NCBI GenBank assembly: GCA_009392915.1
Contig: CP045477.1
Coordinates: 32,001 to 96,000, forward strand
Length of the DNA: 64,000 nucleotides
Origin: Candidatus Forterrea multitransposorum CG_2015-17_Forterrea_25_41
GTDB taxonomy: Archaea; Iainarchaeota; Iainarchaeia; Iainarchaeales; CSSED10-239
Reading direction: 5' to 3'
Notes under the pieces: generated by a model
Told to the model about the DNA's origin: nothing
Seen by the model: only the letters and a program-made list of their open reading frames with translations
Databases searched by the model: none
Part shown: positions 1 to 64,000 of the stretch, piece after piece
Numbering within the stretch: position 1 is the stretch's first letter
Layout of the letters: each line of letters opens with the position of its first letter
Program-made: the position numbers and the translations under genes

Positions 1-1
1 G

Positions 2-331
2 TCAAATATTTTAAATTCTAGTAAAATGCTTCCGTTCTATTCTCAATTAATTCTTGCAGGAGCAGATCAAGAACTTTATTCTCTAGATATGCTTGGAGGA
101 TTTTCAAAAGAAGATAATTTTTCATTTTCAGGTTCAGGTTCAGAACTTGCTTTAAGTGCACTTGATAAAGGTTATAAATCTAATATTTCTATTAAGGATA
201 CTATTGAACTTGCAAAAGAAGCTATTACTTCTGCTAAGAAAAGAGATGTTTTTACTGGCGGAGATGGAATAAAAGTTGTAATTATTAAAAAAGATGGTAT
301 TGAAGAACTACCTATTGAAAAATACAAATAG
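2..331 (+). CDS. psmB: Proteasome subunit beta, C-terminal portion (5' end lies outside the window)
   Basis: The ORF track peptide ...GSGSELALSALDKGY...FTGGDGIKVVIIKKDG has the typical proteasome beta C-terminal pattern. The reading frame is open from the window edge. An aCPSF1 gene sits immediately downstream, the conserved archaeal psmB-aCPSF1 linkage. Confidence 0.75.
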   Translation, partial: SNILNSSKMLPFYSQLILAGADQELYSLDMLGGFSKEDNFSFSGSGSELALSALDKGYKSNISIKDTIELAKEAITSAKKRDVFTGGDGIKVVIIKKDGIEELPIEKYK

Positions 332-483
332 TTCTTTTTTTATTTTTTTTTAAAAATTACTTTTAAATTTTTTATACTTTATAATCTTTATATTTATTTT
401 AAATAAATTATAAAGAAAATTAATCTAAATTATACAATTAAATATATGATATTTATACTTTTTTAAAAATAATGTGAACAAAT

Positions 484-2376
484 ATGGACTTATTCGATAA
501 TATTAAAAAACAAATTTCTTCTCTCTTAAATGAGAAAAAAATGTCGTTTTCAAAGATAGAACCTGAAGCTTCAGAGATTGCTATCTATACAAATGACCCT
601 TATTCTTTTTTCAGTAATAAAACAATTGTTGGTGAAATTGCTGATAAATTTAAAAAAAGAATTAACATTAGAACTGAAAAATCATCTCTTATGGATTCAG
701 CTGAAGCCTATAATAAAATAAAAGAAATAATTCCAGAAGATGCTGGTATTAAATCAATTGCTTTTGATGGAGTTTTTTCAGAAGTTGTAATTGAAGCAGA
801 TAAGCCTGGTGTAGTTATTGGAAAACAAGGAGATGTTTCAAAATCAATTATAAAAGAAACAAAATGGATTCCAAAAATATTAAGAGCACCACTTGAACCT
901 TCTGAAATAATTAAAAAAATAAGAGGGTATGCAATTAAAAATAATACTGAAAGAAGACAATTTCTAAAAGAAGTTGCAAAAAAAATATATTCTCCTCCTG
1001 TTAGTAATAAAGAATGGGTTAGAATGACAGCTCTTGGTGGTTTTAGAGAAGTTGGAAGAAGTGCTATACTTTTAGAAACTCCTGATACAAAAATACTTTT
1101 AGATTGTGGAATTAATCCTGCAGATAAAAATGAAGAAGCACCTTTCTTTGGTGTTATAAGATTTCCTTTAGATGAACTTGATGCTGTAGTAATTACACAC
1201 GCTCACATAGATCACGTAGGATTTTTACCATATCTTTTTAGAGCAGGTTATAGAGGTCCTGTATATTGTACAGAACCTACAAAAGATATTATGGCTCTTT
1301 TACTTTTAGATGCAATTTCAGTTTCTGAAAAAACAGGTAGAGAAGCTCTTTATGGAGAAGAAGATGTTAAGGAAGTTATAAAACACTGTATAACTAAAAA
1401 CTTTAGAGAAGTTACAGATATCGCTCCTGGAATAAGACTTACTTTCCATAATTCAGCACATATTTTAGGTTCTGCTTCTGCACACTTACATATAGGTGAT
1501 GGAAAACATAACTTAGTTTATTCTGCAGATATTAAATATGGTTTTACAAGATTATATAACAATATGGATGCAAATTATCCTAGAGTAGATACTTTAATTT
1601 TAGAAAGTACTTATGGTGGTAAACCATTAAATCCTTCTAGAAATAAATCAGAAGATCGTTTAATAGAAGTTTTAAATGAAACACATGATAAAGGAGGAAT
1701 TACTTTAATTCCTGTTTTTTCTGTAGGTCGTGCTCAAGAAGTTATGATTGTTTTAGAAGAATATTTTAGACGTGGAAAATTAAAAGCAGAAAATGTTTTT
1801 ATAGATGGTATGACAAGAGAAGCTTCTTTAATACATACTGTTTATCCTGAATATTTAAAAATGAATATTAAAACTAGAGTTTTACAAAATAATTCTCCAT
1901 TTTCTTCAAAACTTTTTAGATCAGTTGATTATGAAGAAAATTCTAGAGAAAATGTTTTAAATTCTCCTGGTTCAATTATTATAGCATCATCAGGTATGCT
2001 TACAGGTGGACCTTCAGTTGCATATTTTAATGAACTTGCAGATAACCCTAATAATTCTTTAGTTTTTGTTGGTTATCAAGCAAGAAATAGTTTAGGACAA
2101 AAGGTGCAAAAAGGTTTAAAATCAATGATTATTAATGATTCTAAAGGAAAAACAAAAACATTAAATGTTAATCTTAGAATTGAAACTATTGATGCCTTTT
2201 CAGGTCACGCTTATCGTCAAGAGTTACTAAATTATGTTACAAGTTTAAATCCTAAACCAAAAACAATTTTAGTAAATCACGGTGATTCTTGTCCTGAATT
2301 TGCAAGATTTGTTGCAAAGAAATTCCATATTAATACACTTTCAATTCAAAATTTAGAGAGTGTTAGATTAAGGTAA
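484..2376 (+). CDS. Archaeal beta-CASP ribonuclease aCPSF1 (FttA-like): KH domains, metallo-beta-lactamase and beta-CASP
   Basis: 630 aa. It has N-terminal KH-like regions, the metallo-beta-lactamase motif HAHIDHVG, and a beta-CASP C-terminal region. Its position next to the proteasome beta gene is conserved in archaea. Confidence 0.85.
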   Translation: MDLFDNIKKQISSLLNEKKMSFSKIEPEASEIAIYTNDPYSFFSNKTIVGEIADKFKKRINIRTEKSSLMDSAEAYNKIKEIIPEDAGIKSIAFDGVFSEVVIEADKPGVVIGKQGDVSKSIIKETKWIPKILRAPLEPSEIIKKIRGYAIKNNTERRQFLKEVAKKIYSPPVSNKEWVRMTALGGFREVGRSAILLETPDTKILLDCGINPADKNEEAPFFGVIRFPLDELDAVVITHAHIDHVGFLPYLFRAGYRGPVYCTEPTKDIMALLLLDAISVSEKTGREALYGEEDVKEVIKHCITKNFREVTDIAPGIRLTFHNSAHILGSASAHLHIGDGKHNLVYSADIKYGFTRLYNNMDANYPRVDTLILESTYGGKPLNPSRNKSEDRLIEVLNETHDKGGITLIPVFSVGRAQEVMIVLEEYFRRGKLKAENVFIDGMTREASLIHTVYPEYLKMNIKTRVLQNNSPFSSKLFRSVDYEENSRENVLNSPGSIIIASSGMLTGGPSVAYFNELADNPNNSLVFVGYQARNSLGQKVQKGLKSMIINDSKGKTKTLNVNLRIETIDAFSGHAYRQELLNYVTSLNPKPKTILVNHGDSCPEFARFVAKKFHINTLSIQNLESVRLR

Positions 2377-2382
2377 GGTATT

Positions 2383-2877
2383 ATGTATTTTGTAATAACA
2401 GGTTCTGTTGCAAGCGGTAAAACTACGCTTGCACAAGAAGTTAAAAAAAAATTTCCTTTTCAAAAGTTTTTAGTTGTTAATGATAAAGATTTTTCTAAAG
2501 AAAATAATATTGCTATCTTAAATGAAGAAACAAAAGAATATGAAATAGATACTTCACTTCTTTCAAAAAAATGTTTAGAACTTTTAAAAAAGAAAAAAAA
2601 TATTATTTTTGAAGGACATTTGTTTTGTGAAGTTTCTAAACTTTTTTTAAAAAAAATGGATTTTGTTTTTTTATTATTATCTTCTGAAAAATTATTAAGA
2701 GATAGAATGTCTGAGAGAAATTATTCTGTTTTAAAAATTGAAGAAAATATTCTTTGTCATAAGACAAGTTATTTTCAAGAAAAATTAAATTCTAAAAAAA
2801 TAGATTATATTCCTATAGAGGTTTCAAAAGACCTTAAATTAAATTTAAAAAAAATAAATAAATATTTAAAATTATAA
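2383..2877 (+). CDS. Small P-loop NTPase, probable nucleotide/adenylate-kinase-like (Fap7/AK6-like) protein
   Basis: It has an N-terminal Walker A motif, GSVASGKTTLAQEV, and is 164 aa. The specific kinase family cannot be resolved by eye. Confidence 0.45.
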   Translation: MYFVITGSVASGKTTLAQEVKKKFPFQKFLVVNDKDFSKENNIAILNEETKEYEIDTSLLSKKCLELLKKKKNIIFEGHLFCEVSKLFLKKMDFVFLLLSSEKLLRDRMSERNYSVLKIEENILCHKTSYFQEKLNSKKIDYIPIEVSKDLKLNLKKINKYLKL

Positions 2878-2890
2878 AATGTGATAAAAA

Positions 2891-3724
2891 ATGGTTCAAG
2901 CATTAGTTTCTGCAAAAACACAAACTGTTAAAGAAATTAAAAAGAAATCTTCTATTAAAAGAAGAAATAAATTAATTGTTAAATTGATTTTAATAACTAT
3001 TGTTGCAATATTAATTGCATTGATATTAAGCAAAATAGTTGTTGAAACAAGAACTTCTTTTACAAATAATGATATTGACTTTAAATCAGTAAACTTTCAT
3101 ATACATGAAGGTTTTGAAATATTTGGAACTGATAAAAATTATTTATTAGTTTTTAATTACTATTACCAAGATACAAATTATTTATCTTCAGTAATTGATG
3201 GCCTTGTATTTTCTCAATCCATGCTTTCTGCTAAAAATAAAAATACAATTCTTTTAATTTCTGTAATTGATAATGAAAATAATCTTCTTTATTGTCAATC
3301 AAATAATGGAAATGTTTTAGAAAATATTGAACTTACAAGTGAAGAATGTTTATCTCTTTTAGATACTAATCATTCTGTAATTATGGTTAATTATCCTTTT
3401 GGAGATGTTGAAAAATCAGAAGTTGTTTTAAATTTAAATGAAAAATTATTATTAATTAATCCTAAATCAAAAGAATTTGTTTATGACTCTTTATATGTTT
3501 CTTTTAATCAAATGTATAAAGATGCTAAAATGATTGAAGATTCTTTAACAGATATTCAAAATAAATTAAGCACTTCTAAAGAAAAGTCTTTGGTTGATAA
3601 AAATATTATTGATGAAAATATTGTTGATGAAAACTTTTATGATCAAAATATTTTAATTGATGAAAATTTTTCTGATGATAATTCTTTAAACGATGATAAC
3701 TTTTCACAAGATATTAATAATTAA
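2891..3724 (+). CDS. Membrane-anchored hypothetical protein with an acidic C-terminal (I/F)DEN repeat region
   Basis: One N-terminal hydrophobic helix (LIVKLILITIVAILIALILSKIVV). The C-terminus repeats DKNIIDENIVDENFYDQNILIDENFSDDN. Confidence 0.4.
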   Translation: MVQALVSAKTQTVKEIKKKSSIKRRNKLIVKLILITIVAILIALILSKIVVETRTSFTNNDIDFKSVNFHIHEGFEIFGTDKNYLLVFNYYYQDTNYLSSVIDGLVFSQSMLSAKNKNTILLISVIDNENNLLYCQSNNGNVLENIELTSEECLSLLDTNHSVIMVNYPFGDVEKSEVVLNLNEKLLLINPKSKEFVYDSLYVSFNQMYKDAKMIEDSLTDIQNKLSTSKEKSLVDKNIIDENIVDENFYDQNILIDENFSDDNSLNDDNFSQDINN

Positions 3725-3786
3725 ATATTTTTTTAAAAATAACTTTATAAAACAATTTATATTGTTTATGTTCTATAATTATAATT

Positions 3787-5157
3787 ATGTCTTCAATAAA
3801 TCTTGATAAATCAAAAGTATCAATTTATAGAGATACTAGAAAGAAATTACTTTCTCAAATCAAACCTAGTACTTCTCAAAATATAAAAGAAAAAAGATTT
3901 ATTGATAATGTTATTAAAAAAATAGAAAAGATGCCAGGACCACATTTATCTGCTGTTTGTGCAGGTTCTTTTGGAAAAGGTACTAATTTAAAAGATACAA
4001 AAGATTTTGATGTTTTTGTAATTTATCCTCCTTCTCTTGAAAAAACAAAATTTATTGAAGAAGGTTTAATGTTAGGTCAAAAAGCTTTTAAAGGATATTT
4101 TTGGGAAAAAGCATATTCTCAACATCCTTATATAAGAGGTGTAATTGACGGACATAAAGTTGAAGTTGTGCCTGCATATAAAATAGAACCTAATGAACCT
4201 ATAATTTCTGCAGTTGATAGAACTGTTTTACATTTAATGTTTGTTTTAAAAAATATGTCTGAAACACAAAAAGATGAAACTAGACTTTTAAAATATTTTT
4301 TAAAACAAATAGGGTCTTATGGTGCAGATACTTCTGTATCTGGATTTTCTGGTTATTTATGTGAACTTTTAATTCTATTTTATGGAGATTTTATAACTGT
4401 TTTAGAGAATGCTTCAAATTGGCAATATCCTATAAAATTTACTTTACTTAAAGAACAACATGTTAACTTAGCAAGATTTTCTGAAAGCTTAGTTGTAATT
4501 GATCCTATTGATGATACTAGAAATGTAGCATCTGCTGTAAGTTTAAAACAATTAAGTTTATTTATAGCTTCTTCAAGAAAATTTTTAGAAAATCCTTCTA
4601 TTGATTTCTTTAATACTAAAGTTATTCCAAAAGTTACATATCATCAATTAATAGGGAAACTTGAAAATTTTTCACTAGTAATTGTAAGTTTTGAAGTAAA
4701 AGATATGTTAAAAGAAATTATTTGGTCTAAAGTTAAAAGTAATACTTCAAAGTTAATTACTCATTTAGAATTTTCTGATTTTGATATTTTAAAATATGAA
4801 GTTTATCATAAAGAAGGTCAAGATAGATGTTATCTTGTATTATTATTAAATACTTTAGAACTTCCTAAATTTAAAAAAATTAATGGACCTTTAGTTTCTG
4901 ATTTTAAAAGTTCTCAAAATTATTTAACTAATAATCGTTCTGTACTTGGTCCATATATTAAAGAAGATAGATGGTATGTTGTAAGAAAAAGAGATAAAAC
5001 TTCTGCAAAGGCAATAATTTTAGATTTCTCACAAGTCTTTAATTTAAAATCTAAGATTTATTCTGGAACAGAGATCAATGATTTATTTTTAGAAGATGAT
5101 GACTTATCTGAATATTTAACTGATTTTTTTATTACTAAAGAGAAATTTTTAATTTAA
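3787..5157 (+). CDS. cca: CCA-adding tRNA nucleotidyltransferase, archaeal class I
   Basis: 456 aa. The nucleotidyltransferase motif GSFGKGTNLKDTKDFDVFV is typical of the archaeal CCA enzyme N-terminus. Confidence 0.8.
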   Translation: MSSINLDKSKVSIYRDTRKKLLSQIKPSTSQNIKEKRFIDNVIKKIEKMPGPHLSAVCAGSFGKGTNLKDTKDFDVFVIYPPSLEKTKFIEEGLMLGQKAFKGYFWEKAYSQHPYIRGVIDGHKVEVVPAYKIEPNEPIISAVDRTVLHLMFVLKNMSETQKDETRLLKYFLKQIGSYGADTSVSGFSGYLCELLILFYGDFITVLENASNWQYPIKFTLLKEQHVNLARFSESLVVIDPIDDTRNVASAVSLKQLSLFIASSRKFLENPSIDFFNTKVIPKVTYHQLIGKLENFSLVIVSFEVKDMLKEIIWSKVKSNTSKLITHLEFSDFDILKYEVYHKEGQDRCYLVLLLNTLELPKFKKINGPLVSDFKSSQNYLTNNRSVLGPYIKEDRWYVVRKRDKTSAKAIILDFSQVFNLKSKIYSGTEINDLFLEDDDLSEYLTDFFITKEKFLI

Positions 5158-5289
5158 TTTTTTTAGTTATATATAAGTTAATTATTTAATATTAATATCT
5201 TATTTTTTCCTTTTTTATCCTAAGTAATTATAATCTGGTATGTTATTTTAGATTAAGGTGTTTTTTTTTGTACACTTATTTAGGGTTAA

Positions 5290-5500
5290 TATATATATAT
5301 TACACAAATTATAGTTATATTGGATTTGAGACCTTGGAGACAAGTAGTTTCCTAAAGAATGATTTTCAGGTGAGTTTTTTCATCTAGGAGGTGGTGATAA
5401 AGTAATATGACGATAAACGACTCGAACGATAGTTAGGGAAGCAAACCCAAACCAGGTTTATATGGTAAACTGATGTGATTTGAAGGCTTCCCTATCTTTA
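5290..5500. ncRNA. GC-enriched, stem-loop-rich non-coding block (candidate structured RNA, e.g. SRP RNA or other; unresolved)
   Basis: No ORF is predicted here. GC content is locally elevated relative to the flanks, for example ggaggtggtgataaag...cgactcgaacgatagttagggaagcaaacccaaaccagg...gaaggcttccc. There is an inverted repeat gggaagc/gcttccc. I could not match it to a covariance model by eye. Confidence 0.2.
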
Positions 5501-5617
5501 ACAAATATTTTTTCTATTTCTCTAATTTTATTTAAATTCTATAAGCTTTATATATCTTTTCTATATATATTATATATATAGTACCTTTTTTTTATCAAAG
5601 ACTATATGGTAAAAAAT

Positions 5618-5699
5618 GCAGAGGTGGCGGAGTGGTCAAACGCGCCAGCCTTGAGAGCTGGAGCCTTGCGCTACACGAGTTCGAATCTCGTCCTCTGCG
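5618..5699 (+). tRNA. tRNA-Ser (anticodon UGA), class II with a long variable arm
   Basis: Cloverleaf as read: acceptor GCAGAGG/CCUCUGC; anticodon stem CCAGC/GCUGG with loop CUUGAGA; T-arm ACGAG-UUCGAAU-CUCGU; long variable arm. Confidence 0.8.
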
Positions 5700-5730
5700 C
5701 TTTATCTTTTAAAATATAGGAATTTTTATT

Positions 5731-6063
5731 ATGATTAAAGAAAACATTTCTTTTCAAGATTTTTTAAAACTTGATATAAGAATTGGAACAATTGTTGAGG
5801 CTGAAGCTGTTGAGGGTTCTGATAAATTAATAAAATTAATAATTGATTTTAAAGATTTTAAAAGACAGATTTTAGCTGGTATTAAAACAAAATATCAACC
5901 AACTGATTTATTAAACAAACAAATTCCTGTTATTGTAAATTTAGAACCTAGAAAAATGATGGGTTTTGAAAGTCAAGGAATGATCTTAGCTGTTGGAGAT
6001 AAAACTTTAGATGCTTTACTTTTACCATCTGAGCCTGTATCGGAAGGCTCGATTGTACACTAA
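5731..6063 (+). CDS. tRNA-binding domain protein (Trbp111/CsaA/EMAP-II-like OB fold)
   Basis: 110 aa. The pattern DIRIGTIVEAEAVEGSDKLIKL...ILAGIK...GMILAV is characteristic of the Myf/Trbp111 tRNA-binding domain. Confidence 0.7.
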   Translation: MIKENISFQDFLKLDIRIGTIVEAEAVEGSDKLIKLIIDFKDFKRQILAGIKTKYQPTDLLNKQIPVIVNLEPRKMMGFESQGMILAVGDKTLDALLLPSEPVSEGSIVH

Positions 6064-6084
6064 TTTTTTTTTAAAACTAAAAAT

Positions 6085-6166
6085 GCAGAGGTGGCGGAGT
6101 GGTCAAACGCGCAAGCCTGGAAAGCTTGAGCCTCGTGCTACGCGAGTTCGAATCTCGTCCTCTGCG
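6085..6166 (+). tRNA. tRNA-Ser (anticodon GGA)
   Basis: The acceptor, D- and T-arms are nearly identical to the tRNA at 5618. Anticodon stem CAAGC/GCUUG with loop CUGGAAA. Confidence 0.8.
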
Positions 6167-6197
6167 CTTTTTTCTTTTTTAATTTAATATTTATTTT

Positions 6198-6286
6198 GCA
6201 GAGATGGCGGAGTGGTCAAACGCACAAGTTTCGAAAACTTGATTAAGGTTTTTTCCTTTACATGAGTTCAAATCTCATTCTCTGCG
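6198..6286 (+). tRNA. tRNA-Ser (anticodon CGA) with an AT-rich variable arm
   Basis: Acceptor GCAGAGA/UCUCUGC; anticodon stem CAAGU/ACUUG with loop UUCGAAA; variable arm AAGG-UUUUUU-CCUU; T-arm AUGAG-UUCAAAU-CUCAU. Confidence 0.7.
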
Positions 6287-6462
6287 TAGCTGGTTTCGGT
6301 CAGCTAGCACCCAATGATTTTGCGTTTGTTAACGCTTATTTAAACTTTCTTTTTAAAAGAAGTGATTTTCCCCCAAAACTTTTTTTCTTTAAAAATTGTG
6401 TTTTAAAAATTTTTAATCTATTTTATATCTATTTAAAATACTTTTGCCTCTCTTTAATATTT

Positions 6463-7584
6463 ATGACTGAAAAAATGATTGTAAATCCATACCAAGTAGA
6501 AGGAGAAGTTGATTACCAAAGACTTGTAAAAGAATTTGGTCTTCAAGAAATAACTCCTGAAATTTTAGAAAAAATAAAACAAATAACTAAAGGTCTTCAT
6601 CCAATGTTAAAGAGAAAAATCTTTTTTGCACATAGAGACCTTAACTGGGTGTTAGATGAATATCTAAAAGGAAATAAATTTTTTCTATATACAGGTTGTG
6701 GTCCATCAGGTCCAATCCATCTAGGGCATGCATTAGTATGGTATTTTACAAAATACTTACAAGATACTTTTGATGTTGAATTATATTTTCAGTTTACAGA
6801 TGATGAAAAATTTTTATACAAAGATAAACCTTATGAAGAAATACAAAAATGGGTCTATGAAAACATGCTTGATGTTATAGCTATAGGTTTTGACCCTAAA
6901 AAAACATTTTTCATAGTAGACACAAAGCATGCTGGTCTTCTTTACCCAGAGGCAATAAAGGTTGCAAAGAAATTAACTTTTTCAACAGTTAAATCTTCTT
7001 TTGGTTTTACAGATAGCAATAATGTTGGATCTATTTTTTATACCTCTATGCAAGCAGTTCCTTCTTTTTTGCCATCAGTTTTAAAAAAGAAAAACATTCC
7101 TTGCCTTATTCCTCATGCAATAGATCAAGATAATCATTTTAGAATAACAAGAGATATTTTACCAAAGCTTGGTTTTTATAAACCTGCAAGCATACAATGT
7201 TCTTTTCTTCCTCCATTAACAGGAGCTTTTGGAAAAATGAGTAGTACTGGAGAAGCTAAAGGAATATTCATGACAGACTCTCCAAAAGAGATTAAAGATA
7301 AAATAAATAAATATGCCTTCTCTGGAGGACAACCAACTTTAGAAGAACATAGAGAAAAAGGTGGAAACACAGAGATTGACATTCCTTTCCAATATTTAAA
7401 ATATCTTTTCGAAGAGGATGATGAAAAATTAGCAGAGATTGAAAAAGATTATTCTTCTGGAAAGATGTTAACTGGAGAGATTAAAAAATATTTAATTGAT
7501 AAAATAACTGCTTTCCTTTTAGCTCATCAAGAAAGAAGAAAAGATGCTCACAAGAAAATAGATGATTTTCTTTTAAAGGTTTAA
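6463..7584 (+). CDS. trpS: Tryptophanyl-tRNA synthetase, archaeal/eukaryal type (class I; TyrRS not fully excluded)
   Basis: It has the HIGH-type motif GCGPSGPIHLGH and a KMSKS-like KMSSTGE. The 374-aa length fits archaeal TrpRS better than TyrRS. The start is placed at ATG 6463 (MTEKMIV...), because the ORF track start at 6262 overlaps the tRNA-Ser(CGA) gene. Confidence 0.65.
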   Translation: MTEKMIVNPYQVEGEVDYQRLVKEFGLQEITPEILEKIKQITKGLHPMLKRKIFFAHRDLNWVLDEYLKGNKFFLYTGCGPSGPIHLGHALVWYFTKYLQDTFDVELYFQFTDDEKFLYKDKPYEEIQKWVYENMLDVIAIGFDPKKTFFIVDTKHAGLLYPEAIKVAKKLTFSTVKSSFGFTDSNNVGSIFYTSMQAVPSFLPSVLKKKNIPCLIPHAIDQDNHFRITRDILPKLGFYKPASIQCSFLPPLTGAFGKMSSTGEAKGIFMTDSPKEIKDKINKYAFSGGQPTLEEHREKGGNTEIDIPFQYLKYLFEEDDEKLAEIEKDYSSGKMLTGEIKKYLIDKITAFLLAHQERRKDAHKKIDDFLLKV

Positions 7585-7596
7585 ATTAGGTGTTTT

Positions 7597-8364
7597 ATGA
7601 ATTTATTATTTTTAGGATTAGGTAATACAGGTATTTCTATTGCCGATAGATTATCTAAAAATAATAATATATTCTATTATGATGTAGTTAAAAAAAATGT
7701 AGCTTATAAGTATTTACCTTTAACAAAGTTAAAAAAATCTAATTTTGATTATATAATAGTTACACTTTCTTCAATTTCGATATTAAACCGACTTAAATTA
7801 TGCTCTAAATATAATACTACTTATGATTTAAGAAAATATGAGTTGGTTAAAAATAAAAATAGTTTGAAAAAAATTATAAATTACCTCCCTAATTCTAAGG
7901 TAATTGTAGTTTCTAATCCTGTGGATGATATTGTTACTTTTTTATCAAAAAATACTAATTTAGATGTAATTGGTTTTGGGATTTCTTTAGATGCTTTAAG
8001 ATATTCTAATTATTTTAAACAAAAAATTAATTGTATTGGTTTACATGGTTTTTCAGTTCCTTTAAAGGTATTAAAAAGTAAAACTCATTTTTTAAAAAGT
8101 TATTCGGCGGTTGATCTAAAATTATTTAACTCTTTTAAAGTTAATGGTATTAATTATGATCTAGTATCAAAAGAATTTGAATTATTTTTTAATAAACTTA
8201 ATTCAGATAAACAAAATACATTATATTTATCTAAATATATTTCAAAAGACATTCTAGGATTAGAAAATATATCTTTATCTCTCCCTTATTTTGTAAAAAA
8301 AGGAAAAGTAGTTGGTCTTAAACAAATAAAACTAACTAGTCTTGAAAAAAATCTATTAAAATAA
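7597..8364 (+). CDS. Lactate/malate dehydrogenase-family protein, short and divergent
   Basis: It has a Rossmann motif, GLGNTG, and the family signature VIVVSNPVDDIVTFL...VIGFGISLDALRY...IGLHGFSVP (compare SNPVD and GEHGDS in LDH/MDH). At 255 aa it is shorter than the canonical ~310 aa. Confidence 0.5.
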   Translation: MNLLFLGLGNTGISIADRLSKNNNIFYYDVVKKNVAYKYLPLTKLKKSNFDYIIVTLSSISILNRLKLCSKYNTTYDLRKYELVKNKNSLKKIINYLPNSKVIVVSNPVDDIVTFLSKNTNLDVIGFGISLDALRYSNYFKQKINCIGLHGFSVPLKVLKSKTHFLKSYSAVDLKLFNSFKVNGINYDLVSKEFELFFNKLNSDKQNTLYLSKYISKDILGLENISLSLPYFVKKGKVVGLKQIKLTSLEKNLLK

Positions 8365-8366
8365 AA

Positions 8367-8879
8367 TTATTTTCCTAATTTTCCAGGTCTTTCAAAGACA
8401 ATTGATTTATGAGCAGAAAATCTAGTTAAGTTCATTATTAAATCTGCAAGAAGTTTTGCATATATAGGTGGAAAGTTTAAAAATTCAACAAAACCAATAA
8501 CCATTATAAAAATAACAATTACTGCAGAAAAGTTAATTACATAATATCTTCCAAAAGCAAAAAGGTTTTTCTTAGAAAAAGCTTTTACATCATTTTTAAA
8601 AACAAATTTTTTATGAAGATTAAAATTTGTAAATGTTTTTACAAAATCAGAAATAAATGTAACCCATAAGTAATTATAAGCAAGTATATTATGTAAACCA
8701 AAAATCATTAATATATCTATTATTGTTCCTGCAAGACCTAAGACTGCATATTTTAAAAATCTCTTCATTCTATACATTAAAGGAAAAGAAATTAACCAAT
8801 AATATATTTGATATACAAAATTACTTTTTTTAATAGTAATTAATGAATGTGTGAATTTATCATTTTTATCTAAAGCCAT
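8367..8879 (-). CDS. GtrA-family membrane protein (polysaccharide or glycolipid flippase accessory)
   Basis: The pattern KRFLKYAVLGLAGTIIDILMIFGL...KFVFKN matches GtrA. The real start may be the internal Met at about 8765, which would give roughly 130 aa. Confidence 0.55.
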   Translation of the reverse strand: MALDKNDKFTHSLITIKKSNFVYQIYYWLISFPLMYRMKRFLKYAVLGLAGTIIDILMIFGLHNILAYNYLWVTFISDFVKTFTNFNLHKKFVFKNDVKAFSKKNLFAFGRYYVINFSAVIVIFIMVIGFVEFLNFPPIYAKLLADLIMNLTRFSAHKSIVFERPGKLGK

Positions 8880-9013
8880 ATTTTAAAAACTCTAATTAAC
8901 TATATTATATATTATTTATAACCCTTAAGTTTTAAAAAGAATAACTATTTATATCTTTTACATATATAATATATTGTTATGATTTTTTAATAACTATTAA
9001 ACTTTGATAAAAT

Positions 9014-12000
9014 ATGTCCGTAGAGAAATATAAAGCAACAAATGATAAAGATTTATTTGATGAAGTAGAATCTTCTAATAGAAAGTATGTTAATGAAGAT
9101 ACTATTAAAGATATTGAAGATAAATTAAAAAAATCAAGAGAAGAACATCCTTTAGAAGATGTTGAAAATTTTTCTGAAATTGATGATTCTGAAGATGATG
9201 ATTCTGAAGATGATGATAACTTAGATGAAGTTGATTTAGAAGAAAACTCTGAAGATGAAAATTCAGAAGATAATAATTCAGAAGATAATAATTCAGAAGA
9301 TAATAATTCAGAAGATAATAATTCAGAAGATAATAATTCAGAAGATAATAATTCAGAAGATAATAATTCTGAAGATAATGATATAGATGAAGCTGATTTA
9401 GAAGAAGACTCTGAAGATAATAATTTAGAAGAAGATAATGTTGAAAAAGACCTAAATGAAATTGATTCTAAAGAATCAGATTTAAAAGAAGATTTTACTA
9501 AAAACTCAAATATATCAAAAGAGATTACTAAAGATAAAGATATACCTGCTAAAAGTTCAGAAATTATAATTAAACCAGCACTTAAATTCTTAGAAGATTT
9601 ACAAGACCCTAATGTAGTTTATTTAGGTAGAAAAAAATCTGTTTTAAAACAATATGGAAAGATAGCTACAGCATATATAGGAAAAGTTGCTGAAAATCAA
9701 CAAGAAGGCAAACAAGTTAACATAGATGGTCTAAATCCACACGTTATTTTCTTAGATGGTGCTAGAGGAACAGGTAAGAGTTATCTTTTAGGGGTAATAG
9801 CAGAAGAGCTTGCAAGAACAAACCCATATATAGGGCAAATAGTAATTGATCCTGTAGGTGTTTTCTGGTCAATGAAATTTCCAAACAGAGATTCAAAAGA
9901 ATTAAAAATTTTAGAAGAATGGGGTTTAAAGGCAGAAGGTCTTAAAAACTTAAAAGTCTTTGTTCCAGAAGGTATAGTTTCTCAAGTTTCAAAAGATACT
10001 TATGATGACACTTTTTCAATGTTTCCTTCTCTTTTAACTCCAGAAGATTGGTGTTTAACTTTTGGTATTGAAAGATTTTCTCCATCAGGCTTACTTTTAG
10101 AAAAAACTTTAGAGTCTGTAAAGAAAGGATATGTTACAGGTGGAACAAAAGATGTTCCTGATGTTAAAAAAATATCAGCAAAAGGAAATCATTTTACTTT
10201 AGAAGATATTATTAACTGTCTTCAAAACAATTCTGAATTTCAATCTTCTCAAAAAGGTTATAAACCAGATTCTATAAGAGCTTTAGTTTCAAGATTTGAA
10301 GCTGCAAGATCTTGGGGTATATTTTCAGATTCTGGAACTCCTCTTTCAAAACTTTCAAGAGAAAATCAATTAACTGTGCTTGATACTTCTTTTTTAGATG
10401 AAAATATTACTGCTTTAGTTATTGGTATTTTAGCTAGAAGAATTCTTTCTGCAAGAAAACTTCTTGCAAGACAAGAAGCTGTTAAAAAATATGGTGATTC
10501 AACACAAAAAGCAGAAGAACTTTTAGAAATTGAAATTCCTCCAACATGGATGTATATTGATGAAGCACACACTTTAATTCCTTCTGGAAATTCTCAAACA
10601 CCAGCAACTGCAGGAATTATAGAGTATGTTAAGCAAGGAAGAAGACCTGGTTGTTCTTTAGTTTTTGCAACACAACAGCCTTCTGCAATAAACACTAAAG
10701 TTTTATCACAAGTTGATATATTAATCTCAAATAAATTAGTTTTTAATGATGATATTTCTGCAATTCAAAAAAGAATGCCTGCAATAATACCAAAGCAATA
10801 TAAAGAACCAAATTTTATAAAGACTTTGCCTTTTGCAACTGCTCTTGTAGGAGATAGATCAGAAGAAACTTCTAGAGCTTTTATTTTAAGAGCAGCACCA
10901 AGAAGATCTCAACATGAAGGTCGTGATGCAGAAACAATTAGAGAGATTCCTAAAAAAAATAAATCTGAAGTTTTAGAAATTGCTTTTAAAATGGTTTATG
11001 AAAAATTAGAAAAAACAAAAGAAATTAAAGTGTCTTTTGCAAAAGATATTTTAGATGTTATTAATATTAAATATAGAGGAACTGTTGAATATGATGAACT
11101 TTTAGAAAAACTTTTAGAAAAAAATGTTTTACTTAAAGAAGATCTTCTATATCTTAATGAAAATTTTTTCAAAGAATATAATCAAGAAGAAAAATTAGTT
11201 TCTAATGATTCCGAAAATACTGATGAAATAAATTCTTTAGATGAAAATGAGCTTGAAAATATTGAAGAAAATTTAGAACATGTTAAAAGTAGTGTTTCAA
11301 AAGTAAAAGTAAGAAATACTATTGCAGAAAGAATTTCAAAAGCAAATATTGAAGAAATTGCAAATCAAAATATTAAAAAATCTTTATTATTTAAACCAAA
11401 AGAAGAAATTTTAAATATTGTTTTAAAATATAGAACAATTTATAAAATAAGTTATAATGTTTATGATTCACAAGATTCTTTTAAGACAAATACTTGTTTT
11501 GTGGATTCTGTAACTGGTGAGTTTATACATTTTTTAAATGGAGAGTTTAAGATTTCTTCTGGTTTAAATGTTTTAGATAAAATTAATGAAGATTATTTAG
11601 AGATTCTTTATCTTTTAAATAAACAACATACTTTGTTTTCTTTAAATCAAGAAACAGATATTGAAGAAAAAGATTTAATTGAAATGATTGATTCTTTTAA
11701 AGAATTAAATTTAATTACTGTTAAAAATAATTCTGGTATAGATGTTTATAAAATAGATTCAAAAGCTTTTGATATTCCTTTTAACCCGACTATTAAAGTT
11801 CTTTCATCTTTAGATGTTTTACCTTTAAAAAAACAAGATGTTGAGTTTTTAGAATCAATAAACTATTCTTTAAATGTTATTCAAGATAATTTAAAGAAAT
11901 TATGGGGTGAAATTGAATTTACTTCTCTTCAAGAAATCTATTGGCCAATTTGGCAAATTACTTATAATAATAAAGAAGGAAATAGAGTTTTAAAAGTAGA

Positions 12001-12025
12001 TGCTGTAACAGGCAAAAAAATGTGA
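9014..12025 (+). CDS. Large DUF87/HerA-FtsK-like P-loop ATPase with a poly-acidic repeat N-terminus and a ~400-aa uncharacterised C-terminal region
   Basis: Walker A VIFLDGARGTGKSYLLG. Walker B WMYIDEAHTLIP. A HerA-like ATQQPSAINTKVLSQVDILISNKL motif. The N-terminal ~190 aa are D/E/S-rich with (SEDNN)n. There is no recognisable nuclease partner. Confidence 0.6.
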   Translation: MSVEKYKATNDKDLFDEVESSNRKYVNEDTIKDIEDKLKKSREEHPLEDVENFSEIDDSEDDDSEDDDNLDEVDLEENSEDENSEDNNSEDNNSEDNNSEDNNSEDNNSEDNNSEDNNSEDNDIDEADLEEDSEDNNLEEDNVEKDLNEIDSKESDLKEDFTKNSNISKEITKDKDIPAKSSEIIIKPALKFLEDLQDPNVVYLGRKKSVLKQYGKIATAYIGKVAENQQEGKQVNIDGLNPHVIFLDGARGTGKSYLLGVIAEELARTNPYIGQIVIDPVGVFWSMKFPNRDSKELKILEEWGLKAEGLKNLKVFVPEGIVSQVSKDTYDDTFSMFPSLLTPEDWCLTFGIERFSPSGLLLEKTLESVKKGYVTGGTKDVPDVKKISAKGNHFTLEDIINCLQNNSEFQSSQKGYKPDSIRALVSRFEAARSWGIFSDSGTPLSKLSRENQLTVLDTSFLDENITALVIGILARRILSARKLLARQEAVKKYGDSTQKAEELLEIEIPPTWMYIDEAHTLIPSGNSQTPATAGIIEYVKQGRRPGCSLVFATQQPSAINTKVLSQVDILISNKLVFNDDISAIQKRMPAIIPKQYKEPNFIKTLPFATALVGDRSEETSRAFILRAAPRRSQHEGRDAETIREIPKKNKSEVLEIAFKMVYEKLEKTKEIKVSFAKDILDVINIKYRGTVEYDELLEKLLEKNVLLKEDLLYLNENFFKEYNQEEKLVSNDSENTDEINSLDENELENIEENLEHVKSSVSKVKVRNTIAERISKANIEEIANQNIKKSLLFKPKEEILNIVLKYRTIYKISYNVYDSQDSFKTNTCFVDSVTGEFIHFLNGEFKISSGLNVLDKINEDYLEILYLLNKQHTLFSLNQETDIEEKDLIEMIDSFKELNLITVKNNSGIDVYKIDSKAFDIPFNPTIKVLSSLDVLPLKKQDVEFLESINYSLNVIQDNLKKLWGEIEFTSLQEIYWPIWQITYNNKEGNRVLKVDAVTGKKM
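9251..9375 (+). repeat. Near-perfect 15-bp tandem repeat (gaagataataattca) in about 8 copies, encoding (SEDNN)n
   Basis: Seen directly: seven identical 15-mers from 9266 to 9370, with degenerate flanking units. The repeat keeps the reading frame. Confidence 0.9.
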
Positions 12026-12031
12026 TAAAGT

Positions 12032-12328
12032 ATGGTTTTAACTGAAAAAGATTTTATACAAGATACATGTAAAGCAACACCAGGATTTGAATATTATCCA
12101 AAGAAGTTCTTAGAATTAAATGTTTCAAAATTACTCCCTATATTAAAAGAAAATGATTTTTATATATCTAAAGATAATTCTCCTTTTTATCTGCATGTAA
12201 AAAAAAAAGAATTAGAAGCATCTATTTTTTCATCAGCTAAGATAATTATTAAGAATACTACTGTTGAAGAAGATGCTAGTTTATTTTTACTTGATATTTT
12301 AGTTTGTTTAAATAAAGTTATGGAATAA
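12032..12328 (+). CDS. Hypothetical protein (98 aa), probably co-transcribed with the ATPase
   Basis: ORF lying 6 bp downstream of the ATPase stop; no recognisable motif. Confidence 0.3.
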   Translation: MVLTEKDFIQDTCKATPGFEYYPKKFLELNVSKLLPILKENDFYISKDNSPFYLHVKKKELEASIFSSAKIIIKNTTVEEDASLFLLDILVCLNKVME

Positions 12329-13328
12329 TTTTTTTTAAAATTTTTTCCATTCTTTCAATAACTTCTCTTTTTTCTTTTTTTTCAATATATTTTTTATGTC
12401 TTTTAATTATTTCTTTTCTAGCAGCTTCTTTAATTTTCTCTTCATTTATAATTGAGCTTTTAACTGTATTTATGCCCATATCTGTAGGAGATTTATACTC
12501 GTGCATTTTATTTTTTTTTGAAATAATTTTGTTAATTATTTTTTTTAAAATTTTAAAATTTTCAATATCTCTATTATAGTTAATAGCTGTAATTCCATAT
12601 GCTTTTTTATGATAAGGGTCAATAATATTTTTATCTCCAATATCTGCTGTTGCAGCTTCATATGCAAGATTAATAGGATGATTTAAAGGAAGATTAAATA
12701 CTGGGAAAGTTTCAGATTTAAAATATCCTGAATTAATTTTATTTTTTGAATCTAAAAATATTTGTGCTAAACAAATCCCCATTTTTCCTGAATTTGCAAC
12801 TGCACCAATTACAACATTTATTTTTTTATTTGTTTGGATATATGGTTGTTCAATAAATCCTTTTTGTCCTAATATTTCATCTAAATCATTTGGATAGTCT
12901 TTAATTGTTTTTGAGAAATAAACTTTTATGTTTTTCTTTTTCATTTCTTTTTCTAAAACTTTTCCTGAATTTTCATTTTTATATCTTGTTATTACTATAT
13001 CAATTTTTTCAAATTTTTTATGCAATTTTTCAATTTCTTCTAATACTAATTTTCTAAATTCTAGATTACTATTATAATCTCTTCCATTTTCTAGATGTTT
13101 TGAATAAATACAATATATTATTCCTACATCTTTTTTTATTTTTTCAAGAATCTTTACTTTTGTATCTTTTTTATAATCTATTAATACTCTATTTGCATGA
13201 TAGTCTCTTAAAAGATGTCCTCCAAACTCAATATAGACTTTATCAAAGTTTTTAATTCTTTTTTTAATTTCATTTACTTGTAATTGAATATATTTATCTT
13301 CATCAAATGCTATTTTCTTTGTAATCAT
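12318..13328 (-). CDS. Conserved hypothetical protein (336 aa), glycine-rich loop VIGAVANSGKMGI
   Basis: Long ORF with a K-rich C-terminus; the family was not recognised. Confidence 0.35.
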   Translation of the reverse strand: MITKKIAFDEDKYIQLQVNEIKKRIKNFDKVYIEFGGHLLRDYHANRVLIDYKKDTKVKILEKIKKDVGIIYCIYSKHLENGRDYNSNLEFRKLVLEEIEKLHKKFEKIDIVITRYKNENSGKVLEKEMKKKNIKVYFSKTIKDYPNDLDEILGQKGFIEQPYIQTNKKINVVIGAVANSGKMGICLAQIFLDSKNKINSGYFKSETFPVFNLPLNHPINLAYEAATADIGDKNIIDPYHKKAYGITAINYNRDIENFKILKKIINKIISKKNKMHEYKSPTDMGINTVKSSIINEEKIKEAARKEIIKRHKKYIEKKEKREVIERMEKILKKIIP

Positions 13329-13398
13329 AATTATTTTTTCCTATATCTTTAATATACGATATTACTATCAAAGAGATTATAAATATTTATCTTTATAA

Positions 13399-15465
13399 AT
13401 GTTTTGGTTTTCTTTTTTATATATGTATCTTAATAAAAATGCTATTTCTCCATTAATAGCAAGCATTTTAATTATTGTTGTAGTTGTTGCAGTTATTGGT
13501 GTGATTCTATTATGGGGTAAAAACTTTACAAATGAAAGTTTAACTTCCACTTATACTTTTTCACAAGATAAAACTGTTTCTGATTTTGTTTGGCAAGATG
13601 ATATTACTGGTAAAAATCTTTTTATAAAAAACACACATATATCATTAAGTAAAACTATTATTGGTTATAAAATAAACAGTTCCTTAGATTATGCTTATCT
13701 TAATAAATATCATTATCTTGATGAATCTTTTTTATTATCTAAAAATTCCATTGCTCAATTAACTTTAGGTTGTGTTCCAGAAAAGAATTTTTCAATTGAA
13801 CTTTTAACAGACTCTAATGAATATATTTCTTTTCCTGTCACTTCTAAGTTTTTTGATCCTTCAGAATGTACTTTTTCTTTTTCAATAACTTCTCCTTTGG
13901 AAAATTCAATCAATGCTTTAAATTCTAGTATTTCATTTACTTCTGAAATTTTAAATTCTTCAGGTACTCCTTCTTGTACTTGGATTTCTTCAATTGATGG
14001 TACTTTTTCAACATCTTGTGATGCAACTTATTCTTCTTTATCTTCTGGTTCTCATGATATTAATTTAGTTGTTGAAGATTCTGGTGATATTTTAACACAA
14101 TCAACTTCAATTATTGTAAAAGATTCTTTAGAAAGTATTATTTCTACTCCTTCAAATTCATCAAATCATTTATTTAGTGATACAATTTCATTTAGTGGTA
14201 CTGCAGATAATAATTTTGGTTCTCACACTTGTTCTTGGACTTCTTCTTTAGATGGTTCTCTTTCAAGTGATTGTAGTTTTAGTTCTAGTTTATCTCCAGG
14301 CACACATACTATTACTTTACAAGTAACTGATTCTCTTGAAACAGCATCTTCAAATATTTCTATAGATGTTTATGCTTTATTAGTTGCTTCTGTTTCTCTT
14401 CCTGCTAATAATTCTACAAAATCTTTAGGAAGTCCTATCTCTTTTTCATCAAGCATTTCTGGAGGCGATGGATCTTATTCTTGTAGTTGGACAGATAATG
14501 GTTCTCCTTTAAGTTCTAGTTGTTCATTTAGTCATACTTATCCACAAGGAAGTTGGTCTGAATATCAAGATATGCCTCAAGGTAGAGATTATCATGATTG
14601 TGTAGGTGTTGGTGATAAACTATATTGTTTTGGAGGAGATGATTCTACTTATAATGTAGAAAGAACTACTCAAATTTATAATTCTACAACAAATACTTGG
14701 TCTTTAGGTGCAAATATGCCTGCAGATAGAGAGCTTCCAGCATGTAGTTATTATAATGGAATAATTTATTGTATAGGAGGATTTAATAGTTCTTGGGATT
14801 ATGTTAATTCAAATTATGCTTATAATATTTCTACAAATTCTTGGTCTAGTAAAACTTCTATGCCAACAGTAAGAGCTGAACATGATTGTACTGCCTTAGA
14901 TGGAAAAATTTATTGTTTTGGTGGAAATAAAGATGGTGGAGGTGCAAGTAATCTTCTTGAAATATATAATATTTCAACAAATTCTTGGTCAACAGGTACA
15001 AGTTCACCTTCAGGAAAAGCAAATCATAATTGTGAGGGTTTAAATAATAAGGTTTATTGTATTGGTGGTACAACTACTACTTTAATATATGATGTTTTAT
15101 CTGATTCATGGTCTACAGGTACAACTATCTCAACATCAAAATCATCTGGAGCTTCTGATTTATATGGTACTAAAATTTATTATGGAGGAGGTTCTTCTGC
15201 TGCACTTTTAGTTTACGATACTGTTTTAAATAGTTGGTCAACTCTTGCTAGTTTACCTTATTCTAACAGATCTTATATAGGTTGTGGAATTGCAGATAAT
15301 ACTTTTTATTGTGCAGGAGGAGATTCAAGTCAAGGTAGAGAAACATACATGGATAAATTACATGGATATTCTATAGGTGCTACAGGAACACATGAAATTG
15401 AATTAAATGTAAGTGATGGTTATGGTCAAACTGCTTCTAATACAATAAATATTAATGTTCAATAG
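13399..15465 (+). CDS. Archaeal pilin-N (class III signal peptide) protein with Cys-containing Ig-like repeats and a Kelch-type beta-propeller
   Basis: The N-terminus NKNAISPLIASILIIVVVVAVIGVILLW matches the archaeal type IV pilin N-terminal domain. There are four repeats of ...SCSWTxxxDGSxSSxCSFS.... Kelch-like repeats follow (YCFGG...YN..TN.WS, YCIGG..., KIYCFGG...). Confidence 0.6.
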   Translation: MFWFSFLYMYLNKNAISPLIASILIIVVVVAVIGVILLWGKNFTNESLTSTYTFSQDKTVSDFVWQDDITGKNLFIKNTHISLSKTIIGYKINSSLDYAYLNKYHYLDESFLLSKNSIAQLTLGCVPEKNFSIELLTDSNEYISFPVTSKFFDPSECTFSFSITSPLENSINALNSSISFTSEILNSSGTPSCTWISSIDGTFSTSCDATYSSLSSGSHDINLVVEDSGDILTQSTSIIVKDSLESIISTPSNSSNHLFSDTISFSGTADNNFGSHTCSWTSSLDGSLSSDCSFSSSLSPGTHTITLQVTDSLETASSNISIDVYALLVASVSLPANNSTKSLGSPISFSSSISGGDGSYSCSWTDNGSPLSSSCSFSHTYPQGSWSEYQDMPQGRDYHDCVGVGDKLYCFGGDDSTYNVERTTQIYNSTTNTWSLGANMPADRELPACSYYNGIIYCIGGFNSSWDYVNSNYAYNISTNSWSSKTSMPTVRAEHDCTALDGKIYCFGGNKDGGGASNLLEIYNISTNSWSTGTSSPSGKANHNCEGLNNKVYCIGGTTTTLIYDVLSDSWSTGTTISTSKSSGASDLYGTKIYYGGGSSAALLVYDTVLNSWSTLASLPYSNRSYIGCGIADNTFYCAGGDSSQGRETYMDKLHGYSIGATGTHEIELNVSDGYGQTASNTININVQ

Positions 15466-15517
15466 ACTTTATATAAAATAAATATGTTTTTAAACATTAA
15501 CTCTATATAATTATATA

Positions 15518-16375
15518 ATGAACTATAAAATTATATTTTTATTTTTAACATTAATTATATTAACTCCAGGGATTTTTTCTCATGTTAATTTATCAGTAGA
15601 TCCTTCTGTTTCAAATAATACTGTTTATTTATCAAAAAATATTTCAAAAGATGTTTTATTTAATTATACTTCAAATTATTCTTCAACAATTAATAATACT
15701 TATAGAGCTGAATATGATTTAAAAATATATTCTCAAGAACTAAAAGAAATAGATTTATCTTTATCAAAAACAGAAGAATATTTTGTTTCAGATGTCTTTT
15801 CATCTTTTGCTTTAAATATAAGAAGTTTAAATTATATTGATCAAACAATTAATTTAAGAATAAAAGTTTCAGTCTATGATTCTTTAAATAATTTGGTTGA
15901 TAGTGATTATTTATTTTTAAAAATAATTTCAAATAATTCTGAATATGAATTTTCAGAGTCTCCAATAAATAAAGTTCCAGAATATAAAGGTTATTCTTTA
16001 TCTAGAGATAAGATGATACTTTTAAATTATTTAGATAAAGATAAGATTTCAATTAAAAATCATGTAGATTATTCTTTTGTATATGATGTTAATTGTACTT
16101 CAAATAGTAAAGATCTTTCTTTAGATTTAAGATATGATGGAGATAATAAACATATTTTAGAAGTTTCAATAGCTAATAATTCTGTTCAAGAAGATTTATT
16201 TTATATATCTTGTTATGCTTTTAATAAAGATGATATTAAAGACATTAGAACAATTACTGTTAATTATTTAAATCAAGATATTAATGTTAGTGATGAAACT
16301 ATTATTGAAGAAGAAGTTATAGAAGATAACAAAATTAAAACTTTTTTTAAAAATATTTTTGAAAAATTAAAATAA
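15518..16375 (+). CDS. Secreted hypothetical protein (signal peptide, N/S/D-rich)
   Basis: N-terminal hydrophobic signal MNYKIIFLFLTLIILTPGIFS; no catalytic motif. Confidence 0.4.
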   Translation: MNYKIIFLFLTLIILTPGIFSHVNLSVDPSVSNNTVYLSKNISKDVLFNYTSNYSSTINNTYRAEYDLKIYSQELKEIDLSLSKTEEYFVSDVFSSFALNIRSLNYIDQTINLRIKVSVYDSLNNLVDSDYLFLKIISNNSEYEFSESPINKVPEYKGYSLSRDKMILLNYLDKDKISIKNHVDYSFVYDVNCTSNSKDLSLDLRYDGDNKHILEVSIANNSVQEDLFYISCYAFNKDDIKDIRTITVNYLNQDINVSDETIIEEEVIEDNKIKTFFKNIFEKLK

Positions 16376-16383
16376 GTTTATTT

Positions 16384-16812
16384 CTAAAAACTATCTGCAA
16401 GTAAGTGTACTACAACTCCTAAAAAACCTGCAAAGAAATAAACTGGATCTAAAAAAAGTAAAGGACTTGCTGTTAATATTCCAAAAGTAAAAGAATGAAG
16501 TGGCCCTCTATGTTTAATGACAGTTAAAATAATTTCTAATAATAAAAGTATCCCTGCAATAATTAAAGCTGTTTGATCATTATTAATAATACTTATTCCT
16601 GTAAAAAATATTAATAAAAGAATAATTATTTTATCTAATTGTTTTCTTATCCATGAATTATTTTTATCAATATCTGGAAGAAGTGTGTATACTATGAATA
16701 TAAAGTATGCAATTAATATTTTTTCAATCTCAAGTTCCATTAAGTTTGAGATTACAACATATACAAAAGTAAATATAAATGTTGCAAATAGAACATGCCC
16801 TAATTTATTCAT
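16384..16812 (-). CDS. Small polytopic membrane protein (possibly DUF457-like membrane-bound hydrolase family)
   Basis: 142 aa with four predicted TM helices and an N-terminal MNKLGHVLFA. Confidence 0.3.
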   Translation of the reverse strand: MNKLGHVLFATFIFTFVYVVISNLMELEIEKILIAYFIFIVYTLLPDIDKNNSWIRKQLDKIIILLLIFFTGISIINNDQTALIIAGILLLLEIILTVIKHRGPLHSFTFGILTASPLLFLDPVYFFAGFLGVVVHLLADSF

Positions 16813-16915
16813 TTCTAAAAAATCCTTTTTTTCTTATAATATATATACTATAGATTTATTTATAAATTCTTATCTTCTTTAATATATATTAAATATATTT
16901 TAAAATAGACTAAAA

Positions 16916-17746
16916 ATGAATGAAATAATAAGTTATATAATAATTGGTATTTTACAAGGGGTAGTTGAATGGCTTCCTATAAGTTCTCAAGGAAACTTAA
17001 TGGTTTATTTATCAAATGTTTTAAATTTATCTTCTCAATTAAGTTTAAATTATTCTATTCTTTTACACATAGGTACTCTTTTAGCAGCTATTGTTTATTT
17101 TTATAAAGAAATTAAATCTCTTTTAACTGTTAAAAATATTTCTTTACTTTTTAAATATAATTTTAAATTATTAAAAATTAAAGAAAGTAATTTAGATAAA
17201 GATTTTTCTTACTTAAGATTTATTTTTATAACAGTTATTGTAACTCTTTTAATTTCAGGTCCAATTTATTTTTTAATAAGTGATGGAATAAATAATTTCA
17301 ATATACTTTTAATAAATTTAATTATTGGTCTATTATTATTTATTACTGGTTTTTTAATATTCTTTTCAAGAAAAATATTTTCAAAAAAACCTGTTCTTTC
17401 AATAAAAAATTCTTTTCTTTTAGGTTTATTTCAAGGTTTTTCAATACTTCCAGGGTTAAGTAGAAGTGGGCTTACAACTTCTTTACTTCTTTTTAGAGGT
17501 TTTAGTCCAGAGAAAGCTTTCAGAATTAGTTTTTTAGTTTCAATTCCAACTATTTTTATTGGAGAAATAGCACTTTTAGTTTTTAATGGTTTATTTTTCT
17601 CTCCATATATTTTAATTTCAATAGTTGTTTCTTTTATTGTTGGTTATTTTACAATTGATCTTTTGATTAAATTTGCAAAGAAAATTAATTTTTCATATTT
17701 TTGTTTTATTTTAGGATTTATATATATTCTAACTTATTTTATTTAA
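16916..17746 (+). CDS. uppP: Undecaprenyl/dolichyl-diphosphatase, UppP/BacA family
   Basis: GILQGVVEWLPISSQGNL (compare the UppP motif EGLTEFLPVSSTGHL) and a later LSRSGLT motif. Polytopic membrane protein of 276 aa. Confidence 0.7.
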   Translation: MNEIISYIIIGILQGVVEWLPISSQGNLMVYLSNVLNLSSQLSLNYSILLHIGTLLAAIVYFYKEIKSLLTVKNISLLFKYNFKLLKIKESNLDKDFSYLRFIFITVIVTLLISGPIYFLISDGINNFNILLINLIIGLLLFITGFLIFFSRKIFSKKPVLSIKNSFLLGLFQGFSILPGLSRSGLTTSLLLFRGFSPEKAFRISFLVSIPTIFIGEIALLVFNGLFFSPYILISIVVSFIVGYFTIDLLIKFAKKINFSYFCFILGFIYILTYFI

Positions 17747-18320
17747 ATTCTAATAATATTCCTTTAATTCTTTCATATGTGATTTTAGGATCATTCAATC
17801 TTATTAGTAATTCATTTATGTGATTTTTATTATTTTTTAATTTTTTAATCAAAACATTTGTTATATTTTCTTTTTTAATTTTAGGTATTTTTTTTAAGAA
17901 TTTCGCAAAATTAATTATTATTTCTCTTGCTTCTTTTGAATTATAATTAAGAGAAACTAATGATATTATTTCTTTTGCTTTCTTAGAAGAAACTTCTTTA
18001 TTGATTAAAAACTTTAAATATATTTTTTTTTGTGCTGTAGTTAGTTTCTCTTCTTCGACAACTTTTCTTTTACTAACTTTTTTTAAGATTTCTTCTTCTT
18101 TTTTTAAACTGTTAAAAAACTGTTTTACACTAAACTTATTTTCTTCAATAGATTTTTTTATTCTTTCATAAATAATAGGATCTTTTTTAATGGTTTTTGT
18201 TAAAAGATTAATTTCGTTTATAGTTAAGTCTAGCCTATAAAGTTCAGGATATTTTTTATCCATTTTAACTAAAACTTCTTTTGTTCTTTTTAATGCTCTA
18301 TTATTTATATTTCTTGGCAT
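17739..18320 (-). CDS. Lysine-rich hypothetical protein
   Basis: 193 aa, K/E-rich; no motif recognised. Confidence 0.3.
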   Translation of the reverse strand: MPRNINNRALKRTKEVLVKMDKKYPELYRLDLTINEINLLTKTIKKDPIIYERIKKSIEENKFSVKQFFNSLKKEEEILKKVSKRKVVEEEKLTTAQKKIYLKFLINKEVSSKKAKEIISLVSLNYNSKEAREIIINFAKFLKKIPKIKKENITNVLIKKLKNNKNHINELLIRLNDPKITYERIKGILLEFK

Positions 18321-18425
18321 GTTTAATCTTTCTTTTATTTATATTTATTTAGAAGATGTATATTCTTTTAAATGTATTCTATAATATATATATTATATAA
18401 AAATATTTCAAGGAGTGAATTAAAT

Positions 18426-18743
18426 ATGTCAGAAAATGTAACTGAATTAAATGATACTAATTTTAAAGAAACAATTACTGGAAAAGAAATTGTAGTTGTT
18501 GATTTTTGGGCTGCATGGTGTGGACCTTGTCAGATGTTTGCTTCAATTTTTGAAAATTTTGCAAAAGAAAATACTAATGTTTTTTGTGTAAAAGTTAATG
18601 TTGATGATTCTCCAAATATTTCTAAAGAATATCAAGTAATGTCAATTCCTACAATACTTTTTATAAAAAATGGAGAAGTTGTTAAAAAACAAGTAGGTGT
18701 ACTTTCTAAAGAAATTATTAAGCAAATTGTTAATGAATTATAA
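18426..18743 (+). CDS. trxA: Thioredoxin
   Basis: WAAWCGPCQMF active site. The start is taken at MSENVTEL (ATG 18426), preceded by aaggagtg. Confidence 0.85.
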   Translation: MSENVTELNDTNFKETITGKEIVVVDFWAAWCGPCQMFASIFENFAKENTNVFCVKVNVDDSPNISKEYQVMSIPTILFIKNGEVVKKQVGVLSKEIIKQIVNEL

Positions 18744-18782
18744 AATTATTTTTTTTAAAAATTTAAAAGGAGTTTATCAAAA

Positions 18783-20288
18783 ATGAAACTAGAATTAAAA
18801 ATAAAAATATTAGATATTTATGCAAATTATCCAATAGTTATTATGCATCCAAGATCATCATTAAGTTTAGGTGCACAAAATTTAGATAGATTAGAAGTTA
18901 AAAATGAAAAAATTGATACAGCTTTTGTTTTAGACACTTCAAATTCTTATGTTACAGAAAATGAATTAGGTATTTTTAAAGATACAGCAAAAGATCTAAG
19001 TTTAAACAACGGAGATAAAGTAGTTGTAAAATTACAAACACCTCCTCTTGCAACTAAATATATAATGGATAAAATAAAAAATAAAACTTTAGAAAAAGAA
19101 GAAATTGATGAAATTGTAAAATCTATAGAAAACAATTCTTTATCAGAAGTTGAATTATCTGCTTTTGTAACTGGAGTTTTCATAAATGGTCTTAATTTAG
19201 AAGAAACTAAATTTTTATGTAATTCTTTAGTTGATATTGGAGATAGAATTGATTTTGGAGAAAACATTATTTTAGATAAACATTCTATTGGTGGAATTAA
19301 TGGTAGAGTTTCAATGATATTAACTCCAATTATTGCATCTTTAGGTTATAAAATTCCAAAAACAGCGTCTAGATCAATAACTTCTGCAGCAGGTACTGCT
19401 GATGCCATGGAAGTTTTAGCTCCTGTAAGCTTTGATGTTGAAGAAATTAAAGAAATTATAAATAAAGCAGGTGGAGTTGTTGCATGGGAAGGTAAATTTG
19501 ATCTTTGTCCTGTAGATAATAAATTAATTGATATTGAACATGCTTTAGGAATTAATCCAGAAGGAATAATGATTGCATCTATTCTTTCAAAGAAAAAAAG
19601 TATAGGTTCAACTCATCTTGTAATTGATATTCCTGTTGGAAGAGATGTTAAAGTTAAAAATAAAGAAGATGGAGAACGTCTTGCAAAGAAATTTATAACT
19701 ATTAGTGAATCTTTAGGTATTAAATCTAAGGTTGTTTTAACTGATGGTGATAAACCTTGTGGGGATTTCTTTGGTCCAGCTCTTGAAGCTAAAAATGTTT
19801 TAGAACTTTTAGAAGGTAAATATCAAGACTCTGTTTTAGAGAAAGCATGTCTTCTTGCAGGTGAACTTTTAGAGCTTGTTGGAAAATCAAAAAATGGAGA
19901 AGGTTATCTTCTTGCAAAAGAAATTGTAACTTCTGGAAAAGCTTTAGATAAATTTATTGAAATTATTAAAATTCAAGGTGGAAGTATTTTAAGATCAGAA
20001 GATGTTCCAAAAGCTAAGTTTATACAAAAGATTTATTCTTCACAAGCAGGGGATGTAAATAATTTTGATGTTTCAAAAATAACTCATTTAGCAAAACTTT
20101 TAGGTGCTCCAAAAGATATTGAAGCAGGTGTTGTTTTATTCTGTCAAGTAGGAGATTCTGTACAAGTAAATGATGCTATATTAGAGTTCCATGCAAATAC
20201 AGAAGAAAAAATATCAAGAGCTATTGAGTATTTAAAAGATAATAATCCTGTTATCTTTGATAAAATGGTTTTAGAAGAGTTTGAATAA
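18783..20288 (+). CDS. deoA: AMP phosphorylase / thymidine phosphorylase family II (archaeal DeoA-like)
   Basis: 501 aa with an N-terminal extension. KHSIGGINGRVS (compare KHSTGGVGD). The length matches archaeal AMP phosphorylase. Confidence 0.7.
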   Translation: MKLELKIKILDIYANYPIVIMHPRSSLSLGAQNLDRLEVKNEKIDTAFVLDTSNSYVTENELGIFKDTAKDLSLNNGDKVVVKLQTPPLATKYIMDKIKNKTLEKEEIDEIVKSIENNSLSEVELSAFVTGVFINGLNLEETKFLCNSLVDIGDRIDFGENIILDKHSIGGINGRVSMILTPIIASLGYKIPKTASRSITSAAGTADAMEVLAPVSFDVEEIKEIINKAGGVVAWEGKFDLCPVDNKLIDIEHALGINPEGIMIASILSKKKSIGSTHLVIDIPVGRDVKVKNKEDGERLAKKFITISESLGIKSKVVLTDGDKPCGDFFGPALEAKNVLELLEGKYQDSVLEKACLLAGELLELVGKSKNGEGYLLAKEIVTSGKALDKFIEIIKIQGGSILRSEDVPKAKFIQKIYSSQAGDVNNFDVSKITHLAKLLGAPKDIEAGVVLFCQVGDSVQVNDAILEFHANTEEKISRAIEYLKDNNPVIFDKMVLEEFE

Positions 20289-20304
20289 AACTCTTTTTCT
20301 TTTT

Positions 20305-21102
20305 TTATTTTTTAATTAAATTATATATTTTTTCAAATTCCTTTACAGATATTTGTTTTACTTTTTTAGTCTGTAATTTTTCTGGAATAAGTTTTATTTT
20401 ATCTAAAGAAATTATTTCTTTATTTTCAGAATTAGAATGTTTAAAGCTATTAACTATATCTTTATTTGGATATCTAAAAATATTTTTAATAAACTGATTA
20501 TAATTATCATCTACTTTTGTGTTCTTTTTTGGAATTATTGAAACTATTGAAGAATCAACTTTTGGTTTTGGAAAAAAAGATGCTTTTCTAATGTTTCTAA
20601 TATTTTTTATATCACTATGTGATTGTAAAAGTACACTGATTGAAACATAATTTGCAAAACCTTCATATGCAACTAATTTTTCTGCAAATTCTTTTTGTAC
20701 AACTAGACATGCTGGTTTAGTTGCTATTATCTTATCAATTATTTTTAAAGATATTGAATAAGGAATAAATCCAACAATTTTATCAAATTTAAGTTTAGAT
20801 AGATCTACTTCTAAAAAATCAGAATGGATTATTTCTAGATTTTTATCTGGATATTCTTTTTTTAAGATTTCAACCATTATTGGATCTTTTTCAATAGCAA
20901 TTACTTTTTTAAAAACTTTTAAAAGTTCTTTTGTTACAAATCCAAGTCCAGGCCCAATTTCTAGAACTGTTTCTTCTTTATTAGGTTTAATTGTTTCAAT
21001 TACTTTAGAAATAGAGTTTTTATCTATTATAAAATTTTGATCTAATTTATGGTTAGGTTTAAATCCATGAATAAGCATTAATCTATATATTTCTTTTTGC
21101 AT
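20305..21102 (-). CDS. rsmA: 16S/18S rRNA (adenine-N6,N6)-dimethyltransferase KsgA/Dim1
   Basis: QNFIIDKN...LEIGPGLGFVTKELL SAM-binding motifs. Conserved position downstream of DUF655 and RpoF. Confidence 0.8.
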   Translation of the reverse strand: MQKEIYRLMLIHGFKPNHKLDQNFIIDKNSISKVIETIKPNKEETVLEIGPGLGFVTKELLKVFKKVIAIEKDPIMVEILKKEYPDKNLEIIHSDFLEVDLSKLKFDKIVGFIPYSISLKIIDKIIATKPACLVVQKEFAEKLVAYEGFANYVSISVLLQSHSDIKNIRNIRKASFFPKPKVDSSIVSIIPKKNTKVDDNYNQFIKNIFRYPNKDIVNSFKHSNSENKEIISLDKIKLIPEKLQTKKVKQISVKEFEKIYNLIKK

Positions 21103-21116
21103 AATAATTAATTTTT

Positions 21117-21638
21117 TTATTTTTTAATAAGATATGGCATTGTAAATAAATTATATTTAATTTCTTCGCCACCGATGATTTCATCAATAACCCTATTTAC
21201 AACAACCTTTACAGGATCTGGCATCATTTCTATTTCTCTAATGTCATCAAAAGAAGTGAATTTACCTTTTTTCTTAATATGTTCAATGATTGCCATTCTA
21301 TGTTTTACACCTATCATTGGTAAAAGATCAAGTTGATGTCTTCTAAGACCAATTGGTTTTGCATTATTGAAAAAATTTACAAATTTATCTGAGTGTTCAG
21401 TTACAATTGTTTCAATTGCTTTGTCAAGTTCTTTTTTTCCAACATTTGATAATCTATTATAATTTATTCTTCTTACAATTAAATTTTCTGTGGAAATTTT
21501 TTCTTGAATCTTATGATTTTCTGAAGTAACAATTTCAAGTAAAGAAAAGTTAGAGCTACCAATACAGTGAATAACATCTGTTTGTTTAAATTTAATATCT
21601 TTCTTTAGTCTATCTAAAACTATTGCTTCTTTCATCAT
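21117..21638 (-). CDS. DUF655-family HhH RNA/DNA-binding protein
   Basis: RRHQLDLLPMIGVKHRMAIIEHIKKKGKFTSFDDI matches DUF655. It is part of the conserved archaeal L21e-RpoF-DUF655-KsgA cluster. Confidence 0.65.
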   Translation of the reverse strand: MMKEAIVLDRLKKDIKFKQTDVIHCIGSSNFSLLEIVTSENHKIQEKISTENLIVRRINYNRLSNVGKKELDKAIETIVTEHSDKFVNFFNNAKPIGLRRHQLDLLPMIGVKHRMAIIEHIKKKGKFTSFDDIREIEMMPDPVKVVVNRVIDEIIGGEEIKYNLFTMPYLIKK

Positions 21639-21647
21639 AAAATTTAA

Positions 21648-21971
21648 TCACTCTTTTTTGTATTTCTTTAAAATTTCTATGATTTTTTCTTTTTTATCAT
21701 CATCAATATCTTTTTCTTTTTCTAATATTAAGTTTAATTCTGTAACATTAGGCAAGATATCAGTTATTTTTGTTGCAAGTTCATCAGATAATTCTATTTC
21801 AATTAAAGCTGATTTTAACTTTTCTGCTGTTGCAGGAGTTAAACTTGCAAATAACTTTGCATGCTCGTGTGCATGTTTTTGTTCGAAATTTAATTCTTTT
21901 TCTTTTGCTTTTTCAGTTAATACTTTCTTAACTTCATTTAATGTTACGTCTTCAACATATTTATAATTCAT
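21648..21971 (-). CDS. rpoF: DNA-directed RNA polymerase subunit F (Rpo4/RpoF, Rpb4 homologue)
   Basis: 107 aa with ...HAKLFASLTPATAEKLKSALIEI.LSDELATKITDILPN. It lies between L21e and DUF655. Confidence 0.65.
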   Translation of the reverse strand: MNYKYVEDVTLNEVKKVLTEKAKEKELNFEQKHAHEHAKLFASLTPATAEKLKSALIEIELSDELATKITDILPNVTELNLILEKEKDIDDDKKEKIIEILKKYKKE

Positions 21972-22288
21972 TTTTTCACCTTTTTAACTTTAGGTATTTG
22001 TTTTATAGGTTTTAAATGAACTCTTTCAGTTATAACTTTCTTTTTTAAATTTCCATCATAAATTTCCATAACTGGGGCTTTTCCTTGGAAAGAAACTAAT
22101 TTACCTGTTTTTCCTTGCATTCTTTTATGAGGAAGTCCTTGATGTTTAGAACTGTTAATGTTTATTTGGTATGTTCCACCAATTTCAACTGGTTTTAGTA
22201 CTTCATTAACTGTTGTTTTTGCTCTAACATTTCTTTTCATTAAACTTCTTGTTTTTGCTCTTTTTCCGTGTGCTTTTTTTCCTGACAT
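21968..22288 (-). CDS. rpl21e: Ribosomal protein L21e
   Basis: MSGKKAHGKRAKTRSLMKRNVRAK...GKTGKL is typical of L21e. Confidence 0.85.
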   Translation of the reverse strand: MSGKKAHGKRAKTRSLMKRNVRAKTTVNEVLKPVEIGGTYQININSSKHQGLPHKRMQGKTGKLVSFQGKAPVMEIYDGNLKKKVITERVHLKPIKQIPKVKKVKK

Positions 22289-22527
22289 ATTTAATTACCT
22301 TTTTTTATATTTTTTAAGACTTTGAAAAATTAAGTCACTAGACTAATAAATATCAAAATCTATTAATTATTCAATATATATTAATAGAATAGATATGTTT
22401 TAAAAGAGATTCTTAGGGGAAGAGGGTTTTGAAAATTCATTTTATTTATATTCCTTTAAATACCCCTTTATAAATATTTTGCTTTATAATATATCTAAAG
22501 TGCATATATAAAAATAGGTGATTTCTT

Positions 22528-23136
22528 ATGTCTTATAAAATACAAAATTTAGTTGCATCTTCTAATCTTGAAACTACATTAGATCTTTATAATCTTGCAG
22601 CTGCAATACCTGATGTTGAATACGAACCAGAACAATTTCCAGGAGCTATATTTAAACTTAAAGAACCAAAAGTAACTTTACTTTTATTTAAGAATGGAAA
22701 ATTAATAATCTCTGGAGCTTCAAATGAAGATGATATTGTTGCAGGAATTAAAAAAGCAACAAAGTTAATTAATGAAATTCAAAAAGAAGTTAAAATTAAA
22801 AAATCAGTAAATTATACCATTGTTAATTTAGTTGCAACTTCAAATCTTAATAAACCAGTTGATTTATTCCAAGCTGCAGTAACTTTAGATGATATTGAAT
22901 ATGAACCAGAACAATTTCCTGGTGCAATAATTAGAATTCATAATCCAAAAATTACAATTCTTTTATTTAAGAATGGTAAAATGATTTGTGCTGGTGCAAA
23001 ATCAGAAGCAGATATTAAGAAAAGTATTACTGTTGTAAAGAAATTATTAAAAGACAACAATTCTGAAGGTGAAGAAAAGTTATCTTTTAAACCAGAAAAG
23101 AAAGCAATTGCAAAGAAATCAGTTAAAAAGAAATGA
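22528..23136 (+). CDS. tbp: TATA-box binding protein
   Basis: Two direct repeats, each with NLVASSNL...EYEPEQFPGAI...LLFKNGK...GA. Confidence 0.9.
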   Translation: MSYKIQNLVASSNLETTLDLYNLAAAIPDVEYEPEQFPGAIFKLKEPKVTLLLFKNGKLIISGASNEDDIVAGIKKATKLINEIQKEVKIKKSVNYTIVNLVATSNLNKPVDLFQAAVTLDDIEYEPEQFPGAIIRIHNPKITILLFKNGKMICAGAKSEADIKKSITVVKKLLKDNNSEGEEKLSFKPEKKAIAKKSVKKK

Positions 23137-23211
23137 TTTCTTTTTTTCTTATTTTTTAATAAAATATTTAAAAAGAATCTATTTATAAACTTTGTGGTTC
23201 TTATTATTTAT

Positions 23212-23327
23212 GTTAGCGGCCATAGGGATGGAGAAACACCTGGACCCTTTCCGAACCCAGAAGTTAAGTCTATTGCCGTTTTAGTTCGCTGTTAGTTCAT
23301 GCTAGTAGCGTCTTTAAAGCTGCTAAC
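23212..23327 (+). rRNA. rrf: 5S rRNA (stand-alone)
   Basis: The terminal helix gttagcggc...gctgctaac pairs. The archaeal 5S core is present: ccgaacccagaagttaag. The element is GC-enriched relative to its flanks. Confidence 0.75.
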
Positions 23328-23537
23328 ATTTAATATTTTCTATTTTATAAAAAAGAATTATTAAAAGCTATTTTTTTTAAAAATAATTTTTCTACAAGCA
23401 AAACTTATTTTTTTATAAATAATTTAGTTCTTGTTTAGATAAACTTAAATTAAATCTATTTTTTAAAATTAAATATCTTTTAATATATTTCCCTACACAT
23501 TTATTTATTATAATTATTTATTTAAGGGGAAAAATAT

Positions 23538-25490
23538 ATGATAGATACAAAAACAGAATCAAATGCATTTAATACTTTTTTTACAAAACATAAAAAAATT
23601 ATATTTATATTACTTATTTTTTTAATGGCTTTTGCTGTTAGGGGACATCTTTTAAAATATGACAATATGTTTGAATTTGATACATATTGGCACTTAAGAA
23701 TGACAGGTTATGTTCTTCAAGGAGATTTACCTGATTATGATCCATTAGGTTTCTATGCAGAAGGAGGAACTCCACTTTCAGATAGACCCTCTTTTGTATG
23801 GTATTTAACTTCATTTTTATATATTTTATTTACTCTCGGAGCTCCCTACAATAAAGCTTTACTTATGGAGTTTGCAAGGTTTTTGCCAGCAATCTTTGGT
23901 GCTTTAATCTCAGTTGCAATGTATTTTTTAGGTAAAGAAATTTATAATCGTAAAGCTGGATTTATAATGGCAATAGTTACAGCTACAATTCCTGCATTTG
24001 TTTATAGAACCATGGCTGGTTTTTATGAAGAAGATGCTTTAGGATTTTTATGGATGATTTTAGGTTTTATTTTCCTTGTTAAAGCAATAAAAAATATGCA
24101 TTCAAGAAAACAAAATATAAGATACTCTTTATTATCTGGTTTGTTTTTTGGACTTATGGCTTTTACTTGGTCTGCATTTATTTTGATACCTTTAATTATA
24201 GTTTCATTTTTAATTGCAAATTTAATATACATGGCTTATAAGAATTATTCAAATAAAGATATTGCTTTATTTTTAAAAACCATTGTAATTTCTTTTGTAA
24301 TTTTTGCAGCTTTAGCTTCAATTGCTCAACCTGGTTGGGTAAAGACTACAGGTAATTATGTAATTGATAATATACCTTTAAATAAAGAAAACATAGATAA
24401 ACTTTCAAATAATGTAACTTCAGAAACTGATGTTGTAAAAGCATCTGTTGGTGAGGAAAATACAGGAAAGCAATTTTTCTTATATAAGTATAGTTTCCTT
24501 TTATGGATTCCGTTTGTTGTACTTTTAATAATGCCACTTAATTTATTATTTTCAAAAAAGAAAGATAATTTAACTTTATTACTTTTCTTTTGGATTTTAA
24601 TAACTTTATTGATGGCTTGGTCAAAATTAAAGTTTACATTTTATTTTGGAATACCGATAGCTGTATCTGCTGGATTTTTAATTTATTTTATAAATGAATG
24701 GATTAATAAAAATTCTACAGTTTTAAGAAAAAGAGTGTTTGCAATATTTATTGGTTTAATATTATTAACATCTATTGCTGCAGGTACACATGAAGTTTAT
24801 TCTAAAGTTCCACATATTGTTGAAAAAACAGATTGGAGGGAATCAATCTTTTGGATTGCAGAAAATACGTCTCCTGATGCAAAAATATTTAACTGGTGGG
24901 ATTATGGTCACTGGATAACTTATTTTTCAGAAAGAAAGGCCAGTACTGATAATACTAATTCCAATATATCAGGTACTAGTGACTTTGGATTATTTATTTT
25001 AAGTCAAGATTTAAATTATACAGCAAATCTTATGAAAAAATATGATGCTGATTATTTTATAGCAGATAATGGTTATTTTAATAGATATGCTTCATTTGGA
25101 TCTTACGGTTTTATTACTACAAATTATCAAGACCCAAGAATTAAAAGTTATGTTTCATTTTCTTTAGATTGTTATCCTGGCTCTGTAGGTGATGGTAAAC
25201 TTGCATACAAATGTGGAGAAAATATATTTACAGAAGAAGAATTTAATTCATTTCCAACAGTCTGGAATGATAAACCAAAAGATGTAATGAATGGAGTTCC
25301 AATCTTTATGTATCGTTTAGAAGATAACTCTAAATTATTTATTTTAAATACATCTTCAAATAATTCTACATTTGCAAAAATATGGTTTAATGAAAATATT
25401 CATTCTCAATTATTTTCTTTAGCTTATGAAAATGGGGCTGTAAGAATCTATGAAGTTAATAAAGAAAAAGTGAACGAGTATGCAGAATAG
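23538..25490 (+). CDS. aglB: Oligosaccharyltransferase AglB (STT3 homologue)
   Basis: 650 aa with a polytopic N-terminus and the WWDYGHWI (WWDYG) catalytic motif. Confidence 0.85.
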   Translation: MIDTKTESNAFNTFFTKHKKIIFILLIFLMAFAVRGHLLKYDNMFEFDTYWHLRMTGYVLQGDLPDYDPLGFYAEGGTPLSDRPSFVWYLTSFLYILFTLGAPYNKALLMEFARFLPAIFGALISVAMYFLGKEIYNRKAGFIMAIVTATIPAFVYRTMAGFYEEDALGFLWMILGFIFLVKAIKNMHSRKQNIRYSLLSGLFFGLMAFTWSAFILIPLIIVSFLIANLIYMAYKNYSNKDIALFLKTIVISFVIFAALASIAQPGWVKTTGNYVIDNIPLNKENIDKLSNNVTSETDVVKASVGEENTGKQFFLYKYSFLLWIPFVVLLIMPLNLLFSKKKDNLTLLLFFWILITLLMAWSKLKFTFYFGIPIAVSAGFLIYFINEWINKNSTVLRKRVFAIFIGLILLTSIAAGTHEVYSKVPHIVEKTDWRESIFWIAENTSPDAKIFNWWDYGHWITYFSERKASTDNTNSNISGTSDFGLFILSQDLNYTANLMKKYDADYFIADNGYFNRYASFGSYGFITTNYQDPRIKSYVSFSLDCYPGSVGDGKLAYKCGENIFTEEEFNSFPTVWNDKPKDVMNGVPIFMYRLEDNSKLFILNTSSNNSTFAKIWFNENIHSQLFSLAYENGAVRIYEVNKEKVNEYAE

Positions 25491-26508
25491 TGTTTTATTC
25501 TTTATATTTTTAGGTTTTTCTTTTTTCTTTTCTTTATTTTTATCTTTATTTTTAGTTCCAATGTTTATTAAAATTATTTCTAAGACTTCATATTTAGGAA
25601 AAGATATGAATAAATACAATAAAAATTTAGTTTGTGAACTTGGAGGAGTTCCAGTTTTTTTAAGTTTTATTTTTTCAATTTTTTTAATAATGTTATTAAA
25701 TTTTGTTTTAATTTCAATTTTTAGTTTTAATTTTTCAGTAATTGATTTCATTCAGTTTAGTTTAATTATTATTGCTTTATTTTCAATCTTTTTTGTAGGA
25801 TTTATTGATGATATTTTAGGTTGGAAAAAAGGAATTAGTCAAATTCAACATTTTATATATCCTTTAGTATTTTCAATTCCTTTAATCATATATGCTTTAA
25901 TTTATGAAATTACAACTCTTTATGTTCCTTTACTAGGTGTTTTTAATGTTGGCTTACTTTATGCATTTATTCTAGTTCCAATTGCATTTACTGCAACTAC
26001 AAATCTTTTAAATTTACTTGCTGGATTTAATGGTCTTGAAGCTGGTATGGGAATTATAGTTTTTTTAACAATTTCAATTTTTTCTATTTTTCAAGGAAAC
26101 ATTACTCTTGTAATTATTTTATTTGCATGGATTGGTGCACTTTTAGGTTTTTTAAAATTTAATAAATTTCCATCTAAAATGTTTCCAGGAGATATTATTA
26201 CTTTAATTAATGGATCTTTAGTTGGAATTTCTGCAATTGTTTTAGGTTTAGAATTATTAATTGCTTTTTTAATTGTTCTTTTTATAATTGAATTTATAAT
26301 TAAAGCAAAACACAAGTTTAAAACAGAATGTTTTGGATTAATTTCAAAATCTGGAATTATAAAACCAAATCCTAAGGGTGGTTCTTTAACTCATGTAGTT
26401 TTAAGCAAAGGAAGGTTTACTGAAAAGAAATTAGTTAATGTTTTTTATATTTTACAAGGAGTAATTTCTGCAATTTCATTAATTCTTTTCTTTATTGTGT
26501 ATATTTGA
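25480..26508 (+). CDS. GT4 / MraY-WecA-family UDP-GlcNAc:dolichyl-phosphate GlcNAc-1-phosphate transferase (AglH-like)
   Basis: Motifs IGFIDDILGW and NLLNLLAGFNGLEAG; polytopic membrane protein. Its start overlaps the aglB stop. Confidence 0.7.
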   Translation: MQNSVLFFIFLGFSFFFSLFLSLFLVPMFIKIISKTSYLGKDMNKYNKNLVCELGGVPVFLSFIFSIFLIMLLNFVLISIFSFNFSVIDFIQFSLIIIALFSIFFVGFIDDILGWKKGISQIQHFIYPLVFSIPLIIYALIYEITTLYVPLLGVFNVGLLYAFILVPIAFTATTNLLNLLAGFNGLEAGMGIIVFLTISIFSIFQGNITLVIILFAWIGALLGFLKFNKFPSKMFPGDIITLINGSLVGISAIVLGLELLIAFLIVLFIIEFIIKAKHKFKTECFGLISKSGIIKPNPKGGSLTHVVLSKGRFTEKKLVNVFYILQGVISAISLILFFIVYI

Positions 26509-26514
26509 TGTATT

Positions 26515-27348
26515 ATGAGGTTAATTTCTTTTAATAAATTTTTAATAATTTCAAGGCCTATTCTTTTCCCACTTATTTTTATTTGTTTATTGGTTGCTTT
26601 TTTTTATACTTTTAAATCTTTTAAATTTTTAAATTTAATTGATTTAATATTTATTTTATTATTAACTTTTTTAGTTCCTTTTTTTACATTTTCAATAAAT
26701 GACCTTGGAGATTATTATTCTGATAAAAAAAATGTTAGGAAAAAAAATATTCTTTTTGGTAAATTTCAAAAAGATTTATTATTTTTTAAAGATTCAATTT
26801 ATTTATACAATTTTTTAATATTTTTAATTTTATTTATTTATTCTTTAATATTTTATAATTTAGAAACAGTAATTATTTTGTTATTACTTTTATTTTTTAT
26901 TTATTTTTATTCTGCAAAACCAATTAGATTTAAAGAAATTTTTATTTTAGATTTTTTATCAAACGGAATAATTACATTGCTTTGTTTTGCTTTAATTTAT
27001 TCTTTTAAATATTCTTTTTTTGATTTACCATTAGGAATTTATTTAATTTCTTTGGCAATTTCTTCCTATCATTTAATTGCTGCTCAATTAGATTATTCTC
27101 CAGATAAACTTGCAAATCAAAAGACAACTATAATATTAATAAATAATAGACATATAATTTATTCATTAACTTTATTACTAAATGTACCTTTATTTTTAAT
27201 TTCTTTTAATTCTATTTTTAGATATTTAGTTTATTTAAATATAATAATAATCTTAACTTTATGGTTTTTTCCAAAGATAAATAAAAAAATAGTTTTTTGT
27301 GTATTTATTATTTTTTGGACTTTTATTTGTATTTTTTATTTTATTTAA
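26515..27348 (+). CDS. UbiA-family prenyltransferase
   Basis: First Asp-rich motif NDLGDYYSD (NDxxDxxxD) and second DYSPD (DxxxD). 277 aa, polytopic. Confidence 0.55.
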   Translation: MRLISFNKFLIISRPILFPLIFICLLVAFFYTFKSFKFLNLIDLIFILLLTFLVPFFTFSINDLGDYYSDKKNVRKKNILFGKFQKDLLFFKDSIYLYNFLIFLILFIYSLIFYNLETVIILLLLLFFIYFYSAKPIRFKEIFILDFLSNGIITLLCFALIYSFKYSFFDLPLGIYLISLAISSYHLIAAQLDYSPDKLANQKTTIILINNRHIIYSLTLLLNVPLFLISFNSIFRYLVYLNIIIILTLWFFPKINKKIVFCVFIIFWTFICIFYFI

Positions 27349-28412
27349 AAATCAAATATTCTTTTTTGAAATTTCAATCCTTTTAAAATTTCTGATTTTT
27401 GCAAAATCCATTTAAGATTTAAATTTTCTTTAATATATTCAATTACTTGATTTAAATCTTCAAAAACAATTTCTTCTTTTTCTAAAGATTCTTTTATTGC
27501 TTCTCTTATAACCCAAACTCCTTTAGAATTATATTTTTCATCAATATCTCTAAGGACAATAACGCTTGCTTTTTTATTTATTTTTTTTAAATATTCTAAA
27601 ACAACTTCTCTTGCTGCATAGTATGCACCAGTTATTTGATTTGCATATTCTTTTTTAGGTGAATTTATTTCATAGTCCTGAGCAATTAAATTTCCATTAA
27701 CATACTCAAACATTTCAAAACTCCAAGAATACGGCATAAATATAACATAAAATGTGTTGTTATAAAAACTATATTTATGCATCTTAAATCTATCAATTGT
27801 TTGATTGTTTTCAACATCTTTAAAAAATTCTTTTCCTAAAATATCATCAATTGATGTTATTGACCATCTAGTAGGTACAAAAATCCTATTTTTTTTAAGA
27901 CCTAAAAGACCAATAGATAATAGTTGTTCAATCTTATATACATCATTTGTTTTATTATAATATTCAACAATTGCATCTTTTGCTTTTATTTGAGTATCTC
28001 CTGTAATTTTATCTACAGTTCTTGAAACTTTAATATTGTCTACTATTTTTATTTTTTCAAGTTCTAAAGCTTTATTATTTATTCCTGTTATTTTTTCATT
28101 AATGTTTATTTTTTTAATATTGTAATTAATTTCAACTTCAGTTTCTTTATCTGATTTTATTAAATTTTGAATTTCAATAATTTCATTTTTATTTTTAACA
28201 GCATCTATTTTAGAATAATTTTTAACTGCAAAAACTTGTTTTTGTCTATTTTTTTCAACTTCAGATATTTCACTTTTGATCCATTTTTCAGGAGTATTTG
28301 AAAAAGCTTCTTTTTTATCATTAAATATTCCTGGACCTATCATTAAGTTAGGATAATTGTTTTCATAAACTATGTTATATGGCTTTGAATAGGCTTGTTT
28401 TTTAATACTCAT
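27345..28412 (-). CDS. Conserved hypothetical protein (355 aa)
   Basis: Long ORF whose stop is adjacent to the UbiA stop; no family recognised. Confidence 0.3.
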   Translation of the reverse strand: MSIKKQAYSKPYNIVYENNYPNLMIGPGIFNDKKEAFSNTPEKWIKSEISEVEKNRQKQVFAVKNYSKIDAVKNKNEIIEIQNLIKSDKETEVEINYNIKKININEKITGINNKALELEKIKIVDNIKVSRTVDKITGDTQIKAKDAIVEYYNKTNDVYKIEQLLSIGLLGLKKNRIFVPTRWSITSIDDILGKEFFKDVENNQTIDRFKMHKYSFYNNTFYVIFMPYSWSFEMFEYVNGNLIAQDYEINSPKKEYANQITGAYYAAREVVLEYLKKINKKASVIVLRDIDEKYNSKGVWVIREAIKESLEKEEIVFEDLNQVIEYIKENLNLKWILQKSEILKGLKFQKRIFDF

Positions 28413-28573
28413 ACTATTTTTCTATTTTCTCTTCTTTTAACTATATATTATTTTAAGATAGGTTTATAAATTATTTTATAGATAATTAATATATTATATT
28501 TATCGTTTCGCCATAGAAACAAAATTATAAAGGATTTTATAAGACCTTTAAAAAAAAGGATAGTGATTAGTGT

Positions 28574-29053
28574 ATGTTTAAATTTTTAAGTTTATTTATT
28601 GATAAAAGCAAATCTCCTAAAATGTCAAGGAGAAATAATATTGCAATTTTTGTAGATGGTCCTAATATTTTAAGAAAAGAATTTAATGTTGATTTATCAA
28701 AAATAAGAAGATATTTACAAAAAGAAGGTGTTTTAAAAGTTGCAAGAGTATATCTTAATCAATATGCAACTGATAAGCTTATGGAAGCAGTTGTTAATTT
28801 AGGTTTTGAAACAATAATTACAGTTGGAGATGTTGATGTTGCAATGGCAGTTGATGCAACAGATATTGTTCACAATAAAGAAATAGATACTATTGTTTTT
28901 GTAACTAGAGATTCAGATTATCTTCCTGCAATTTTAAAAGCTAAAAAGCATGGAAAGAATACAATGGTTTTCTTAGTTGAAGAAGGTTCTGCAACAGCTC
29001 TTAAAAACACAGTTGATAAAGTTGTTTTCATGGACAAATTAAAATATGAATAG
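28574..29053 (+). CDS. NYN/LabA-like domain protein (putative RNase)
   Basis: IAIFVDGPNILRKEF...VDVAMAVDA...VFVTRDSDYLP matches the LabA/NYN fold. The real start is possibly Met17 (about 28622). Confidence 0.6.
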   Translation: MFKFLSLFIDKSKSPKMSRRNNIAIFVDGPNILRKEFNVDLSKIRRYLQKEGVLKVARVYLNQYATDKLMEAVVNLGFETIITVGDVDVAMAVDATDIVHNKEIDTIVFVTRDSDYLPAILKAKKHGKNTMVFLVEEGSATALKNTVDKVVFMDKLKYE

Positions 29054-29056
29054 ATT

Positions 29057-29551
29057 ATGAATTTACCAATATCAAAACCAATAGTTGAAAATGTTTTCTT
29101 AGATGTAATAGATCCAGTTAAATTGTTATCTGATCTTAATCAAAAGCAATTTACTGGCTTTATTTATCTTACTATTCATTCTTTGAATAATTTTGAAGAA
29201 AATATTTTATTGTTTTTAAAAGGTAATATTTCTGGTTCTATTTATTTAAATAATACTTATAATGTTGAAATTTTTGGAAAAGAAGCATTTGATTTTTCAA
29301 TTAATAATTTAGGTTATAATGATGGGACAATAAATATTTATGAATTGTCTGCAGAACAATTAAAATTAATATTAATTTTTAATGATAAAATAAAATATGA
29401 AACAAAAATTGATGAAAAATCACTCTCTAAATTAAGTTTTAAATACAATGAAGATTTATTTAGAGAAAGATTGAAAAATAAGATTTTAAATGTTAAATTA
29501 AGAGAAGAATTATTTGACAAATTTAAAATTAATGAGTTATTAAGGTTATAA
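29057..29551 (+). CDS. Hypothetical protein, DUF4388-like
   Basis: The pattern KQFTGFIYLT...LLFLKGNISGSIY...GKEAFDF resembles the DUF4388 domain; judged by eye only. Confidence 0.3.
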   Translation: MNLPISKPIVENVFLDVIDPVKLLSDLNQKQFTGFIYLTIHSLNNFEENILLFLKGNISGSIYLNNTYNVEIFGKEAFDFSINNLGYNDGTINIYELSAEQLKLILIFNDKIKYETKIDEKSLSKLSFKYNEDLFRERLKNKILNVKLREELFDKFKINELLRL

Positions 29552-29554
29552 TTT

Positions 29555-29995
29555 ATGAAAAAAATATTATCTAGATTTCTAACAAGATTATCTACAAAAA
29601 TGTTAAATATTGATGATTTAAAAACTCCTAAAGAGTTAGAACCATTATTAGAGTATAGGCCAGTTAATTTATGTTCAAAAAACTTAGATGATTTTTTATT
29701 AAAATTAAGACATAAACATCTTGTAAATCATATAATTGTAACTGATCTTGAAGGAATAGTAATTGGTAGTACAGAAAAAGACTTAAGAGAGGGTTTTAAA
29801 AGTGCTGCAATGTATAATTATATTAATACAGAAATTAAAGAATTATCAATCATCTTAATTGAATCAAAAGGATGGAACATAATATTTAAATATAGTGACA
29901 ATGTATATTTTATTAAAGCAAATGATAGTCTTAGTAGAATAGAAGTAATGGCTATTGTAAATGATTTAGAAAATTATTTAAAAGTTATAAAGTGA
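29555..29995 (+). CDS. Hypothetical protein, possibly roadblock/LC7 fold
   Basis: HIIVTDLEGIVIGSTEKDLREGFKSAAMY is compatible with roadblock/LC7. Low confidence. Confidence 0.3.
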   Translation: MKKILSRFLTRLSTKMLNIDDLKTPKELEPLLEYRPVNLCSKNLDDFLLKLRHKHLVNHIIVTDLEGIVIGSTEKDLREGFKSAAMYNYINTEIKELSIILIESKGWNIIFKYSDNVYFIKANDSLSRIEVMAIVNDLENYLKVIK

Positions 29996-30002
29996 AATTT
30001 AT

Positions 30003-30791
30003 ATGGGTGAAATATTAACAATTGCATCAGGAAAAGGCGGTGTTGGAAAAACAACACTAACAGCTAATTTAGGGATTGCTTTAAGTGATTTAGGTTTTAA
30101 AGTATTATTGATAGATGCAGATATTGCAATGTCAAATCTTAGTCTATTAATTGGTCTTGAAAATCCACCAATTACTTTACATGATATTTTATTAGGTTCT
30201 TCTTCAGCTCAAGATGCAGTTTATGATGGACCTAATGGAATTAAGATTATCCCTTCTGGACTTTCAATTTCTAATTATCAAAGAGTAGATGCTGAAAGAT
30301 TAATTTCTGTTGCAAAAAGTTTAATTTCAGATTTTGATTATATTTTAATTGATGCTCCTGCTGGTATTGATAAAAATGTTTTATCAGCAATTTCAGCTTC
30401 AACACAAGTTTTATTAATAACTGAACCAACATCTCCTTCTGTAGCAGATGTTTTTAAAGTTAAAATTGTTTGTGAAAGATTAAATCAAAAAGTTTTAGGA
30501 ATTGTTGTAAATAAAGTAAGTAGTACTAAGGGTGAAATTTCTGAAAAAGAAATTATGAAAATGCTTGAACTTCCAAGTTATGGAACTATACCTTACAGTG
30601 CAGACATTAGAGAGTCTTTCTTACTTAAAAAAATAAAACCTATCTTAATACATAATCCTAATAGTCCTTCTGCAAATTCTTTTAGATATATTGCAATAAG
30701 ATTATCAGGAAGAGAAGTTAAAGTTAAAGACGAAAAAAAGAAAAGTGGCTTTTTTAGTTTTTTAAAAAGATTATTTTCAAAAAAAAAATAA
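30003..30791 (+). CDS. minD: MinD/ParA-family ATPase (deviant Walker A)
   Basis: SGKGGVGKTT deviant Walker A, then LLIDADIAMSNLSLLIGL. 262 aa with a basic C-terminal tail. Confidence 0.8.
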   Translation: MGEILTIASGKGGVGKTTLTANLGIALSDLGFKVLLIDADIAMSNLSLLIGLENPPITLHDILLGSSSAQDAVYDGPNGIKIIPSGLSISNYQRVDAERLISVAKSLISDFDYILIDAPAGIDKNVLSAISASTQVLLITEPTSPSVADVFKVKIVCERLNQKVLGIVVNKVSSTKGEISEKEIMKMLELPSYGTIPYSADIRESFLLKKIKPILIHNPNSPSANSFRYIAIRLSGREVKVKDEKKKSGFFSFLKRLFSKKK

Positions 30792-30802
30792 GGTGATTTA
30801 AA

Positions 30803-31033
30803 ATGAGTGATTCAAAAATAACAAGACCATTTGACATGTTAAATAATGCAATAAATAAGCAAGTTTTAATACAGTTAAAAGAAAATGTTCAAGTTAGAGG
30901 TAAATTAAAAGCATTTGATGTACATATGAATATAGTTATTGAAGATGCTGAAGAAATAATTGATGGAAAGATGAAAACTAAATATGTTGAAACTTTAGTT
31001 AGAGGAGATAATATAGTTTGGATAACTGTTTAA
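30803..31033 (+). CDS. Sm-like archaeal protein (SmAP/LSm)
   Basis: Sm1/Sm2 pattern: QVRGKLKAFDVHMNIVIEDAEE...RGDNIVWI. Confidence 0.75.
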   Translation: MSDSKITRPFDMLNNAINKQVLIQLKENVQVRGKLKAFDVHMNIVIEDAEEIIDGKMKTKYVETLVRGDNIVWITV

Positions 31034-31054
31034 AATTTAATTTTAAAATAAGAT

Positions 31055-31999
31055 GTGTGTTATATGATATTGGCTATATTTACTAAATTTATTGAAAATT
31101 TTAATAATAATGTTAAAGATAGCCTTTATGATATAATTCCTCTTAACTATATTTTTATTTTTGTAATTATAATATTTGTTTTAGTTGCAATTTTAGTTTT
31201 CTCAACACTAATTTTACCGTTATTTAAAAAGTCTTCAAAAAGACTTTATAAAAGATATCTTTTTTTAAGAGATGAAATGAAAAGAGTAGATACTCTTTAT
31301 TCTCAAAAAAAAATTATATTTGATGAATATGTATCTTTACAGTTTCAGAATGCACAAGAATATTATCAAATTGTAAAAATATTATCTTCAGATCCAAAAT
31401 TTAAATCTAAACTTCAAAGTTACACTCTTCAGGATAATTTATCAAACCCAAAACCTCCTTCAAGAAAACCTTTAACAAAAGAAGAAAAAGATTTACAACA
31501 AATTGAAAAATTAACTTCTGTTTTAAAACCAAGAGCTAGTGATTTTACAAAAGAAGATATATATAGTGTTTTGCTTTATGAAGGTTTTGAAGAAAATATT
31601 ATTCAAAGTGTATTAAAAGCTTTAGTCTCTCAGAATGTGACCTTTTCAAAAATATCTTCTACTGAAAATAAAAAAGATTTATCTTCTTTCTTAGATAATT
31701 TAATTAAAGGAAAAGAATCTGATCTTAAAAATCAAGGTGAAACTTCTCAATCAATTTCATTTGATAAAAATAAAGAGAATGATTTCTTTAAAGAAGATTT
31801 TAAAAGAAAAGAACTTAATTTTGATAATATTAAAGATGTTGATTATACTTTTAAGGTTGAACCTGAAAAGAAAGAAAAAGTTGGTTTCTTTAAAAGACTA
31901 TTTGGAAAAAAGAAAAAACCACCTGTTAAAGCATCTATAACAGAAGTTGACAGTATCTTAAAGAATATTGAAAATGAATTAAAGACTAAAGAAATTTAA
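31055..31999 (+). CDS. Single-pass membrane protein with a long K/E-rich cytoplasmic region
   Basis: One TM helix (IFIFVIIIFVLVAILVFSTLILPLF) followed by a charged low-complexity region. Confidence 0.35.
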   Translation: MCYMILAIFTKFIENFNNNVKDSLYDIIPLNYIFIFVIIIFVLVAILVFSTLILPLFKKSSKRLYKRYLFLRDEMKRVDTLYSQKKIIFDEYVSLQFQNAQEYYQIVKILSSDPKFKSKLQSYTLQDNLSNPKPPSRKPLTKEEKDLQQIEKLTSVLKPRASDFTKEDIYSVLLYEGFEENIIQSVLKALVSQNVTFSKISSTENKKDLSSFLDNLIKGKESDLKNQGETSQSISFDKNKENDFFKEDFKRKELNFDNIKDVDYTFKVEPEKKEKVGFFKRLFGKKKKPPVKASITEVDSILKNIENELKTKEI

Positions 32000-32296
32000 T
32001 CTTTAGTCTCTTCCTGAATTTATTAAAAGTATTATTCCTATAATTATTAAAATTAGTCCTAAATATATATTTAATCTTGATAATACACCTGGAAGATCTG
32101 GAATATACATTCCAATACCAATTCCCATTATAATTCCACTAGCAAGAGATTTACCCATATTTCATGTCTCCTATTTTAATTGTTAGTTTATAATTTCATA
32201 TATTGATGATAAGGTTTTTAAATTAATTTAGTTTGATAAATTAAATAAATACATTCTTTTTAATATTTATCTAATCTATTATTATATTGAGAAAAT

Positions 32297-32926
32297 ATGA
32301 ATTTTGAAAATGTAATCTTTGGAAATATTAATGATTTTGATAAAAGTCTTTTAAAAGAAATTATTGATTATCTTAATGAAAAAGAAATAAACTATTTTTA
32401 TTTAAGTGGACTTAATGAAGATTTTGGAAAAGAATATATTAAAAATAATAATTTTGATTATTTTTTTAATTTTAATAAAATCTATCATGTAGACAAATCT
32501 TATTTAGATACTCTTTCTGAAATTGATTTAGAAATTAGAAATAACAATTATAAAAAATCAAACGATTATATTGATCAATATTATAAAATTTATTTTTTAA
32601 CAAAATTAAAACCAAATCTTAATAATGAAAAAACTTTATTTATTGGAAATGATATTTGGACTGATGCTTATTATATATCTGAATATACTCTTGCAAATGT
32701 AATTTTATTTAAATCAAAAATTACATTTAATAAAGAAGAATTTAATAAAGATTTAAAAACAATTAATTGTTTTGAAAATATATCTGATTTTAAAAAAATA
32801 ATTGAAGAAGAAACTGAATTTAATTATTCTAAATTAAAGTCTTTTGCAAAAAGTTATTTAATTTCAAAGACTGTTGGAAAACTAGATTTAGATTTAAGTA
32901 AAATATATAAAAAGAGTGATAAGTAA
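32297..32926 (+). CDS. Hypothetical protein (209 aa)
   Basis: ORF directly upstream of enolase, with which it overlaps by 1 nt. Confidence 0.3.
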   Translation: MNFENVIFGNINDFDKSLLKEIIDYLNEKEINYFYLSGLNEDFGKEYIKNNNFDYFFNFNKIYHVDKSYLDTLSEIDLEIRNNNYKKSNDYIDQYYKIYFLTKLKPNLNNEKTLFIGNDIWTDAYYISEYTLANVILFKSKITFNKEEFNKDLKTINCFENISDFKKIIEEETEFNYSKLKSFAKSYLISKTVGKLDLDLSKIYKKSDK

Positions 32927-34173
32927 TGGAAATAAAAGAAATAAAAGCAATTAGAGTTCTTGATTCAAGAGGAGTACCAACAATTAAAACGTTTGTAAAA
33001 ACAGAAAATGAAACAGGATCAGCATCAATTCCTTCTGGAACTTCTGCAGGTTTGTTTGAAGCTTATGAACTTAGAGATACAAAATCTAAAGATTATTTTA
33101 ATTTAGATGTTTCTAAAGCTATAAAGAATGTTAATACTGTAATTAATAAAAAATTAAAAGGTAAATTTGTACTTGACCAAGAAGATATTGACAATACATT
33201 ATTAGAGCTTGATGGTACTGATAATAAATCTAGACTTGGAGCAAATGCAATTCTTTCTGTAAGTCTTGCAGTTTCAAGAGCAGCTGCAAATGAATTATCT
33301 ATGCCTTTATATCAGTATATTTCAAGATTAAATAATAATAATAATTTTAAAGACCCAACTCCTCTTTCAAACATTATTAATGGTGGACTTCATTCAGGAT
33401 CAAATATTGCTTTTCAAGAATATTTAATAATTCCAAAATTTAAAGAAATTGAAGATTCTGTAAAATCAATGAGTGAAATTTATCATTCTTTAAAAAATAT
33501 AATTTCAAAAGAATATGGTCCTTCTTCTACAAATGTTGGTTTTGAAGGAGGTTTTGTACCTAACTTTAAAGATGTTAATGAAGAAAATCCTTTAATATTA
33601 ATTGAAAAAGCAATTAAAGATGCAGGATATACAAGAAAAGAAATTGGTTTAGGACTTGATTGTGCTGCAAATTCTTTTTATAATGAAAAAGAAAAAAAAT
33701 ATTTTTTAAATAATAAAAATTATTCTTCATCAGAATTACTAGATTATTATTTAGATCTTATTAAAAAATTTAAAATAAAATCAATAGAAGATCCTTTCTT
33801 TGAAAAAGATAAAAAAGCATGGCAAGAGTTTAGTAAAAAAGTAAGTTCTTCAATTAATGTTGTTGGAGATGATCTTTTAGTTACAAATCCAGCTTTAATA
33901 AAAGATGCAATTTCTAAAAAATACTGTAATTCTCTACTTTTAAAAGTTAACCAGATTGGAACATTAACTGAAAGTTTAAATGCATTTAATATTTCAAAAA
34001 AAGCAAATTGGAAAGTTATAGTCTCTCACAGATCAGGAGAAACTGAAGATAATTATATTTCTGATCTTGCTTATGGAATTAATGCTGATTATGTTAAATT
34101 TGGAGCTCCTTCAAGAGGAGAGAGAACTTCTAAATATAATAGACTTCTTGAGATTAAAGAAATAAAAAGTTAA
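32926..34173 (+). CDS. eno: Enolase (phosphopyruvate hydratase)
   Basis: IRVLDSRGVPTIKT..., SHRSGETED and the C-terminal KYNRLLEI. Confidence 0.9.
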   Translation: MEIKEIKAIRVLDSRGVPTIKTFVKTENETGSASIPSGTSAGLFEAYELRDTKSKDYFNLDVSKAIKNVNTVINKKLKGKFVLDQEDIDNTLLELDGTDNKSRLGANAILSVSLAVSRAAANELSMPLYQYISRLNNNNNFKDPTPLSNIINGGLHSGSNIAFQEYLIIPKFKEIEDSVKSMSEIYHSLKNIISKEYGPSSTNVGFEGGFVPNFKDVNEENPLILIEKAIKDAGYTRKEIGLGLDCAANSFYNEKEKKYFLNNKNYSSSELLDYYLDLIKKFKIKSIEDPFFEKDKKAWQEFSKKVSSSINVVGDDLLVTNPALIKDAISKKYCNSLLLKVNQIGTLTESLNAFNISKKANWKVIVSHRSGETEDNYISDLAYGINADYVKFGAPSRGERTSKYNRLLEIKEIKS

Positions 34174-34185
34174 AAAGAAAGAAAA

Positions 34186-34356
34186 TTATTCTTTCTTTTT
34201 AAGCATAGGAAGTCCAGTTCTTTTGTTTTCTATGACTTTATAACCATCTGGAAGATCTATTGAATCAGTAGAGTCTCCAGAAAAAAAGAAAAGATGACCT
34301 TTTTTATGAAGATAATATGTTTTACCATTTTTTTTATTTTCTTGTGAATAACCCAT
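34186..34356 (-). CDS. Small ORF (56 aa) absent from the supplied track: MGYSQENKKNGKTYYLHKKGHLFFFSGDSTDSIDLPDGYKVIENKRTGLPMLKKKE
   Basis: Translated by hand from the minus strand. It is convergent with enolase and shares a terminator-like hairpin with it (aagaaagaaaattattctttcttt). Confidence 0.25.
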   Translation of the reverse strand: MGYSQENKKNGKTYYLHKKGHLFFFSGDSTDSIDLPDGYKVIENKRTGLPMLKKKE

Positions 34357-34605
34357 ATATTAACAACCCCCTTAAAATTGTTTTTTTATAATAACTATTT
34401 TTATTTCTAAATTTAATACTCTTAAAAACTAAATATTTTTTTATCTAGAAACTAAACTATTCAATATATAGAAACAATTCTTTTATAATAGTGTAGGTTT
34501 TTTTAATTAATTTATTCACTGAGATAAATAACGATACCTTTAAAAAACATTTATAAACATATTTATTTATAAGTTTAATATACTTTATAATATTTAAAAG
34601 GTGAA

Positions 34606-35460
34606 ATGAAAATGGCAGATGAATTTGATTTAAATGAAGACATGGGCTCTACTTCTAAAAGATCTGGAACTTCAAAACTTAGACTTGAAGGAATAATTCC
34701 AATTGTAATAATAATTATTGTTGTTTTATTAATTGCTTTTAAAACAAACATATTTTCAGGATCTTCAGATATATTTAGTGGAAAGGGATCAGCAGTTTTA
34801 ATTATTGGTTCTCCAAGCCCTAATTTACAATTAGTTTTAAACAATGCAGAAAATAAAGATTTAATTAAAGAAAAAAGACAAATAACGATGGATGCTCTTT
34901 TATATAATCCTACTGAAAGGATAAAAGGGTATGATATTATAATATTAGATCAAAGTTTATCTGCTGATAAATCAATTACAAGAACAGCAGGAGAGGCAAT
35001 AGCTTCTTTTGTAAAATCAGGTGGAAGTTTAATGGTTGTTTTAAACTCTGGAATTGAAAGACCAGGAGATCCTTCAGTTATTGGTTGGAAACCAACTTTT
35101 GGAGATATAGTTCCTGTTTCTTGTGATCCTACACTTTACAGTATTCCAAGTTGTAAACAACAATTAAGAGTAAATGGTATTTTATATGCTAATAGATACA
35201 ATAGTAAACAAGGTGCATATAAGATAATGTATGGTATTGAAAAAGTGCCTGCACTTGAATCTGCTGGACTTATTTCAACAGAGACATATCCTGTAACTGT
35301 TAATGGTAATGAAATTGCATATTTAGTTGATTCTAGAACAGGTACATACTATCCTGCAATTGTTGAAAAACCATTACTTTTAGGAAAAGTCATTTACTTT
35401 AATTATGATCCTGGACTTTCAGAAACAATTTTTGTAAATACTTTAAAATATTTAGGTTAG
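34606..35460 (+). CDS. Membrane-anchored hypothetical protein (284 aa)
   Basis: N-terminal TM helix IIPIVIIIIVVLLIAF, then a globular domain. Confidence 0.35.
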   Translation: MKMADEFDLNEDMGSTSKRSGTSKLRLEGIIPIVIIIIVVLLIAFKTNIFSGSSDIFSGKGSAVLIIGSPSPNLQLVLNNAENKDLIKEKRQITMDALLYNPTERIKGYDIIILDQSLSADKSITRTAGEAIASFVKSGGSLMVVLNSGIERPGDPSVIGWKPTFGDIVPVSCDPTLYSIPSCKQQLRVNGILYANRYNSKQGAYKIMYGIEKVPALESAGLISTETYPVTVNGNEIAYLVDSRTGTYYPAIVEKPLLLGKVIYFNYDPGLSETIFVNTLKYLG

Positions 35461-35633
35461 ATTTTTTTTAAAAAGAAAAAATCTTTTTCTTTTTTCTTCT
35501 TTTTTTTTAAAAATATACATTTAAAAACACTTCTCTGCTATAATTATATTACTTTTAAAGCTATTTATAGTTTTAATATTATTAAAAAAACCGATATAAC
35601 TGCTTAAAATAAAGCAGGAGGTGCAAAGTAGAT

Positions 35634-36290
35634 ATGGATAAAAAGACATTAGAGTCTACCATTAAAGATTTATTTTCAAATCTTAAGAAAAGAAATTTTG
35701 ATGAATCAGTAGACTTAATTGTAACATTCAAAAATATGAATATTAAAAATAAAGATCATAGATTTGAATACTTTGTAAGTATACCTCATCCATTTGTAAC
35801 TAAAATAAAGACACTTGCATTTGTTAAAAATAAACAATTTATAGAGTCTTTAAAAGGTATAGTGGATAAAGTAATTCCTGATGAAGAAATATCAAAGATT
35901 ACTAAAAAAGAAGGTAAAAAACTTGCAAATGAGTTTGATTTAATTTTAGCAGAAGGTCCTGCTATGCTAACTGTGGGAAAATTCTTAGGACAAGTTTTAA
36001 GTCCAAGAGGAAAAATGCCTACAATTATGCCACCATCAGAACCAGCTGTAAAAAGTTTGATTGAATCTCAACTTTCAAAAGTAAAAGTAACTAATAAAAA
36101 AAGTAAATCTTCTGTTTCTTTAATGCTTAGAATTGGAAAGAAAAGTCAAGATACAGCTTTTATTGCAGAAAATACTTTAGCTGTTTTAAGTTCTATTGCA
36201 GATAAACTTCCAAATGGAAAACAGAATATTAAAGATGTTATTTTTAAAACAACAATGAGTGCACCTGTTAAGGTAGGAGGTGCTTTATAG
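35634..36290 (+). CDS. rpl1: Ribosomal protein L1
   Basis: Typical L1 N-terminus and length. It immediately precedes P0 and L12. Confidence 0.85.
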   Translation: MDKKTLESTIKDLFSNLKKRNFDESVDLIVTFKNMNIKNKDHRFEYFVSIPHPFVTKIKTLAFVKNKQFIESLKGIVDKVIPDEEISKITKKEGKKLANEFDLILAEGPAMLTVGKFLGQVLSPRGKMPTIMPPSEPAVKSLIESQLSKVKVTNKKSKSSVSLMLRIGKKSQDTAFIAENTLAVLSSIADKLPNGKQNIKDVIFKTTMSAPVKVGGAL

Positions 36291-37055
36291 ATGGCAAAAC
36301 ATCTTAAAGAATGGAGACATAAAGAATTAGGTATTATTTCTGATCTTATATCTCAATATAAAACAATTGGTATTGGTGATTTGTATAATTTTCCATCAGC
36401 TTTACTTCATAAGCTAAGAAAAAATACTCCTAAAATACATTTCAAAGTAACTAACAGAAATATTTTAAAAATGGCTCTTGAAAAAATAGGTCAAAAAGAT
36501 TTAATTGAAAAGTTACCTGATCAACCAATATTGATTTTATCAAATGATAATGCTTTTGAAATATATTCTTCAATTAAGAAAAATAAATCAAAATCAAAAG
36601 CAAAAGTTGGTATGTTATCTCCAATTGATATTGTTGTTCCTGAAGGAGACACTGGTCTTGCACCTGGTCCTGCACTTTCAGATCTTAAAAAAGTTGGTAT
36701 TAAAGCTCAAGTTAAAGGAGCTACAATCCATGTTACAAAAGATACTGTTATTGCAAAAGAAGGAGACGTTATCAATGAAGATATTGTAAGTACTTTATCA
36801 AAGCTTGACATTAAACCTGTTGAATTAATTTTAGAAGTTGTCTTTATTAAAGAAGATGGCATAATTTATTCAAAAGATGTTTTAGATGTTGATGCTGAAA
36901 CAATATATAACAATTTCATAACTGCTGTAAGACAATCAATTAATTTAGGTGTTGAAATATCTTACGCAACAGAACTTACAATTGAGCCTATGATAATGAT
37001 GGCTGAATTGAAAGCAAAAGCCTTAGAAAAAGAGGTTGAAGAAAAAAGTAATTAA
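36291..37055 (+). CDS. rplP0: Ribosomal protein L10 / acidic P0
   Basis: Position between L1 and L12; acidic C-terminus EKEVEEK. Confidence 0.8.
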   Translation: MAKHLKEWRHKELGIISDLISQYKTIGIGDLYNFPSALLHKLRKNTPKIHFKVTNRNILKMALEKIGQKDLIEKLPDQPILILSNDNAFEIYSSIKKNKSKSKAKVGMLSPIDIVVPEGDTGLAPGPALSDLKKVGIKAQVKGATIHVTKDTVIAKEGDVINEDIVSTLSKLDIKPVELILEVVFIKEDGIIYSKDVLDVDAETIYNNFITAVRQSINLGVEISYATELTIEPMIMMAELKAKALEKEVEEKSN

Positions 37056-37110
37056 TTTTACTTTTTTTCTTTTAAATAAAAAAAAATTAAAAATAAGAGG
37101 GTGAATTAGT

Positions 37111-37401
37111 ATGGATTATATCTATGCAGTTTTATTATTACATAACGCAAAAAAAGAAATTACAGATGCAAATGTTAAAGCAGTATTAGCTGCTGCTGGT
37201 GTTTCTGTTGATGACGGAAAATTAAAAGGTCTTTTAGCTTCATTAAAAGAAGTAAATATCGCTGAAGCTATTGAAAAAGCATCAATGCCAGTTGCTGCTG
37301 CTGCAGGTCCTGTTGCAGAAGTTAAAGAAGAGAAAAAAGAAGAAGAAGTTGAAGTTTCAGAAGAATCAGCTGCTGAAGGTTTAGGTTCTCTTTTCGGTTA
37401 G
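37111..37401 (+). CDS. rpl12: Ribosomal protein L12 (P1 stalk protein)
   Basis: [17 protein letters not shown]..., a poly-Ala/Glu hinge, and the C-terminal EGLGSLFG. Confidence 0.9.
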
Positions 37402-37436
37402 AGGTTTTTTTTTAAAACCTTTCTTTTTTCTTTTTA
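37402..37436 (+). terminator. Hairpin plus T-tract downstream of rpl12
   Basis: aggttttttttttaaaacct, a perfect inverted repeat, followed by ttcttttttcttttt. Confidence 0.4.
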
Positions 37437-37553
37437 ATTTAAGAAAAGATTTTTTTTAAGAATAATAAAAAGATTTTTTCTTTTTTTTATTTTATTTTCT
37501 CGGCCTTGTTCTTTCAATAAATATATAAACTATTTATTCTATTATTATATATC

Positions 37554-39140
37554 ATGTTAGAAGACAAGTATATTACTTTTCCATATATTAAGAAAAATAC
37601 TGTGGAAAAAAGAGTTTATCAAGAACTATTGACTGCAAAAGCTATTGAAACATCTACATTAGTTGTAGCTCCAACTGGTCTTGGAAAAACCATTGTTGCG
37701 GTTTTACTTATAGGGTTTATATACAATCCAAAAAAATCAATTTTATTTTTAGCACCAACAAAACCTCTTGTCTCACAACATAAAAAATCTTTAGAAAAAG
37801 TTTTAGAAGTTGATCCTGATAAAATAATTTTTTTAACAGGACAAAATCCTCCTGAAAAGAGAAAAGAAATTTATTCTCAAAAAGGGTTAGTTATTTGTGC
37901 TACTCCTCAGACAATAGATAATGATATTAAAAATAATCTTTTAAAAGAAGATAATTTTAATTTAATAATCTTTGATGAAGCTCATAGAGCTGTTGGAGAG
38001 TATGCTTATGTTTCTATTTCTTCTTTTTTTAAAGAAGAAATAAAAAGACTTGCATTAACAGCATCTCCTGGTTATAATAAACAGAAAATTAAAGAAATTG
38101 CTGATAATTTAAAAATAAAACATATAGAAATAAAAACTGAATCTGACTTAGATGTTATTGATTATGTTAAAGATATAGAGATTGAAACTGTTTTTGTTGA
38201 ACTTGATGACGTTTCAAAAAAAATATCTAAAATTTTAGATTCTTTTATTTTAAAAAAAATAGAACTTTTAAGAAAACTTAATTTATCAGTTTCTTCAAAC
38301 TTTACTAAAAAACAAATATTAATGGTTCAACAACAATTGTTTAAAAGACTTGAATCTTCTAAAAATTCATTAAATTTTGTAGCACTTATAAATGTGTCTT
38401 TAGCTTTAAAAGCACTTTATGCAAAAGAATTAATTGAGACTCAAGGTTTTTTACCTCTTAAACATTATCTTGAAAAAGCATTTATTGATTCTAAATCTTC
38501 AAAAACTACTAAAACTTTAAATCAATTTGTAAATTCTAAAGAAATTTTAGAAACTTATTCTTTAATAATTAATTTAGATTATTCAAAACCAATTTATTCT
38601 AAGGAAAAAGAAATTGTAGAATTGGTTAAAAACTTTATTTTAAATAATCCTTCTTCAAAAATATTAATTTTTAATAATTTTAGAGATTCTGCTCAAAATA
38701 TTTCAAATTACTTAAATAAATATGATAATTTAAATAGTGTGAGATTTGTTGGACAATCTTCTAAAGAAAAAGATAAAGGATTATCTCAAAAAGAACAAGC
38801 TCAAATAATTTCTGACTTTAGAGATGGTTTAAACAATGTTTTAGTGTGTACTTCTGTTGGTGAAGAAGGACTTGATATTCCTTCAGTTGATTTAGTTTTT
38901 TTTTATGATGCAGTTCCTTCAGAAATTAGGTCTATACAGAGAAGAGGAAGAACAGGTAGATTTAATGCTGGTAAAGTTATTATTCTTTTAAATAAAGATA
39001 CAATTGATGAACATTATTATTATGTTTCTTTAAAGAAAGAAAAAACTATGAAAAAAAATTTAATTTCCATGTCAAGAGATGGAGATTTGAAAATTGTGAA
39101 AAGAAAGAAAAAAGTTCAAAAAAATTTAGGTGACTTTTAA
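37554..39140 (+). CDS. Hef/FANCM-like SF2 helicase (helicase domains only)
   Basis: Motif I VVAPTGLGKT, motif II IIFDEAHRAV, motif III LTASPG, motif VI QRRGRTGR. No nuclease domain lies in the same ORF. Confidence 0.75.
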   Translation: MLEDKYITFPYIKKNTVEKRVYQELLTAKAIETSTLVVAPTGLGKTIVAVLLIGFIYNPKKSILFLAPTKPLVSQHKKSLEKVLEVDPDKIIFLTGQNPPEKRKEIYSQKGLVICATPQTIDNDIKNNLLKEDNFNLIIFDEAHRAVGEYAYVSISSFFKEEIKRLALTASPGYNKQKIKEIADNLKIKHIEIKTESDLDVIDYVKDIEIETVFVELDDVSKKISKILDSFILKKIELLRKLNLSVSSNFTKKQILMVQQQLFKRLESSKNSLNFVALINVSLALKALYAKELIETQGFLPLKHYLEKAFIDSKSSKTTKTLNQFVNSKEILETYSLIINLDYSKPIYSKEKEIVELVKNFILNNPSSKILIFNNFRDSAQNISNYLNKYDNLNSVRFVGQSSKEKDKGLSQKEQAQIISDFRDGLNNVLVCTSVGEEGLDIPSVDLVFFYDAVPSEIRSIQRRGRTGRFNAGKVIILLNKDTIDEHYYYVSLKKEKTMKKNLISMSRDGDLKIVKRKKKVQKNLGDF

Positions 39141-39618
39141 GAAAAAATGTGATATAAATATGGATTTATTAGAATTTATAATTGAAGCAAAAAAAAATAC
39201 TTATGCATCTTCAAAAATAACTGATAAATTAAATAAAGATGGTTCTAAAGAACTTATATTTGAAAAAGATTCTTTAAAATATATTGATAAATATTATGGT
39301 TTTAATCCTTTTTCTGGTCAAGAAATTATTTTTAAAGATTATAAGGGTATTTGGTCTATGAATTATTATGGTTTTATAAAAGATCATTTAGTTTCTGAAA
39401 AAGAAGTTTATTCTTTTTTAAAAAAAGCTTTACTTAATGTTGAAAAAAGATTTCCTTTAAGAGGTCCAAATATTTATAGAGAAGGAGATTTTGAATATTT
39501 TTCAGATACTTCTGGATTTATTGAAGAATTTAATGGAAAGGAAAGAATTGATTATAATGGTAAAACTGTATATCATGGTTTTTATCATGGTGGTCTTTTA
39601 AGAGATAAATTAATTTAA
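39130..39618 (+). CDS. Hypothetical protein (162 aa) inserted between the Hef helicase and the ERCC4 nuclease
   Basis: Its ORF overlaps the helicase stop. There is an alternative start at MDLLEFI. No family was recognised. Confidence 0.35.
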   Translation: MTFKKKCDINMDLLEFIIEAKKNTYASSKITDKLNKDGSKELIFEKDSLKYIDKYYGFNPFSGQEIIFKDYKGIWSMNYYGFIKDHLVSEKEVYSFLKKALLNVEKRFPLRGPNIYREGDFEYFSDTSGFIEEFNGKERIDYNGKTVYHGFYHGGLLRDKLI

Positions 39619-39637
39619 TTTTAAAAAGTGATTTTAA

Positions 39638-40306
39638 ATGCCTTTAAAAGAAATAAATATTATTTGCGATACTAGAGAAAAAGCTTCTTCAGTTTTATCA
39701 GAAATTTCACTTCTTTCAGATAATGATATAAAAGTTAATGTTATTTTAGAACAATTATCTGTTGGAGATTATCAAATTTCAGACGATATTGTAATTGAAA
39801 GAAAAACTTTATCTGATCTTGAAACTTCAATTATTGATGGTAGAATATTTTCTCAATTGCAAGATCTTTCTTTTGTTAAAAGATCTGCTTTAATTATTGA
39901 AGGTGATCCTTTTTTATTGTATAATAGTAAAAGAATAAATGGTAAAGCACTAATTGGTTTAATTACTTCTGTTGGACTTAATTATAGAATTCCTTTATTT
40001 TTTACAAAAAATCAAAAACAAACTGCTTTATTTTTGTGTACCATGGCAAAAAAAGAACAACTTAAAAATGGAACTTCTGAATCTAAACTAAGGTATCAAA
40101 AAAATAAAATGTCAGGTACTCAATTCCAATTATTTATAATGCAGTCTTTTCCAGATGTAGGACCTACTCTTGCAAAATCTATTTTAAAAGAATTTAAATC
40201 TATTAAAAATATTTCAAATGCAAGTATTGAAGATTTATTAAAAGTTCCAAAACTTGGTCCAAAAAAAGCTCAAAAAATAAAATATCTTTTTGAAAGAGAA
40301 TATTAG
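39638..40306 (+). CDS. ERCC4-type (XPF/Mus81/Hef) nuclease with C-terminal HhH2
   Basis: GDY...IERKTLSDL (the ERK nuclease motif) and a C-terminal LKVPKLGPKKAQKI helix-hairpin-helix. Confidence 0.75.
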   Translation: MPLKEINIICDTREKASSVLSEISLLSDNDIKVNVILEQLSVGDYQISDDIVIERKTLSDLETSIIDGRIFSQLQDLSFVKRSALIIEGDPFLLYNSKRINGKALIGLITSVGLNYRIPLFFTKNQKQTALFLCTMAKKEQLKNGTSESKLRYQKNKMSGTQFQLFIMQSFPDVGPTLAKSILKEFKSIKNISNASIEDLLKVPKLGPKKAQKIKYLFEREY

Positions 40307-40315
40307 TTATATTTT

Positions 40316-40831
40316 TTAAAATAAAGAAAGTGCCATCTTTTCAATTATTTCTTCTTCAATATTTTTTTTATTTTTAATATTATAATAGTTTATTATTTCT
40401 TTTATTTTAGGAGTGTGTTTTTTAGTAATTTTTTTAACATCTAATTTTTTTAAAACATCTTTATTTATTTTTTTCTCTTGACTTAAGATATTTAAAAAAT
40501 AATTGTTTTTTCCTTTTTTAATATACCAATCTTTAGAAATTCCTTTAATTTGATTTGTATTTGAAAGAATCATTAAAGTTTCTGTAAAAATATTCTTTGA
40601 AATATTAATTTTTTCCAGAAATCTTAATTTTCCATTAAAAATAGCCCAATTAATGTGGTTTTCATTGTAAACTAGGGGTTCTGGAACCAAAATAACAGAT
40701 ATTTTCCCTTTTTGCTCTTTTTCTATGTTTTCAATTCTTTTTAAATATTTTTCTATATTATTAATATCTATAGAGCAATATATATTTTCTATATAATAGC
40801 TTTTTTTAAAAATACTAAATGAGTTTTTCAT
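40316..40831 (-). CDS. Hypothetical protein (171 aa)
   Basis: ORF only. Confidence 0.3.
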   Translation of the reverse strand: MKNSFSIFKKSYYIENIYCSIDINNIEKYLKRIENIEKEQKGKISVILVPEPLVYNENHINWAIFNGKLRFLEKINISKNIFTETLMILSNTNQIKGISKDWYIKKGKNNYFLNILSQEKKINKDVLKKLDVKKITKKHTPKIKEIINYYNIKNKKNIEEEIIEKMALSLF

Positions 40832-40897
40832 ATTAATATATTGAATAATTTAGTTTAAAAACATAATTATATTTTAAATCAAGGAGTTGAATACAAA

Positions 40898-41293
40898 ATG
40901 GTTGAATGGATTAAAAAATCAAAAAGAAAAAAAACAGGTGGAATAGATAACTCTGTTAATTTTAAAACAAAAGCATTATCTGATAGAGGTGGATCTTTTG
41001 TTAAAACTGTTGTTGATGATTCTGAAAAGAAATTTAAAGAAAGAACAAGAGGCGGAAATGAAAAATTAAAAATTTCAAAAGCATCTACTGTTTTAGTTTC
41101 AGACAATGGTAAATCTTTTAAAGCAAAAGTTTTAAATGTTGTAGAAAATCATGCAAATAAACAATTTGTAAGACAAAAAGTAATTACAAAAGGTTCAATT
41201 GTTGTAATTGAAAAAGATGGTAAAGAACATAAAGCAAAAGTTACTTCAAGACCAGGACAAACAGGTCAAGTTACTGCTGTTTTAGTAAAATAG
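40898..41293 (+). CDS. rps8e: Ribosomal protein S8e
   Basis: KRKKTGG near the N-terminus, an RTRGGNEKLKI motif, and a C-terminal VVENHANKQFVRQKVITKGSIV typical of S8e. Confidence 0.65.
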   Translation: MVEWIKKSKRKKTGGIDNSVNFKTKALSDRGGSFVKTVVDDSEKKFKERTRGGNEKLKISKASTVLVSDNGKSFKAKVLNVVENHANKQFVRQKVITKGSIVVIEKDGKEHKAKVTSRPGQTGQVTAVLVK

Positions 41294-41303
41294 ATTTTAA
41301 GAT

Positions 41304-41846
41304 ATGTTAACTTTTTTTAAAAAAATTAAAAGAGATTTGAAAACTAAAAAAAAAATAAAAGAATCTCTTTATTTTTTATTATTTTTTATAATTTCTTTTT
41401 CTCTTATTTATTTATTATTATCAAAAACCTTAATCTATAATTTTATAAACTATTTTTATGGTTCTCTTTCAAGTATTATTCTTAATATTTTTTATGGAAT
41501 TAATACTTCTTTTTATTATGATTTTATAGAACAAGTAACTTTTCTAATAATTCCAAGTATAGATTATCCTGTTGCAATTGTTTTCTTATGTACTGGTATT
41601 TTAGAATTTTCTTTAATTGTAAGTGCTATTGTTTCAACTATTGGTTTTTCTTTAAGAAAGAAAATAAAATGGGTATTAATTTCTTCTTTCCTTGTAATTA
41701 TTTTTAATCTTTTAAGAATAACTTTTACAATATTTATAATAGATTATTTTAATTTAGAAATAGCAGATTTTTTCCATGGTTTTTTATTTAGATTATTTTT
41801 AGTAATTATTGTTATTGGTACTTATTATTTTTTCTTAAAATCTTAA
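41304..41846 (+). CDS. Exosortase/archaeosortase-family membrane protein (small)
   Basis: Candidate catalytic triad in the conserved order: Cys (FLCTGILEFS), Arg (NLLRIT) and His (FFHGFLF). 180 aa, polytopic. Confidence 0.45.
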   Translation: MLTFFKKIKRDLKTKKKIKESLYFLLFFIISFSLIYLLLSKTLIYNFINYFYGSLSSIILNIFYGINTSFYYDFIEQVTFLIIPSIDYPVAIVFLCTGILEFSLIVSAIVSTIGFSLRKKIKWVLISSFLVIIFNLLRITFTIFIIDYFNLEIADFFHGFLFRLFLVIIVIGTYYFFLKS

Positions 41847-41850
41847 ATTA

Positions 41851-42162
41851 TTATTTTTTAGGACCTTTCTTAATTTTTGGTTTTCTTTTTTTACAAGCTT
41901 CATTTTGAATAACAATTTCTTTTGTTAATTTATCATTCTTTCTTTGAAGACTTGCAATCTCACATAAAATAATTTCAGCAAATTCTTTATTTCCTTTATT
42001 TGATCTAATCATGTCTTTACAGTATTCTATGTTAATGTTATTAAGTTCAATTTTTTCAGAATTAGAAATTGTACCTACTCTATTTTTTTCTTGCAATTGA
42101 TTTTTTCTTTTTGCAATTGGTGATGATGAATGATTCCATTTTTGATTTAATTCAGTAGTCAT
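41851..42162 (-). CDS. Basic hypothetical protein (103 aa)
   Basis: It overlaps the upstream ORF by 4 nt (ATGA), which suggests translational coupling. Confidence 0.35.
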   Translation of the reverse strand: MTTELNQKWNHSSSPIAKRKNQLQEKNRVGTISNSEKIELNNINIEYCKDMIRSNKGNKEFAEIILCEIASLQRKNDKLTKEIVIQNEACKKRKPKIKKGPKK

Positions 42163-42551
42163 TTTTGCATCTCTTCTTTAATGATTTTTTTCACTTGTTC
42201 AATAGTTGTATACTCTAAAGGATTAATATTATCAATTACATATTTCATTTCTTTTAAATCTTCAGCTCTTGCATATCTTTTTGAAAACATCTCAAGATTT
42301 GATTCAATCCCTTTCATTCTGTTTTCAATATCTTTCATTTTTTTAAAAATTTCTTCAATTTTTTCATTAGATGCAAAAGAGCCTTGTGAATCTGAAGTAT
42401 TGGCTGAAGCAATCTTTTTATTTAAAACAAGGATGTTTCTTCCAAGTATCTTTTCATTATGCACAAGATATTTTATCTTTTGTCTTAAAACAAGAAGACT
42501 TGATTGTAAAGCTTTAATATCTTGATACACATTCTGTGATTGATCAACCAT
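42159..42551 (-). CDS. Coiled-coil hypothetical protein (130 aa)
   Basis: Heptad-rich sequence, co-oriented with the downstream ORF and coupled to it. Confidence 0.35.
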   Translation of the reverse strand: MVDQSQNVYQDIKALQSSLLVLRQKIKYLVHNEKILGRNILVLNKKIASANTSDSQGSFASNEKIEEIFKKMKDIENRMKGIESNLEMFSKRYARAEDLKEMKYVIDNINPLEYTTIEQVKKIIKEEMQK

Positions 42552-42745
42552 AGTTAGTTCTTCTCTTTTGTAAATATTTTATATATTTATATAGTAATAG
42601 ATAATATTTAAAGATGTTTGTTTTATTTTTAAAGATTTCTTTTTTTAAATTAACTTATAATAATTTAGTTCAGTTATTAAATTAAATACCTTTATAAACT
42701 ATTTGTCTCATAAATATATAAAAATAAATGAGGTGTTAAAAGGAT

Positions 42746-43102
42746 ATGAATAAAAAAATATTAAATATTTTTGGAGTACTTTCTGTTTTAGTTTTTTTAA
42801 TGTTTATTTCATTAAACTTAAGTGCAGAGAGATTTGATGTTACTGATATTTCTTACTCTTATGTAAGTTATAATTATCCATATTACCCAAATGGTCAATA
42901 TTATAATAGTTACTATAATTATTATGATTATTATATTCCAACAGGTTATGTAAATTCATATACAGGCTATATTAATTATCCTGCTTACTCAAATTATGTT
43001 CCAACTTACTATAACACTTCATATGTAACTTATCCTTCATACTATAACAACTCAATCAGTTATGGAAGTCCAGAGGCATATGTTTCTTTTAGTTGGCAAT
43101 AA
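42746..43102 (+). CDS. Small secreted tyrosine/asparagine-rich low-complexity protein
   Basis: Signal peptide MNKKILNIFGVLSVLVFLMFISLNLSA. The mature region is about 35% Tyr, e.g. YNYPYYPNGQYYNSYYNYYDYYIP.... Confidence 0.5.
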   Translation: MNKKILNIFGVLSVLVFLMFISLNLSAERFDVTDISYSYVSYNYPYYPNGQYYNSYYNYYDYYIPTGYVNSYTGYINYPAYSNYVPTYYNTSYVTYPSYYNNSISYGSPEAYVSFSWQ

Positions 43103-43129
43103 ATAAAAAAGAGGATTTAAAGATTTATT

Positions 43130-46100
43130 ATGAACTATAAATATTTTTTTGTATTTTTATTAGTAGTTTTATTTTCATCAATGGTATTTTCATACACAAT
43201 TGGTTTTGATTATGCTGAAGTTAGAACTACAAGTTATCCTAACTATCTTAATTATCAATATGCTCATTACTATGATAATATTGATCTAAGATATGGTGTT
43301 TATGGAAGTGGAATTTCTTCTCCAGTAACAATAATTGTTTCTCCAAAAGTTTATGGAATAACAACTACTGGTCAAAGAGTCTTTGTTCATAATATACAAA
43401 CTCATTCTTTTTCAATGAATCCTTCTTCTTTTTATACTTATAGTTATAATCCAATGTTTTCTTTTGATCCTGCATATCAAAGTTATGAAGTTGTTTTAGA
43501 TCTTCAAAGTTCAGATGGATCTTTTAATAATTCTGTAAGTAGATATGTTTATTCTCAAGGAACAAATCCAAACCCTGGAGGAGATGATCCTACAGGTGAT
43601 GATCCTAATGTAGTTAGTTGTGATGATTTTTATGTTTCAGGAATGGAAGATATTTATTTAGATGAAGATTCAAGAGAATATTATAATCTTTATTTAGTAA
43701 ATTCTGTTGACTTGCCACTTACAATAACTTCAGTTACAGTTTCTCCAAATAATCCTACTAACTTAGAAATTGAAGATATTACTTATCCTTTTACAGTTTC
43801 TGCTCTTCAAACAAGAAGTGCACAAATTGAACTTTTTACAGATACAGTTTCTTCTGATTATTCAAATAGTTTTCAAATAGAAGTTAAAGGTAAATATGAT
43901 AATTCTTTAACTTGTGAAAAAACATATAATGTTAATTATAGAATACTAGATGCTGAACTTGAAAATAATGGTTCTTGTAGTGATATAAGAATTTTAGATG
44001 ATTATTTTACAATGAGTGATAATTCTTCTAAAACTTTTGAAATTGAAGTTTCAAATGCTTCTCAAGATTATTATTTTGAAGTTGATGATATTGATTTAGA
44101 TACTACAAATGATTCAATAATTGAAGCTAGTGTTAGAAACACAATTGATAAAATATATACAGATTCTTCTAAAATTTTAAAAATAAATGTTTCTTCAGAT
44201 GACACTTCTTTTTATAGAACTGAAAAAATTGATTTAGAACTAACAGGTTATTTAAAAAGAGAAAACAGAGAAGATAAAAAATGTAGAATAAGAGAAGATG
44301 TTTCAATAAGAGTTTCTCCAGATTCTTCAACTGGAAATACTTCAAATGAATGTGATGATATAAAAATATATACAAGAGATGTTTTCCAAGATTCTCAAAT
44401 AACAGAAAACTACTCTCTTCAAGAGGGTTTTTATATTTATAATGGAACTAATAAAAAATTTACTGTATCAGGTATTAACTATAAAGACAATACTATGTAT
44501 GCAGATATCTTTTCAAAATCTTTTGATTATACTCTTTATCCTAGATCCTCTAATGCTTTAAATTTTGATATAAGAACAAGTGAAGTTTCAGAAAATAAAC
44601 TTTCAAATGCAGAAATTTCTATTCAAGGATATTTTGAAGGTGGACTTTCTTGTAGTTATTCAGATATAACTTCAAACTTTAATTTAACTATAAGAGAAGA
44701 AAATGATTTTTGTTCAAATGTAGGTATTTATGATGACAGTTTTGTTGAAGGTGAAAATTATTTTACAGTTTATAATAACACTAATAAAGACTTTACTGTA
44801 AATGATATTATTTCTCAAAATTCAGTTAACTCAAATGTAGGTGTGATTGATTCTTCTTTTAAAGTTTTAAAAGATTCACAAAAAACTTTTAGAGTTGGTT
44901 CTTCAGGAAATGGTAGTTTTGAGCTTTTAGCTAAAGGTGTTTTTTCAGATGGCACTTCTTGTGACTATACTCAAACAAGCAGTGGTTATTTCAATAGTGA
45001 TTCTGGTTATGATTTTTCAGATACTTCTTGTGAATTTGAATTTAATTATCCAAATGTAAAATATATCTCTTTAAACGGAGACTCTCTAAATTTTGATTTT
45101 AGAAACTTAACTGGAAAATCTGGTGAGATTAGACTTTCTGCAGTTGGTGCTGTAATTGAAGATCCAATTATTAAGTTTTCTTCATATTCATCTTTTAATA
45201 AAGAAATAGATCTTTTAAATATTAAAAATCCAAAAATGGTTCTTTATACAATTGAAATTTACGGTTGTTCTAAAAAATCATATTTTACAAATCTTTATCC
45301 TTTAGGAAATTCTATTCAAGGAGATGTTTCATTTTTAACATATCCTAGTAATTTAATTTCAACTAAAGATAAATTTATAAGTTCTTTTTCACTTAAAAAC
45401 TCAAGTAGTTTTTCAGAAGATGTTGAAATTAAATTTTCAGGTTTTACAAGTGCATTTAATTTTGTATCTTCTCCTTATCCATTAAACCCAAATACTTTCT
45501 CATCTTCAGATAATGTTTCAACAGTTACAATAAATCCAAACTCTACAAAAAATATTTATTTTGGAGTTGATGTTTTAGAAAATGCAGAATATAAAAAATA
45601 TAATGGATATATTGAAGTTTATAGTAATAATAAATTATTATTTAAAGAGCCTTTATCAATAGATAGATCAATTACTACTAATAATTTATTAGTAAATACT
45701 ATGGTTGAAAAGACATCTGTTAAAAATACTGTTCTTTTAACATTTACTTTTGAAAACAAATTACCTGACCTTACAAGAGAACTTTATTTATCTTTTGAAG
45801 ACGAGAATAGTTTTGAAGTAGATGGTAATAGAAATATATCTGTTGCACCATTAAGTGTACTTGAAAGAAGCTTTACTGTTAAATATAATGAAGGTTCTTT
45901 ATTTAAGTATAATTTAATAGATACAGATAATTCTTCTCTTGCATATTCTGGAGAAGTAGATTTAAAAGAAATTGATAATTCTTCAAATCTTTTATCTGGA
46001 TTTTTTACTCTTTCAGATACAAAAGGATTTATATTTGCAATTGTTCTTATATTACTTATAGCTTTAATTATTTTCTTAATAGTTTATGGAGATAAATCTA

Positions 46101-46273
46101 GAGCTAAAAGAAAACAAGAAACTAAATCAGTTTTAGAAACACAAGAAAAAATAAAAGAAGAAATTAGAAAAGATAATTTTTCTAATATTACTAAGTCTGA
46201 GATTATAATAGGAAATAAGCCTATTATAAAGCCTGCAGAACCAAGACAGATTACTTTAGGTGAGCTTGATTAA
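43130..46273 (+). CDS. Large secreted cell-surface protein (S-layer/adhesin candidate) with a C-terminal TM anchor
   Basis: 1047 aa. Signal peptide, a Tyr-rich N-terminal module, a PNPGGDDPTGDDPN linker, then long beta-rich S/T/N-rich repeats. C-terminal hydrophobic helix GFIFAIVLILLIALIIFLIVYG plus a basic tail. Confidence 0.55.
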   Translation: MNYKYFFVFLLVVLFSSMVFSYTIGFDYAEVRTTSYPNYLNYQYAHYYDNIDLRYGVYGSGISSPVTIIVSPKVYGITTTGQRVFVHNIQTHSFSMNPSSFYTYSYNPMFSFDPAYQSYEVVLDLQSSDGSFNNSVSRYVYSQGTNPNPGGDDPTGDDPNVVSCDDFYVSGMEDIYLDEDSREYYNLYLVNSVDLPLTITSVTVSPNNPTNLEIEDITYPFTVSALQTRSAQIELFTDTVSSDYSNSFQIEVKGKYDNSLTCEKTYNVNYRILDAELENNGSCSDIRILDDYFTMSDNSSKTFEIEVSNASQDYYFEVDDIDLDTTNDSIIEASVRNTIDKIYTDSSKILKINVSSDDTSFYRTEKIDLELTGYLKRENREDKKCRIREDVSIRVSPDSSTGNTSNECDDIKIYTRDVFQDSQITENYSLQEGFYIYNGTNKKFTVSGINYKDNTMYADIFSKSFDYTLYPRSSNALNFDIRTSEVSENKLSNAEISIQGYFEGGLSCSYSDITSNFNLTIREENDFCSNVGIYDDSFVEGENYFTVYNNTNKDFTVNDIISQNSVNSNVGVIDSSFKVLKDSQKTFRVGSSGNGSFELLAKGVFSDGTSCDYTQTSSGYFNSDSGYDFSDTSCEFEFNYPNVKYISLNGDSLNFDFRNLTGKSGEIRLSAVGAVIEDPIIKFSSYSSFNKEIDLLNIKNPKMVLYTIEIYGCSKKSYFTNLYPLGNSIQGDVSFLTYPSNLISTKDKFISSFSLKNSSSFSEDVEIKFSGFTSAFNFVSSPYPLNPNTFSSSDNVSTVTINPNSTKNIYFGVDVLENAEYKKYNGYIEVYSNNKLLFKEPLSIDRSITTNNLLVNTMVEKTSVKNTVLLTFTFENKLPDLTRELYLSFEDENSFEVDGNRNISVAPLSVLERSFTVKYNEGSLFKYNLIDTDNSSLAYSGEVDLKEIDNSSNLLSGFFTLSDTKGFIFAIVLILLIALIIFLIVYGDKSRAKRKQETKSVLETQEKIKEEIRKDNFSNITKSEIIIGNKPIIKPAEPRQITLGELD

Positions 46274-46551
46274 GTTTTTCTTAGAGGGAAATAACAAACC
46301 ATTTATAAAGTTTTCTGTTCAAAGATTATTATATAATGAAGAATTAATGAAGCTTTGTAGACTGTGTGTTAACATAGACAGTTATTAACCATTTTTTTCA
46401 AAAATTTGGTTAACATATAAATGCAAAGCTTTTTTTAAAATAATGATTGTTTTTTAATTTTTTTTAAAAAACATTTGTAAAGTTTAAAAATTGTTTTATA
46501 TAAAAAAAAGTGTAATTTATTTTGTGTAAAAAATATTAATGTGTAACATAT

Positions 46552-47535
46552 ATGCCAAAAAAATATAAACCTAGAGCTGGATCTATGGCTTTTTACCCAA
46601 GAGTAAGAGCAAGATCTATAATCCCTAAATTTAATTCTTATAATGGACTTGAAAAAGATGAGTCTGTGTGTAAACCAATTGCTTATTATGGTCTTAAGGT
46701 TGGAATGATGCAAGCAACTGCAAAGAATGCTCATAAAAACACTTCCTCTTATGGTCATGAAGTTGTTTTGCCAGTTACAGTAATTGAGACTCCTGATTTA
46801 AAAGTTTCAGGTGCAAGGCTTTATAAAAATAAAAAACCTATAACTGGAAAAGAAGCTGTTTCTGAATTTTTAAAATTTGATAATCTTCTTTTAAAAAAAA
46901 TTAAAGGAAAGAAATCAAATGATAAAAAAGAATTAGATGTTTTCTTAAAACAAACTGAGAAAGCAGATGATCTTGTTCTTTTATGTTATATTGATACTAA
47001 ACAAACAACAATTGGTCAAAAAAAACCAGTTCTTGTTGAAATTCCTTTGTCTGGAAAGTTTGAAGACAAAATATCTTATTTTAAAGAAAAATTTACTAAA
47101 ACATTACCTATTTCTGAAGTTTTTGATGTTGATACTGATTTAGATGTTAAATCAATATCTAAAGGTCACGGATTTACTGGTCCTGTAAAAAGATTTGGTA
47201 TTAAAATACAAAGACCTAAAGCACAACAAATCCAAAGACACGTTGGTTCTATTGGTCCATGGCATCCTGCTACAATTATGCACACAGTTCCAAGAGCTGG
47301 TCAACATGGTTTCCATAACAGAGTTGCTTATATGAAAAAACTTTTAATGATTGGTAGTGATTTAGAAAAAGTAAATCCTAAGGCTGGATTTAAAAAATAT
47401 GGTGTTGTTAAAAACAACTATATTTTAGTTTCAGGAAACGTTCCTGGTGTTACAAAAAGAGTTGTAGCTCTTAGAAAATCTACAAGAAAACCAAGATCTA
47501 AATTGACTGTCACAGATGTGAATATAATTAATTAA
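46552..47535 (+). CDS. rpl3: Ribosomal protein L3
   Basis: MPKKYKPRAGSMAFYPRVRA... Confidence 0.9.
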   Translation: MPKKYKPRAGSMAFYPRVRARSIIPKFNSYNGLEKDESVCKPIAYYGLKVGMMQATAKNAHKNTSSYGHEVVLPVTVIETPDLKVSGARLYKNKKPITGKEAVSEFLKFDNLLLKKIKGKKSNDKKELDVFLKQTEKADDLVLLCYIDTKQTTIGQKKPVLVEIPLSGKFEDKISYFKEKFTKTLPISEVFDVDTDLDVKSISKGHGFTGPVKRFGIKIQRPKAQQIQRHVGSIGPWHPATIMHTVPRAGQHGFHNRVAYMKKLLMIGSDLEKVNPKAGFKKYGVVKNNYILVSGNVPGVTKRVVALRKSTRKPRSKLTVTDVNIIN

Positions 47536-47540
47536 TAATT

Positions 47541-48365
47541 TTGATTGTTATGAAAACAAACGTTTATAATCTTTTAGGAAAATCTATTAAGGAAATTGAA
47601 GTTCCAGAATACTTTAGACAAAACTACAGACCAGATCTTATTAAAAGAGCTGTTGTAGCTTCTCAAAGTAATTCTTATCAACCAAAGGCACCTTCTCCAT
47701 ATTCAAATAGATTAAATACTGCTGAATATAGAGGTGCAAGAAAGAAAAACACCATGGATAATTCTATTAATACTGGTAAAGCAAGGCTTCCAAGAACAAA
47801 AAATAGAAGAATTTTAATGGCTGGGAGAGTAGCTGGTGTTTCTCATGCTGTTGGTGGACCAAAAGCACATCCTCCAAAAGTTACAAAGATTTTAATTAAA
47901 AAAATTAATACTAAAGAAAGAACAAAAGCTATTTTAAGTGCAATTTCTGCAACTGCAAATTTAGGACTTGTTTCTACAAGAGGACATGTAATTCCTCAAG
48001 AAATTTCTCTTCCTATAGTTTTTGAAAATACTCTTGAAAATTTAACTAAAACAAAAGAAGTTTATGATATTTTAGAATCCTTAGGTCTTTCTGATAATGT
48101 TGAAAAAGCAAAAGATAATAAGTCTTATAGAGCTGGAAAAGGAAAGATGAGAGGAAGAAGATATAAGAGAAGAAAAAGTGTTTTATTTGTTTTAGGTGAC
48201 TCTAAGAATTATAAAGTTTTCCAAAACTTAGAAGGTGTTGATGTAATTGATGCATCTAAACTTTCAATAAAAGAACTTGCTCCAGGAACACATGCTGGTA
48301 GACTTACTATCTTTTCTGAAAGCGCTGTTGAAAAATTACAGGAGAGATTTTCAAAGGTGATGTGA
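47541..48365 (+). CDS. rpl4: Ribosomal protein L4
   Basis: Operon position and sequence pattern. Confidence 0.85.
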   Translation: MIVMKTNVYNLLGKSIKEIEVPEYFRQNYRPDLIKRAVVASQSNSYQPKAPSPYSNRLNTAEYRGARKKNTMDNSINTGKARLPRTKNRRILMAGRVAGVSHAVGGPKAHPPKVTKILIKKINTKERTKAILSAISATANLGLVSTRGHVIPQEISLPIVFENTLENLTKTKEVYDILESLGLSDNVEKAKDNKSYRAGKGKMRGRRYKRRKSVLFVLGDSKNYKVFQNLEGVDVIDASKLSIKELAPGTHAGRLTIFSESAVEKLQERFSKVM

Positions 48366-48366
48366 T

Positions 48367-48639
48367 ATGGCTAAAACTTTAGAATACTATGATATTGTAG
48401 AATATCCTGTAATTACAGAAAAAGCTGTTGATTTAATCTCAACACAAAATAAATTAACATTTATTGTAAATAAAAAATCAAATAAAGCAGAAATTAAAGC
48501 TGCTGTTGAAAAATTATATAAAGTTAAAGTAAAAACTATAAATACTTTAGTTGATAGAAAAAGTAGAAAAAAAGCATTTGTAACACTTTCAAAAGAGTTT
48601 AATGCTCAAGATGTTGCAAATAAATTAGGAATATTATAA
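48367..48639 (+). CDS. rpl23: Ribosomal protein L23
   Basis: ILEYPVITEKA... Confidence 0.85.
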   Translation: MAKTLEYYDIVEYPVITEKAVDLISTQNKLTFIVNKKSNKAEIKAAVEKLYKVKVKTINTLVDRKSRKKAFVTLSKEFNAQDVANKLGIL

Positions 48640-48651
48640 GGGTTGTAAATT

Positions 48652-49365
48652 ATGGGAAAAAGACTTAGACTTCAAAGAAGAGGAAAAGGAACTCCAAAAT
48701 ATGCTGCAACTAATCATGCAAAAGTTGAAATAAGATATAATTATTTTAATGATACTCAATGTTTGAAAGGACAAGTTGTAAAATTATACTCAGATCCTAT
48801 AAGAACAGCTCCTGTTGCACAGATTTTATTTGAAAATGGTTCTATTGACAATGTTGTTGCTTGTGAAGGTTTAAAAACAGGTGATAGAGTTGTTTTTGGA
48901 AAAGATGCTGAAGTAAAATCAGGAAATGTTTTATTTTTAAATGATATTGAGCCAGGAAAAACTATCTTTAATATTGAAAAAAATTTTGGAGATGGTGGTA
49001 AATTTGTAAGAGCAACTGGACAATCAGCAACTTTAATGAGTAAAAAAGAAGATGTTGCGATTGTTAAGATGCCTTCAGGAAAAATAGTTAATTTCCCATT
49101 AAATGTTAGAGCAACAGTTGGTATTGTTGCAGGTTCTGGTAGACCAAATAAACCTTATGTTAAGGCTGGAAATAAATTCCATGCGATGAAAGCAAAAAGC
49201 AAACCTTATCCAAGATTAAGAGGAGTTGCAATGAATGCTGTTGATCACCCTTTCGGTGGACTTCAACACCACGTAGGACACTCAAAATCTACATCAAGAC
49301 ATGCTCCTTCTGGAAGAAAAGTTGGTGCTATTGGATCTAAGAGAACAGGAAGAAAGAAAAAGTAA
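48652..49365 (+). CDS. rpl2: Ribosomal protein L2
   Basis: MGKRLRLQRRGKG...GGLQHHVGHSKST. Confidence 0.9.
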   Translation: MGKRLRLQRRGKGTPKYAATNHAKVEIRYNYFNDTQCLKGQVVKLYSDPIRTAPVAQILFENGSIDNVVACEGLKTGDRVVFGKDAEVKSGNVLFLNDIEPGKTIFNIEKNFGDGGKFVRATGQSATLMSKKEDVAIVKMPSGKIVNFPLNVRATVGIVAGSGRPNKPYVKAGNKFHAMKAKSKPYPRLRGVAMNAVDHPFGGLQHHVGHSKSTSRHAPSGRKVGAIGSKRTGRKKK

Positions 49366-49378
49366 AGGTTGATTTTAA

Positions 49379-49768
49379 ATGGATGAATATTACGGTTTTA
49401 GATATAAAGGGAAGACTTTAGAAGATCTTCAAAAAATGTCTTTAAGAGAGTTTTCAAAAATAATCTCTTCAAGATCAAGAAGAAATCTTTTAAGAAATGA
49501 ATCTGATCCTTTCTATCAAAAGTTTGAAAAAAACATTGATGTAGATGGAACAATAAGAACTCATAGAAGAGATATTATTGTGATTCCTAAAATGGTTGAA
49601 AAAACAATTAATGTTTATAACGGAAAAGAATTTGTTCCTGTTGTAATTACTGAAGAAATGCTTGGACATTATTTAGGTGAATTTGCACTTACAAGAAAAA
49701 GGTTAAGACACGGAAAAGCAGGAATTGGTGCTACAAAATCAAGTACTGCAATTAGCGAAAGAAAGTAA
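49379..49768 (+). CDS. rps19: Ribosomal protein S19
   Basis: Operon position; [13 protein letters not shown]. Confidence 0.85.
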
Positions 49769-49783
49769 ATTGGTTGAATATTT

Positions 49784-50254
49784 ATGTCAGATAAAAAATA
49801 TAATTTTCAAAAAAAAGTTAATGAGAAAAAGGTTGCAAAAGCATGTAAACAAAATGCTCCAATCTCAACAAAATATTCTGTTGAATTTTCAAATTACTTT
49901 AAAAATAAGCCTTTAGATAAAGCTATAAAAATCTGTGACGATATTATAAATATGGAAGATCACCTTCCTTTAAAAAAATATAATAAAAAAGTTGCTCATA
50001 GAAAAGGAGATTCAAAAAGAGGTGTTGCTTCAGGAAGATGGCCTATTAAAGCTGCAACAACAGTTAAAGCTCTTTTAGAAGATGTAAAGGCTAATGCTGA
50101 AAATTTAAATTTAGATACTGAAAAATTAAAAATAATACACATGTTTGCTGTTAAAGGAGTTACTAGAAGAAAAACTCAACCTCTTGGTAGAACTGGCGGT
50201 AAACAAAGAGAATCAAAATCTACTAATATTGAAGTAATTGTTCTAGAGGAATAA
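49784..50254 (+). CDS. rpl22: Ribosomal protein L22
   Basis: Operon position; L22/L17e pattern. Confidence 0.85.
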   Translation: MSDKKYNFQKKVNEKKVAKACKQNAPISTKYSVEFSNYFKNKPLDKAIKICDDIINMEDHLPLKKYNKKVAHRKGDSKRGVASGRWPIKAATTVKALLEDVKANAENLNLDTEKLKIIHMFAVKGVTRRKTQPLGRTGGKQRESKSTNIEVIVLEE

Positions 50255-50257
50255 TGT

Positions 50258-51148
50258 ATGAAAGAAAATTATTTTGTTAAAGATAAATTAAAAAAAATTG
50301 CAATTGCAAATTATTTAAAGAAAAAATTAGCTTCTGCAGGTTTTATAGATGTTGAAGTTTTAAAATCTGTGTTTAACACAAGAATTGTTATTTATTCTTT
50401 AAAACCAGGATTTATAATTGGAAAAAAAGGTTCAAATATTAGAGCTTTAACTGAAGATCTTGAAAAAAGATTTGAACTTTCAAAAGTACATATTGAAATT
50501 GGAGAAATTCCAAATAAAGATTTAGATCCAAAAGTTGTAATTGAAAATATTTTTTCAAATATTTCAAGAGGAGTTACTTGGAAAAGTGTTGTTTATAATG
50601 CTTTAAGACAAATTAAAGAAGCAGGTGCTATTGGTGCTGAAATTATTGCAAAAGGTAATACTTCTGGAAAAGGTCAAAGAAAAAGAAAATCTAGATTCTT
50701 CTTTGGTTATATGAAAAAAGCAGGAGATCAAAAAAGTCTTGTTGCAATGGAAAAAAGAACTACATTTCCTGGTCTTGGAACTATTGGAATTACATTAAGA
50801 ATTGTAAGACCTGATATTGTATTCTCAGATAAAATTGATGTTTTAGAGTTTTCAAAGAAATATAAAATGGAAATTCAAGAAGAAGAACTTTTAGAAAGAC
50901 AATCAGAAGTTTCAAAAGATGCTGAAGAAAAAGTTGAAAAGAAAAATGCTGATAAAAAGGTTGTAAAAGAAGATGATAAAACTGAGAAACCTAAAGTAAA
51001 AACTCCAGCAAAGAAAAAAGTTTCAACTAAAAAGAAAGATGATACAAAAGATGAAACAAAATCTGTAAAAGAAGAAAAACCTGTTGATTCTAAAAAAGAA
51101 GAAAAATCTTCAGATAAAGAAGAAACTAAAAAAGAAGAAATAAAATAA
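50258..51148 (+). CDS. rps3: Ribosomal protein S3 with a ~90-aa K/E-rich C-terminal extension
   Basis: KH domain GFIIGKKGSNIRALTEDLEKRF. The C-terminus is ...KKVSTKKKDDTKDETKSVKEEKP.... Confidence 0.85.
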   Translation: MKENYFVKDKLKKIAIANYLKKKLASAGFIDVEVLKSVFNTRIVIYSLKPGFIIGKKGSNIRALTEDLEKRFELSKVHIEIGEIPNKDLDPKVVIENIFSNISRGVTWKSVVYNALRQIKEAGAIGAEIIAKGNTSGKGQRKRKSRFFFGYMKKAGDQKSLVAMEKRTTFPGLGTIGITLRIVRPDIVFSDKIDVLEFSKKYKMEIQEEELLERQSEVSKDAEEKVEKKNADKKVVKEDDKTEKPKVKTPAKKKVSTKKKDDTKDETKSVKEEKPVDSKKEEKSSDKEETKKEEIK

Positions 51149-51169
51149 ATTTAAAAATGTGATTTTTGT

Positions 51170-51397
51170 ATGGTTAAAAAGAAACAAGTTACTTTAAGTA
51201 ATATTTCAGAAATTGAGGAAAAGATAAGTAGCTTAAAGCTTGAATTATCTAACTTTAAAGGAATATTAGCTTCAAAAACAAAATCTAATAATACTTCAAA
51301 GAAAAAAGAATTAAAAAAAGAAATTGCAAGATACTTAACCTTAAAAAATCAATTAATAAAAAATGATTTGAAAAAAAAAGTGGAGAGTAAAGTTTAA
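51170..51397 (+). CDS. rpl29: Ribosomal protein L29
   Basis: Operon position; coiled-coil 75 aa. Confidence 0.75.
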   Translation: MVKKKQVTLSNISEIEEKISSLKLELSNFKGILASKTKSNNTSKKKELKKEIARYLTLKNQLIKNDLKKKVESKV

Positions 51398-51399
51398 TT

Positions 51400-51702
51400 A
51401 TGAAAGATATTAGTTCTGTAAGTCATCTTTCAAAAGACATTTTTGATTTAAATGAGATTTCAAAAGAATCTCAACAAATAAAAATATTTATTGAAAGAAA
51501 AAAATTCAAAAAATTTGCAACAAAAGTTTCAGGTTTTGAAACTGCTGCAGAAGCAAAAGAAGTTGAAAAATATCTTAAAAGAAAACTTGCTTGTGGTGGA
51601 ACTGTTAAAGATAAAGTCGTAGAAATTCAAGGTAATCAAAAAGATAAAGTAAAACAATTATTGATTGAGAAAGGTTACCAAGGAGAATTAATTGATGGTT
51701 AA
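51400..51702 (+). CDS. Translation initiation factor SUI1 (aIF1)
   Basis: KIFIERKKFKKFATKVSGFE...LACGGTVKD. Confidence 0.8.
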   Translation: MKDISSVSHLSKDIFDLNEISKESQQIKIFIERKKFKKFATKVSGFETAAEAKEVEKYLKRKLACGGTVKDKVVEIQGNQKDKVKQLLIEKGYQGELIDG

Positions 51703-51886
51703 TTTAAAAAATATTGATATGATTGGAAAAAAGATTTTTCTTGAAAATTCTTCAGATAAATCTAAAAAAAATCTTTCTGGTCTTATAATTTTTGAAACAA
51801 AAAACACTGTTGTTTTAAAAACAAATGAAAAAAAAATAATTAAAATTAAAAAAAATGAAATCTTAAAAATTAAAGAAGTTTTGTGA
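51692..51886 (+). CDS. rnp1: RNase P protein component Rpp29/Pop4-like (miniaturised, 64 aa)
   Basis: Canonical position between SUI1 and S17. IGKKIFLENS...GLIIFETKNTVVLKT resembles the Rpp29 core. Much shorter than typical. Confidence 0.5.
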   Translation: MMVNLKNIDMIGKKIFLENSSDKSKKNLSGLIIFETKNTVVLKTNEKKIIKIKKNEILKIKEVL

Positions 51887-51892
51887 TTTGAT

Positions 51893-52174
51893 ATGGTTGA
51901 AAAAAAATTAAGTGTTAGAGGAAAATTACTTGAAGGTAAAGTTTTAAAGATGAAAGCTAAAAAAACAGCTCAAATCGAAATTAAAACTACTAAGTATATT
52001 CCAAAATATGAAAGATATTTAGTAACTAGAAATAGATATTCAGTACATGTTCCTGAAGATATAACAATCTCTGTTGGAGATAATGTTTTATGCGGTGAAA
52101 CAAGAAAAATAAGTAAAACTAAATCTTTTGTTGTTATTAAAAAAATAGATTCCGTTCAAGGTGATCTTAAATGA
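51893..52174 (+). CDS. rps17: Ribosomal protein S17
   Basis: Operon position; OB-fold pattern. Confidence 0.85.
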   Translation: MVEKKLSVRGKLLEGKVLKMKAKKTAQIEIKTTKYIPKYERYLVTRNRYSVHVPEDITISVGDNVLCGETRKISKTKSFVVIKKIDSVQGDLK

Positions 52175-52569
52175 AACAAGTTAGTGCACACCCAGTAAGA
52201 AGTTTAATAGTTGGTTCAAGATGTAATTGTACAGATAATAGTGGTGCAAAAATAGTTGAAATAATTTCTGTATATAAATTTAAATCTAGAAGAAGACAAT
52301 TTCCTTCTGCAGGAATAGCTTCTTTAGTTAATGTTGTTGTTAAAAAAGGAACTCCAAACACTAAAAAAAAGCTTGAAAAAGCAGTTATTGTAAGAGTTAA
52401 AAAAGAATATAGAAGACATAATGGTTTAAGAATTAGTTTTGAAGATAATGCGGTTGTTTTAACAGATGCAAAAGGATTTCCTAAATCTTCAGAAGTTAAA
52501 GGTTGTGTTGCAAAAGAAGTTGGTGAAAGATTCCCTAAAATTGCAGGTCTTGCATCAAGTGTTATTTAA
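52171..52569 (+). CDS. rpl14: Ribosomal protein L14
   Basis: LIVGSRCNCTDNSGAKIVEIISV. Confidence 0.9.
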   Translation: MKQVSAHPVRSLIVGSRCNCTDNSGAKIVEIISVYKFKSRRRQFPSAGIASLVNVVVKKGTPNTKKKLEKAVIVRVKKEYRRHNGLRISFEDNAVVLTDAKGFPKSSEVKGCVAKEVGERFPKIAGLASSVI

Positions 52570-52594
52570 TTATATTAAAAATTAAAAAGAATGA

Positions 52595-52987
52595 TTGTTA
52601 ATGAATAAAAAAATTACAAAAAATCCTGGAAAACAAAGATTAAAAATCTATAAAGGTCCACTTCATACTAAAAGAAAATTATTAGCATGTCCTTTAGATA
52701 AACCTTTACAAAAGAAATATGATCTTAAAAGCATCCTTATAAGAAAAGGAGATACTGTTAAGGTTATGGTTGGAGATGAAAAAGGAAAATCTGGGAAAGT
52801 TGAAATTGTTGATCATGCAAAAGCGAAAGTTTTTGTAAAAGATATTAAATATAAAAACTCAAGAGGTCAAGAAAAAATGTATCCTCTTGTAGCTTCAAAT
52901 CTTTTAATCACTGACTTAGTTGTTGATGATTTAAAAAGATTTAAAAAGAAAAAAACACCAGAGAAAAAAGGTGGAATAAATGACTAG
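52595..52987 (+). CDS. rpl24: Ribosomal protein L24
   Basis: KOW motif IRKGDTVKVMVGDEKGKSGKV. Confidence 0.85.
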   Translation: MLMNKKITKNPGKQRLKIYKGPLHTKRKLLACPLDKPLQKKYDLKSILIRKGDTVKVMVGDEKGKSGKVEIVDHAKAKVFVKDIKYKNSRGQEKMYPLVASNLLITDLVVDDLKRFKKKKTPEKKGGIND

Positions 52988-53669
52988 TAAAGGCGAAACT
53001 AAATGTTTAAAAATAAATAACGCAACTTCTATAAGTAGCGTTTCAAAAACAAAAAGATTTGTATATAATCCAAAACCTGGAAAACATACAAAAACAACAT
53101 CTATATCAATAGGTTTTGTTTTAAAACATTTACTTAATATTTGTGATAACACAAAAGAAGTAAAATATATCATTAACAATAGAGATGTAATAGTTGATAA
53201 AAAACTTGTTAAAAATTACAATCTTCCTGTAGGATTATATGATATTGTAGAAATTCCAAAACTTGAAAAATATTATGTTGTTGTGTATGCATCTAATAAA
53301 TCTTATGTTTTAAATGAAATTTCAAAAGATGAATCAAATTATAAAATTTGTAAAATAACTTCTAAAAAATTAATTAAAAAAGGAGAAGTTCAATTATCAA
53401 CAAATGATGGTAGAGTTTTATTAACTCAAAACCAAGCATATAAAGTTGGAGCTTCTATAAAACTTGATCTTTTAGAAAATACTATAAAAGAATATTTCCC
53501 TTTAGAGAAAGGAAGAGAAGTATTTGTATTTGCAGGAAAACACACTGGACAAAAAGGTACTGTTGAAGATATTAAAGAAAGTACTATGAAAAGACCTGCA
53601 TTAATAAAATTAAAATCAAACGGTATTGATTTTGAAACTGTTGAAAAAAATATAATAGTTATTAATTGA
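52980..53669 (+). CDS. rps4e: Ribosomal protein S4e
   Basis: Operon position; S4e pattern. Confidence 0.85.
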   Translation: MTSKGETKCLKINNATSISSVSKTKRFVYNPKPGKHTKTTSISIGFVLKHLLNICDNTKEVKYIINNRDVIVDKKLVKNYNLPVGLYDIVEIPKLEKYYVVVYASNKSYVLNEISKDESNYKICKITSKKLIKKGEVQLSTNDGRVLLTQNQAYKVGASIKLDLLENTIKEYFPLEKGREVFVFAGKHTGQKGTVEDIKESTMKRPALIKLKSNGIDFETVEKNIIVIN

Positions 53670-53681
53670 ATGTGATATTTT

Positions 53682-54206
53682 ATGTCAAATGAAACAAAAA
53701 CAAATCCAATGAAAGAAATCTTTGTTGAAAAAGTTGTTGTAAATATAGGTGTTGGTGAAGGTGGTCCTGAACTTGAAAAAGCAATTAAAATAATTAAGCT
53801 TTTAACAAACAAGCCTGCTGTAAAAACCATGTGTAAAGTAAAACTTCCAACATGGGGTATAAGACCAGGAATTCCTATTGGTTGTAAAACAACTTTAAGA
53901 GGACAAGACGCTCTTGATTTTATTGAATTAACTTTAAAAGCTAAAAGAAATATTATTAAGAAAAAATCTTTTTCAAAAGATGGTAATTTTTCATATGGTA
54001 TACATGAATACTTAGACGTTCCAGGTATCAAATACGATCCTGATCTTGGAATTAAGGGGTTTGATGTTTGTGTTTCTTTAAAAAGAAAAGGTTTTAGAGT
54101 AAAACAAAGAAAAAATGATGTATCTAAACTTGGAAAGACACACAAAATATCAAAAGAAGACGCAATCAAATTTGCTGAAGAAAAGTTAAAGGTAGTGATT
54201 GAATGA
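53682..54206 (+). CDS. rpl5: Ribosomal protein L5
   Basis: Operon position; L5 pattern. Confidence 0.9.
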   Translation: MSNETKTNPMKEIFVEKVVVNIGVGEGGPELEKAIKIIKLLTNKPAVKTMCKVKLPTWGIRPGIPIGCKTTLRGQDALDFIELTLKAKRNIIKKKSFSKDGNFSYGIHEYLDVPGIKYDPDLGIKGFDVCVSLKRKGFRVKQRKNDVSKLGKTHKISKEDAIKFAEEKLKVVIE

Positions 54207-54394
54207 CTACAAATGATAAAAAAGAAAAAAAAGTTTTACCAACAATTAGTAAAACAAGTAAAGAGTATCAAAGATCAAAAGCTTGTAGATTTTGTGGTAC
54301 TCACAGAGGAGTTATTAGTAAATATAACTTAAAAATTTGTAGAAGATGTTTTAATGATCATGCTTTAGAGCTTGGCTTTAAAAAATATGATTAA
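54203..54394 (+). CDS. rps14: Ribosomal protein S14 (Zn-ribbon type)
   Basis: CRFCGTHRGVISKYNLKICRRCF. Confidence 0.9.
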   Translation: MTTNDKKEKKVLPTISKTSKEYQRSKACRFCGTHRGVISKYNLKICRRCFNDHALELGFKKYD

Positions 54395-54420
54395 AATTTT
54401 AGTGCATTTAGGTGAAATAA

Positions 54421-54810
54421 ATGAGTTTGAACGATCCAATTTCAAATGCTTTGAATAATATAAACAACGCAGAAAATGTGGCAAAGAAGATATGTACACT
54501 TAACCATTCTAAGTTAGTGGAAAATATTTTGACTGTGCTTAAAAATGAAAATTACATTGGTAACTATAAAGTAATTGATAAGGCACCACATAAGAAGGTT
54601 GTTGTATATTTAGACGGTAGAATAAATAAGTGTAAGGCTATTAAACCAAGGTTTGCTGTAAAACACGATGAGTATGAAAAGTTTGAAAAATCTTTTTTAA
54701 TCTCAAGAGATGTAGGTATTTTTATTGTAAGTACCACTAGCGGACTTATGACCCACAAAAACGCAAAACAAAAGGGTCTTGGTGGAAGATTAATTGCATA
54801 TGTTTATTAA
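54421..54810 (+). CDS. rps8: Ribosomal protein S8
   Basis: Operon position; S8 pattern. Confidence 0.9.
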   Translation: MSLNDPISNALNNINNAENVAKKICTLNHSKLVENILTVLKNENYIGNYKVIDKAPHKKVVVYLDGRINKCKAIKPRFAVKHDEYEKFEKSFLISRDVGIFIVSTTSGLMTHKNAKQKGLGGRLIAYVY

Positions 54811-54823
54811 ATTTTAAAAAAAA

Positions 54824-55384
54824 GTGATTTTTGTGACTGAAAAAAAAGGTAAAAAAGAAATTAAAGAAAATATTATAGAGATTCCTAATGGAATTAATGT
54901 AACAATTGATGATTCTAAAATAATTTTAGAAAAAGCATCAGTTGTTCAAGAAGTTCCATATAATCATGTATATATTTCTGTAGAAAAATTAGATAATAGT
55001 GTAAAAGTAATTCCTAACAATAAAAAAACTAAATATACTTCAGTATCAAACACTATTAAAAAATTAATATTAAATGCAATTCAAGGTTTTGATAAAGATT
55101 TTGTTTGTAAATTACAAGTTGTTTATTCTCACTTTCCAATGACTGCAAAAGTTGAAAATAATAAATTTATTATTTCAAATTTCTATGGAGAGAAAAAACA
55201 AAGAGTTGTAAATTTAGTTTCTGGTGTTAAGGTTGAAATTTCCGGAAAAGAAATTACACTTTCAGGTAAAGATAAACAAAAAGTAGGACAACTTGCAGGA
55301 AACATAGAATCTATTGCAAGAATGAAAAACAAAGACTACAGAGTTTTTGATGATGGTATTTATATTGTTGAAAAAGTTAAATAA
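54824..55384 (+). CDS. rpl6: Ribosomal protein L6
   Basis: Operon position; two-domain L6 pattern. Confidence 0.85.
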   Translation: MIFVTEKKGKKEIKENIIEIPNGINVTIDDSKIILEKASVVQEVPYNHVYISVEKLDNSVKVIPNNKKTKYTSVSNTIKKLILNAIQGFDKDFVCKLQVVYSHFPMTAKVENNKFIISNFYGEKKQRVVNLVSGVKVEISGKEITLSGKDKQKVGQLAGNIESIARMKNKDYRVFDDGIYIVEKVK

Positions 55385-55391
55385 TTAGAGA

Positions 55392-55739
55392 ATGATTATT
55401 ATGAGTAACGATACACCAAAATTTAGAGCCCATTACGGCTTAACAACAAGAAGAAAAAAGAAAAGAAGAGATGTACAAGCTTGGAGATTTCCAAGAGGTA
55501 TTGATAGATCTTTATCTGAAAAAAGAGGTCCTATGCCAAAAATTGGTTATGGTCATAAGAAAGAAGAAAAAGGAATGCATCCTACAAAACTGATAGAAGT
55601 TTTAGTTTCTTCAAAAACAGATCTTGAAAACATCTTAACTGAAAATGTTGCAATAAGATTTAGTAAAAGACTTGGTGAAAAGAAAAAATTAGAACTTACA
55701 AATCTTGCAAAAGAAAGAAATTTCAAGGTTTTAAATTAA
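55392..55739 (+). CDS. rpl32e: Ribosomal protein L32e
   Basis: PKFRAHYGLTTRRKKKRRDVQAWRFPRGIDRS. Confidence 0.85.
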   Translation: MIIMSNDTPKFRAHYGLTTRRKKKRRDVQAWRFPRGIDRSLSEKRGPMPKIGYGHKKEEKGMHPTKLIEVLVSSKTDLENILTENVAIRFSKRLGEKKKLELTNLAKERNFKVLN

Positions 55740-55751
55740 ATGTGAATCTTT

Positions 55752-56201
55752 ATGAAATTAAATAAATTAAAAGAAAAAGTTGGTCAAATACTTAAAAAAA
55801 GTAAGCATAAACTTAAGATTGCTCCAGAAAAATTAGAAGCTAATAAAAAGTCAGTTTCTGATGCAATTACAAAAGATGATGTTAGAAAATTAATTGTTGA
55901 TGGAATTGTTACAAAAAAGCCAAATACTGGTCAATCAAGAGGACGAGCAAGAGTTTTACTTGAAAAAAAGAAATTAAAAAGAAAAAGAGGTCCTGGAAAA
56001 AGAAAAGGAACTCAAAAAGCAAGACAAAAAGTTGACGAATATAACGTAAAGGTAAGAGCTTTAAGAAAAAGATTAAGAGAACTTAAGGCTGAAGATAAAT
56101 TAAATGGTAAAAATTATAATAGATTATACCTTAGAGTTAAAGGAAATTACTTCAGAGGAAAAAAACATCTTGAAGAATTTATTAATGGTGAAAATAAATG
56201 A
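55752..56201 (+). CDS. rpl19e: Ribosomal protein L19e
   Basis: Operon position; basic 149 aa. Confidence 0.85.
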   Translation: MKLNKLKEKVGQILKKSKHKLKIAPEKLEANKKSVSDAITKDDVRKLIVDGIVTKKPNTGQSRGRARVLLEKKKLKRKRGPGKRKGTQKARQKVDEYNVKVRALRKRLRELKAEDKLNGKNYNRLYLRVKGNYFRGKKHLEEFINGENK

Positions 56202-56713
56202 AAATAGGTCCTACATATAACGTTCCTTTTAGAAGAAAAAGAGAGCAAAAAACAGATTATAATAAAAGACTTAAATTTTTAAAATCTGGTGAAAAAAGAT
56301 TTATTACAAGATTATCAAATTCAATTGTAAGAGCACAAATTGTAGATTATAAAATTGATGGAGATCAATCATTAGTTTTCATAACTTCTAAAAAATTAAA
56401 AGATTTTGGTTGGAAACACTCTCTTAAAAATACTTCTGCAATTTATTTAACTGGTTTACTTGCAGGTGTTCTTGCTAAAGAAAAAGGTATTAAAAAAGTA
56501 ATTTTTGATACAGGTGTTAGAAACTATAAAGCACATTCCAGAATTTATGCATCTTTAAAAGGTATTGTTGATGCTGGAATAGAAGCTCCACACGATCCAA
56601 AAGCATTTCCTTCAGATGATAGAATACAAGGAAAGCATGTTGAAGAAAACTTAAAGAATGATATTAGTAAAGACTTTTTAGAGGTTAAAGAAAAAATTCT
56701 TTCTAAAAAATAA
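56198..56713 (+). CDS. rpl18: Ribosomal protein L18 (L5e)
   Basis: Operon position; L18 pattern. Confidence 0.85.
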   Translation: MKIGPTYNVPFRRKREQKTDYNKRLKFLKSGEKRFITRLSNSIVRAQIVDYKIDGDQSLVFITSKKLKDFGWKHSLKNTSAIYLTGLLAGVLAKEKGIKKVIFDTGVRNYKAHSRIYASLKGIVDAGIEAPHDPKAFPSDDRIQGKHVEENLKNDISKDFLEVKEKILSKK

Positions 56714-56735
56714 TTTTTAATTAATGTGATATTTT

Positions 56736-57434
56736 ATGCCAAGAGAAAAAACTAACGGTCAAAATAAAAAAGGTCCAAGAAGAAGATCTGATAAATCTTA
56801 TAAAGATAAAGTTTTTAACAAAGATTTATGGAATCCTAAAACAAAATTAGGACAAAAAGTTAAAAGCGGAGAAATTTCTTCTTTAAAAGATGCTTTAAGA
56901 TATGGGAAAATAATGGAATCTGAAATTGTAGATTGTATTTTACCAGAAATTAAACACAAAATTGTTGATATTAAGAAAACAACAAGAGTTACAAGAGCTG
57001 GAAGACATTTCTCTTTTAGAGTAACTGCAATTGTTGGAGATAGTAATGGTCATATTGGTATTGGCTCTGCAAAAGATATCGAAAGATTTAATGCTCAAGA
57101 AAAAGCAATACAAAAAGCAAAATTAAATATGGTAGTTGTTAAAAGAGGTTCTGGTAGTTGGGAAAGTAACACTTATGACGATAACTCTGTACCTTACAGG
57201 ATTGTTGGAAAATGTGCTTCATTAAGAGTTGAACTTTTACCTGCTCCTAAAGGTGTTGGTCTTGCTGTAAGTGATTCTATTAAACCAGTTTTAGAACTTG
57301 CTGGAATTACAAATGTATGGTCTAAAACAAGAGGCGCAACTGACACTAAATTAAACTTTGTTAAAGCAACAATTGATGCTTTACATAACTTAAGTAAACT
57401 TAAAACTTTACCTGAAAAGAAAGAAGAAGAATAA
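56736..57434 (+). CDS. rps5: Ribosomal protein S5
   Basis: VTRAGRHFSFRVTAIVGDSNGHIGIGSAKD. Confidence 0.9.
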   Translation: MPREKTNGQNKKGPRRRSDKSYKDKVFNKDLWNPKTKLGQKVKSGEISSLKDALRYGKIMESEIVDCILPEIKHKIVDIKKTTRVTRAGRHFSFRVTAIVGDSNGHIGIGSAKDIERFNAQEKAIQKAKLNMVVVKRGSGSWESNTYDDNSVPYRIVGKCASLRVELLPAPKGVGLAVSDSIKPVLELAGITNVWSKTRGATDTKLNFVKATIDALHNLSKLKTLPEKKEEE

Positions 57435-57463
57435 AGATTATAAATTAAAAATGTGAAATAAAT

Positions 57464-57925
57464 ATGTTAATGGCAATAATTAGAGTAAGAGGTCCTGTAA
57501 AAATTAAAAAGGACATAGAAAAATCAATGACTTTATTAAATCTTACAAGAGCAAATCATTGTGTTCTTTATAATGATTCAGCTTATCTTAAAGGTAGTTT
57601 AAAGAAAGCAAAAGACTATATCACTTGGGGAGAAGTTTCAAAAGATGTTTTAAAGAAACTTTTAGTTAAGAGAGGATATGTTTATACTGCTGAAAATAAA
57701 TTAATTTCTTTTAATGATGCATTTTCAAAAGATCTTGATAAAATTATTGAAGAAATTTTTTCAGGTAAAAAAACTATTAAAGAATTAAATATTAAACCTG
57801 TATTTAGACTTAAACCTCCTTCAAAAGGTTATGATAGAAAAGGTATTAAAAAAACTTTTGTTGAAGGCGGAGCTTTAGGATACAGAAAAGAAGAAATTAA
57901 TAAATTATTAAAAAAAATGTTATAA
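57464..57925 (+). CDS. rpl30: Ribosomal protein L30 (L7e)
   Basis: Operon position. Confidence 0.85.
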   Translation: MLMAIIRVRGPVKIKKDIEKSMTLLNLTRANHCVLYNDSAYLKGSLKKAKDYITWGEVSKDVLKKLLVKRGYVYTAENKLISFNDAFSKDLDKIIEEIFSGKKTIKELNIKPVFRLKPPSKGYDRKGIKKTFVEGGALGYRKEEINKLLKKML

Positions 57926-57950
57926 ATATTTTTAAAGAATGTGATTATTT

Positions 57951-58331
57951 ATGCCAAAATCAAAAGTTGATAGATTAAGAGGGAAAAGAACCCACGGAAA
58001 AGGAAATACAAAGAACAAAAGAGGTGCTGGTTGTAAAGGCGGTGCTGGAAGAGCAGGTTCTTTTAAACACAAGTTTACTAAATATTTCCCACTTTTAGGA
58101 AAGAGAAAATTAGTTTCTCCAAGACTTTCTGCAAAGGTAAGAGTAAAGACAATTACTTTACATGATTTAAACAAATATATAACAGACAAAGATTATATTG
58201 ATTTAAAAGAAATTGGTTTTGGAAAAATACTTGGAACTGGTAATTTATCAAAAGCTATTAAAATTAAAAACGCACAAGTTACAAAAATTGCAAAAGAAAA
58301 GATTGAAAAGGTTGGTGGAGTGATCGAATGA
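57951..58331 (+). CDS. rpl15: Ribosomal protein L15
   Basis: RGKRTHGKGNTKNKRGAGCKGGAGRAGS. Confidence 0.9.
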   Translation: MPKSKVDRLRGKRTHGKGNTKNKRGAGCKGGAGRAGSFKHKFTKYFPLLGKRKLVSPRLSAKVRVKTITLHDLNKYITDKDYIDLKEIGFGKILGTGNLSKAIKIKNAQVTKIAKEKIEKVGGVIE

Positions 58332-59659
58332 GTTTTTATGCTGTAGCACAAAAATTACTTCCATCAGTTAAAGATCCAACAAAATCTTTAACCATTAAAG
58401 ATAAATTAATTTGGACAGCAATTGTTTTAGTTGTCTTTTTTATTTTAGGTACTGTAATGCTTATTGGTATAAACCAAGCTCAGTTACCTCAACTTGAATA
58501 TTTACAAATGATCTTAGCAAGTCAAATAGGATCTTTAATAACATTGGGAATTGGTCCAATTGTTCTTGCATCTATTATTTTGCAATTACTTGCAGGAGTA
58601 AAAATAATTAATTTAGATTTTTCAAATCCTCAAGATAGAGCAAAATTTAGTATTTTACAAAAAATATCTTCAGTTGCTCTTGCAATTGTTGAATCAATCG
58701 TTGCTGTTAAGATTGGTTTTTTAGTTCCAATGCCAGGAATGGGCTTTATTGTGGCTCTTCAGGTTGTAATTGGTTCAATAATTATTTTATATTTAGATGA
58801 AGTGGTATCAAAGTATGGAATTGGTTCTGGAATAGGACTTTTCATTGCTGCTGGAGTTTCACAAACAATTATTTGGAGAATTTTTTCACCTCCTTTAGCA
58901 GGTTCCACTGGTGGCCTTATTTTTATGGCTATTGATTATATTTCTACAGGATCAATGCTTCAGTTATTGACTTCTGTTTTAATTCCATTATTAATGACTA
59001 TTATAGTATTTTTACTAGTAGTTTATGTGGAGGGTATGCATGTAAACATTCCATTAACTGTTGGAAGAAGTGGGATGGGTGCTAAGTATCCTGTGAAACT
59101 ATTGTATGTTTCTGTAATGCCAGTAATTTTTGCATCAACGTTATTTGCAAATTTTAATCTTTTAGTAAATGTTGCAAAAAATACTTCTCTTGAAAACATA
59201 ATGTTTAAGATTGGAGCTGTATTAACTCCTCAATATCAATTGCTTGAAAACGCTATATTAGGTGGTGCAACTGCTACTATGTGGCTAAATGCTTTAATAT
59301 ACATGGTGTTATTTGTATTAACTTGTGTCATCTTTGGTAAATTCTGGGTAATGGTTGGAGGACAAGATGCAAATTCAGTTGCAAGACAACTTCAAAATTC
59401 TGGAATGTCAATTCCTGGTTTTAGAAGAGATGAAAGAGTTTTAGCAACTGTATTAAATAGATATATACCAACAATTACAATTCTTGGTTCTATATTTGTT
59501 GGACTCTTAGCATTTGTTTCTGATCTTACAGGTGCCATTGGTTCTGGAACAGGAATATTATTAACCGTTGGAGTAATTTACAAGATCTATGAAGTTCTTG
59601 CAAAAGATCAAGTATTCCAAAATAGTGCGCTTTTAAAACAAGTAGCAGGTAGGAAATAA
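58328..59659 (+). CDS. secY: Preprotein translocase subunit SecY
   Basis: 443 aa, 10 TM helices, in its conserved position after L15. Confidence 0.9.
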   Translation: MSFYAVAQKLLPSVKDPTKSLTIKDKLIWTAIVLVVFFILGTVMLIGINQAQLPQLEYLQMILASQIGSLITLGIGPIVLASIILQLLAGVKIINLDFSNPQDRAKFSILQKISSVALAIVESIVAVKIGFLVPMPGMGFIVALQVVIGSIIILYLDEVVSKYGIGSGIGLFIAAGVSQTIIWRIFSPPLAGSTGGLIFMAIDYISTGSMLQLLTSVLIPLLMTIIVFLLVVYVEGMHVNIPLTVGRSGMGAKYPVKLLYVSVMPVIFASTLFANFNLLVNVAKNTSLENIMFKIGAVLTPQYQLLENAILGGATATMWLNALIYMVLFVLTCVIFGKFWVMVGGQDANSVARQLQNSGMSIPGFRRDERVLATVLNRYIPTITILGSIFVGLLAFVSDLTGAIGSGTGILLTVGVIYKIYEVLAKDQVFQNSALLKQVAGRK

Positions 59660-59681
59660 ATTTTAAAGAGGTTTTTAATAA

Positions 59682-60137
59682 ATGTTTGAAGCACCATTAA
59701 TAAGTTATTGGGTTGATATTATAATAATATCATTAGTTTTTGCTTTATCAAGTAAATTAATTCAACATTTTACAATAAACCCAAAAGATTATTTTTATAT
59801 TAAATTAAAAAGTAAACAAATAAACAAAGAAATGAAAGAACTTTCAAAAGTTCAAGATATGCAAGGTGTTAAAAATAAACAAAAAGAAGCTTTTTCAATG
59901 GTTGGAAAACAATTTAAGCTTCAACAAAAATCAATGATTGTAATGCTTTTAATTGCATTCCCTTTATTATGGGTTGTAAATAAATTTTATGCAGTTCCTT
60001 ATGATTTTATTTTATTTTCAGTAAAAACAGGGTTCTGGGCTTATGTTATTATTGGTATTGTTTTATCATTTATAATAAGTAATATTTATGATAAACAAAT
60101 GGTTAAAAGATATTACCCAAGTGGTAAATTAGATTAA
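59682..60137 (+). CDS. Small membrane protein, candidate DUF106/Oxa1-superfamily (archaeal YidC-like) protein
   Basis: Three hydrophobic helices with a charged coiled stretch between TM1 and TM2. It sits in the slot downstream of secY where many archaea encode adk followed by a DUF106 membrane protein. Confidence 0.35.
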   Translation: MFEAPLISYWVDIIIISLVFALSSKLIQHFTINPKDYFYIKLKSKQINKEMKELSKVQDMQGVKNKQKEAFSMVGKQFKLQQKSMIVMLLIAFPLLWVVNKFYAVPYDFILFSVKTGFWAYVIIGIVLSFIISNIYDKQMVKRYYPSGKLD

Positions 60138-60164
60138 TATTTTAAAAAAAAAGGTGAATTAATT

Positions 60165-60506
60165 ATGCCAAACTTTAATGAAAAATTTAAAAAACATAAA
60201 ACAATAAAAACTCCAAGTGGTAAAAAAACAAGACATATTTTAAAAAAGAAGCCAGGTAAACATATTTGTGCAATTTCACAAAAACCTCTTCAAGGTATGC
60301 CACACGGAAAAAGAGCTTTTGAAGTTGCAAGACTTACAAAGACACAAAGAAGACCAGAAAATTTACTTGCATCTATGATTTCTCCAGATGTAAGAAAAGA
60401 CATCTATCTTCAAGCTGTTATGCTTAAATATAATGTAATAACAATGGATGATGTTGATTTAAGATATTTAAAATATATCGAAATGATTAAAAACAAAATT
60501 GAATAG
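60165..60506 (+). CDS. rpl34e: Ribosomal protein L34e
   Basis: KTPSGKKTRHILKKKPGKHICAISQKPLQGMPHG. Confidence 0.8.
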   Translation: MPNFNEKFKKHKTIKTPSGKKTRHILKKKPGKHICAISQKPLQGMPHGKRAFEVARLTKTQRRPENLLASMISPDVRKDIYLQAVMLKYNVITMDDVDLRYLKYIEMIKNKIE

Positions 60507-60533
60507 TAATATATATATAATGAGTGATTTTTT

Positions 60534-60689
60534 ATGGGTGTTTTGAAAGTAGGAACTGAATGTATAATAATTCAGGGAAGAGATTTTGGTAAAAAAATTA
60601 AAATTGAAAAAGTTGTAAAGAATGATGTTTTTTACAAAAATAAAGACAAAGAGGTAAAACTGAGTATATTTCACGTTTTTCCAATATAA
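60534..60689 (+). CDS. rpl14e: Ribosomal protein L14e-like KOW protein (miniaturised, 51 aa; not in the supplied track)
   Basis: Hand translation: MGVLKVGTECIIIQGRDFGKKIKIEKVVKNDVFYKNKDKEVKLSIFHVFPI. It has a KOW-like GRDFGKK motif, and the L34e-(cmk)-L14e neighbourhood is conserved in archaea. Confidence 0.45.
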   Translation: MGVLKVGTECIIIQGRDFGKKIKIEKVVKNDVFYKNKDKEVKLSIFHVFPI

Positions 60690-60701
60690 ATTTATAAATG
60701 A

Positions 60702-61343
60702 GTGTTAAATATGGCTAAAGCAAAGAAAAAAGATAGTGGAAATTCTAAAGGTGGAAAAGGAAATTCCAAAAATAAAAAACCACAGAAACAACAAAAAGGG
60801 AAAGAAAATTTTGGTGTTAAAGTTGCAACAAGAACTGAAAGAGTTGCAAATCAACCAACAAGAAAAGCTCCTTCACACTTTGATGCTTCTAAAGAAACTA
60901 AAGACTTTAGACATGTTGTAAGAATAAGTGGAAGAGATGTTCCTGGTTTTATGTCTTTAAAAGACGGACTTGTTTTTGTATATGGTATTGGAAAAAGAGT
61001 TTCTGGTGCTATTGAAAGTGTTTTCTTTAATAAAACTGATAGATATATTAAAAAAGTTGGATATTTAAATGAAAAAGATATTGAAATGATTGAAAACATT
61101 ATTTCAAATTTAGATAAAGAAATTCCTACATGGCTTTTAAATAGATCAAGAACAATGGATGGTCAAACAAAACATTTAATTATGGCTGACTTAAGACTTG
61201 AAAATAGAAAAGATTTCCAAAGACTTGGAAAAATTAAAAGTTATAGAGGACTAAGACTTCAATGGGGACTTACTGTTAGAGGACAAAAAACAAAATCTTC
61301 TTTTAGAAAAAGTGGTGCTGTTGGTGTTACTAAAAAGAAATAG
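60702..61343 (+). CDS. rps13: Ribosomal protein S13 with a ~60-aa lysine-rich N-terminal extension
   Basis: Core HVVRISGRDVPGFMSLKDGLVFVYGIGKRVSGAIE. It is preceded by MAKAKKKDSGNSKGGKGNSKNKKPQKQQKG.... Confidence 0.8.
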   Translation: MLNMAKAKKKDSGNSKGGKGNSKNKKPQKQQKGKENFGVKVATRTERVANQPTRKAPSHFDASKETKDFRHVVRISGRDVPGFMSLKDGLVFVYGIGKRVSGAIESVFFNKTDRYIKKVGYLNEKDIEMIENIISNLDKEIPTWLLNRSRTMDGQTKHLIMADLRLENRKDFQRLGKIKSYRGLRLQWGLTVRGQKTKSSFRKSGAVGVTKKK

Positions 61344-61365
61344 TATTATTAAGATGTGATTAATT

Positions 61366-61938
61366 ATGGGTGACCCAAAAAGATTAAATAGAAAATATGA
61401 TGTTCCAAAAATGAAATGGAATAAATTAAAAATCAGAACAGATAAACAAATTACAGAAGAGTATGGTCTTAGACGTAAAAAAGAAATCTGGAAAGCTGAA
61501 ACTGAAGTTAGAAACTTTAGAAAGAGAGCAAGACTTTTACTTGCTGGAAGAGTTGATGACTACAGTACAAGAAAAGATGAACTTTTAAATAAACTTGTAA
61601 AAATGGGTATTTTTACAAAAGAACATAAAGTTGAAGATGTTTTAAAACTTAATTTAACAGATTATTTGGACAGAAGACTTCAAACTTTAGTCTTTAAAAA
61701 AGGCCTTGCATTAAGCCCAAATCAAGCAAGACAATTAATTACTCACGGTCATATTGCAATAAATGGAAAGGTTAGAAAAATTCCTGGATCAATTATTTAT
61801 GCAGATGAATCTGTATCATACAGTAATTCTCAAATCAAAGATATGATTGAAAAAATGCTTGAGAAAAAAGGAAAACCTGCAACTTCAACTAAAGAAGAAA
61901 AGAAAGAAGAAGTAGCAGTTGAAGAGAATAAGGAGTGA
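61366..61938 (+). CDS. rps4: Ribosomal protein S4
   Basis: MGDPKRLNRKYDVPK... Confidence 0.9.
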   Translation: MGDPKRLNRKYDVPKMKWNKLKIRTDKQITEEYGLRRKKEIWKAETEVRNFRKRARLLLAGRVDDYSTRKDELLNKLVKMGIFTKEHKVEDVLKLNLTDYLDRRLQTLVFKKGLALSPNQARQLITHGHIAINGKVRKIPGSIIYADESVSYSNSQIKDMIEKMLEKKGKPATSTKEEKKEEVAVEENKE

Positions 61939-61944
61939 AGATAA

Positions 61945-62331
61945 ATGGTATCAACTGAAAAGATCGGGATTGTAAATATTTTTGCATCTAGAAATAATAC
62001 TATTATGGTATTAACAGATGAAACTGGAGCAGAAATTATTGCAAAAACATCAGGTGGACAATTAACAAAGTCTCAACATAAAGAAGGCTCTCCTTATATC
62101 GCTATGAAAATGTCTCAAATTATTGCTGAAAAAGCAAAAGAAAGAGGAATTAAAGAAGTTCATGTTAAGATAAGAGCTCCAGGTGGAAATCTTTATTATA
62201 ATCCTGGACAAGGTGCTGAACCTTCTATTAAATCATTAACAAGACATGGTTTGAGAATATTAAGTATTTTAAACACTACACCTGTCCCTCATGATGGATG
62301 TAGAAAGAAAAAATCTCATAGAAGAGATTAG
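61945..62331 (+). CDS. rps11: Ribosomal protein S11
   Basis: Operon position; S11 pattern. Confidence 0.9.
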   Translation: MVSTEKIGIVNIFASRNNTIMVLTDETGAEIIAKTSGGQLTKSQHKEGSPYIAMKMSQIIAEKAKERGIKEVHVKIRAPGGNLYYNPGQGAEPSIKSLTRHGLRILSILNTTPVPHDGCRKKKSHRRD

Positions 62332-62371
62332 ATTTTTCTTAAATTTATAAAAAAGAAGAAGTGATAAAGTT

Positions 62372-63109
62372 ATGGTGAAGGTAAAATTTTTAGAAAAAGA
62401 ACATAATGTATCTAAGTATTTAATTGAGAATACAGATCATATTACATTAAATACTATTAGAAGAACAATTAGTTATTATCTTCCAACCTATGCTATAGAT
62501 GAAATTGATTTTTATGAAAATAATTCTGTAATGATTGATGAAATGCTTGCAAATAGAATAGGACTTTCACCTGTAAAAACACCAGTTGTAACTACTGGAA
62601 AAAAGGTCACTTTTAATTTAGAAGTTGAAGGACCAAAAACAGTATATACAAGTGAATTAGTTTCAAATGATTCTGAAATTAAAATGGTGTATGATACAAT
62701 TGCACTTACAAAACTTAACGAACATGAAACAATTAAGCTTACAGCTTATGCAACACTTGGTCAAGGAAAAGATCATGTTAAGTATATGCCAGCAATTGTT
62801 TCTTATGCACAATTATATGATCTTGAAATTTCAAGAGGTTGTGAAGAGTGTAAAGCAGTTTTTGAAAAAGCTTCTAAAAATGCTATAAAATCTGAATCTT
62901 CAAAAAATATTATAATTAATCCTGAAGATTATGATTATTGTGTTGGTCAAGCTGAAGCTTGTGAAAAAAAGTGTTTAAAAATTAATCCTATCAATAGTTA
63001 TATATTATCTGTTGAAACAATTGGTCAAATGACTGCGAAAGAAGTTTTTATTTTAACTGAGAGATATTTAAAAGAATATGTTTCAATCTTAAAAAAGAAA
63101 CTTAAATAA
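62372..63109 (+). CDS. rpoD: DNA-directed RNA polymerase subunit D (Rpo3) with a Cys4 cluster domain
   Basis: Position after S11. Cys cluster CEECK...C...C. Confidence 0.8.
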   Translation: MVKVKFLEKEHNVSKYLIENTDHITLNTIRRTISYYLPTYAIDEIDFYENNSVMIDEMLANRIGLSPVKTPVVTTGKKVTFNLEVEGPKTVYTSELVSNDSEIKMVYDTIALTKLNEHETIKLTAYATLGQGKDHVKYMPAIVSYAQLYDLEISRGCEECKAVFEKASKNAIKSESSKNIIINPEDYDYCVGQAEACEKKCLKINPINSYILSVETIGQMTAKEVFILTERYLKEYVSILKKKLK

Positions 63110-63128
63110 AAAAAGTTGTTAAAAAAAA

Positions 63129-63210
63129 GCAGGGGTTCCCGAGTGGTCAAAGGGGCAGGACTTAAGATCCTGTGCTTAGTGCTTCGCAGGTTCGAATCCT
63201 GTCCCCTGCA
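63129..63210 (+). tRNA. tRNA-Leu (anticodon UAA), class II
   Basis: Acceptor GCAGGGG/CCCCUGC; anticodon stem CAGGA/UCCUG with loop CUUAAGA; long variable arm; T-arm GGUUCGAAUCC. Confidence 0.8.
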
Positions 63211-63252
63211 TTTAATATTTATATAAAAAAAAAGAAATAAAGGTGTCACATT

Positions 63253-63615
63253 ATGGCAGTTAAAAAAGATTTAATGAATTTAGAAAAAAAACAAACTTTA
63301 GACAATCTATACAGTGTTTACAAATCAAGTAAGAAAGAGATTTATAAAAAAGTAGCTTCAATGCTAGAATCTTCAAGAAGAAATATGATTTCTGTAAATT
63401 TATCAAAACTTGAAAAATTAAATAATGTTATAGAAGGTTCAATTGTAATTGTTCCTGGAAAAATTTTAGGTGTTGGAAACTTAGAAAAAAAAATAACAGT
63501 TTATGCATATAGCTTTTCAAAAAGTGCAAAAGAAAAATTAGCTAAAAATGCAAAAACTTTTGATGATTTTACAAAAGATAAAATTGATTTTAAAAAATGT
63601 GTTATAATTAAATAA
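63253..63615 (+). CDS. rpl18e: Ribosomal protein L18e
   Basis: Position after rpoD and the tRNA; L18e pattern. Confidence 0.8.
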   Translation: MAVKKDLMNLEKKQTLDNLYSVYKSSKKEIYKKVASMLESSRRNMISVNLSKLEKLNNVIEGSIVIVPGKILGVGNLEKKITVYAYSFSKSAKEKLAKNAKTFDDFTKDKIDFKKCVIIK

Positions 63616-63644
63616 TTTTTTTTAAATATTTGTGGTGAATGAAA

Positions 63645-64000
63645 ATGATTGTAATAAATGGTGAAAATAAAGTTTTTGGAAGACTTTCAAGTGAAATTGC
63701 TGAAAAACTTTTAAAATACAATGAAAAAGTTGTAGTTGTTAATGCAAGAAAAGTAATAATTAGTGGAAACTATGAAAGTATCTTTGAAAGATTTTTTGAA
63801 AGAACAGAAAGGGGAGGAAAAGGTAATCCTAGAAACAACCCTAAATACCCTAGATATCCTGATAGATTAATTAAAAGAGGAGTTAGAGGTATGCTTCCAA
63901 GAAATCCTAGAGGAGCACTTGTTTTAAAAAATTTAATTGTACATATTGATGTTCCAGAAAATTTTAATAAAGAAATTCCTGCTTCTGTTAAATTAAAAAA
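63645..64000 (+). CDS. rpl13: Ribosomal protein L13 (3' end lies outside the window)
   Basis: MIVINGENKVFGRLSSEIAEKLL... The ORF is open to the window end. Confidence 0.8.
   Translation, partial: MIVINGENKVFGRLSSEIAEKLLKYNEKVVVVNARKVIISGNYESIFERFFERTERGGKGNPRNNPKYPRYPDRLIKRGVRGMLPRNPRGALVLKNLIVHIDVPENFNKEIPASVKLK

Follow-up and report, generated by a model that had tools for sequence, protein, structure and literature searches.

A small archaeosortase and a candidate dedicated surface-protein substrate with a new sorting signal in a DPANN archaeon

A 180-aa membrane protein and a 1047-aa surface protein, encoded near each other in an archaeal genome, probably form a dedicated archaeosortase-substrate pair that works like ArtA/PGF-CTERM. 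The DNA examined here (the window) is 64 kb, ~8% of the 839-kb genome of a tiny AT-rich DPANN, Iainarchaeum-like archaeon. An initial annotation had suggested either a non-canonical sortase-substrate pair or the S-layer locus of the cell, and every feature it described is present at its position. The pair is favoured by the linkage of the two genes in 14 of 14 loci, the conserved motif before the transmembrane (TM) helix and the C-terminal position of the module in relatives.

The enzyme and its locus

The mini-archaeosortase gene (41304-41846, + strand) starts 10 bp beyond the end of the S8e gene (40898-41293) and encodes 180 aa with about five helices. The protein had been called archaeosortase-like, and the profile test agrees. 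TIGR04178 exo_archaeo matches it with E=1.1e-11 and 44.9 bits (cutoff 23), and Pfam PF09721 gives 21.1 bits, slightly below its gathering score of 25.7. The Cys, Arg and His come in the order reported earlier, as the predicted catalytic C96 (codon 41589-41591, +), R138 (41715-41717, +) and H158 (41775-41777, +). Together with G98 and N135, they are invariant in 57 sortase homologs with identity down to 24% and also over 416 clusters of similar small proteins.

The AF2 model is a helical membrane fold with pLDDT 91.9 and pTM 0.82. The N-terminus and the 116-122 loop read as basic, so by the positive-inside rule the triad would lie close to the outer face of the membrane. As judged from sequence, the 180-aa protein is a genuine member of the exosortase/archaeosortase family.

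None of the named-subfamily models that appeared (ArtB-F, pacearchaeosortase, heimdallarchaeosortase and Xrt) matches it at cutoff, and all fall far short. Given as bits/cutoff, the window sortase family scores 13.6/130 with heimosortase, 12.6-26.8/125 with ArtD and <=30.8/170 with XrtX, and the paceosortase model has no match to it. Relaxing the threshold to E<=1 and E<=10 still gave no match to an ArtA or PGF-CTERM model. The short NCBIfam subfamilies (ArtD, ArtE, pacearchaeosortase, heimdallarchaeosortase and XrtG/XrtH/XrtX) are likewise minimal enzymes of 150-200 model positions around the TIGR04178 core, and include lineage-specific types of DPANN (Pacearchaeota) and Asgard archaea, each with its own signal flavour. 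Their models span 150 positions for ArtD (TIGR04175), 153 for ArtE (TIGR04124), 167 for pacearchaeosortase (NF033505) and 199 for heimdallarchaeosortase (NF045528). The last goes with Heimdall-CTERM/Loki-CTERM.

Downstream of the sortase gene lie two small coiled-coil ORFs at 41851-42162 and 42159-42551, the second encoding a protein of ~128-130 aa and being divergent from the surface-protein genes. Both had been annotated, though without mention that they are on the minus strand, and the locus therefore is not a single operon or transcription unit. The stop codon of the sortase gene is followed 899 bp later by the start of a gene (42746-43102, +) whose 118-aa secreted product is Tyr-rich and carries a signal peptide. 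Then comes the gene for the large surface protein, the putative sortase substrate (43130-46273, +; 1047 aa). Only 27 bp separate these two genes, so they are probably co-transcribed.

The surface protein and its C-terminal module

The 1047-aa protein begins with a signal peptide (about 43130-43195), and its N-terminal region is modelled at low confidence. About seven beta-sandwich domains follow over residues ~160-945 with AF2 pLDDT 70-88. The ectodomain is acidic (pI 4.3) and has five Cys pairs at conserved Cys positions. Sequence searches link the protein to no S-layer family and no solved structure, Foldseek finds only generic tandem beta-sandwich arrays and codon usage in this genome is no guide, which leaves the S-layer option unsupported.

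Near the C-terminus is a module that consists, in order, of [ST][GA]F[FL]x[LF], a polar spacer of 4-9 residues, a TM helix and a Lys/Arg cluster. In the window protein, these are SGFFTL (residues 956-961; 45995-46012, +), then SDTK (962-965), the hydrophobic TM stretch (~966-988) and KSRAKRK (989-995), together at 46013-46114 (+). The AF2 helix begins at residue 964. We propose SGFFTL as the site of recognition and cleavage.

All four parts are conserved in the alignment of homologs and the flanking sequence is not. The motif consensus across the substrate homologs is L-[ST]-[GA]-F-[FL]-x-[LF]. In 14 distinct lineages, the positions after the first Leu are T10/S3/A1, G10/A4, F12/L2, F8/L5/S1, variable and L9/F5, the spacer has 4-9 residues, the hydrophobic stretch 16-23, and 3-8 Lys/Arg fall within 10 residues after the TM.

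The earlier statement that no canonical PGF-CTERM is present was correct, as none of the curated CTERM models matches the module at cutoff. Below threshold, the Loki-, Heimdall- and PEF-CTERM models match the signal, but just over its TM and basic portion. A motif-plus-TM scan over 550 ORFs of the window and loci L001-L016 returned only the large-protein homologs and one 65-aa ORF, which is probably spurious. Searches of the 64-kb window and of ~200 kb of related loci turned up no further candidate substrate.

In the window protein, a tail on the predicted cytoplasmic side follows the module (residues 996-1047; 46115-46270, +), with 52 residues beyond the KSRAKRK cluster and 59 beyond the hydrophobic stretch. 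It is variable except for its end, RQITLGELD (46244-46270, +; family pattern KQ[IV]TLxELD). In the alignment, the proteins of the window, L005-L008 and P0039-P0045 all have tails that vary up to the conserved end, and the tails of this clade are short and low-complexity, with 50-70 residues. The proteins of L004 and L009-L014 lack the tail and end 3-17 residues past the TM. Since six lineages have the module as the very end of the protein, for example PLSAFFSLRNTSFILLGVVALIVLFLIFRKR, the window tail is a clade-specific addition.

Hence the ~55 residues noted earlier after the helix are a clade-specific extension, and a non-C-terminal ArtA signal has a published precedent. As PMC6098224 describes the work of Abdul Halim 2017, ArtA in H. 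volcanii processes one tripartite signal that is not C-terminal. By that description, further cytoplasmic sequence likewise follows the module and the signal is still processed, a direct precedent, although the extension there is a fused NifU domain from a gene fusion. The window extension is instead a short low-complexity tail with a conserved end of 8-9 residues in one sub-clade. This conserved end could mean that the TM anchor is kept, counting against the cleaved-pair reading.

Linkage and recurrence among homologs

In all 14 Iainarchaeum/Diapherotrites loci (clade A), the sortase gene is followed, 619-1992 bp downstream, by the gene for a large-protein homolog with the module. Across these loci, identity ranges over 46-93% for the sortase and 30-94% for the putative substrate. 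Next to the sortase in every clade-A locus are large-protein homologs with 30-55% identity. The intervening genes vary among them while the linkage persists. All belong to one lineage with a collinear neighbourhood (Hef-XPF-Cgi121-S8e-...-rpL3), which means that inherited synteny could account for part of the linkage.

The gene of the ~128-130-aa coiled-coil protein is between the sortase and large genes in 14/14 clade-A loci, with a mean column identity of 75%. Family and PDB searches with this protein gave only generic coiled coil, and it is uncertain whether it is part of the sortase system. The Tyr-rich protein contains 28 Tyr (24% of its 118 aa and 31% of the mature part) and has no match in family searches. 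Its gene is directly upstream of the large gene in 9/14 clade-A loci and absent from L004, L010 and L012-L014. The Tyr-rich protein is an accessory component, not a universal one.

Near distant sortase homologs, two unrelated passengers carry the same module. One, at L018, is encoded 130 bp upstream of the sortase homolog and ends with TTTPLTGFSVLGVSGNTLGYVLLAIGAIIAVFGIRGTWKKR after a Thr/Pro-rich linker. At 47% GC, this locus differs in its neighbourhood, and its passenger is an Ice_binding/Big_13 protein. The other, at L017, ends with PTAFFGLDTTSSISFGVIFILVILIILTVNQIVKKKKNI. The homology of both to the window protein is confined to the signal. In most loci of the distant clade B (L019-L033 and L035-L037), no C-terminal-signal protein is found within 10 kb of the sortase; its partners there are a T2SSE ATPase and an N-anchored protein of ~3000 aa. 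This inconsistent adjacency in clade B counts against a dedicated sortase-substrate pair.

Proposed mechanism, known systems and alternatives

In the favoured pair, the signal peptide would direct export of the 1047-aa protein, and the C-terminal TM helix would hold it with the Lys/Arg cluster, and the 52-residue tail in the window clade, in the cytoplasm. The polytopic 180-aa enzyme would recognise [ST][GA]F[FL]x[LF] just outside the membrane and cleave at the motif via a Cys96 thioester intermediate. The new C-terminus would then be transferred to a membrane lipid, by analogy with Haloferax ArtA/PGF-CTERM. A lipid would thereby tether the beta-sandwich ectodomain to the cell surface, and the cut-off TM-plus-tail piece would stay in the membrane. 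From this analogy, we infer the cleavage and anchoring; the membrane topology, transpeptidation and acceptor identity are likewise putative.

The window enzyme shares with Haloferax ArtA the polytopic membrane character, the superfamily and the Cys/Arg/His triad. Both substrates are large secreted multi-domain beta-sandwich surface proteins, in which a short Gly-Phe-containing motif is followed by a TM helix and a basic cluster. ArtA has roughly 300 aa, whereas the window enzyme has about 180 aa and about five helices. The window-family motif has Ser/Thr-Gly/Ala-Phe instead of Pro-Gly-Phe and, unlike PGF-CTERM, a 4-9-residue polar spacer before the TM. ArtA has many dispersed targets but the window system appears to have one adjacent target, and it resides in a DPANN archaeon, not in a euryarchaeon.

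ArtA processes PGF-CTERM substrates (PMC6098224), and the TM removal and lipid anchoring proposed here are borrowed from that system (PMC6098224; Haft preprint). The PGF-, PEP- and GlyGly-CTERM motifs abut the TM (Haft preprint), and the polar residues between motif and hydrophobic core count against the cleaved-pair reading. Sorting systems with one target per genome, its gene beside the enzyme gene, are known (Haft preprint). JDVT-CTERM similarly has a lone signal-bearing protein encoded beside its processing enzyme, although the enzyme is an unrelated CPBP-type glutamic intramembrane protease and the signal contains Cys (Haft 2023 preprint).

It is rather unlikely, though worth weighing, that the large protein simply stays in the membrane by its TM as an ordinary type-I protein, with the tail as a functional handle, [ST]GF as a structural element and the sortase substrates elsewhere. 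The adjacency would then be inherited synteny between two ribosomal-protein gene clusters, as the collinearity of the whole clade-A neighbourhood allows, but the linkage outlasts turnover of the intervening genes. The 50-70-residue tail with its KQ[IV]TLxELD end suggests that the tail is under selection, being uncleaved or functional, yet six lineages have a textbook motif-TM-basic module at the extreme C-terminus. The spacer is atypical among exosortase signals and clade-B sortases are mostly not beside C-terminal-signal proteins; against this, the motif is the best-conserved element of a divergent C-terminal region and recurs on two unrelated passengers. The inspection for other substrates covered 64 of 839 kb, and neither this window nor the ~200 kb of related loci holds another candidate.

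We give a low probability to a real pair in which the enzyme is a hydrolytic sheddase or maturation protease that releases the ectodomain with no lipid transfer; the ectodomain might, for instance, join an S-layer attached non-covalently and held through the Tyr-rich protein. This probably co-transcribed secreted protein could be a matrix or adaptor in 9/14 loci, but is missing in the other 5/14. Lipid metabolism is usually limited in DPANN archaea, which fits release. The one-step transpeptidase status of ArtA is unproven according to the Haft preprint, but the Cys/Arg/His triad is common to transpeptidating sortases and lipid attachment of the Haloferax S-layer glycoprotein is documented as ArtA-dependent (PMC6098224). 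A third alternative, very improbable, treats the 180-aa protein as an exosortase-fold relic that is degenerate or non-catalytic, for example a membrane scaffold, and that processes nothing. In its favour, the protein is far smaller than ArtA or EpsH, its PF09721 score is under threshold and the subfamily models do not match, but curated families of similar size exist (ArtD, ArtE, pacearchaeosortase and heimdallarchaeosortase), the AF2 fold is confident and the invariance of Cys, Arg, His, G98 and N135 argues against decay.

The best reading of the sortase is a new subfamily, with a new signal, of a known kind of system. The archaeosortase-substrate pair probably anchors the main surface protein of the cell and would be a new example of that kind, with a signal previously unmodelled.

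The locus and its neighbours

The window has a GC content of about 25% and belongs to a DPANN archaeon in the Iainarchaeum/Diapherotrites group; the closest relatives carry the labels Candidatus Iainarchaeum or Diapherotrites in the database records. The organisms concerned are uncultivated MAGs. All the elements that the initial annotation had listed are found in their places. On the plus strand, the gene of the mini-sortase, a 180-aa membrane protein (41304-41846), starts 10 bp past the S8e gene. It is followed on the minus strand by a small coiled-coil ORF (41851-42162) and the gene of a coiled-coil protein (42159-42551). Back on the plus strand come a 118-aa Tyr-rich secreted protein (42746-43102), whose 28 tyrosines make up 31% of its mature part, and 27 bp further the 1047-aa large protein (43130-46273).

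With both coiled-coil genes on the minus strand, sortase and surface-protein genes do not make up a single operon, and the Tyr-rich and large genes probably form their own transcription unit. Housekeeping genes flank the locus, with a Hef helicase, DUF5680, an XPF nuclease, Cgi121 (minus strand) and ribosomal protein S8e upstream and the rpL3-L4-L23-L2-S19-L22 operon downstream. An Rfam scan finds no RNA elements in the locus.

The coiled-coil protein of 42159-42551, about 128-130 aa long, lies between the sortase and large genes in all 14 loci of clade A, the related Iainarchaeum/Diapherotrites loci collinear with the window. Its mean column identity of 75% is above those of the sortase and the large protein, and its matches are to generic coiled coils only. 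Family and structure searches with this protein and the Tyr-rich protein return nothing informative. Two antisense ORFs, of 114 aa in the coiled-coil gene (42181-42525, plus strand) and of 68 aa in the large gene (44169-44375, minus strand), are almost certainly not genes; their translations are hydrophobic and of low complexity, as is usual in AT-rich DNA.

Upstream, the Hef-like helicase (37554-39140) and the ERCC4/XPF nuclease (39638-40306), both on the plus strand, are separate genes with DUF5680 (39130-39618) between them; the order is the same in the compared locus L003, and L004 is without the DUF5680 gene. In another compared locus, L001, genes of an RVT_1 reverse transcriptase and a bAvd accessory protein lie just upstream of Cgi121 (823-2600 of that locus), a combination that marks a diversity-generating retroelement and is absent from the window. 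Elsewhere in the window, four tRNA matches (5618-5699, 6085-6166, 6198-6286 and 63129-63210) are 82-89 nt long, exceeding the 71-position model, and could be class II tRNAs or intron-containing. A stand-alone 5S rRNA gene is located at 23212-23328.

The mini-sortase

The archaeosortase-like identity proposed for the 180-aa protein holds in the profile search. The NCBIfam signature model TIGR04178 matches residues 91-177 with E=1.1e-11 and 44.9 bits against a cutoff of 23, and eight further family members tested are all above this cutoff (32.7-48.4 bits). Pfam PF09721 scores 21.1 bits, just under its gathering score of 25.7. The NCBI label of the protein is already 'exosortase/archaeosortase family protein'.

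Members of this superfamily carry near-invariant Cys, Arg and His residues, one after the other, where successive TM helices end. The expected order had been noticed from the sequence, and the residues C96, R138 and H158 prove invariant in the alignments of 18 close, 18 diverse and 57 homologs, down to 24% identity, as do G98 and N135. Hydrophobic segments are evident from the sequence, and the AF2 model on the 57-sequence alignment (pLDDT 91.9, pTM 0.82) depicts a polytopic integral membrane protein with predicted helices at 15-41, 43-62, 99-111, 117-148 and 151-179. A small beta sheet at residues 69-92 of the model runs into the Cys96 loop. By the positive-inside rule, the triad would lie close to the outer membrane face, given the strongly basic N-terminus and the likewise basic loop at 116-122. 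We found no solved structure for any member of the exosortase/archaeosortase superfamily.

None of the named subfamily models comes near its cutoff with the 180-aa protein or the eight family members. Those that appear are ArtB, ArtC, ArtD, ArtE, ArtF, pacearchaeosortase, heimdallarchaeosortase and XrtF/G/H/M/X/Y. For clade A, with the window protein and the homologs P0031 and P0065, the best scores are those of XrtX (30.8 vs cutoff 170), XrtH (28.8 vs 86), ArtD (26.8 vs 125), XrtG (25.1 vs 102.75) and heimosortase (20.1 vs 130). Among the distant homologs, the top subfamily score is also from XrtX, 47.6 vs 170 on P0069, and the paceosortase model appears with the outlier P0079 only (12.8 vs 80). 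The ArtA model does not match the 180-aa protein at E<=1. Our statements on ArtA to ArtE are based on the review PMC6098224 and the NCBIfam models.

An exhaustive profile search of 1.84 billion representatives yields 416 clusters at E<=1e-3, 155 at E<=1e-10 and two at E<=1e-30. With only two clusters at the last level, the window's clade is a small, distinct branch in a broad population of mini-sortases of 160-230 aa. One homolog, the 1102-aa P0138 with a mini-sortase domain in its first ~185 residues, was dropped as evidence because its rest looks unrelated and pilin-like. Beyond the sortase domain it has short repeats and a pilin-like hydrophobic segment, and it is possibly a real fusion or a gene-call artefact.

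The large protein and its C-terminal signal

The large protein starts with a Sec-type signal peptide, and its N-terminal ~150 residues are modelled at low confidence. About seven beta-sandwich domains are predicted by AF2 over residues 160-945 (pLDDT 70-88). The protein has five conserved Cys pairs, about 80-100 residues apart, and an acidic ectodomain with a pI of 4.3. Its C-terminal sequence reads NLL-SGFFTL-SDTK-GFIFAIVLILLIALIIFLIVYGD-KSRAKRK, with 52 more residues ending in RQITLGELD.

Nine close homologs share the motif, as [ST]GFF[ST][LF], together with the helix, basic cluster and terminal KQ[IV]TLxELD, while the rest of the tail varies. Position by position across 14 distinct lineages, the motif reads T10/S3/A1, G10/A4, F12/L2, F8/L5/S1, a variable one and L9/F5, usually preceded by Leu. 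Then follow 4-9 small or polar residues, 16-23 hydrophobic ones and 3-8 Lys/Arg within the next ten positions.

In the relatives L004 and L009-L014, the large protein terminates 3-17 residues past the helix, as in PLSAFFSLRNTSFILLGVVALIVLFLIFRKR and IFAGFLTLGSTTNVFLIFVLLILIIMFFNKIKKLNKKK, each up to the stop. These C-termini have the textbook tripartite sorting-signal layout. As these relatives end just past the helix, the long tail of the window protein is an addition in one sub-clade comprising the window, L003 and L005-L008. The initial annotation counted about 55 residues after the helix, and 52 residues follow the KSRAKRK cluster; the non-canonical look of the window protein traces to the sub-clade tail, which is absent in L004 and L009-L014. 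ArtA processes a tripartite signal with further sequence behind it, according to the summary of Abdul Halim 2017 in PMC6098224.

Seven representative signals were run against the curated C-terminal sorting-domain models, PEF-, VPXXXP-, Loki-, Heimdall- and GG_III-CTERM and LPXTG among the known domains compared, and none reaches a cutoff. The best scores are Loki-CTERM (16.7 vs 19.9), Heimdall-CTERM (15.3 vs 24), PEF-CTERM (13.6 vs 23) and the LPXTG anchor model (14.6 vs 15.9), and these sub-threshold alignments span the helix and basic residues only. PGF-CTERM (TIGR04126) has no match on the seven signal peptides even at E<=10, which bears out the earlier remark that the canonical form is missing.

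The Gly-Phe core is common to this motif and the PGF of the ArtA substrates, whereas the Pro of PGF is replaced here by Ser, Thr or Ala and a 4-9-residue polar spacer precedes the hydrophobic core. The PGF-, PEP- and GlyGly-CTERM motifs directly adjoin the helix (Haft preprint).

A scan for the module by regular expression and hydropathy, over 550 ORFs of at least 60 aa from the window and L001-L016, picks up only the large proteins and one 65-aa ORF that is probably spurious. A scan of all window ORFs for further proteins ending in a TM helix with a basic tail comes back empty. A protein of 688 aa (13399-15465, plus strand) combines Kelch-repeat and PKD domains with a hydrophobic N-terminus resembling the class-III (pilin-type) signals of archaea; this is a probable further surface protein, one without the sortase signal.

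Pairing, rival readings and the cell envelope

The 14 clade-A loci were drawn from assemblies and GTDB genomes and belong to the same sortase clade, with sortase identities of 46-93%. In every one, a homolog of the large protein (30-94% identity) lies 619-1992 bp downstream of the sortase gene and carries the module. The intervening genes vary by locus, a thymidylate-kinase-like gene, a membrane protein and small ORFs of several kinds being among them, and only 9 of the 14 loci have the Tyr-rich gene. This constant linkage and the conserved module favour the non-canonical sortase-substrate pair that had been suggested from the window.

The data directly support that the mini-sortase belongs to the family and has an invariant triad, that the two genes are linked and how the signal is built. 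The mini-sortase and the large protein are probably a dedicated pair, with cleavage, transpeptidation and acceptor modelled on the ArtA literature (PMC6098224 and the Haft preprint). The large protein would be exported and retained in the membrane via its C-terminal helix, and the mini-sortase would recognise the motif at the outer membrane face. Cleavage would proceed via a Cys96 acyl-enzyme intermediate and, by analogy with ArtA, the new C-terminus would be handed to a membrane lipid. The helix would be left behind in the membrane, together with the tail in the window's clade.

The main rival reading is that the large protein is permanently TM-anchored and its sortase linkage is mere synteny. 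We consider this unlikely, with one point in its favour being that all 14 linked loci sit in one common neighbourhood. Inherited synteny is for this reason a real concern, and the distant homologs of clade B were checked on its account. Ranking below the permanent anchor, a role of the mini-sortase in hydrolytic shedding is quite improbable and an inactive relic is highly improbable.

The clade-B sortase homologs score 72-97 bits with 27-32% identity and sit in another context, beside a T2SSE-type ATPase. Locus L018 (47% GC) encodes, 130 bp upstream of the sortase homolog, a protein of 989 aa that matches Ice_binding and Big_13 and has a Thr/Pro-rich linker before its C-terminus TTTPLTGFSVLGVSGNTLGYVLLAIGAIIAVFGIRGTWKKR, up to the stop. 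In L017, a protein of >1160 aa, 6.5 kb from the sortase homolog, likewise stops after LGPTAFFGLDTTSSISFGVIFILVILIILTVNQIVKKKKNI. The passenger domains of both show no homology to the large protein, so the module behaves as a portable signal.

In another fourteen clade-B loci from metagenomes, no neighbour with such a C-terminal signal lies within 10 kb. Their conserved partners are the T2SSE ATPase and a ~3000-aa N-anchored giant protein without a C-terminal signal. An adjacent protein in L034 has a TM and basic tail but another motif ahead of the TM. As clade-B loci are mostly without a signal-bearing neighbour, the tight one-to-one adjacency is a trait of the window's clade. Clade B lends limited independent support to the pairing; its different partner set rules it out as evidence for sortase-substrate adjacency, and it speaks only for the portability of the signal.

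In L017, L019-L021 and L024-L036, the mini-sortase homologs are 200-235 aa long and consistently flanked by a divergently oriented T2SSE-family ATPase and a giant protein of 2200-3090 aa. The latter is conserved at its cytoplasmic N-terminus (ISEKLAGIYTKAEDKYFD.LDFLD.KGLPVY.YSDFFE), has a single TM helix and lacks a C-terminal signal. This arrangement may follow a different substrate logic.

The S-layer was the other reading offered for the locus. The large protein has compatible traits, being large, acidic, made of multiple beta-sandwich domains and universally conserved in the clade; it is apparently single-copy in the regions examined and adjoins its putatively dedicated sortase. These traits, and the N-glycosylation genes nearby, would suit an S-layer or major envelope protein such as the Haloferax S-layer glycoprotein. 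About 16-26 kb from the surface-protein locus, N-glycosylation and lipid-carrier genes are found on the plus strand, namely those of an AglB/STT3 oligosaccharyltransferase, a GT4 (MraY/AglH-like) transferase and a UbiA-family prenyltransferase (23538-27348) and of a UppP-like polyprenyl-diphosphate phosphatase (16916-17746).

None of the searches and tests demonstrates this reading. No S-layer domain of Pfam or NCBIfam is found in the large protein, and a PDB sequence-profile search gives no match at E<=1. Foldseek against PDB has no S-layer match, its top 50 being generic hydin and alpha-2-macroglobulin-type beta-sandwich arrays with TM-scores of ~0.1. N-glycosylation sequons are not enriched, with 19 observed vs 18.5 +/- 3.9 expected. 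In a CAI-like codon-usage ranking, the ribosomal reference genes themselves spread from 2 to 73 of 73, and being so scattered they make the test powerless in this genome.

A broader joint reading, which we regard as quite improbable, takes the mini-sortase, coiled-coil, Tyr-rich and large proteins as a core cell-envelope module of Iainarchaeia. The sortase would make the main surface (S-layer) protein lipid-anchored, and in the window's clade it would also set free a membrane peptide whose conserved cytoplasmic KQ[IV]TLxELD tail is functional in its own right, for example in linking envelope assembly to a partner in the cytoplasm such as the coiled-coil protein. If true, a DPANN sortase would here yield two products, and the anchoring of DPANN surface layers would have a first point of access.

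The one DPANN S-layer study found, a preprint on Micrarchaeota, stops short of how the layer is anchored. We found no literature linking archaeosortases to DPANN surface proteins, no publications on archaeosortases of Diapherotrites/Iainarchaeia or on this signal and no existing model for either partner. Lineage-specific short archaeosortases are already curated, one of them from DPANN, and the logic of a sortase plus a tripartite signal is itself well established. Within it, the locus is a new subfamily with its cognate signal and has three modest peculiarities, in that a spacer sets off the motif, the clade has a conserved tail of its own and the pair is strictly adjacent between ribosomal gene clusters.

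The locus offers a concrete enzyme-substrate pair that is open to testing, and its signal can be defined as L-[ST]-[GA]-F-[FL]-x-[LF] with a spacer, TM helix and K/R cluster. As an HMM, the signal could annotate the surface proteomes of Iainarchaeia and their relatives. The 180-aa size and the confident predicted fold make the mini-sortase an attractive minimal model for the family, and the exosortase/archaeosortase catalogue would gain one subfamily and signal flavour.

Follow-up and report, generated by a model that had tools for sequence, protein, structure and literature searches.

A lysine-free, tyrosine-rich protein family with an export signal, encoded directly upstream of a large surface protein in Iainarchaeota

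In the stretch of DNA analysed here (64,000 nucleotides from Candidatus Forterrea multitransposorum, called the window below), a short open reading frame encodes a protein of very high tyrosine content and lies immediately 5' of the gene for a large surface protein. This arrangement raises the question of whether the short frame is a gene at all and, if it is, what its product would do at the cell surface beside the large protein.

A conserved gene for a tyrosine-rich protein

Direct reading of the window gave an ATG at 42746, a TAA at 43100-43102 and a product of 118 amino acids, exactly as in the original prediction (Table 1). The mature part, taken as the 91 residues after the predicted LSA/ER cleavage, contains 28 tyrosines (31%), which agrees with the earlier description of about one-third, together with 13 Ser, 10 Asn, 7 Pro and 6 Thr. 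Lys, Leu, Cys, His and Met are all absent from these 91 residues. As background, the 74 long ORFs of the window have 4.2% Tyr, 11.4% Lys and 9.7% Leu, and the runner-up among the 91-aa stretches of the window, with 14 Tyr, lies at the N-terminus of the neighbouring protein of 1047 aa. The small protein had been described as almost entirely Y/N/S/P/T repeats. The composition was as described, with these five residues making up 70% of the mature part, but the repeats were not found: the sole result of TRF on the small gene was a 36-nt TAT-rich run, by which a tandem-repeat protein was ruled out, and the spacing of the tyrosines is only mildly non-random. N, Q, Y, S and G together account for about 60% of the mature protein, which is acidic, has a Tyr every 1-3 residues and contains recurring PxY, PTY and PSY elements. 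Its sole Arg is at residue 2. With no Lys and this single Arg, the mature protein cannot be detected by tryptic metaproteomics, and absence from existing proteomes is therefore uninformative.

Table 1. Positions of the features discussed in the text, numbered from the first nucleotide of the window
Feature	Position	Strand	Details
Exosortase/archaeosortase-family membrane protein, 180 aa	41304..41846	+	0.9 kb upstream of the small gene
Promoter block GTTCAGTTATTAAATTAAA, TATA box TTTATAAA, then CTATTTGTCTCATA	42668..42715 (TATA box 42691-42698)	+	48 nt
Shine-Dalgarno-like GAGGTG	42730..42735	+	10 nt 5' of the small-gene ATG
Gene of the tyrosine-rich protein, predicted to be secreted	42746..43102	+	118 aa, stop codon included; orthologues, dN/dS 0.14 against L012
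Sec-type signal peptide, aa 1-27	42746..42826	+	MNKK, 19-residue hydrophobic core, LSA/E; n-h-c layout
N-terminal motif FDVTDISYSYVS, aa 30-41	42833..42868	+	just past the cleavage site
Central motif GYVNSYTGY, aa 67-75	42944..42970	+	consensus GY(V/I)NPYTGY
C-terminal motif N-x-I-S-Y....V-S-F-S-W-Q, aa 102-118	43049..43099	+	runs to the C-terminus
Shine-Dalgarno-like AGAGGA for the large gene	43110..43115	+	within the 27-nt intergenic spacer
Surface protein, 1047 aa, putative S-layer type	43130..46273	+	putatively co-transcribed with the small gene
N-terminal domain of the large protein, aa 22-145	43193..43564	+	Tyr-rich, Lys-poor, membrane-distal
Sorting-signal-like tail: LSGFFTL aa 955-961, TM 966-986, KSRAKRK 989-995	45992..46114	+	
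Oligo-T runs 3' of the large gene	T5 46275-46279, T7 46392-46398	+	

A frame of this kind might have no function as a protein: it could be a chance product of AT-rich DNA, a decaying duplicate of the 5' end of the large gene, or an upstream ORF that tunes translation of the large gene. The GC content of the window is 25%, at which TAT is a favoured codon. However, when 100 random sequences of 64 kb were drawn from a second-order Markov model of the window, they contained a mean of 0.44 ORFs of at least 100 aa, and none of the ORFs of this length exceeded 10% Tyr. The Tyr-rich ORF is thus not explained by AT-richness.

About 15 orthologues of the small protein are known, with 45-92% identity, and the exact protein is present in 93 blocks of public assemblies. 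A word-index search found 5 homologues (46-69% identity). When a profile was searched against 1.84 billion representative proteins, 9 matches were obtained; 7 were true members, all confined to Iainarchaeota-type sequences, and 2 were spurious (repeat proteins). Further copies of the small gene were read in loci L008-L013 and L016-L020/L025. The relatives are Candidatus Iainarchaeum / Diapherotrites MAGs, which belong to the phylum Iainarchaeota of the DPANN group and were recovered from metagenomes of groundwater and lakes. In the comparison with L012, the closest relative, dN/dS was 0.14 for the small gene and 0.16 for the large gene. The reality of the gene, which the original prediction had tied to conservation in close relatives, is borne out by this ratio and by the orthologues. 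Composition-biased proteins of the same kind were also found in related archaea, where that prediction had pointed: 14 family members, with about 1330 mature residues, have a mean of 29.9% Tyr and neither Lys nor Cys, and Pro makes up 8.6% of the mature regions.

The bias extends to a distant relative, L011, which has 39% GC and a large protein only 22% identical to that of the window. At the same position it encodes a protein with a signal peptide and 35% Tyr, rich in Asp and Glu, that keeps GYRNPYT; a search for relatives of this 35%-Tyr protein gave no matches. The absence of Lys throughout the family and the 35% Tyr at 39% GC indicate that Tyr-richness and Lys avoidance are selected and are not by-products of AT-rich DNA. 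Total avoidance of Lys is explicable only by selection on the protein. Together with the dN/dS value, the conservation of motifs at the amino-acid level, the Tyr-richness kept at 39% GC and the Shine-Dalgarno site that the small gene has of its own, it largely refutes a non-functional frame, which we consider very improbable. The small ORF is a genuine conserved gene under purifying selection, with an export signal. The small protein matched no Pfam family at E<=0.1 and no NCBIfam family at E<=1, and the family profile matched no PDB sequence at E<=10. It reads as a lineage-restricted orphan family, an archaeal variant of Tyr-rich envelope proteins.

Export signal, motifs and predicted structure of the small protein

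The clear signal peptide of the original prediction was recovered. The N-terminus has the layout of a Sec-type signal, and the small residue (Ala) at -1 and V/I/L at -3 are kept in 14/14 family members. AF2 places a helix, with good confidence, at residues 3-23. The signal peptide is probably cleaved by signal peptidase I. The sequence of the h-region drifts across the family, and this poor conservation is contrary to a hydrophobic N-terminus of pilin type. A type IV pilin-like protein was rejected, as the N-terminus MNKK-ILNIF has no G/A/S at the would-be -1 position and (V/I/L)-x-A follows the h-region in all members. The small protein was also rejected as an archaeosortase substrate, having no C-terminal TM segment or basic cluster, and the reading as a RiPP precursor was ruled out on sequence features.

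The small protein had been pictured as featureless low-complexity sequence, which does not hold, because three motifs are kept across the family. The N-terminal motif has the family form F(D/E)(V/I)TDISYSYV, in which T33, Y37 and S38 are invariant and F30, D31, D34 and Y39 are conserved to at least 90% (13 sequences). Y72 and G74 are invariant in the central motif. The C-terminal motif takes the family form N-x-(I/L)-S-Y....(V/I)-(S/T)-F-S-W-(Q), with W117 invariant and N102 and F115 conserved to at least 90%. In the family alignments, Tyr-rich stretches of variable length separate the three motifs. The AF2 model of the small protein, made with an alignment of 11 sequences, has a pLDDT of 53.8. 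It contains a C-terminal beta-hairpin (103-108/111-116, pLDDT about 60), and residues 37-100 have no confident fold (pLDDT <50). From these values, the model was judged unfit for a fold search.

We regard it as unlikely that the small protein builds a self-assembling fibre, or functional-amyloid-like coat or threads, independently of the large protein. Such an assembly could arise by pairing of the N-terminal strand and the C-terminal hairpin between molecules, in a donor-strand-like or head-to-tail manner, or through a cross-beta core of Tyr, Asn and Ser. The conserved termini around a middle of variable length would suit the fibre, and AF2 predicts the C-terminal hairpin, but it neither pairs the termini nor yields a fold. 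The content of about 60% N+Q+Y+S+G is a prion-like composition, whereas 8.6% Pro through the core disfavours long cross-beta segments, and TRF showed no imperfect repeats like those of curli or solenoids. A Sec signal is present on the small protein, as it is on the subunits that make up archaeal thread and bundling pili; however, no nucleator- or usher-like gene was found in the cluster, and a fibre leaves the strict linkage to the large gene unexplained. A functional amyloid with curli-like repeats was rejected on the single 36-nt TAT run, the Pro content and the lack of an AF2 fold over residues 37-100.

Linkage to the large surface protein

The conserved order of the locus is rpS8e, the 180-aa archaeosortase-family gene, two small conserved genes of opposite orientation, the Tyr-rich gene, the large gene and the rpL3 operon. 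The genome is streamlined, at about 0.66 Mb, and gene adjacency in it says less about functional coupling than it would in a larger genome. Scanning metagenomes with the large protein yielded 12 further loci. Loci with a large protein at least 38% identical to that of the window are referred to as clade A, and those with 30-35% identity (L021-L024, L026 and L027) as clade B. The adjacency to the surface protein that had been noted proved to be a tight linkage, since the Tyr-rich gene lies directly upstream of the large gene throughout the clade-A loci examined, with spacers of 24-62 nt (10 loci) and a single promoter. No Tyr-rich small ORF was seen in the flanks examined in the clade-B loci. 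This absence is a point in favour of a frame without function. Clade B has the large protein but not the small gene, so that its type of envelope can do without the small protein, which is thus an accessory. In L027, a divergent coiled-coil gene abuts the upstream region of the large gene.

The 48-nt promoter block is near-invariant in 9 loci whose small proteins are 53-92% identical, with TTTATAAA invariant, and it is more conserved than the coding sequence in these loci. A purine block of the GAGG(T/G)G type is located at the place equivalent to the Shine-Dalgarno-like site of the small gene in 7 of the 9 aligned loci. Although the two genes share a reading frame in the window, they do not in most other loci, by which a split gene or read-through was ruled out. 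In L021 of clade B, the promoter element CCTTTATAAAC.ATTTG.CTCATA stands immediately before the large gene. The clade-A small gene is thus placed between a promoter of this type and the large gene; indirectly, this position speaks strongly for co-transcription. Archaeal transcription terminates at oligo-T tracts. No oligo-T run lies between the small and large genes, and we infer that termination takes place at the runs 3' of the large gene. In codon choice, the small gene uses TAC at 0.21 and AAC at 0.31, as compared with 0.17 and 0.22 in ribosomal-protein genes and 0.07 and 0.13 in other genes; with counts this small, the values are a weak hint that the small gene is well expressed. The codon usage of the large gene is unlike that of ribosomal-protein genes. 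These signals suggest a two-gene operon in which the small gene precedes that of the surface protein.

The adjacent protein had been called giant; with 1047 aa it is large rather than giant, and its orthologues are about 1000-1050 aa in length. It has a signal peptide, about seven Ig-like beta-sandwich domains and a C-terminal TM helix in the AF2 model (mean pLDDT 69.5, and 70-90 over residues 164-945), and an acidic Pro/Gly linker joins the N-terminal domain to the beta-sandwich domains. Ten Cys are invariant, in pairs about 100 residues apart. The protein contains 21 N-glycosylation sequons, and an AglB gene is present within the window. A motif [LM][ST][GA]F[FL][ST][LF], a TM segment and a basic cluster follow one another in 10 of 12 tails, from both clades; the tails of L008 and L021 read TALFS. 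The clade-B protein ends right after the basic cluster, and the clade-A protein continues for about 50 residues.

A tripartite C-terminal architecture defines the substrates of sortases and archaeosortases (PMC6098224), and the SLG of H. volcanii, with its ArtA archaeosortase, has such a C-terminal motif, TM segment and basic tail (PMC6098224). The large protein shares with the SLG/ArtA system the motif, the TM segment, the basic tail and an archaeosortase-family gene nearby. Unlike in the Haloferax SLG, the motif is (S/T)GF(F/L), not PGF, and the clade-A tail is about 50 residues longer. The PGF-CTERM model gave no match to the large protein at E<=1, where the motif reads SGFF/TGFF. The 180-aa protein matched TIGR04178 with 44.9 bits (cutoff 23) and PF09721 weakly, and the synteny of its gene is kept in L001, L003, L004, L010 and L012. 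This protein probably processes the large protein. The sequons, the tail and the domain architecture suggest that the large protein is a surface protein of the S-layer type, glycosylated and processed by an archaeosortase.

The original prediction held that the large protein begins with a similar Tyr-rich module. The similarity was found in composition: the N-terminal domain has 14.5% Tyr and 0.8% Lys, as against 4-8% Tyr and 2.5-8.7% Lys in other segments of the ectodomain. The domain is not of low complexity, being a conserved one that AF2 predicts, with low confidence, as all-beta, and with 63-76% identity to the orthologues it is the best-conserved segment of the large protein (other domains, about 45-60%). 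As to homology, the small and large proteins start alike, with a signal peptide and then F-D-x-x-x-x-S/Y-Y-x-V, and the mature starts read FDVTDISYSYVSYNYPYYPN..QYY in the small protein and FSIDYSYVNTDTGPEYLNIQYGNYY in the clade-B large protein. An hhalign comparison with the signal peptides included gave 47% probability and E 1.9e-4, as might be expected if the small gene were a decaying duplicate, but this value was discounted because the score came mostly from the signal peptides. Without them, the score was 15.3 (E 0.065) over 30 columns from both mature N-termini; 14 of 200 column-shuffled controls reached 15.3, and the reversed alignment reached 16.4. The comparison thus lends no support to homology of the small protein with the N-terminal domain, nor to an origin of the small gene by partial 5' duplication of the large gene.

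Possible roles at the cell surface

We tentatively favour the reading that the small protein is an extracellular partner, or 'cement', which works with the co-transcribed surface protein; the linkage, the export signal and the kept motifs make this quite possible. The small protein would be exported by Sec, giving a mature product of about 90 residues. Its N-terminal strand, the central GYxNPYTGY turn and the C-terminal beta-hairpin would dock it onto the surface layer, most plausibly at the membrane-distal, Tyr-rich and Lys-poor N-terminal domain of the large protein. The variable Tyr/Asn/Ser/Pro stretches between the motifs would then serve as multivalent 'sticky' spacers by which the lattice is cemented or coated, and the cohesion of these spacers would come from aromatic stacking and hydrogen bonding, with oxidative Tyr-Tyr cross-linking as an option. 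From sequence features, both a physical association with the large protein and a cementing role are suggested.

A multivalent cohesive mechanism is plausible by analogy. The Sup35 N domain and FUS LC are prion-like, and the mussel Mfp-1 decapeptide AKPSYPPTYK is a DOPA/Tyr-Pro adhesive. The small protein resembles them in being N/S/Y/G/Q-rich, charge-poor and Tyr-spaced. Unlike Sup35 and FUS, it is predicted to be extracellular, is prokaryotic, is not Gln-rich and has three strictly conserved motifs at fixed positions; unlike the Mfp proteins, in which Lys is essential, it has no Lys.

If the small protein is docked on the N-terminal domain, it would form the outermost face, the membrane anchor of the large protein being C-terminal. 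The small protein could be an adhesin or a glycan-binding coat of a DPANN episymbiont, directed to a host, mineral or organic surface, with the large protein serving for display only. Tyr/Asn/Ser-rich surfaces are commonly carbohydrate-binding, tyrosines stacking on sugars, yet nothing recognisable as a lectin or CBM, by fold or by family, came up in Pfam, NCBIfam or PDB. The genome size of about 0.66 Mb suggests dependence on a host. Adhesins usually evolve fast, whereas dN/dS is 0.14 here and the three motifs are invariant over relatives that have diverged by about 50%. We consider an adhesin doubtful.

Proteins of comparable composition are established in other walls. CotC and CotU are Tyr-rich coat proteins of B. 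subtilis whose function is tied to multimerisation and cross-linking (PMC7944565), and the same is the case for Tyr-rich oocyst-wall proteins of Eimeria (GAM56/GAM82) and Toxoplasma (PMC2726925, PMC4776368). Like CotC/CotU and GAM56/GAM82, the small protein is very Tyr-rich and low-complexity, and its export is predicted; CotC and CotU are small as well. Unlike these proteins, it is archaeal, carries a Sec signal and shares a putative operon with an Ig-like surface protein, and it has no sequence homology to them (Pfam, NCBIfam, PDB). Besides Tyr, CotC and CotU are rich in Lys and Asp, in contrast to the small-protein family with its zero Lys.

These analogues would fit a covalent wall protein joined by dityrosine or DOPA-quinone links through a peroxidase, laccase or tyrosinase, and dityrosine was the chemistry put forward in the original prediction. 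With about 30% Tyr and the exclusion of Lys and Cys, Tyr is the sole abundant reactive side chain. Nevertheless, the 20 ORFs scanned against Pfam, a subset from part of the window, gave no match to an oxidase or peroxidase, oxidative chemistry seems doubtful in tiny genomes of the fermentative type, and nothing in the sequence requires covalent links. We therefore rate an obligatory cross-linking role as distinctly unlikely.

The cement reading also has a counterpart among S-layers. As in slaA/slaB of the Sulfolobales, a large exported multi-domain protein stands beside a smaller exported partner, with co-transcription suggested here. SlaB, with about 400 aa, forms a coiled-coil stalk anchored in the membrane, whereas the small protein has neither TM anchor nor coiled coil, is low-complexity and ends in VSFSWQ. 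A SlaB-like subunit was rejected, because the small protein has no C-terminal hydrophobic segment and AF2 shows only the C-terminal hairpin. By sequence, the small protein belongs to no curated family and to none of the known systems compared.

A more far-reaching proposal, which we think improbable, would make the small protein a dedicated, stoichiometric second component of a DPANN (Iainarchaeota) S-layer, a Lys-free 'mortar' with about 30% Tyr that locks the distal N-terminal domains of the Ig-like surface protein together, by stacking of tyrosines or by covalent Tyr-Tyr links, and was possibly born as a 5' duplicate. Such a mortar, if true, would be the first envelope cement based on tyrosine to be described from archaea. 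Tyrosine-based wall construction is so far a feature of spore coats, oocyst walls, eggshells, and plant and algal walls, and it would extend to archaea if the small protein cements the layer. DPANN archaea are not growable alone and live by surface contact, and to our knowledge almost nothing is known of their cell envelopes. In the literature searched, nothing relevant came up on Tyr-rich archaeal surface or S-layer proteins, and Iainarchaeum envelopes appeared only in passing mentions. The locus offers a compact, testable envelope module, consisting of an archaeosortase-family protein, a Tyr-rich small protein and an Ig-like protein with a non-PGF sorting signal. The N-terminal domain of the large protein contains 15-22% Tyr in clade B, as compared with 12-16% in clade A.

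Variants of the Tyr-rich gene and the large surface protein in relatives

In the sister clade (metagenome loci L021-L024, L026 and L027), the large surface protein is present and the small Tyr-rich gene is absent. The N-terminal domain of the large protein at these loci has a higher Tyr content (15-22%), and it starts with PF(S/N/A)I(D/N)YSYVNTD, which resembles the N-terminal motif of the small Tyr-rich protein. In a distant relative with 39% GC (L011), a 184-aa protein with a signal peptide is encoded upstream of the surface-protein gene. This protein contains 65 Tyr residues (35%) and abundant Asp/Glu, and no homologues of it were found by a word-index search. The database member P0001 (145 aa) of the Tyr-rich family has 27 residues added beyond the usual ...FSWQ end, and the same gene at locus L017 has a normal stop without this extension. 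These added residues seem to reflect a variant in the sequence or its assembly and not a feature of the family. In one relative (L008), the surface-protein cluster is preceded, about 3 kb upstream, by a gene resembling bAvd together with one for a reverse transcriptase (RVT_1), and this combination suggests a diversity-generating retroelement.

Putative sorting tail and genes adjoining the Tyr-rich operon

A non-PGF tripartite tail is conserved in the large surface protein, consisting of [LM][ST][GA]F[FL][ST][LF], a TM segment and a basic cluster. In clade A, which carries the small gene, about 50 further residues follow this tail, with KQITL.ELD at the end. A gene of the exosortase/archaeosortase family adjoins the Tyr-rich operon, and its 180-aa product and the non-PGF tail may be an undescribed archaeosortase/sorting-signal pair of Iainarchaeota. 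Two small genes are divergent from the operon, and their synteny is kept in both clades. Neither product, the coiled-coil protein nor the protein with the basic C-terminus, was assigned to a family. The first ~45 residues of the coiled-coil protein are almost identical among relatives whose surface protein is only ~55% identical.

Features of the window and of related loci
Feature	Location	Strand	Remark
tRNA-Ser genes	window 5618-6287	+	three, clustered; anticodons tga, gga, cga
PKD/Kelch protein	window 13399-15465	+	688 aa
5S rRNA gene	window 23212-23328	+	lone; just upstream of AglB gene
AglB (STT3 oligosaccharyltransferase) gene	window 23538-25490	+	
GT4 glycosyltransferase gene	window 25480-26508	+	overlaps AglB gene
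Archaeosortase-family gene	window 41304-41846	+	
103-aa protein gene	window 41851-42162	-	very basic C-terminus
130-aa protein gene	window 42159-42551	-	coiled coil
Tripartite tail	window 45992-46114	+	
bAvd-like gene and RVT_1	L008:691-2468		
184-aa Tyr-rich protein	L011:1059-1613		
Gene of P0001	L017:1743-2108		

Other genes in the window

Since the window contains the AglB and GT4 glycosyltransferase genes, N-glycosylation machinery is present for the sequon-rich surface protein. Another protein, unusual in a genome of ~0.66 Mb, combines a PKD domain with a multi-blade Kelch beta-propeller and may be a further surface protein. The true start of the class-I Trp/Tyr tRNA-synthetase ORF is probably downstream of the mechanically called one (6262), because the third tRNA-Ser gene overlaps that position.
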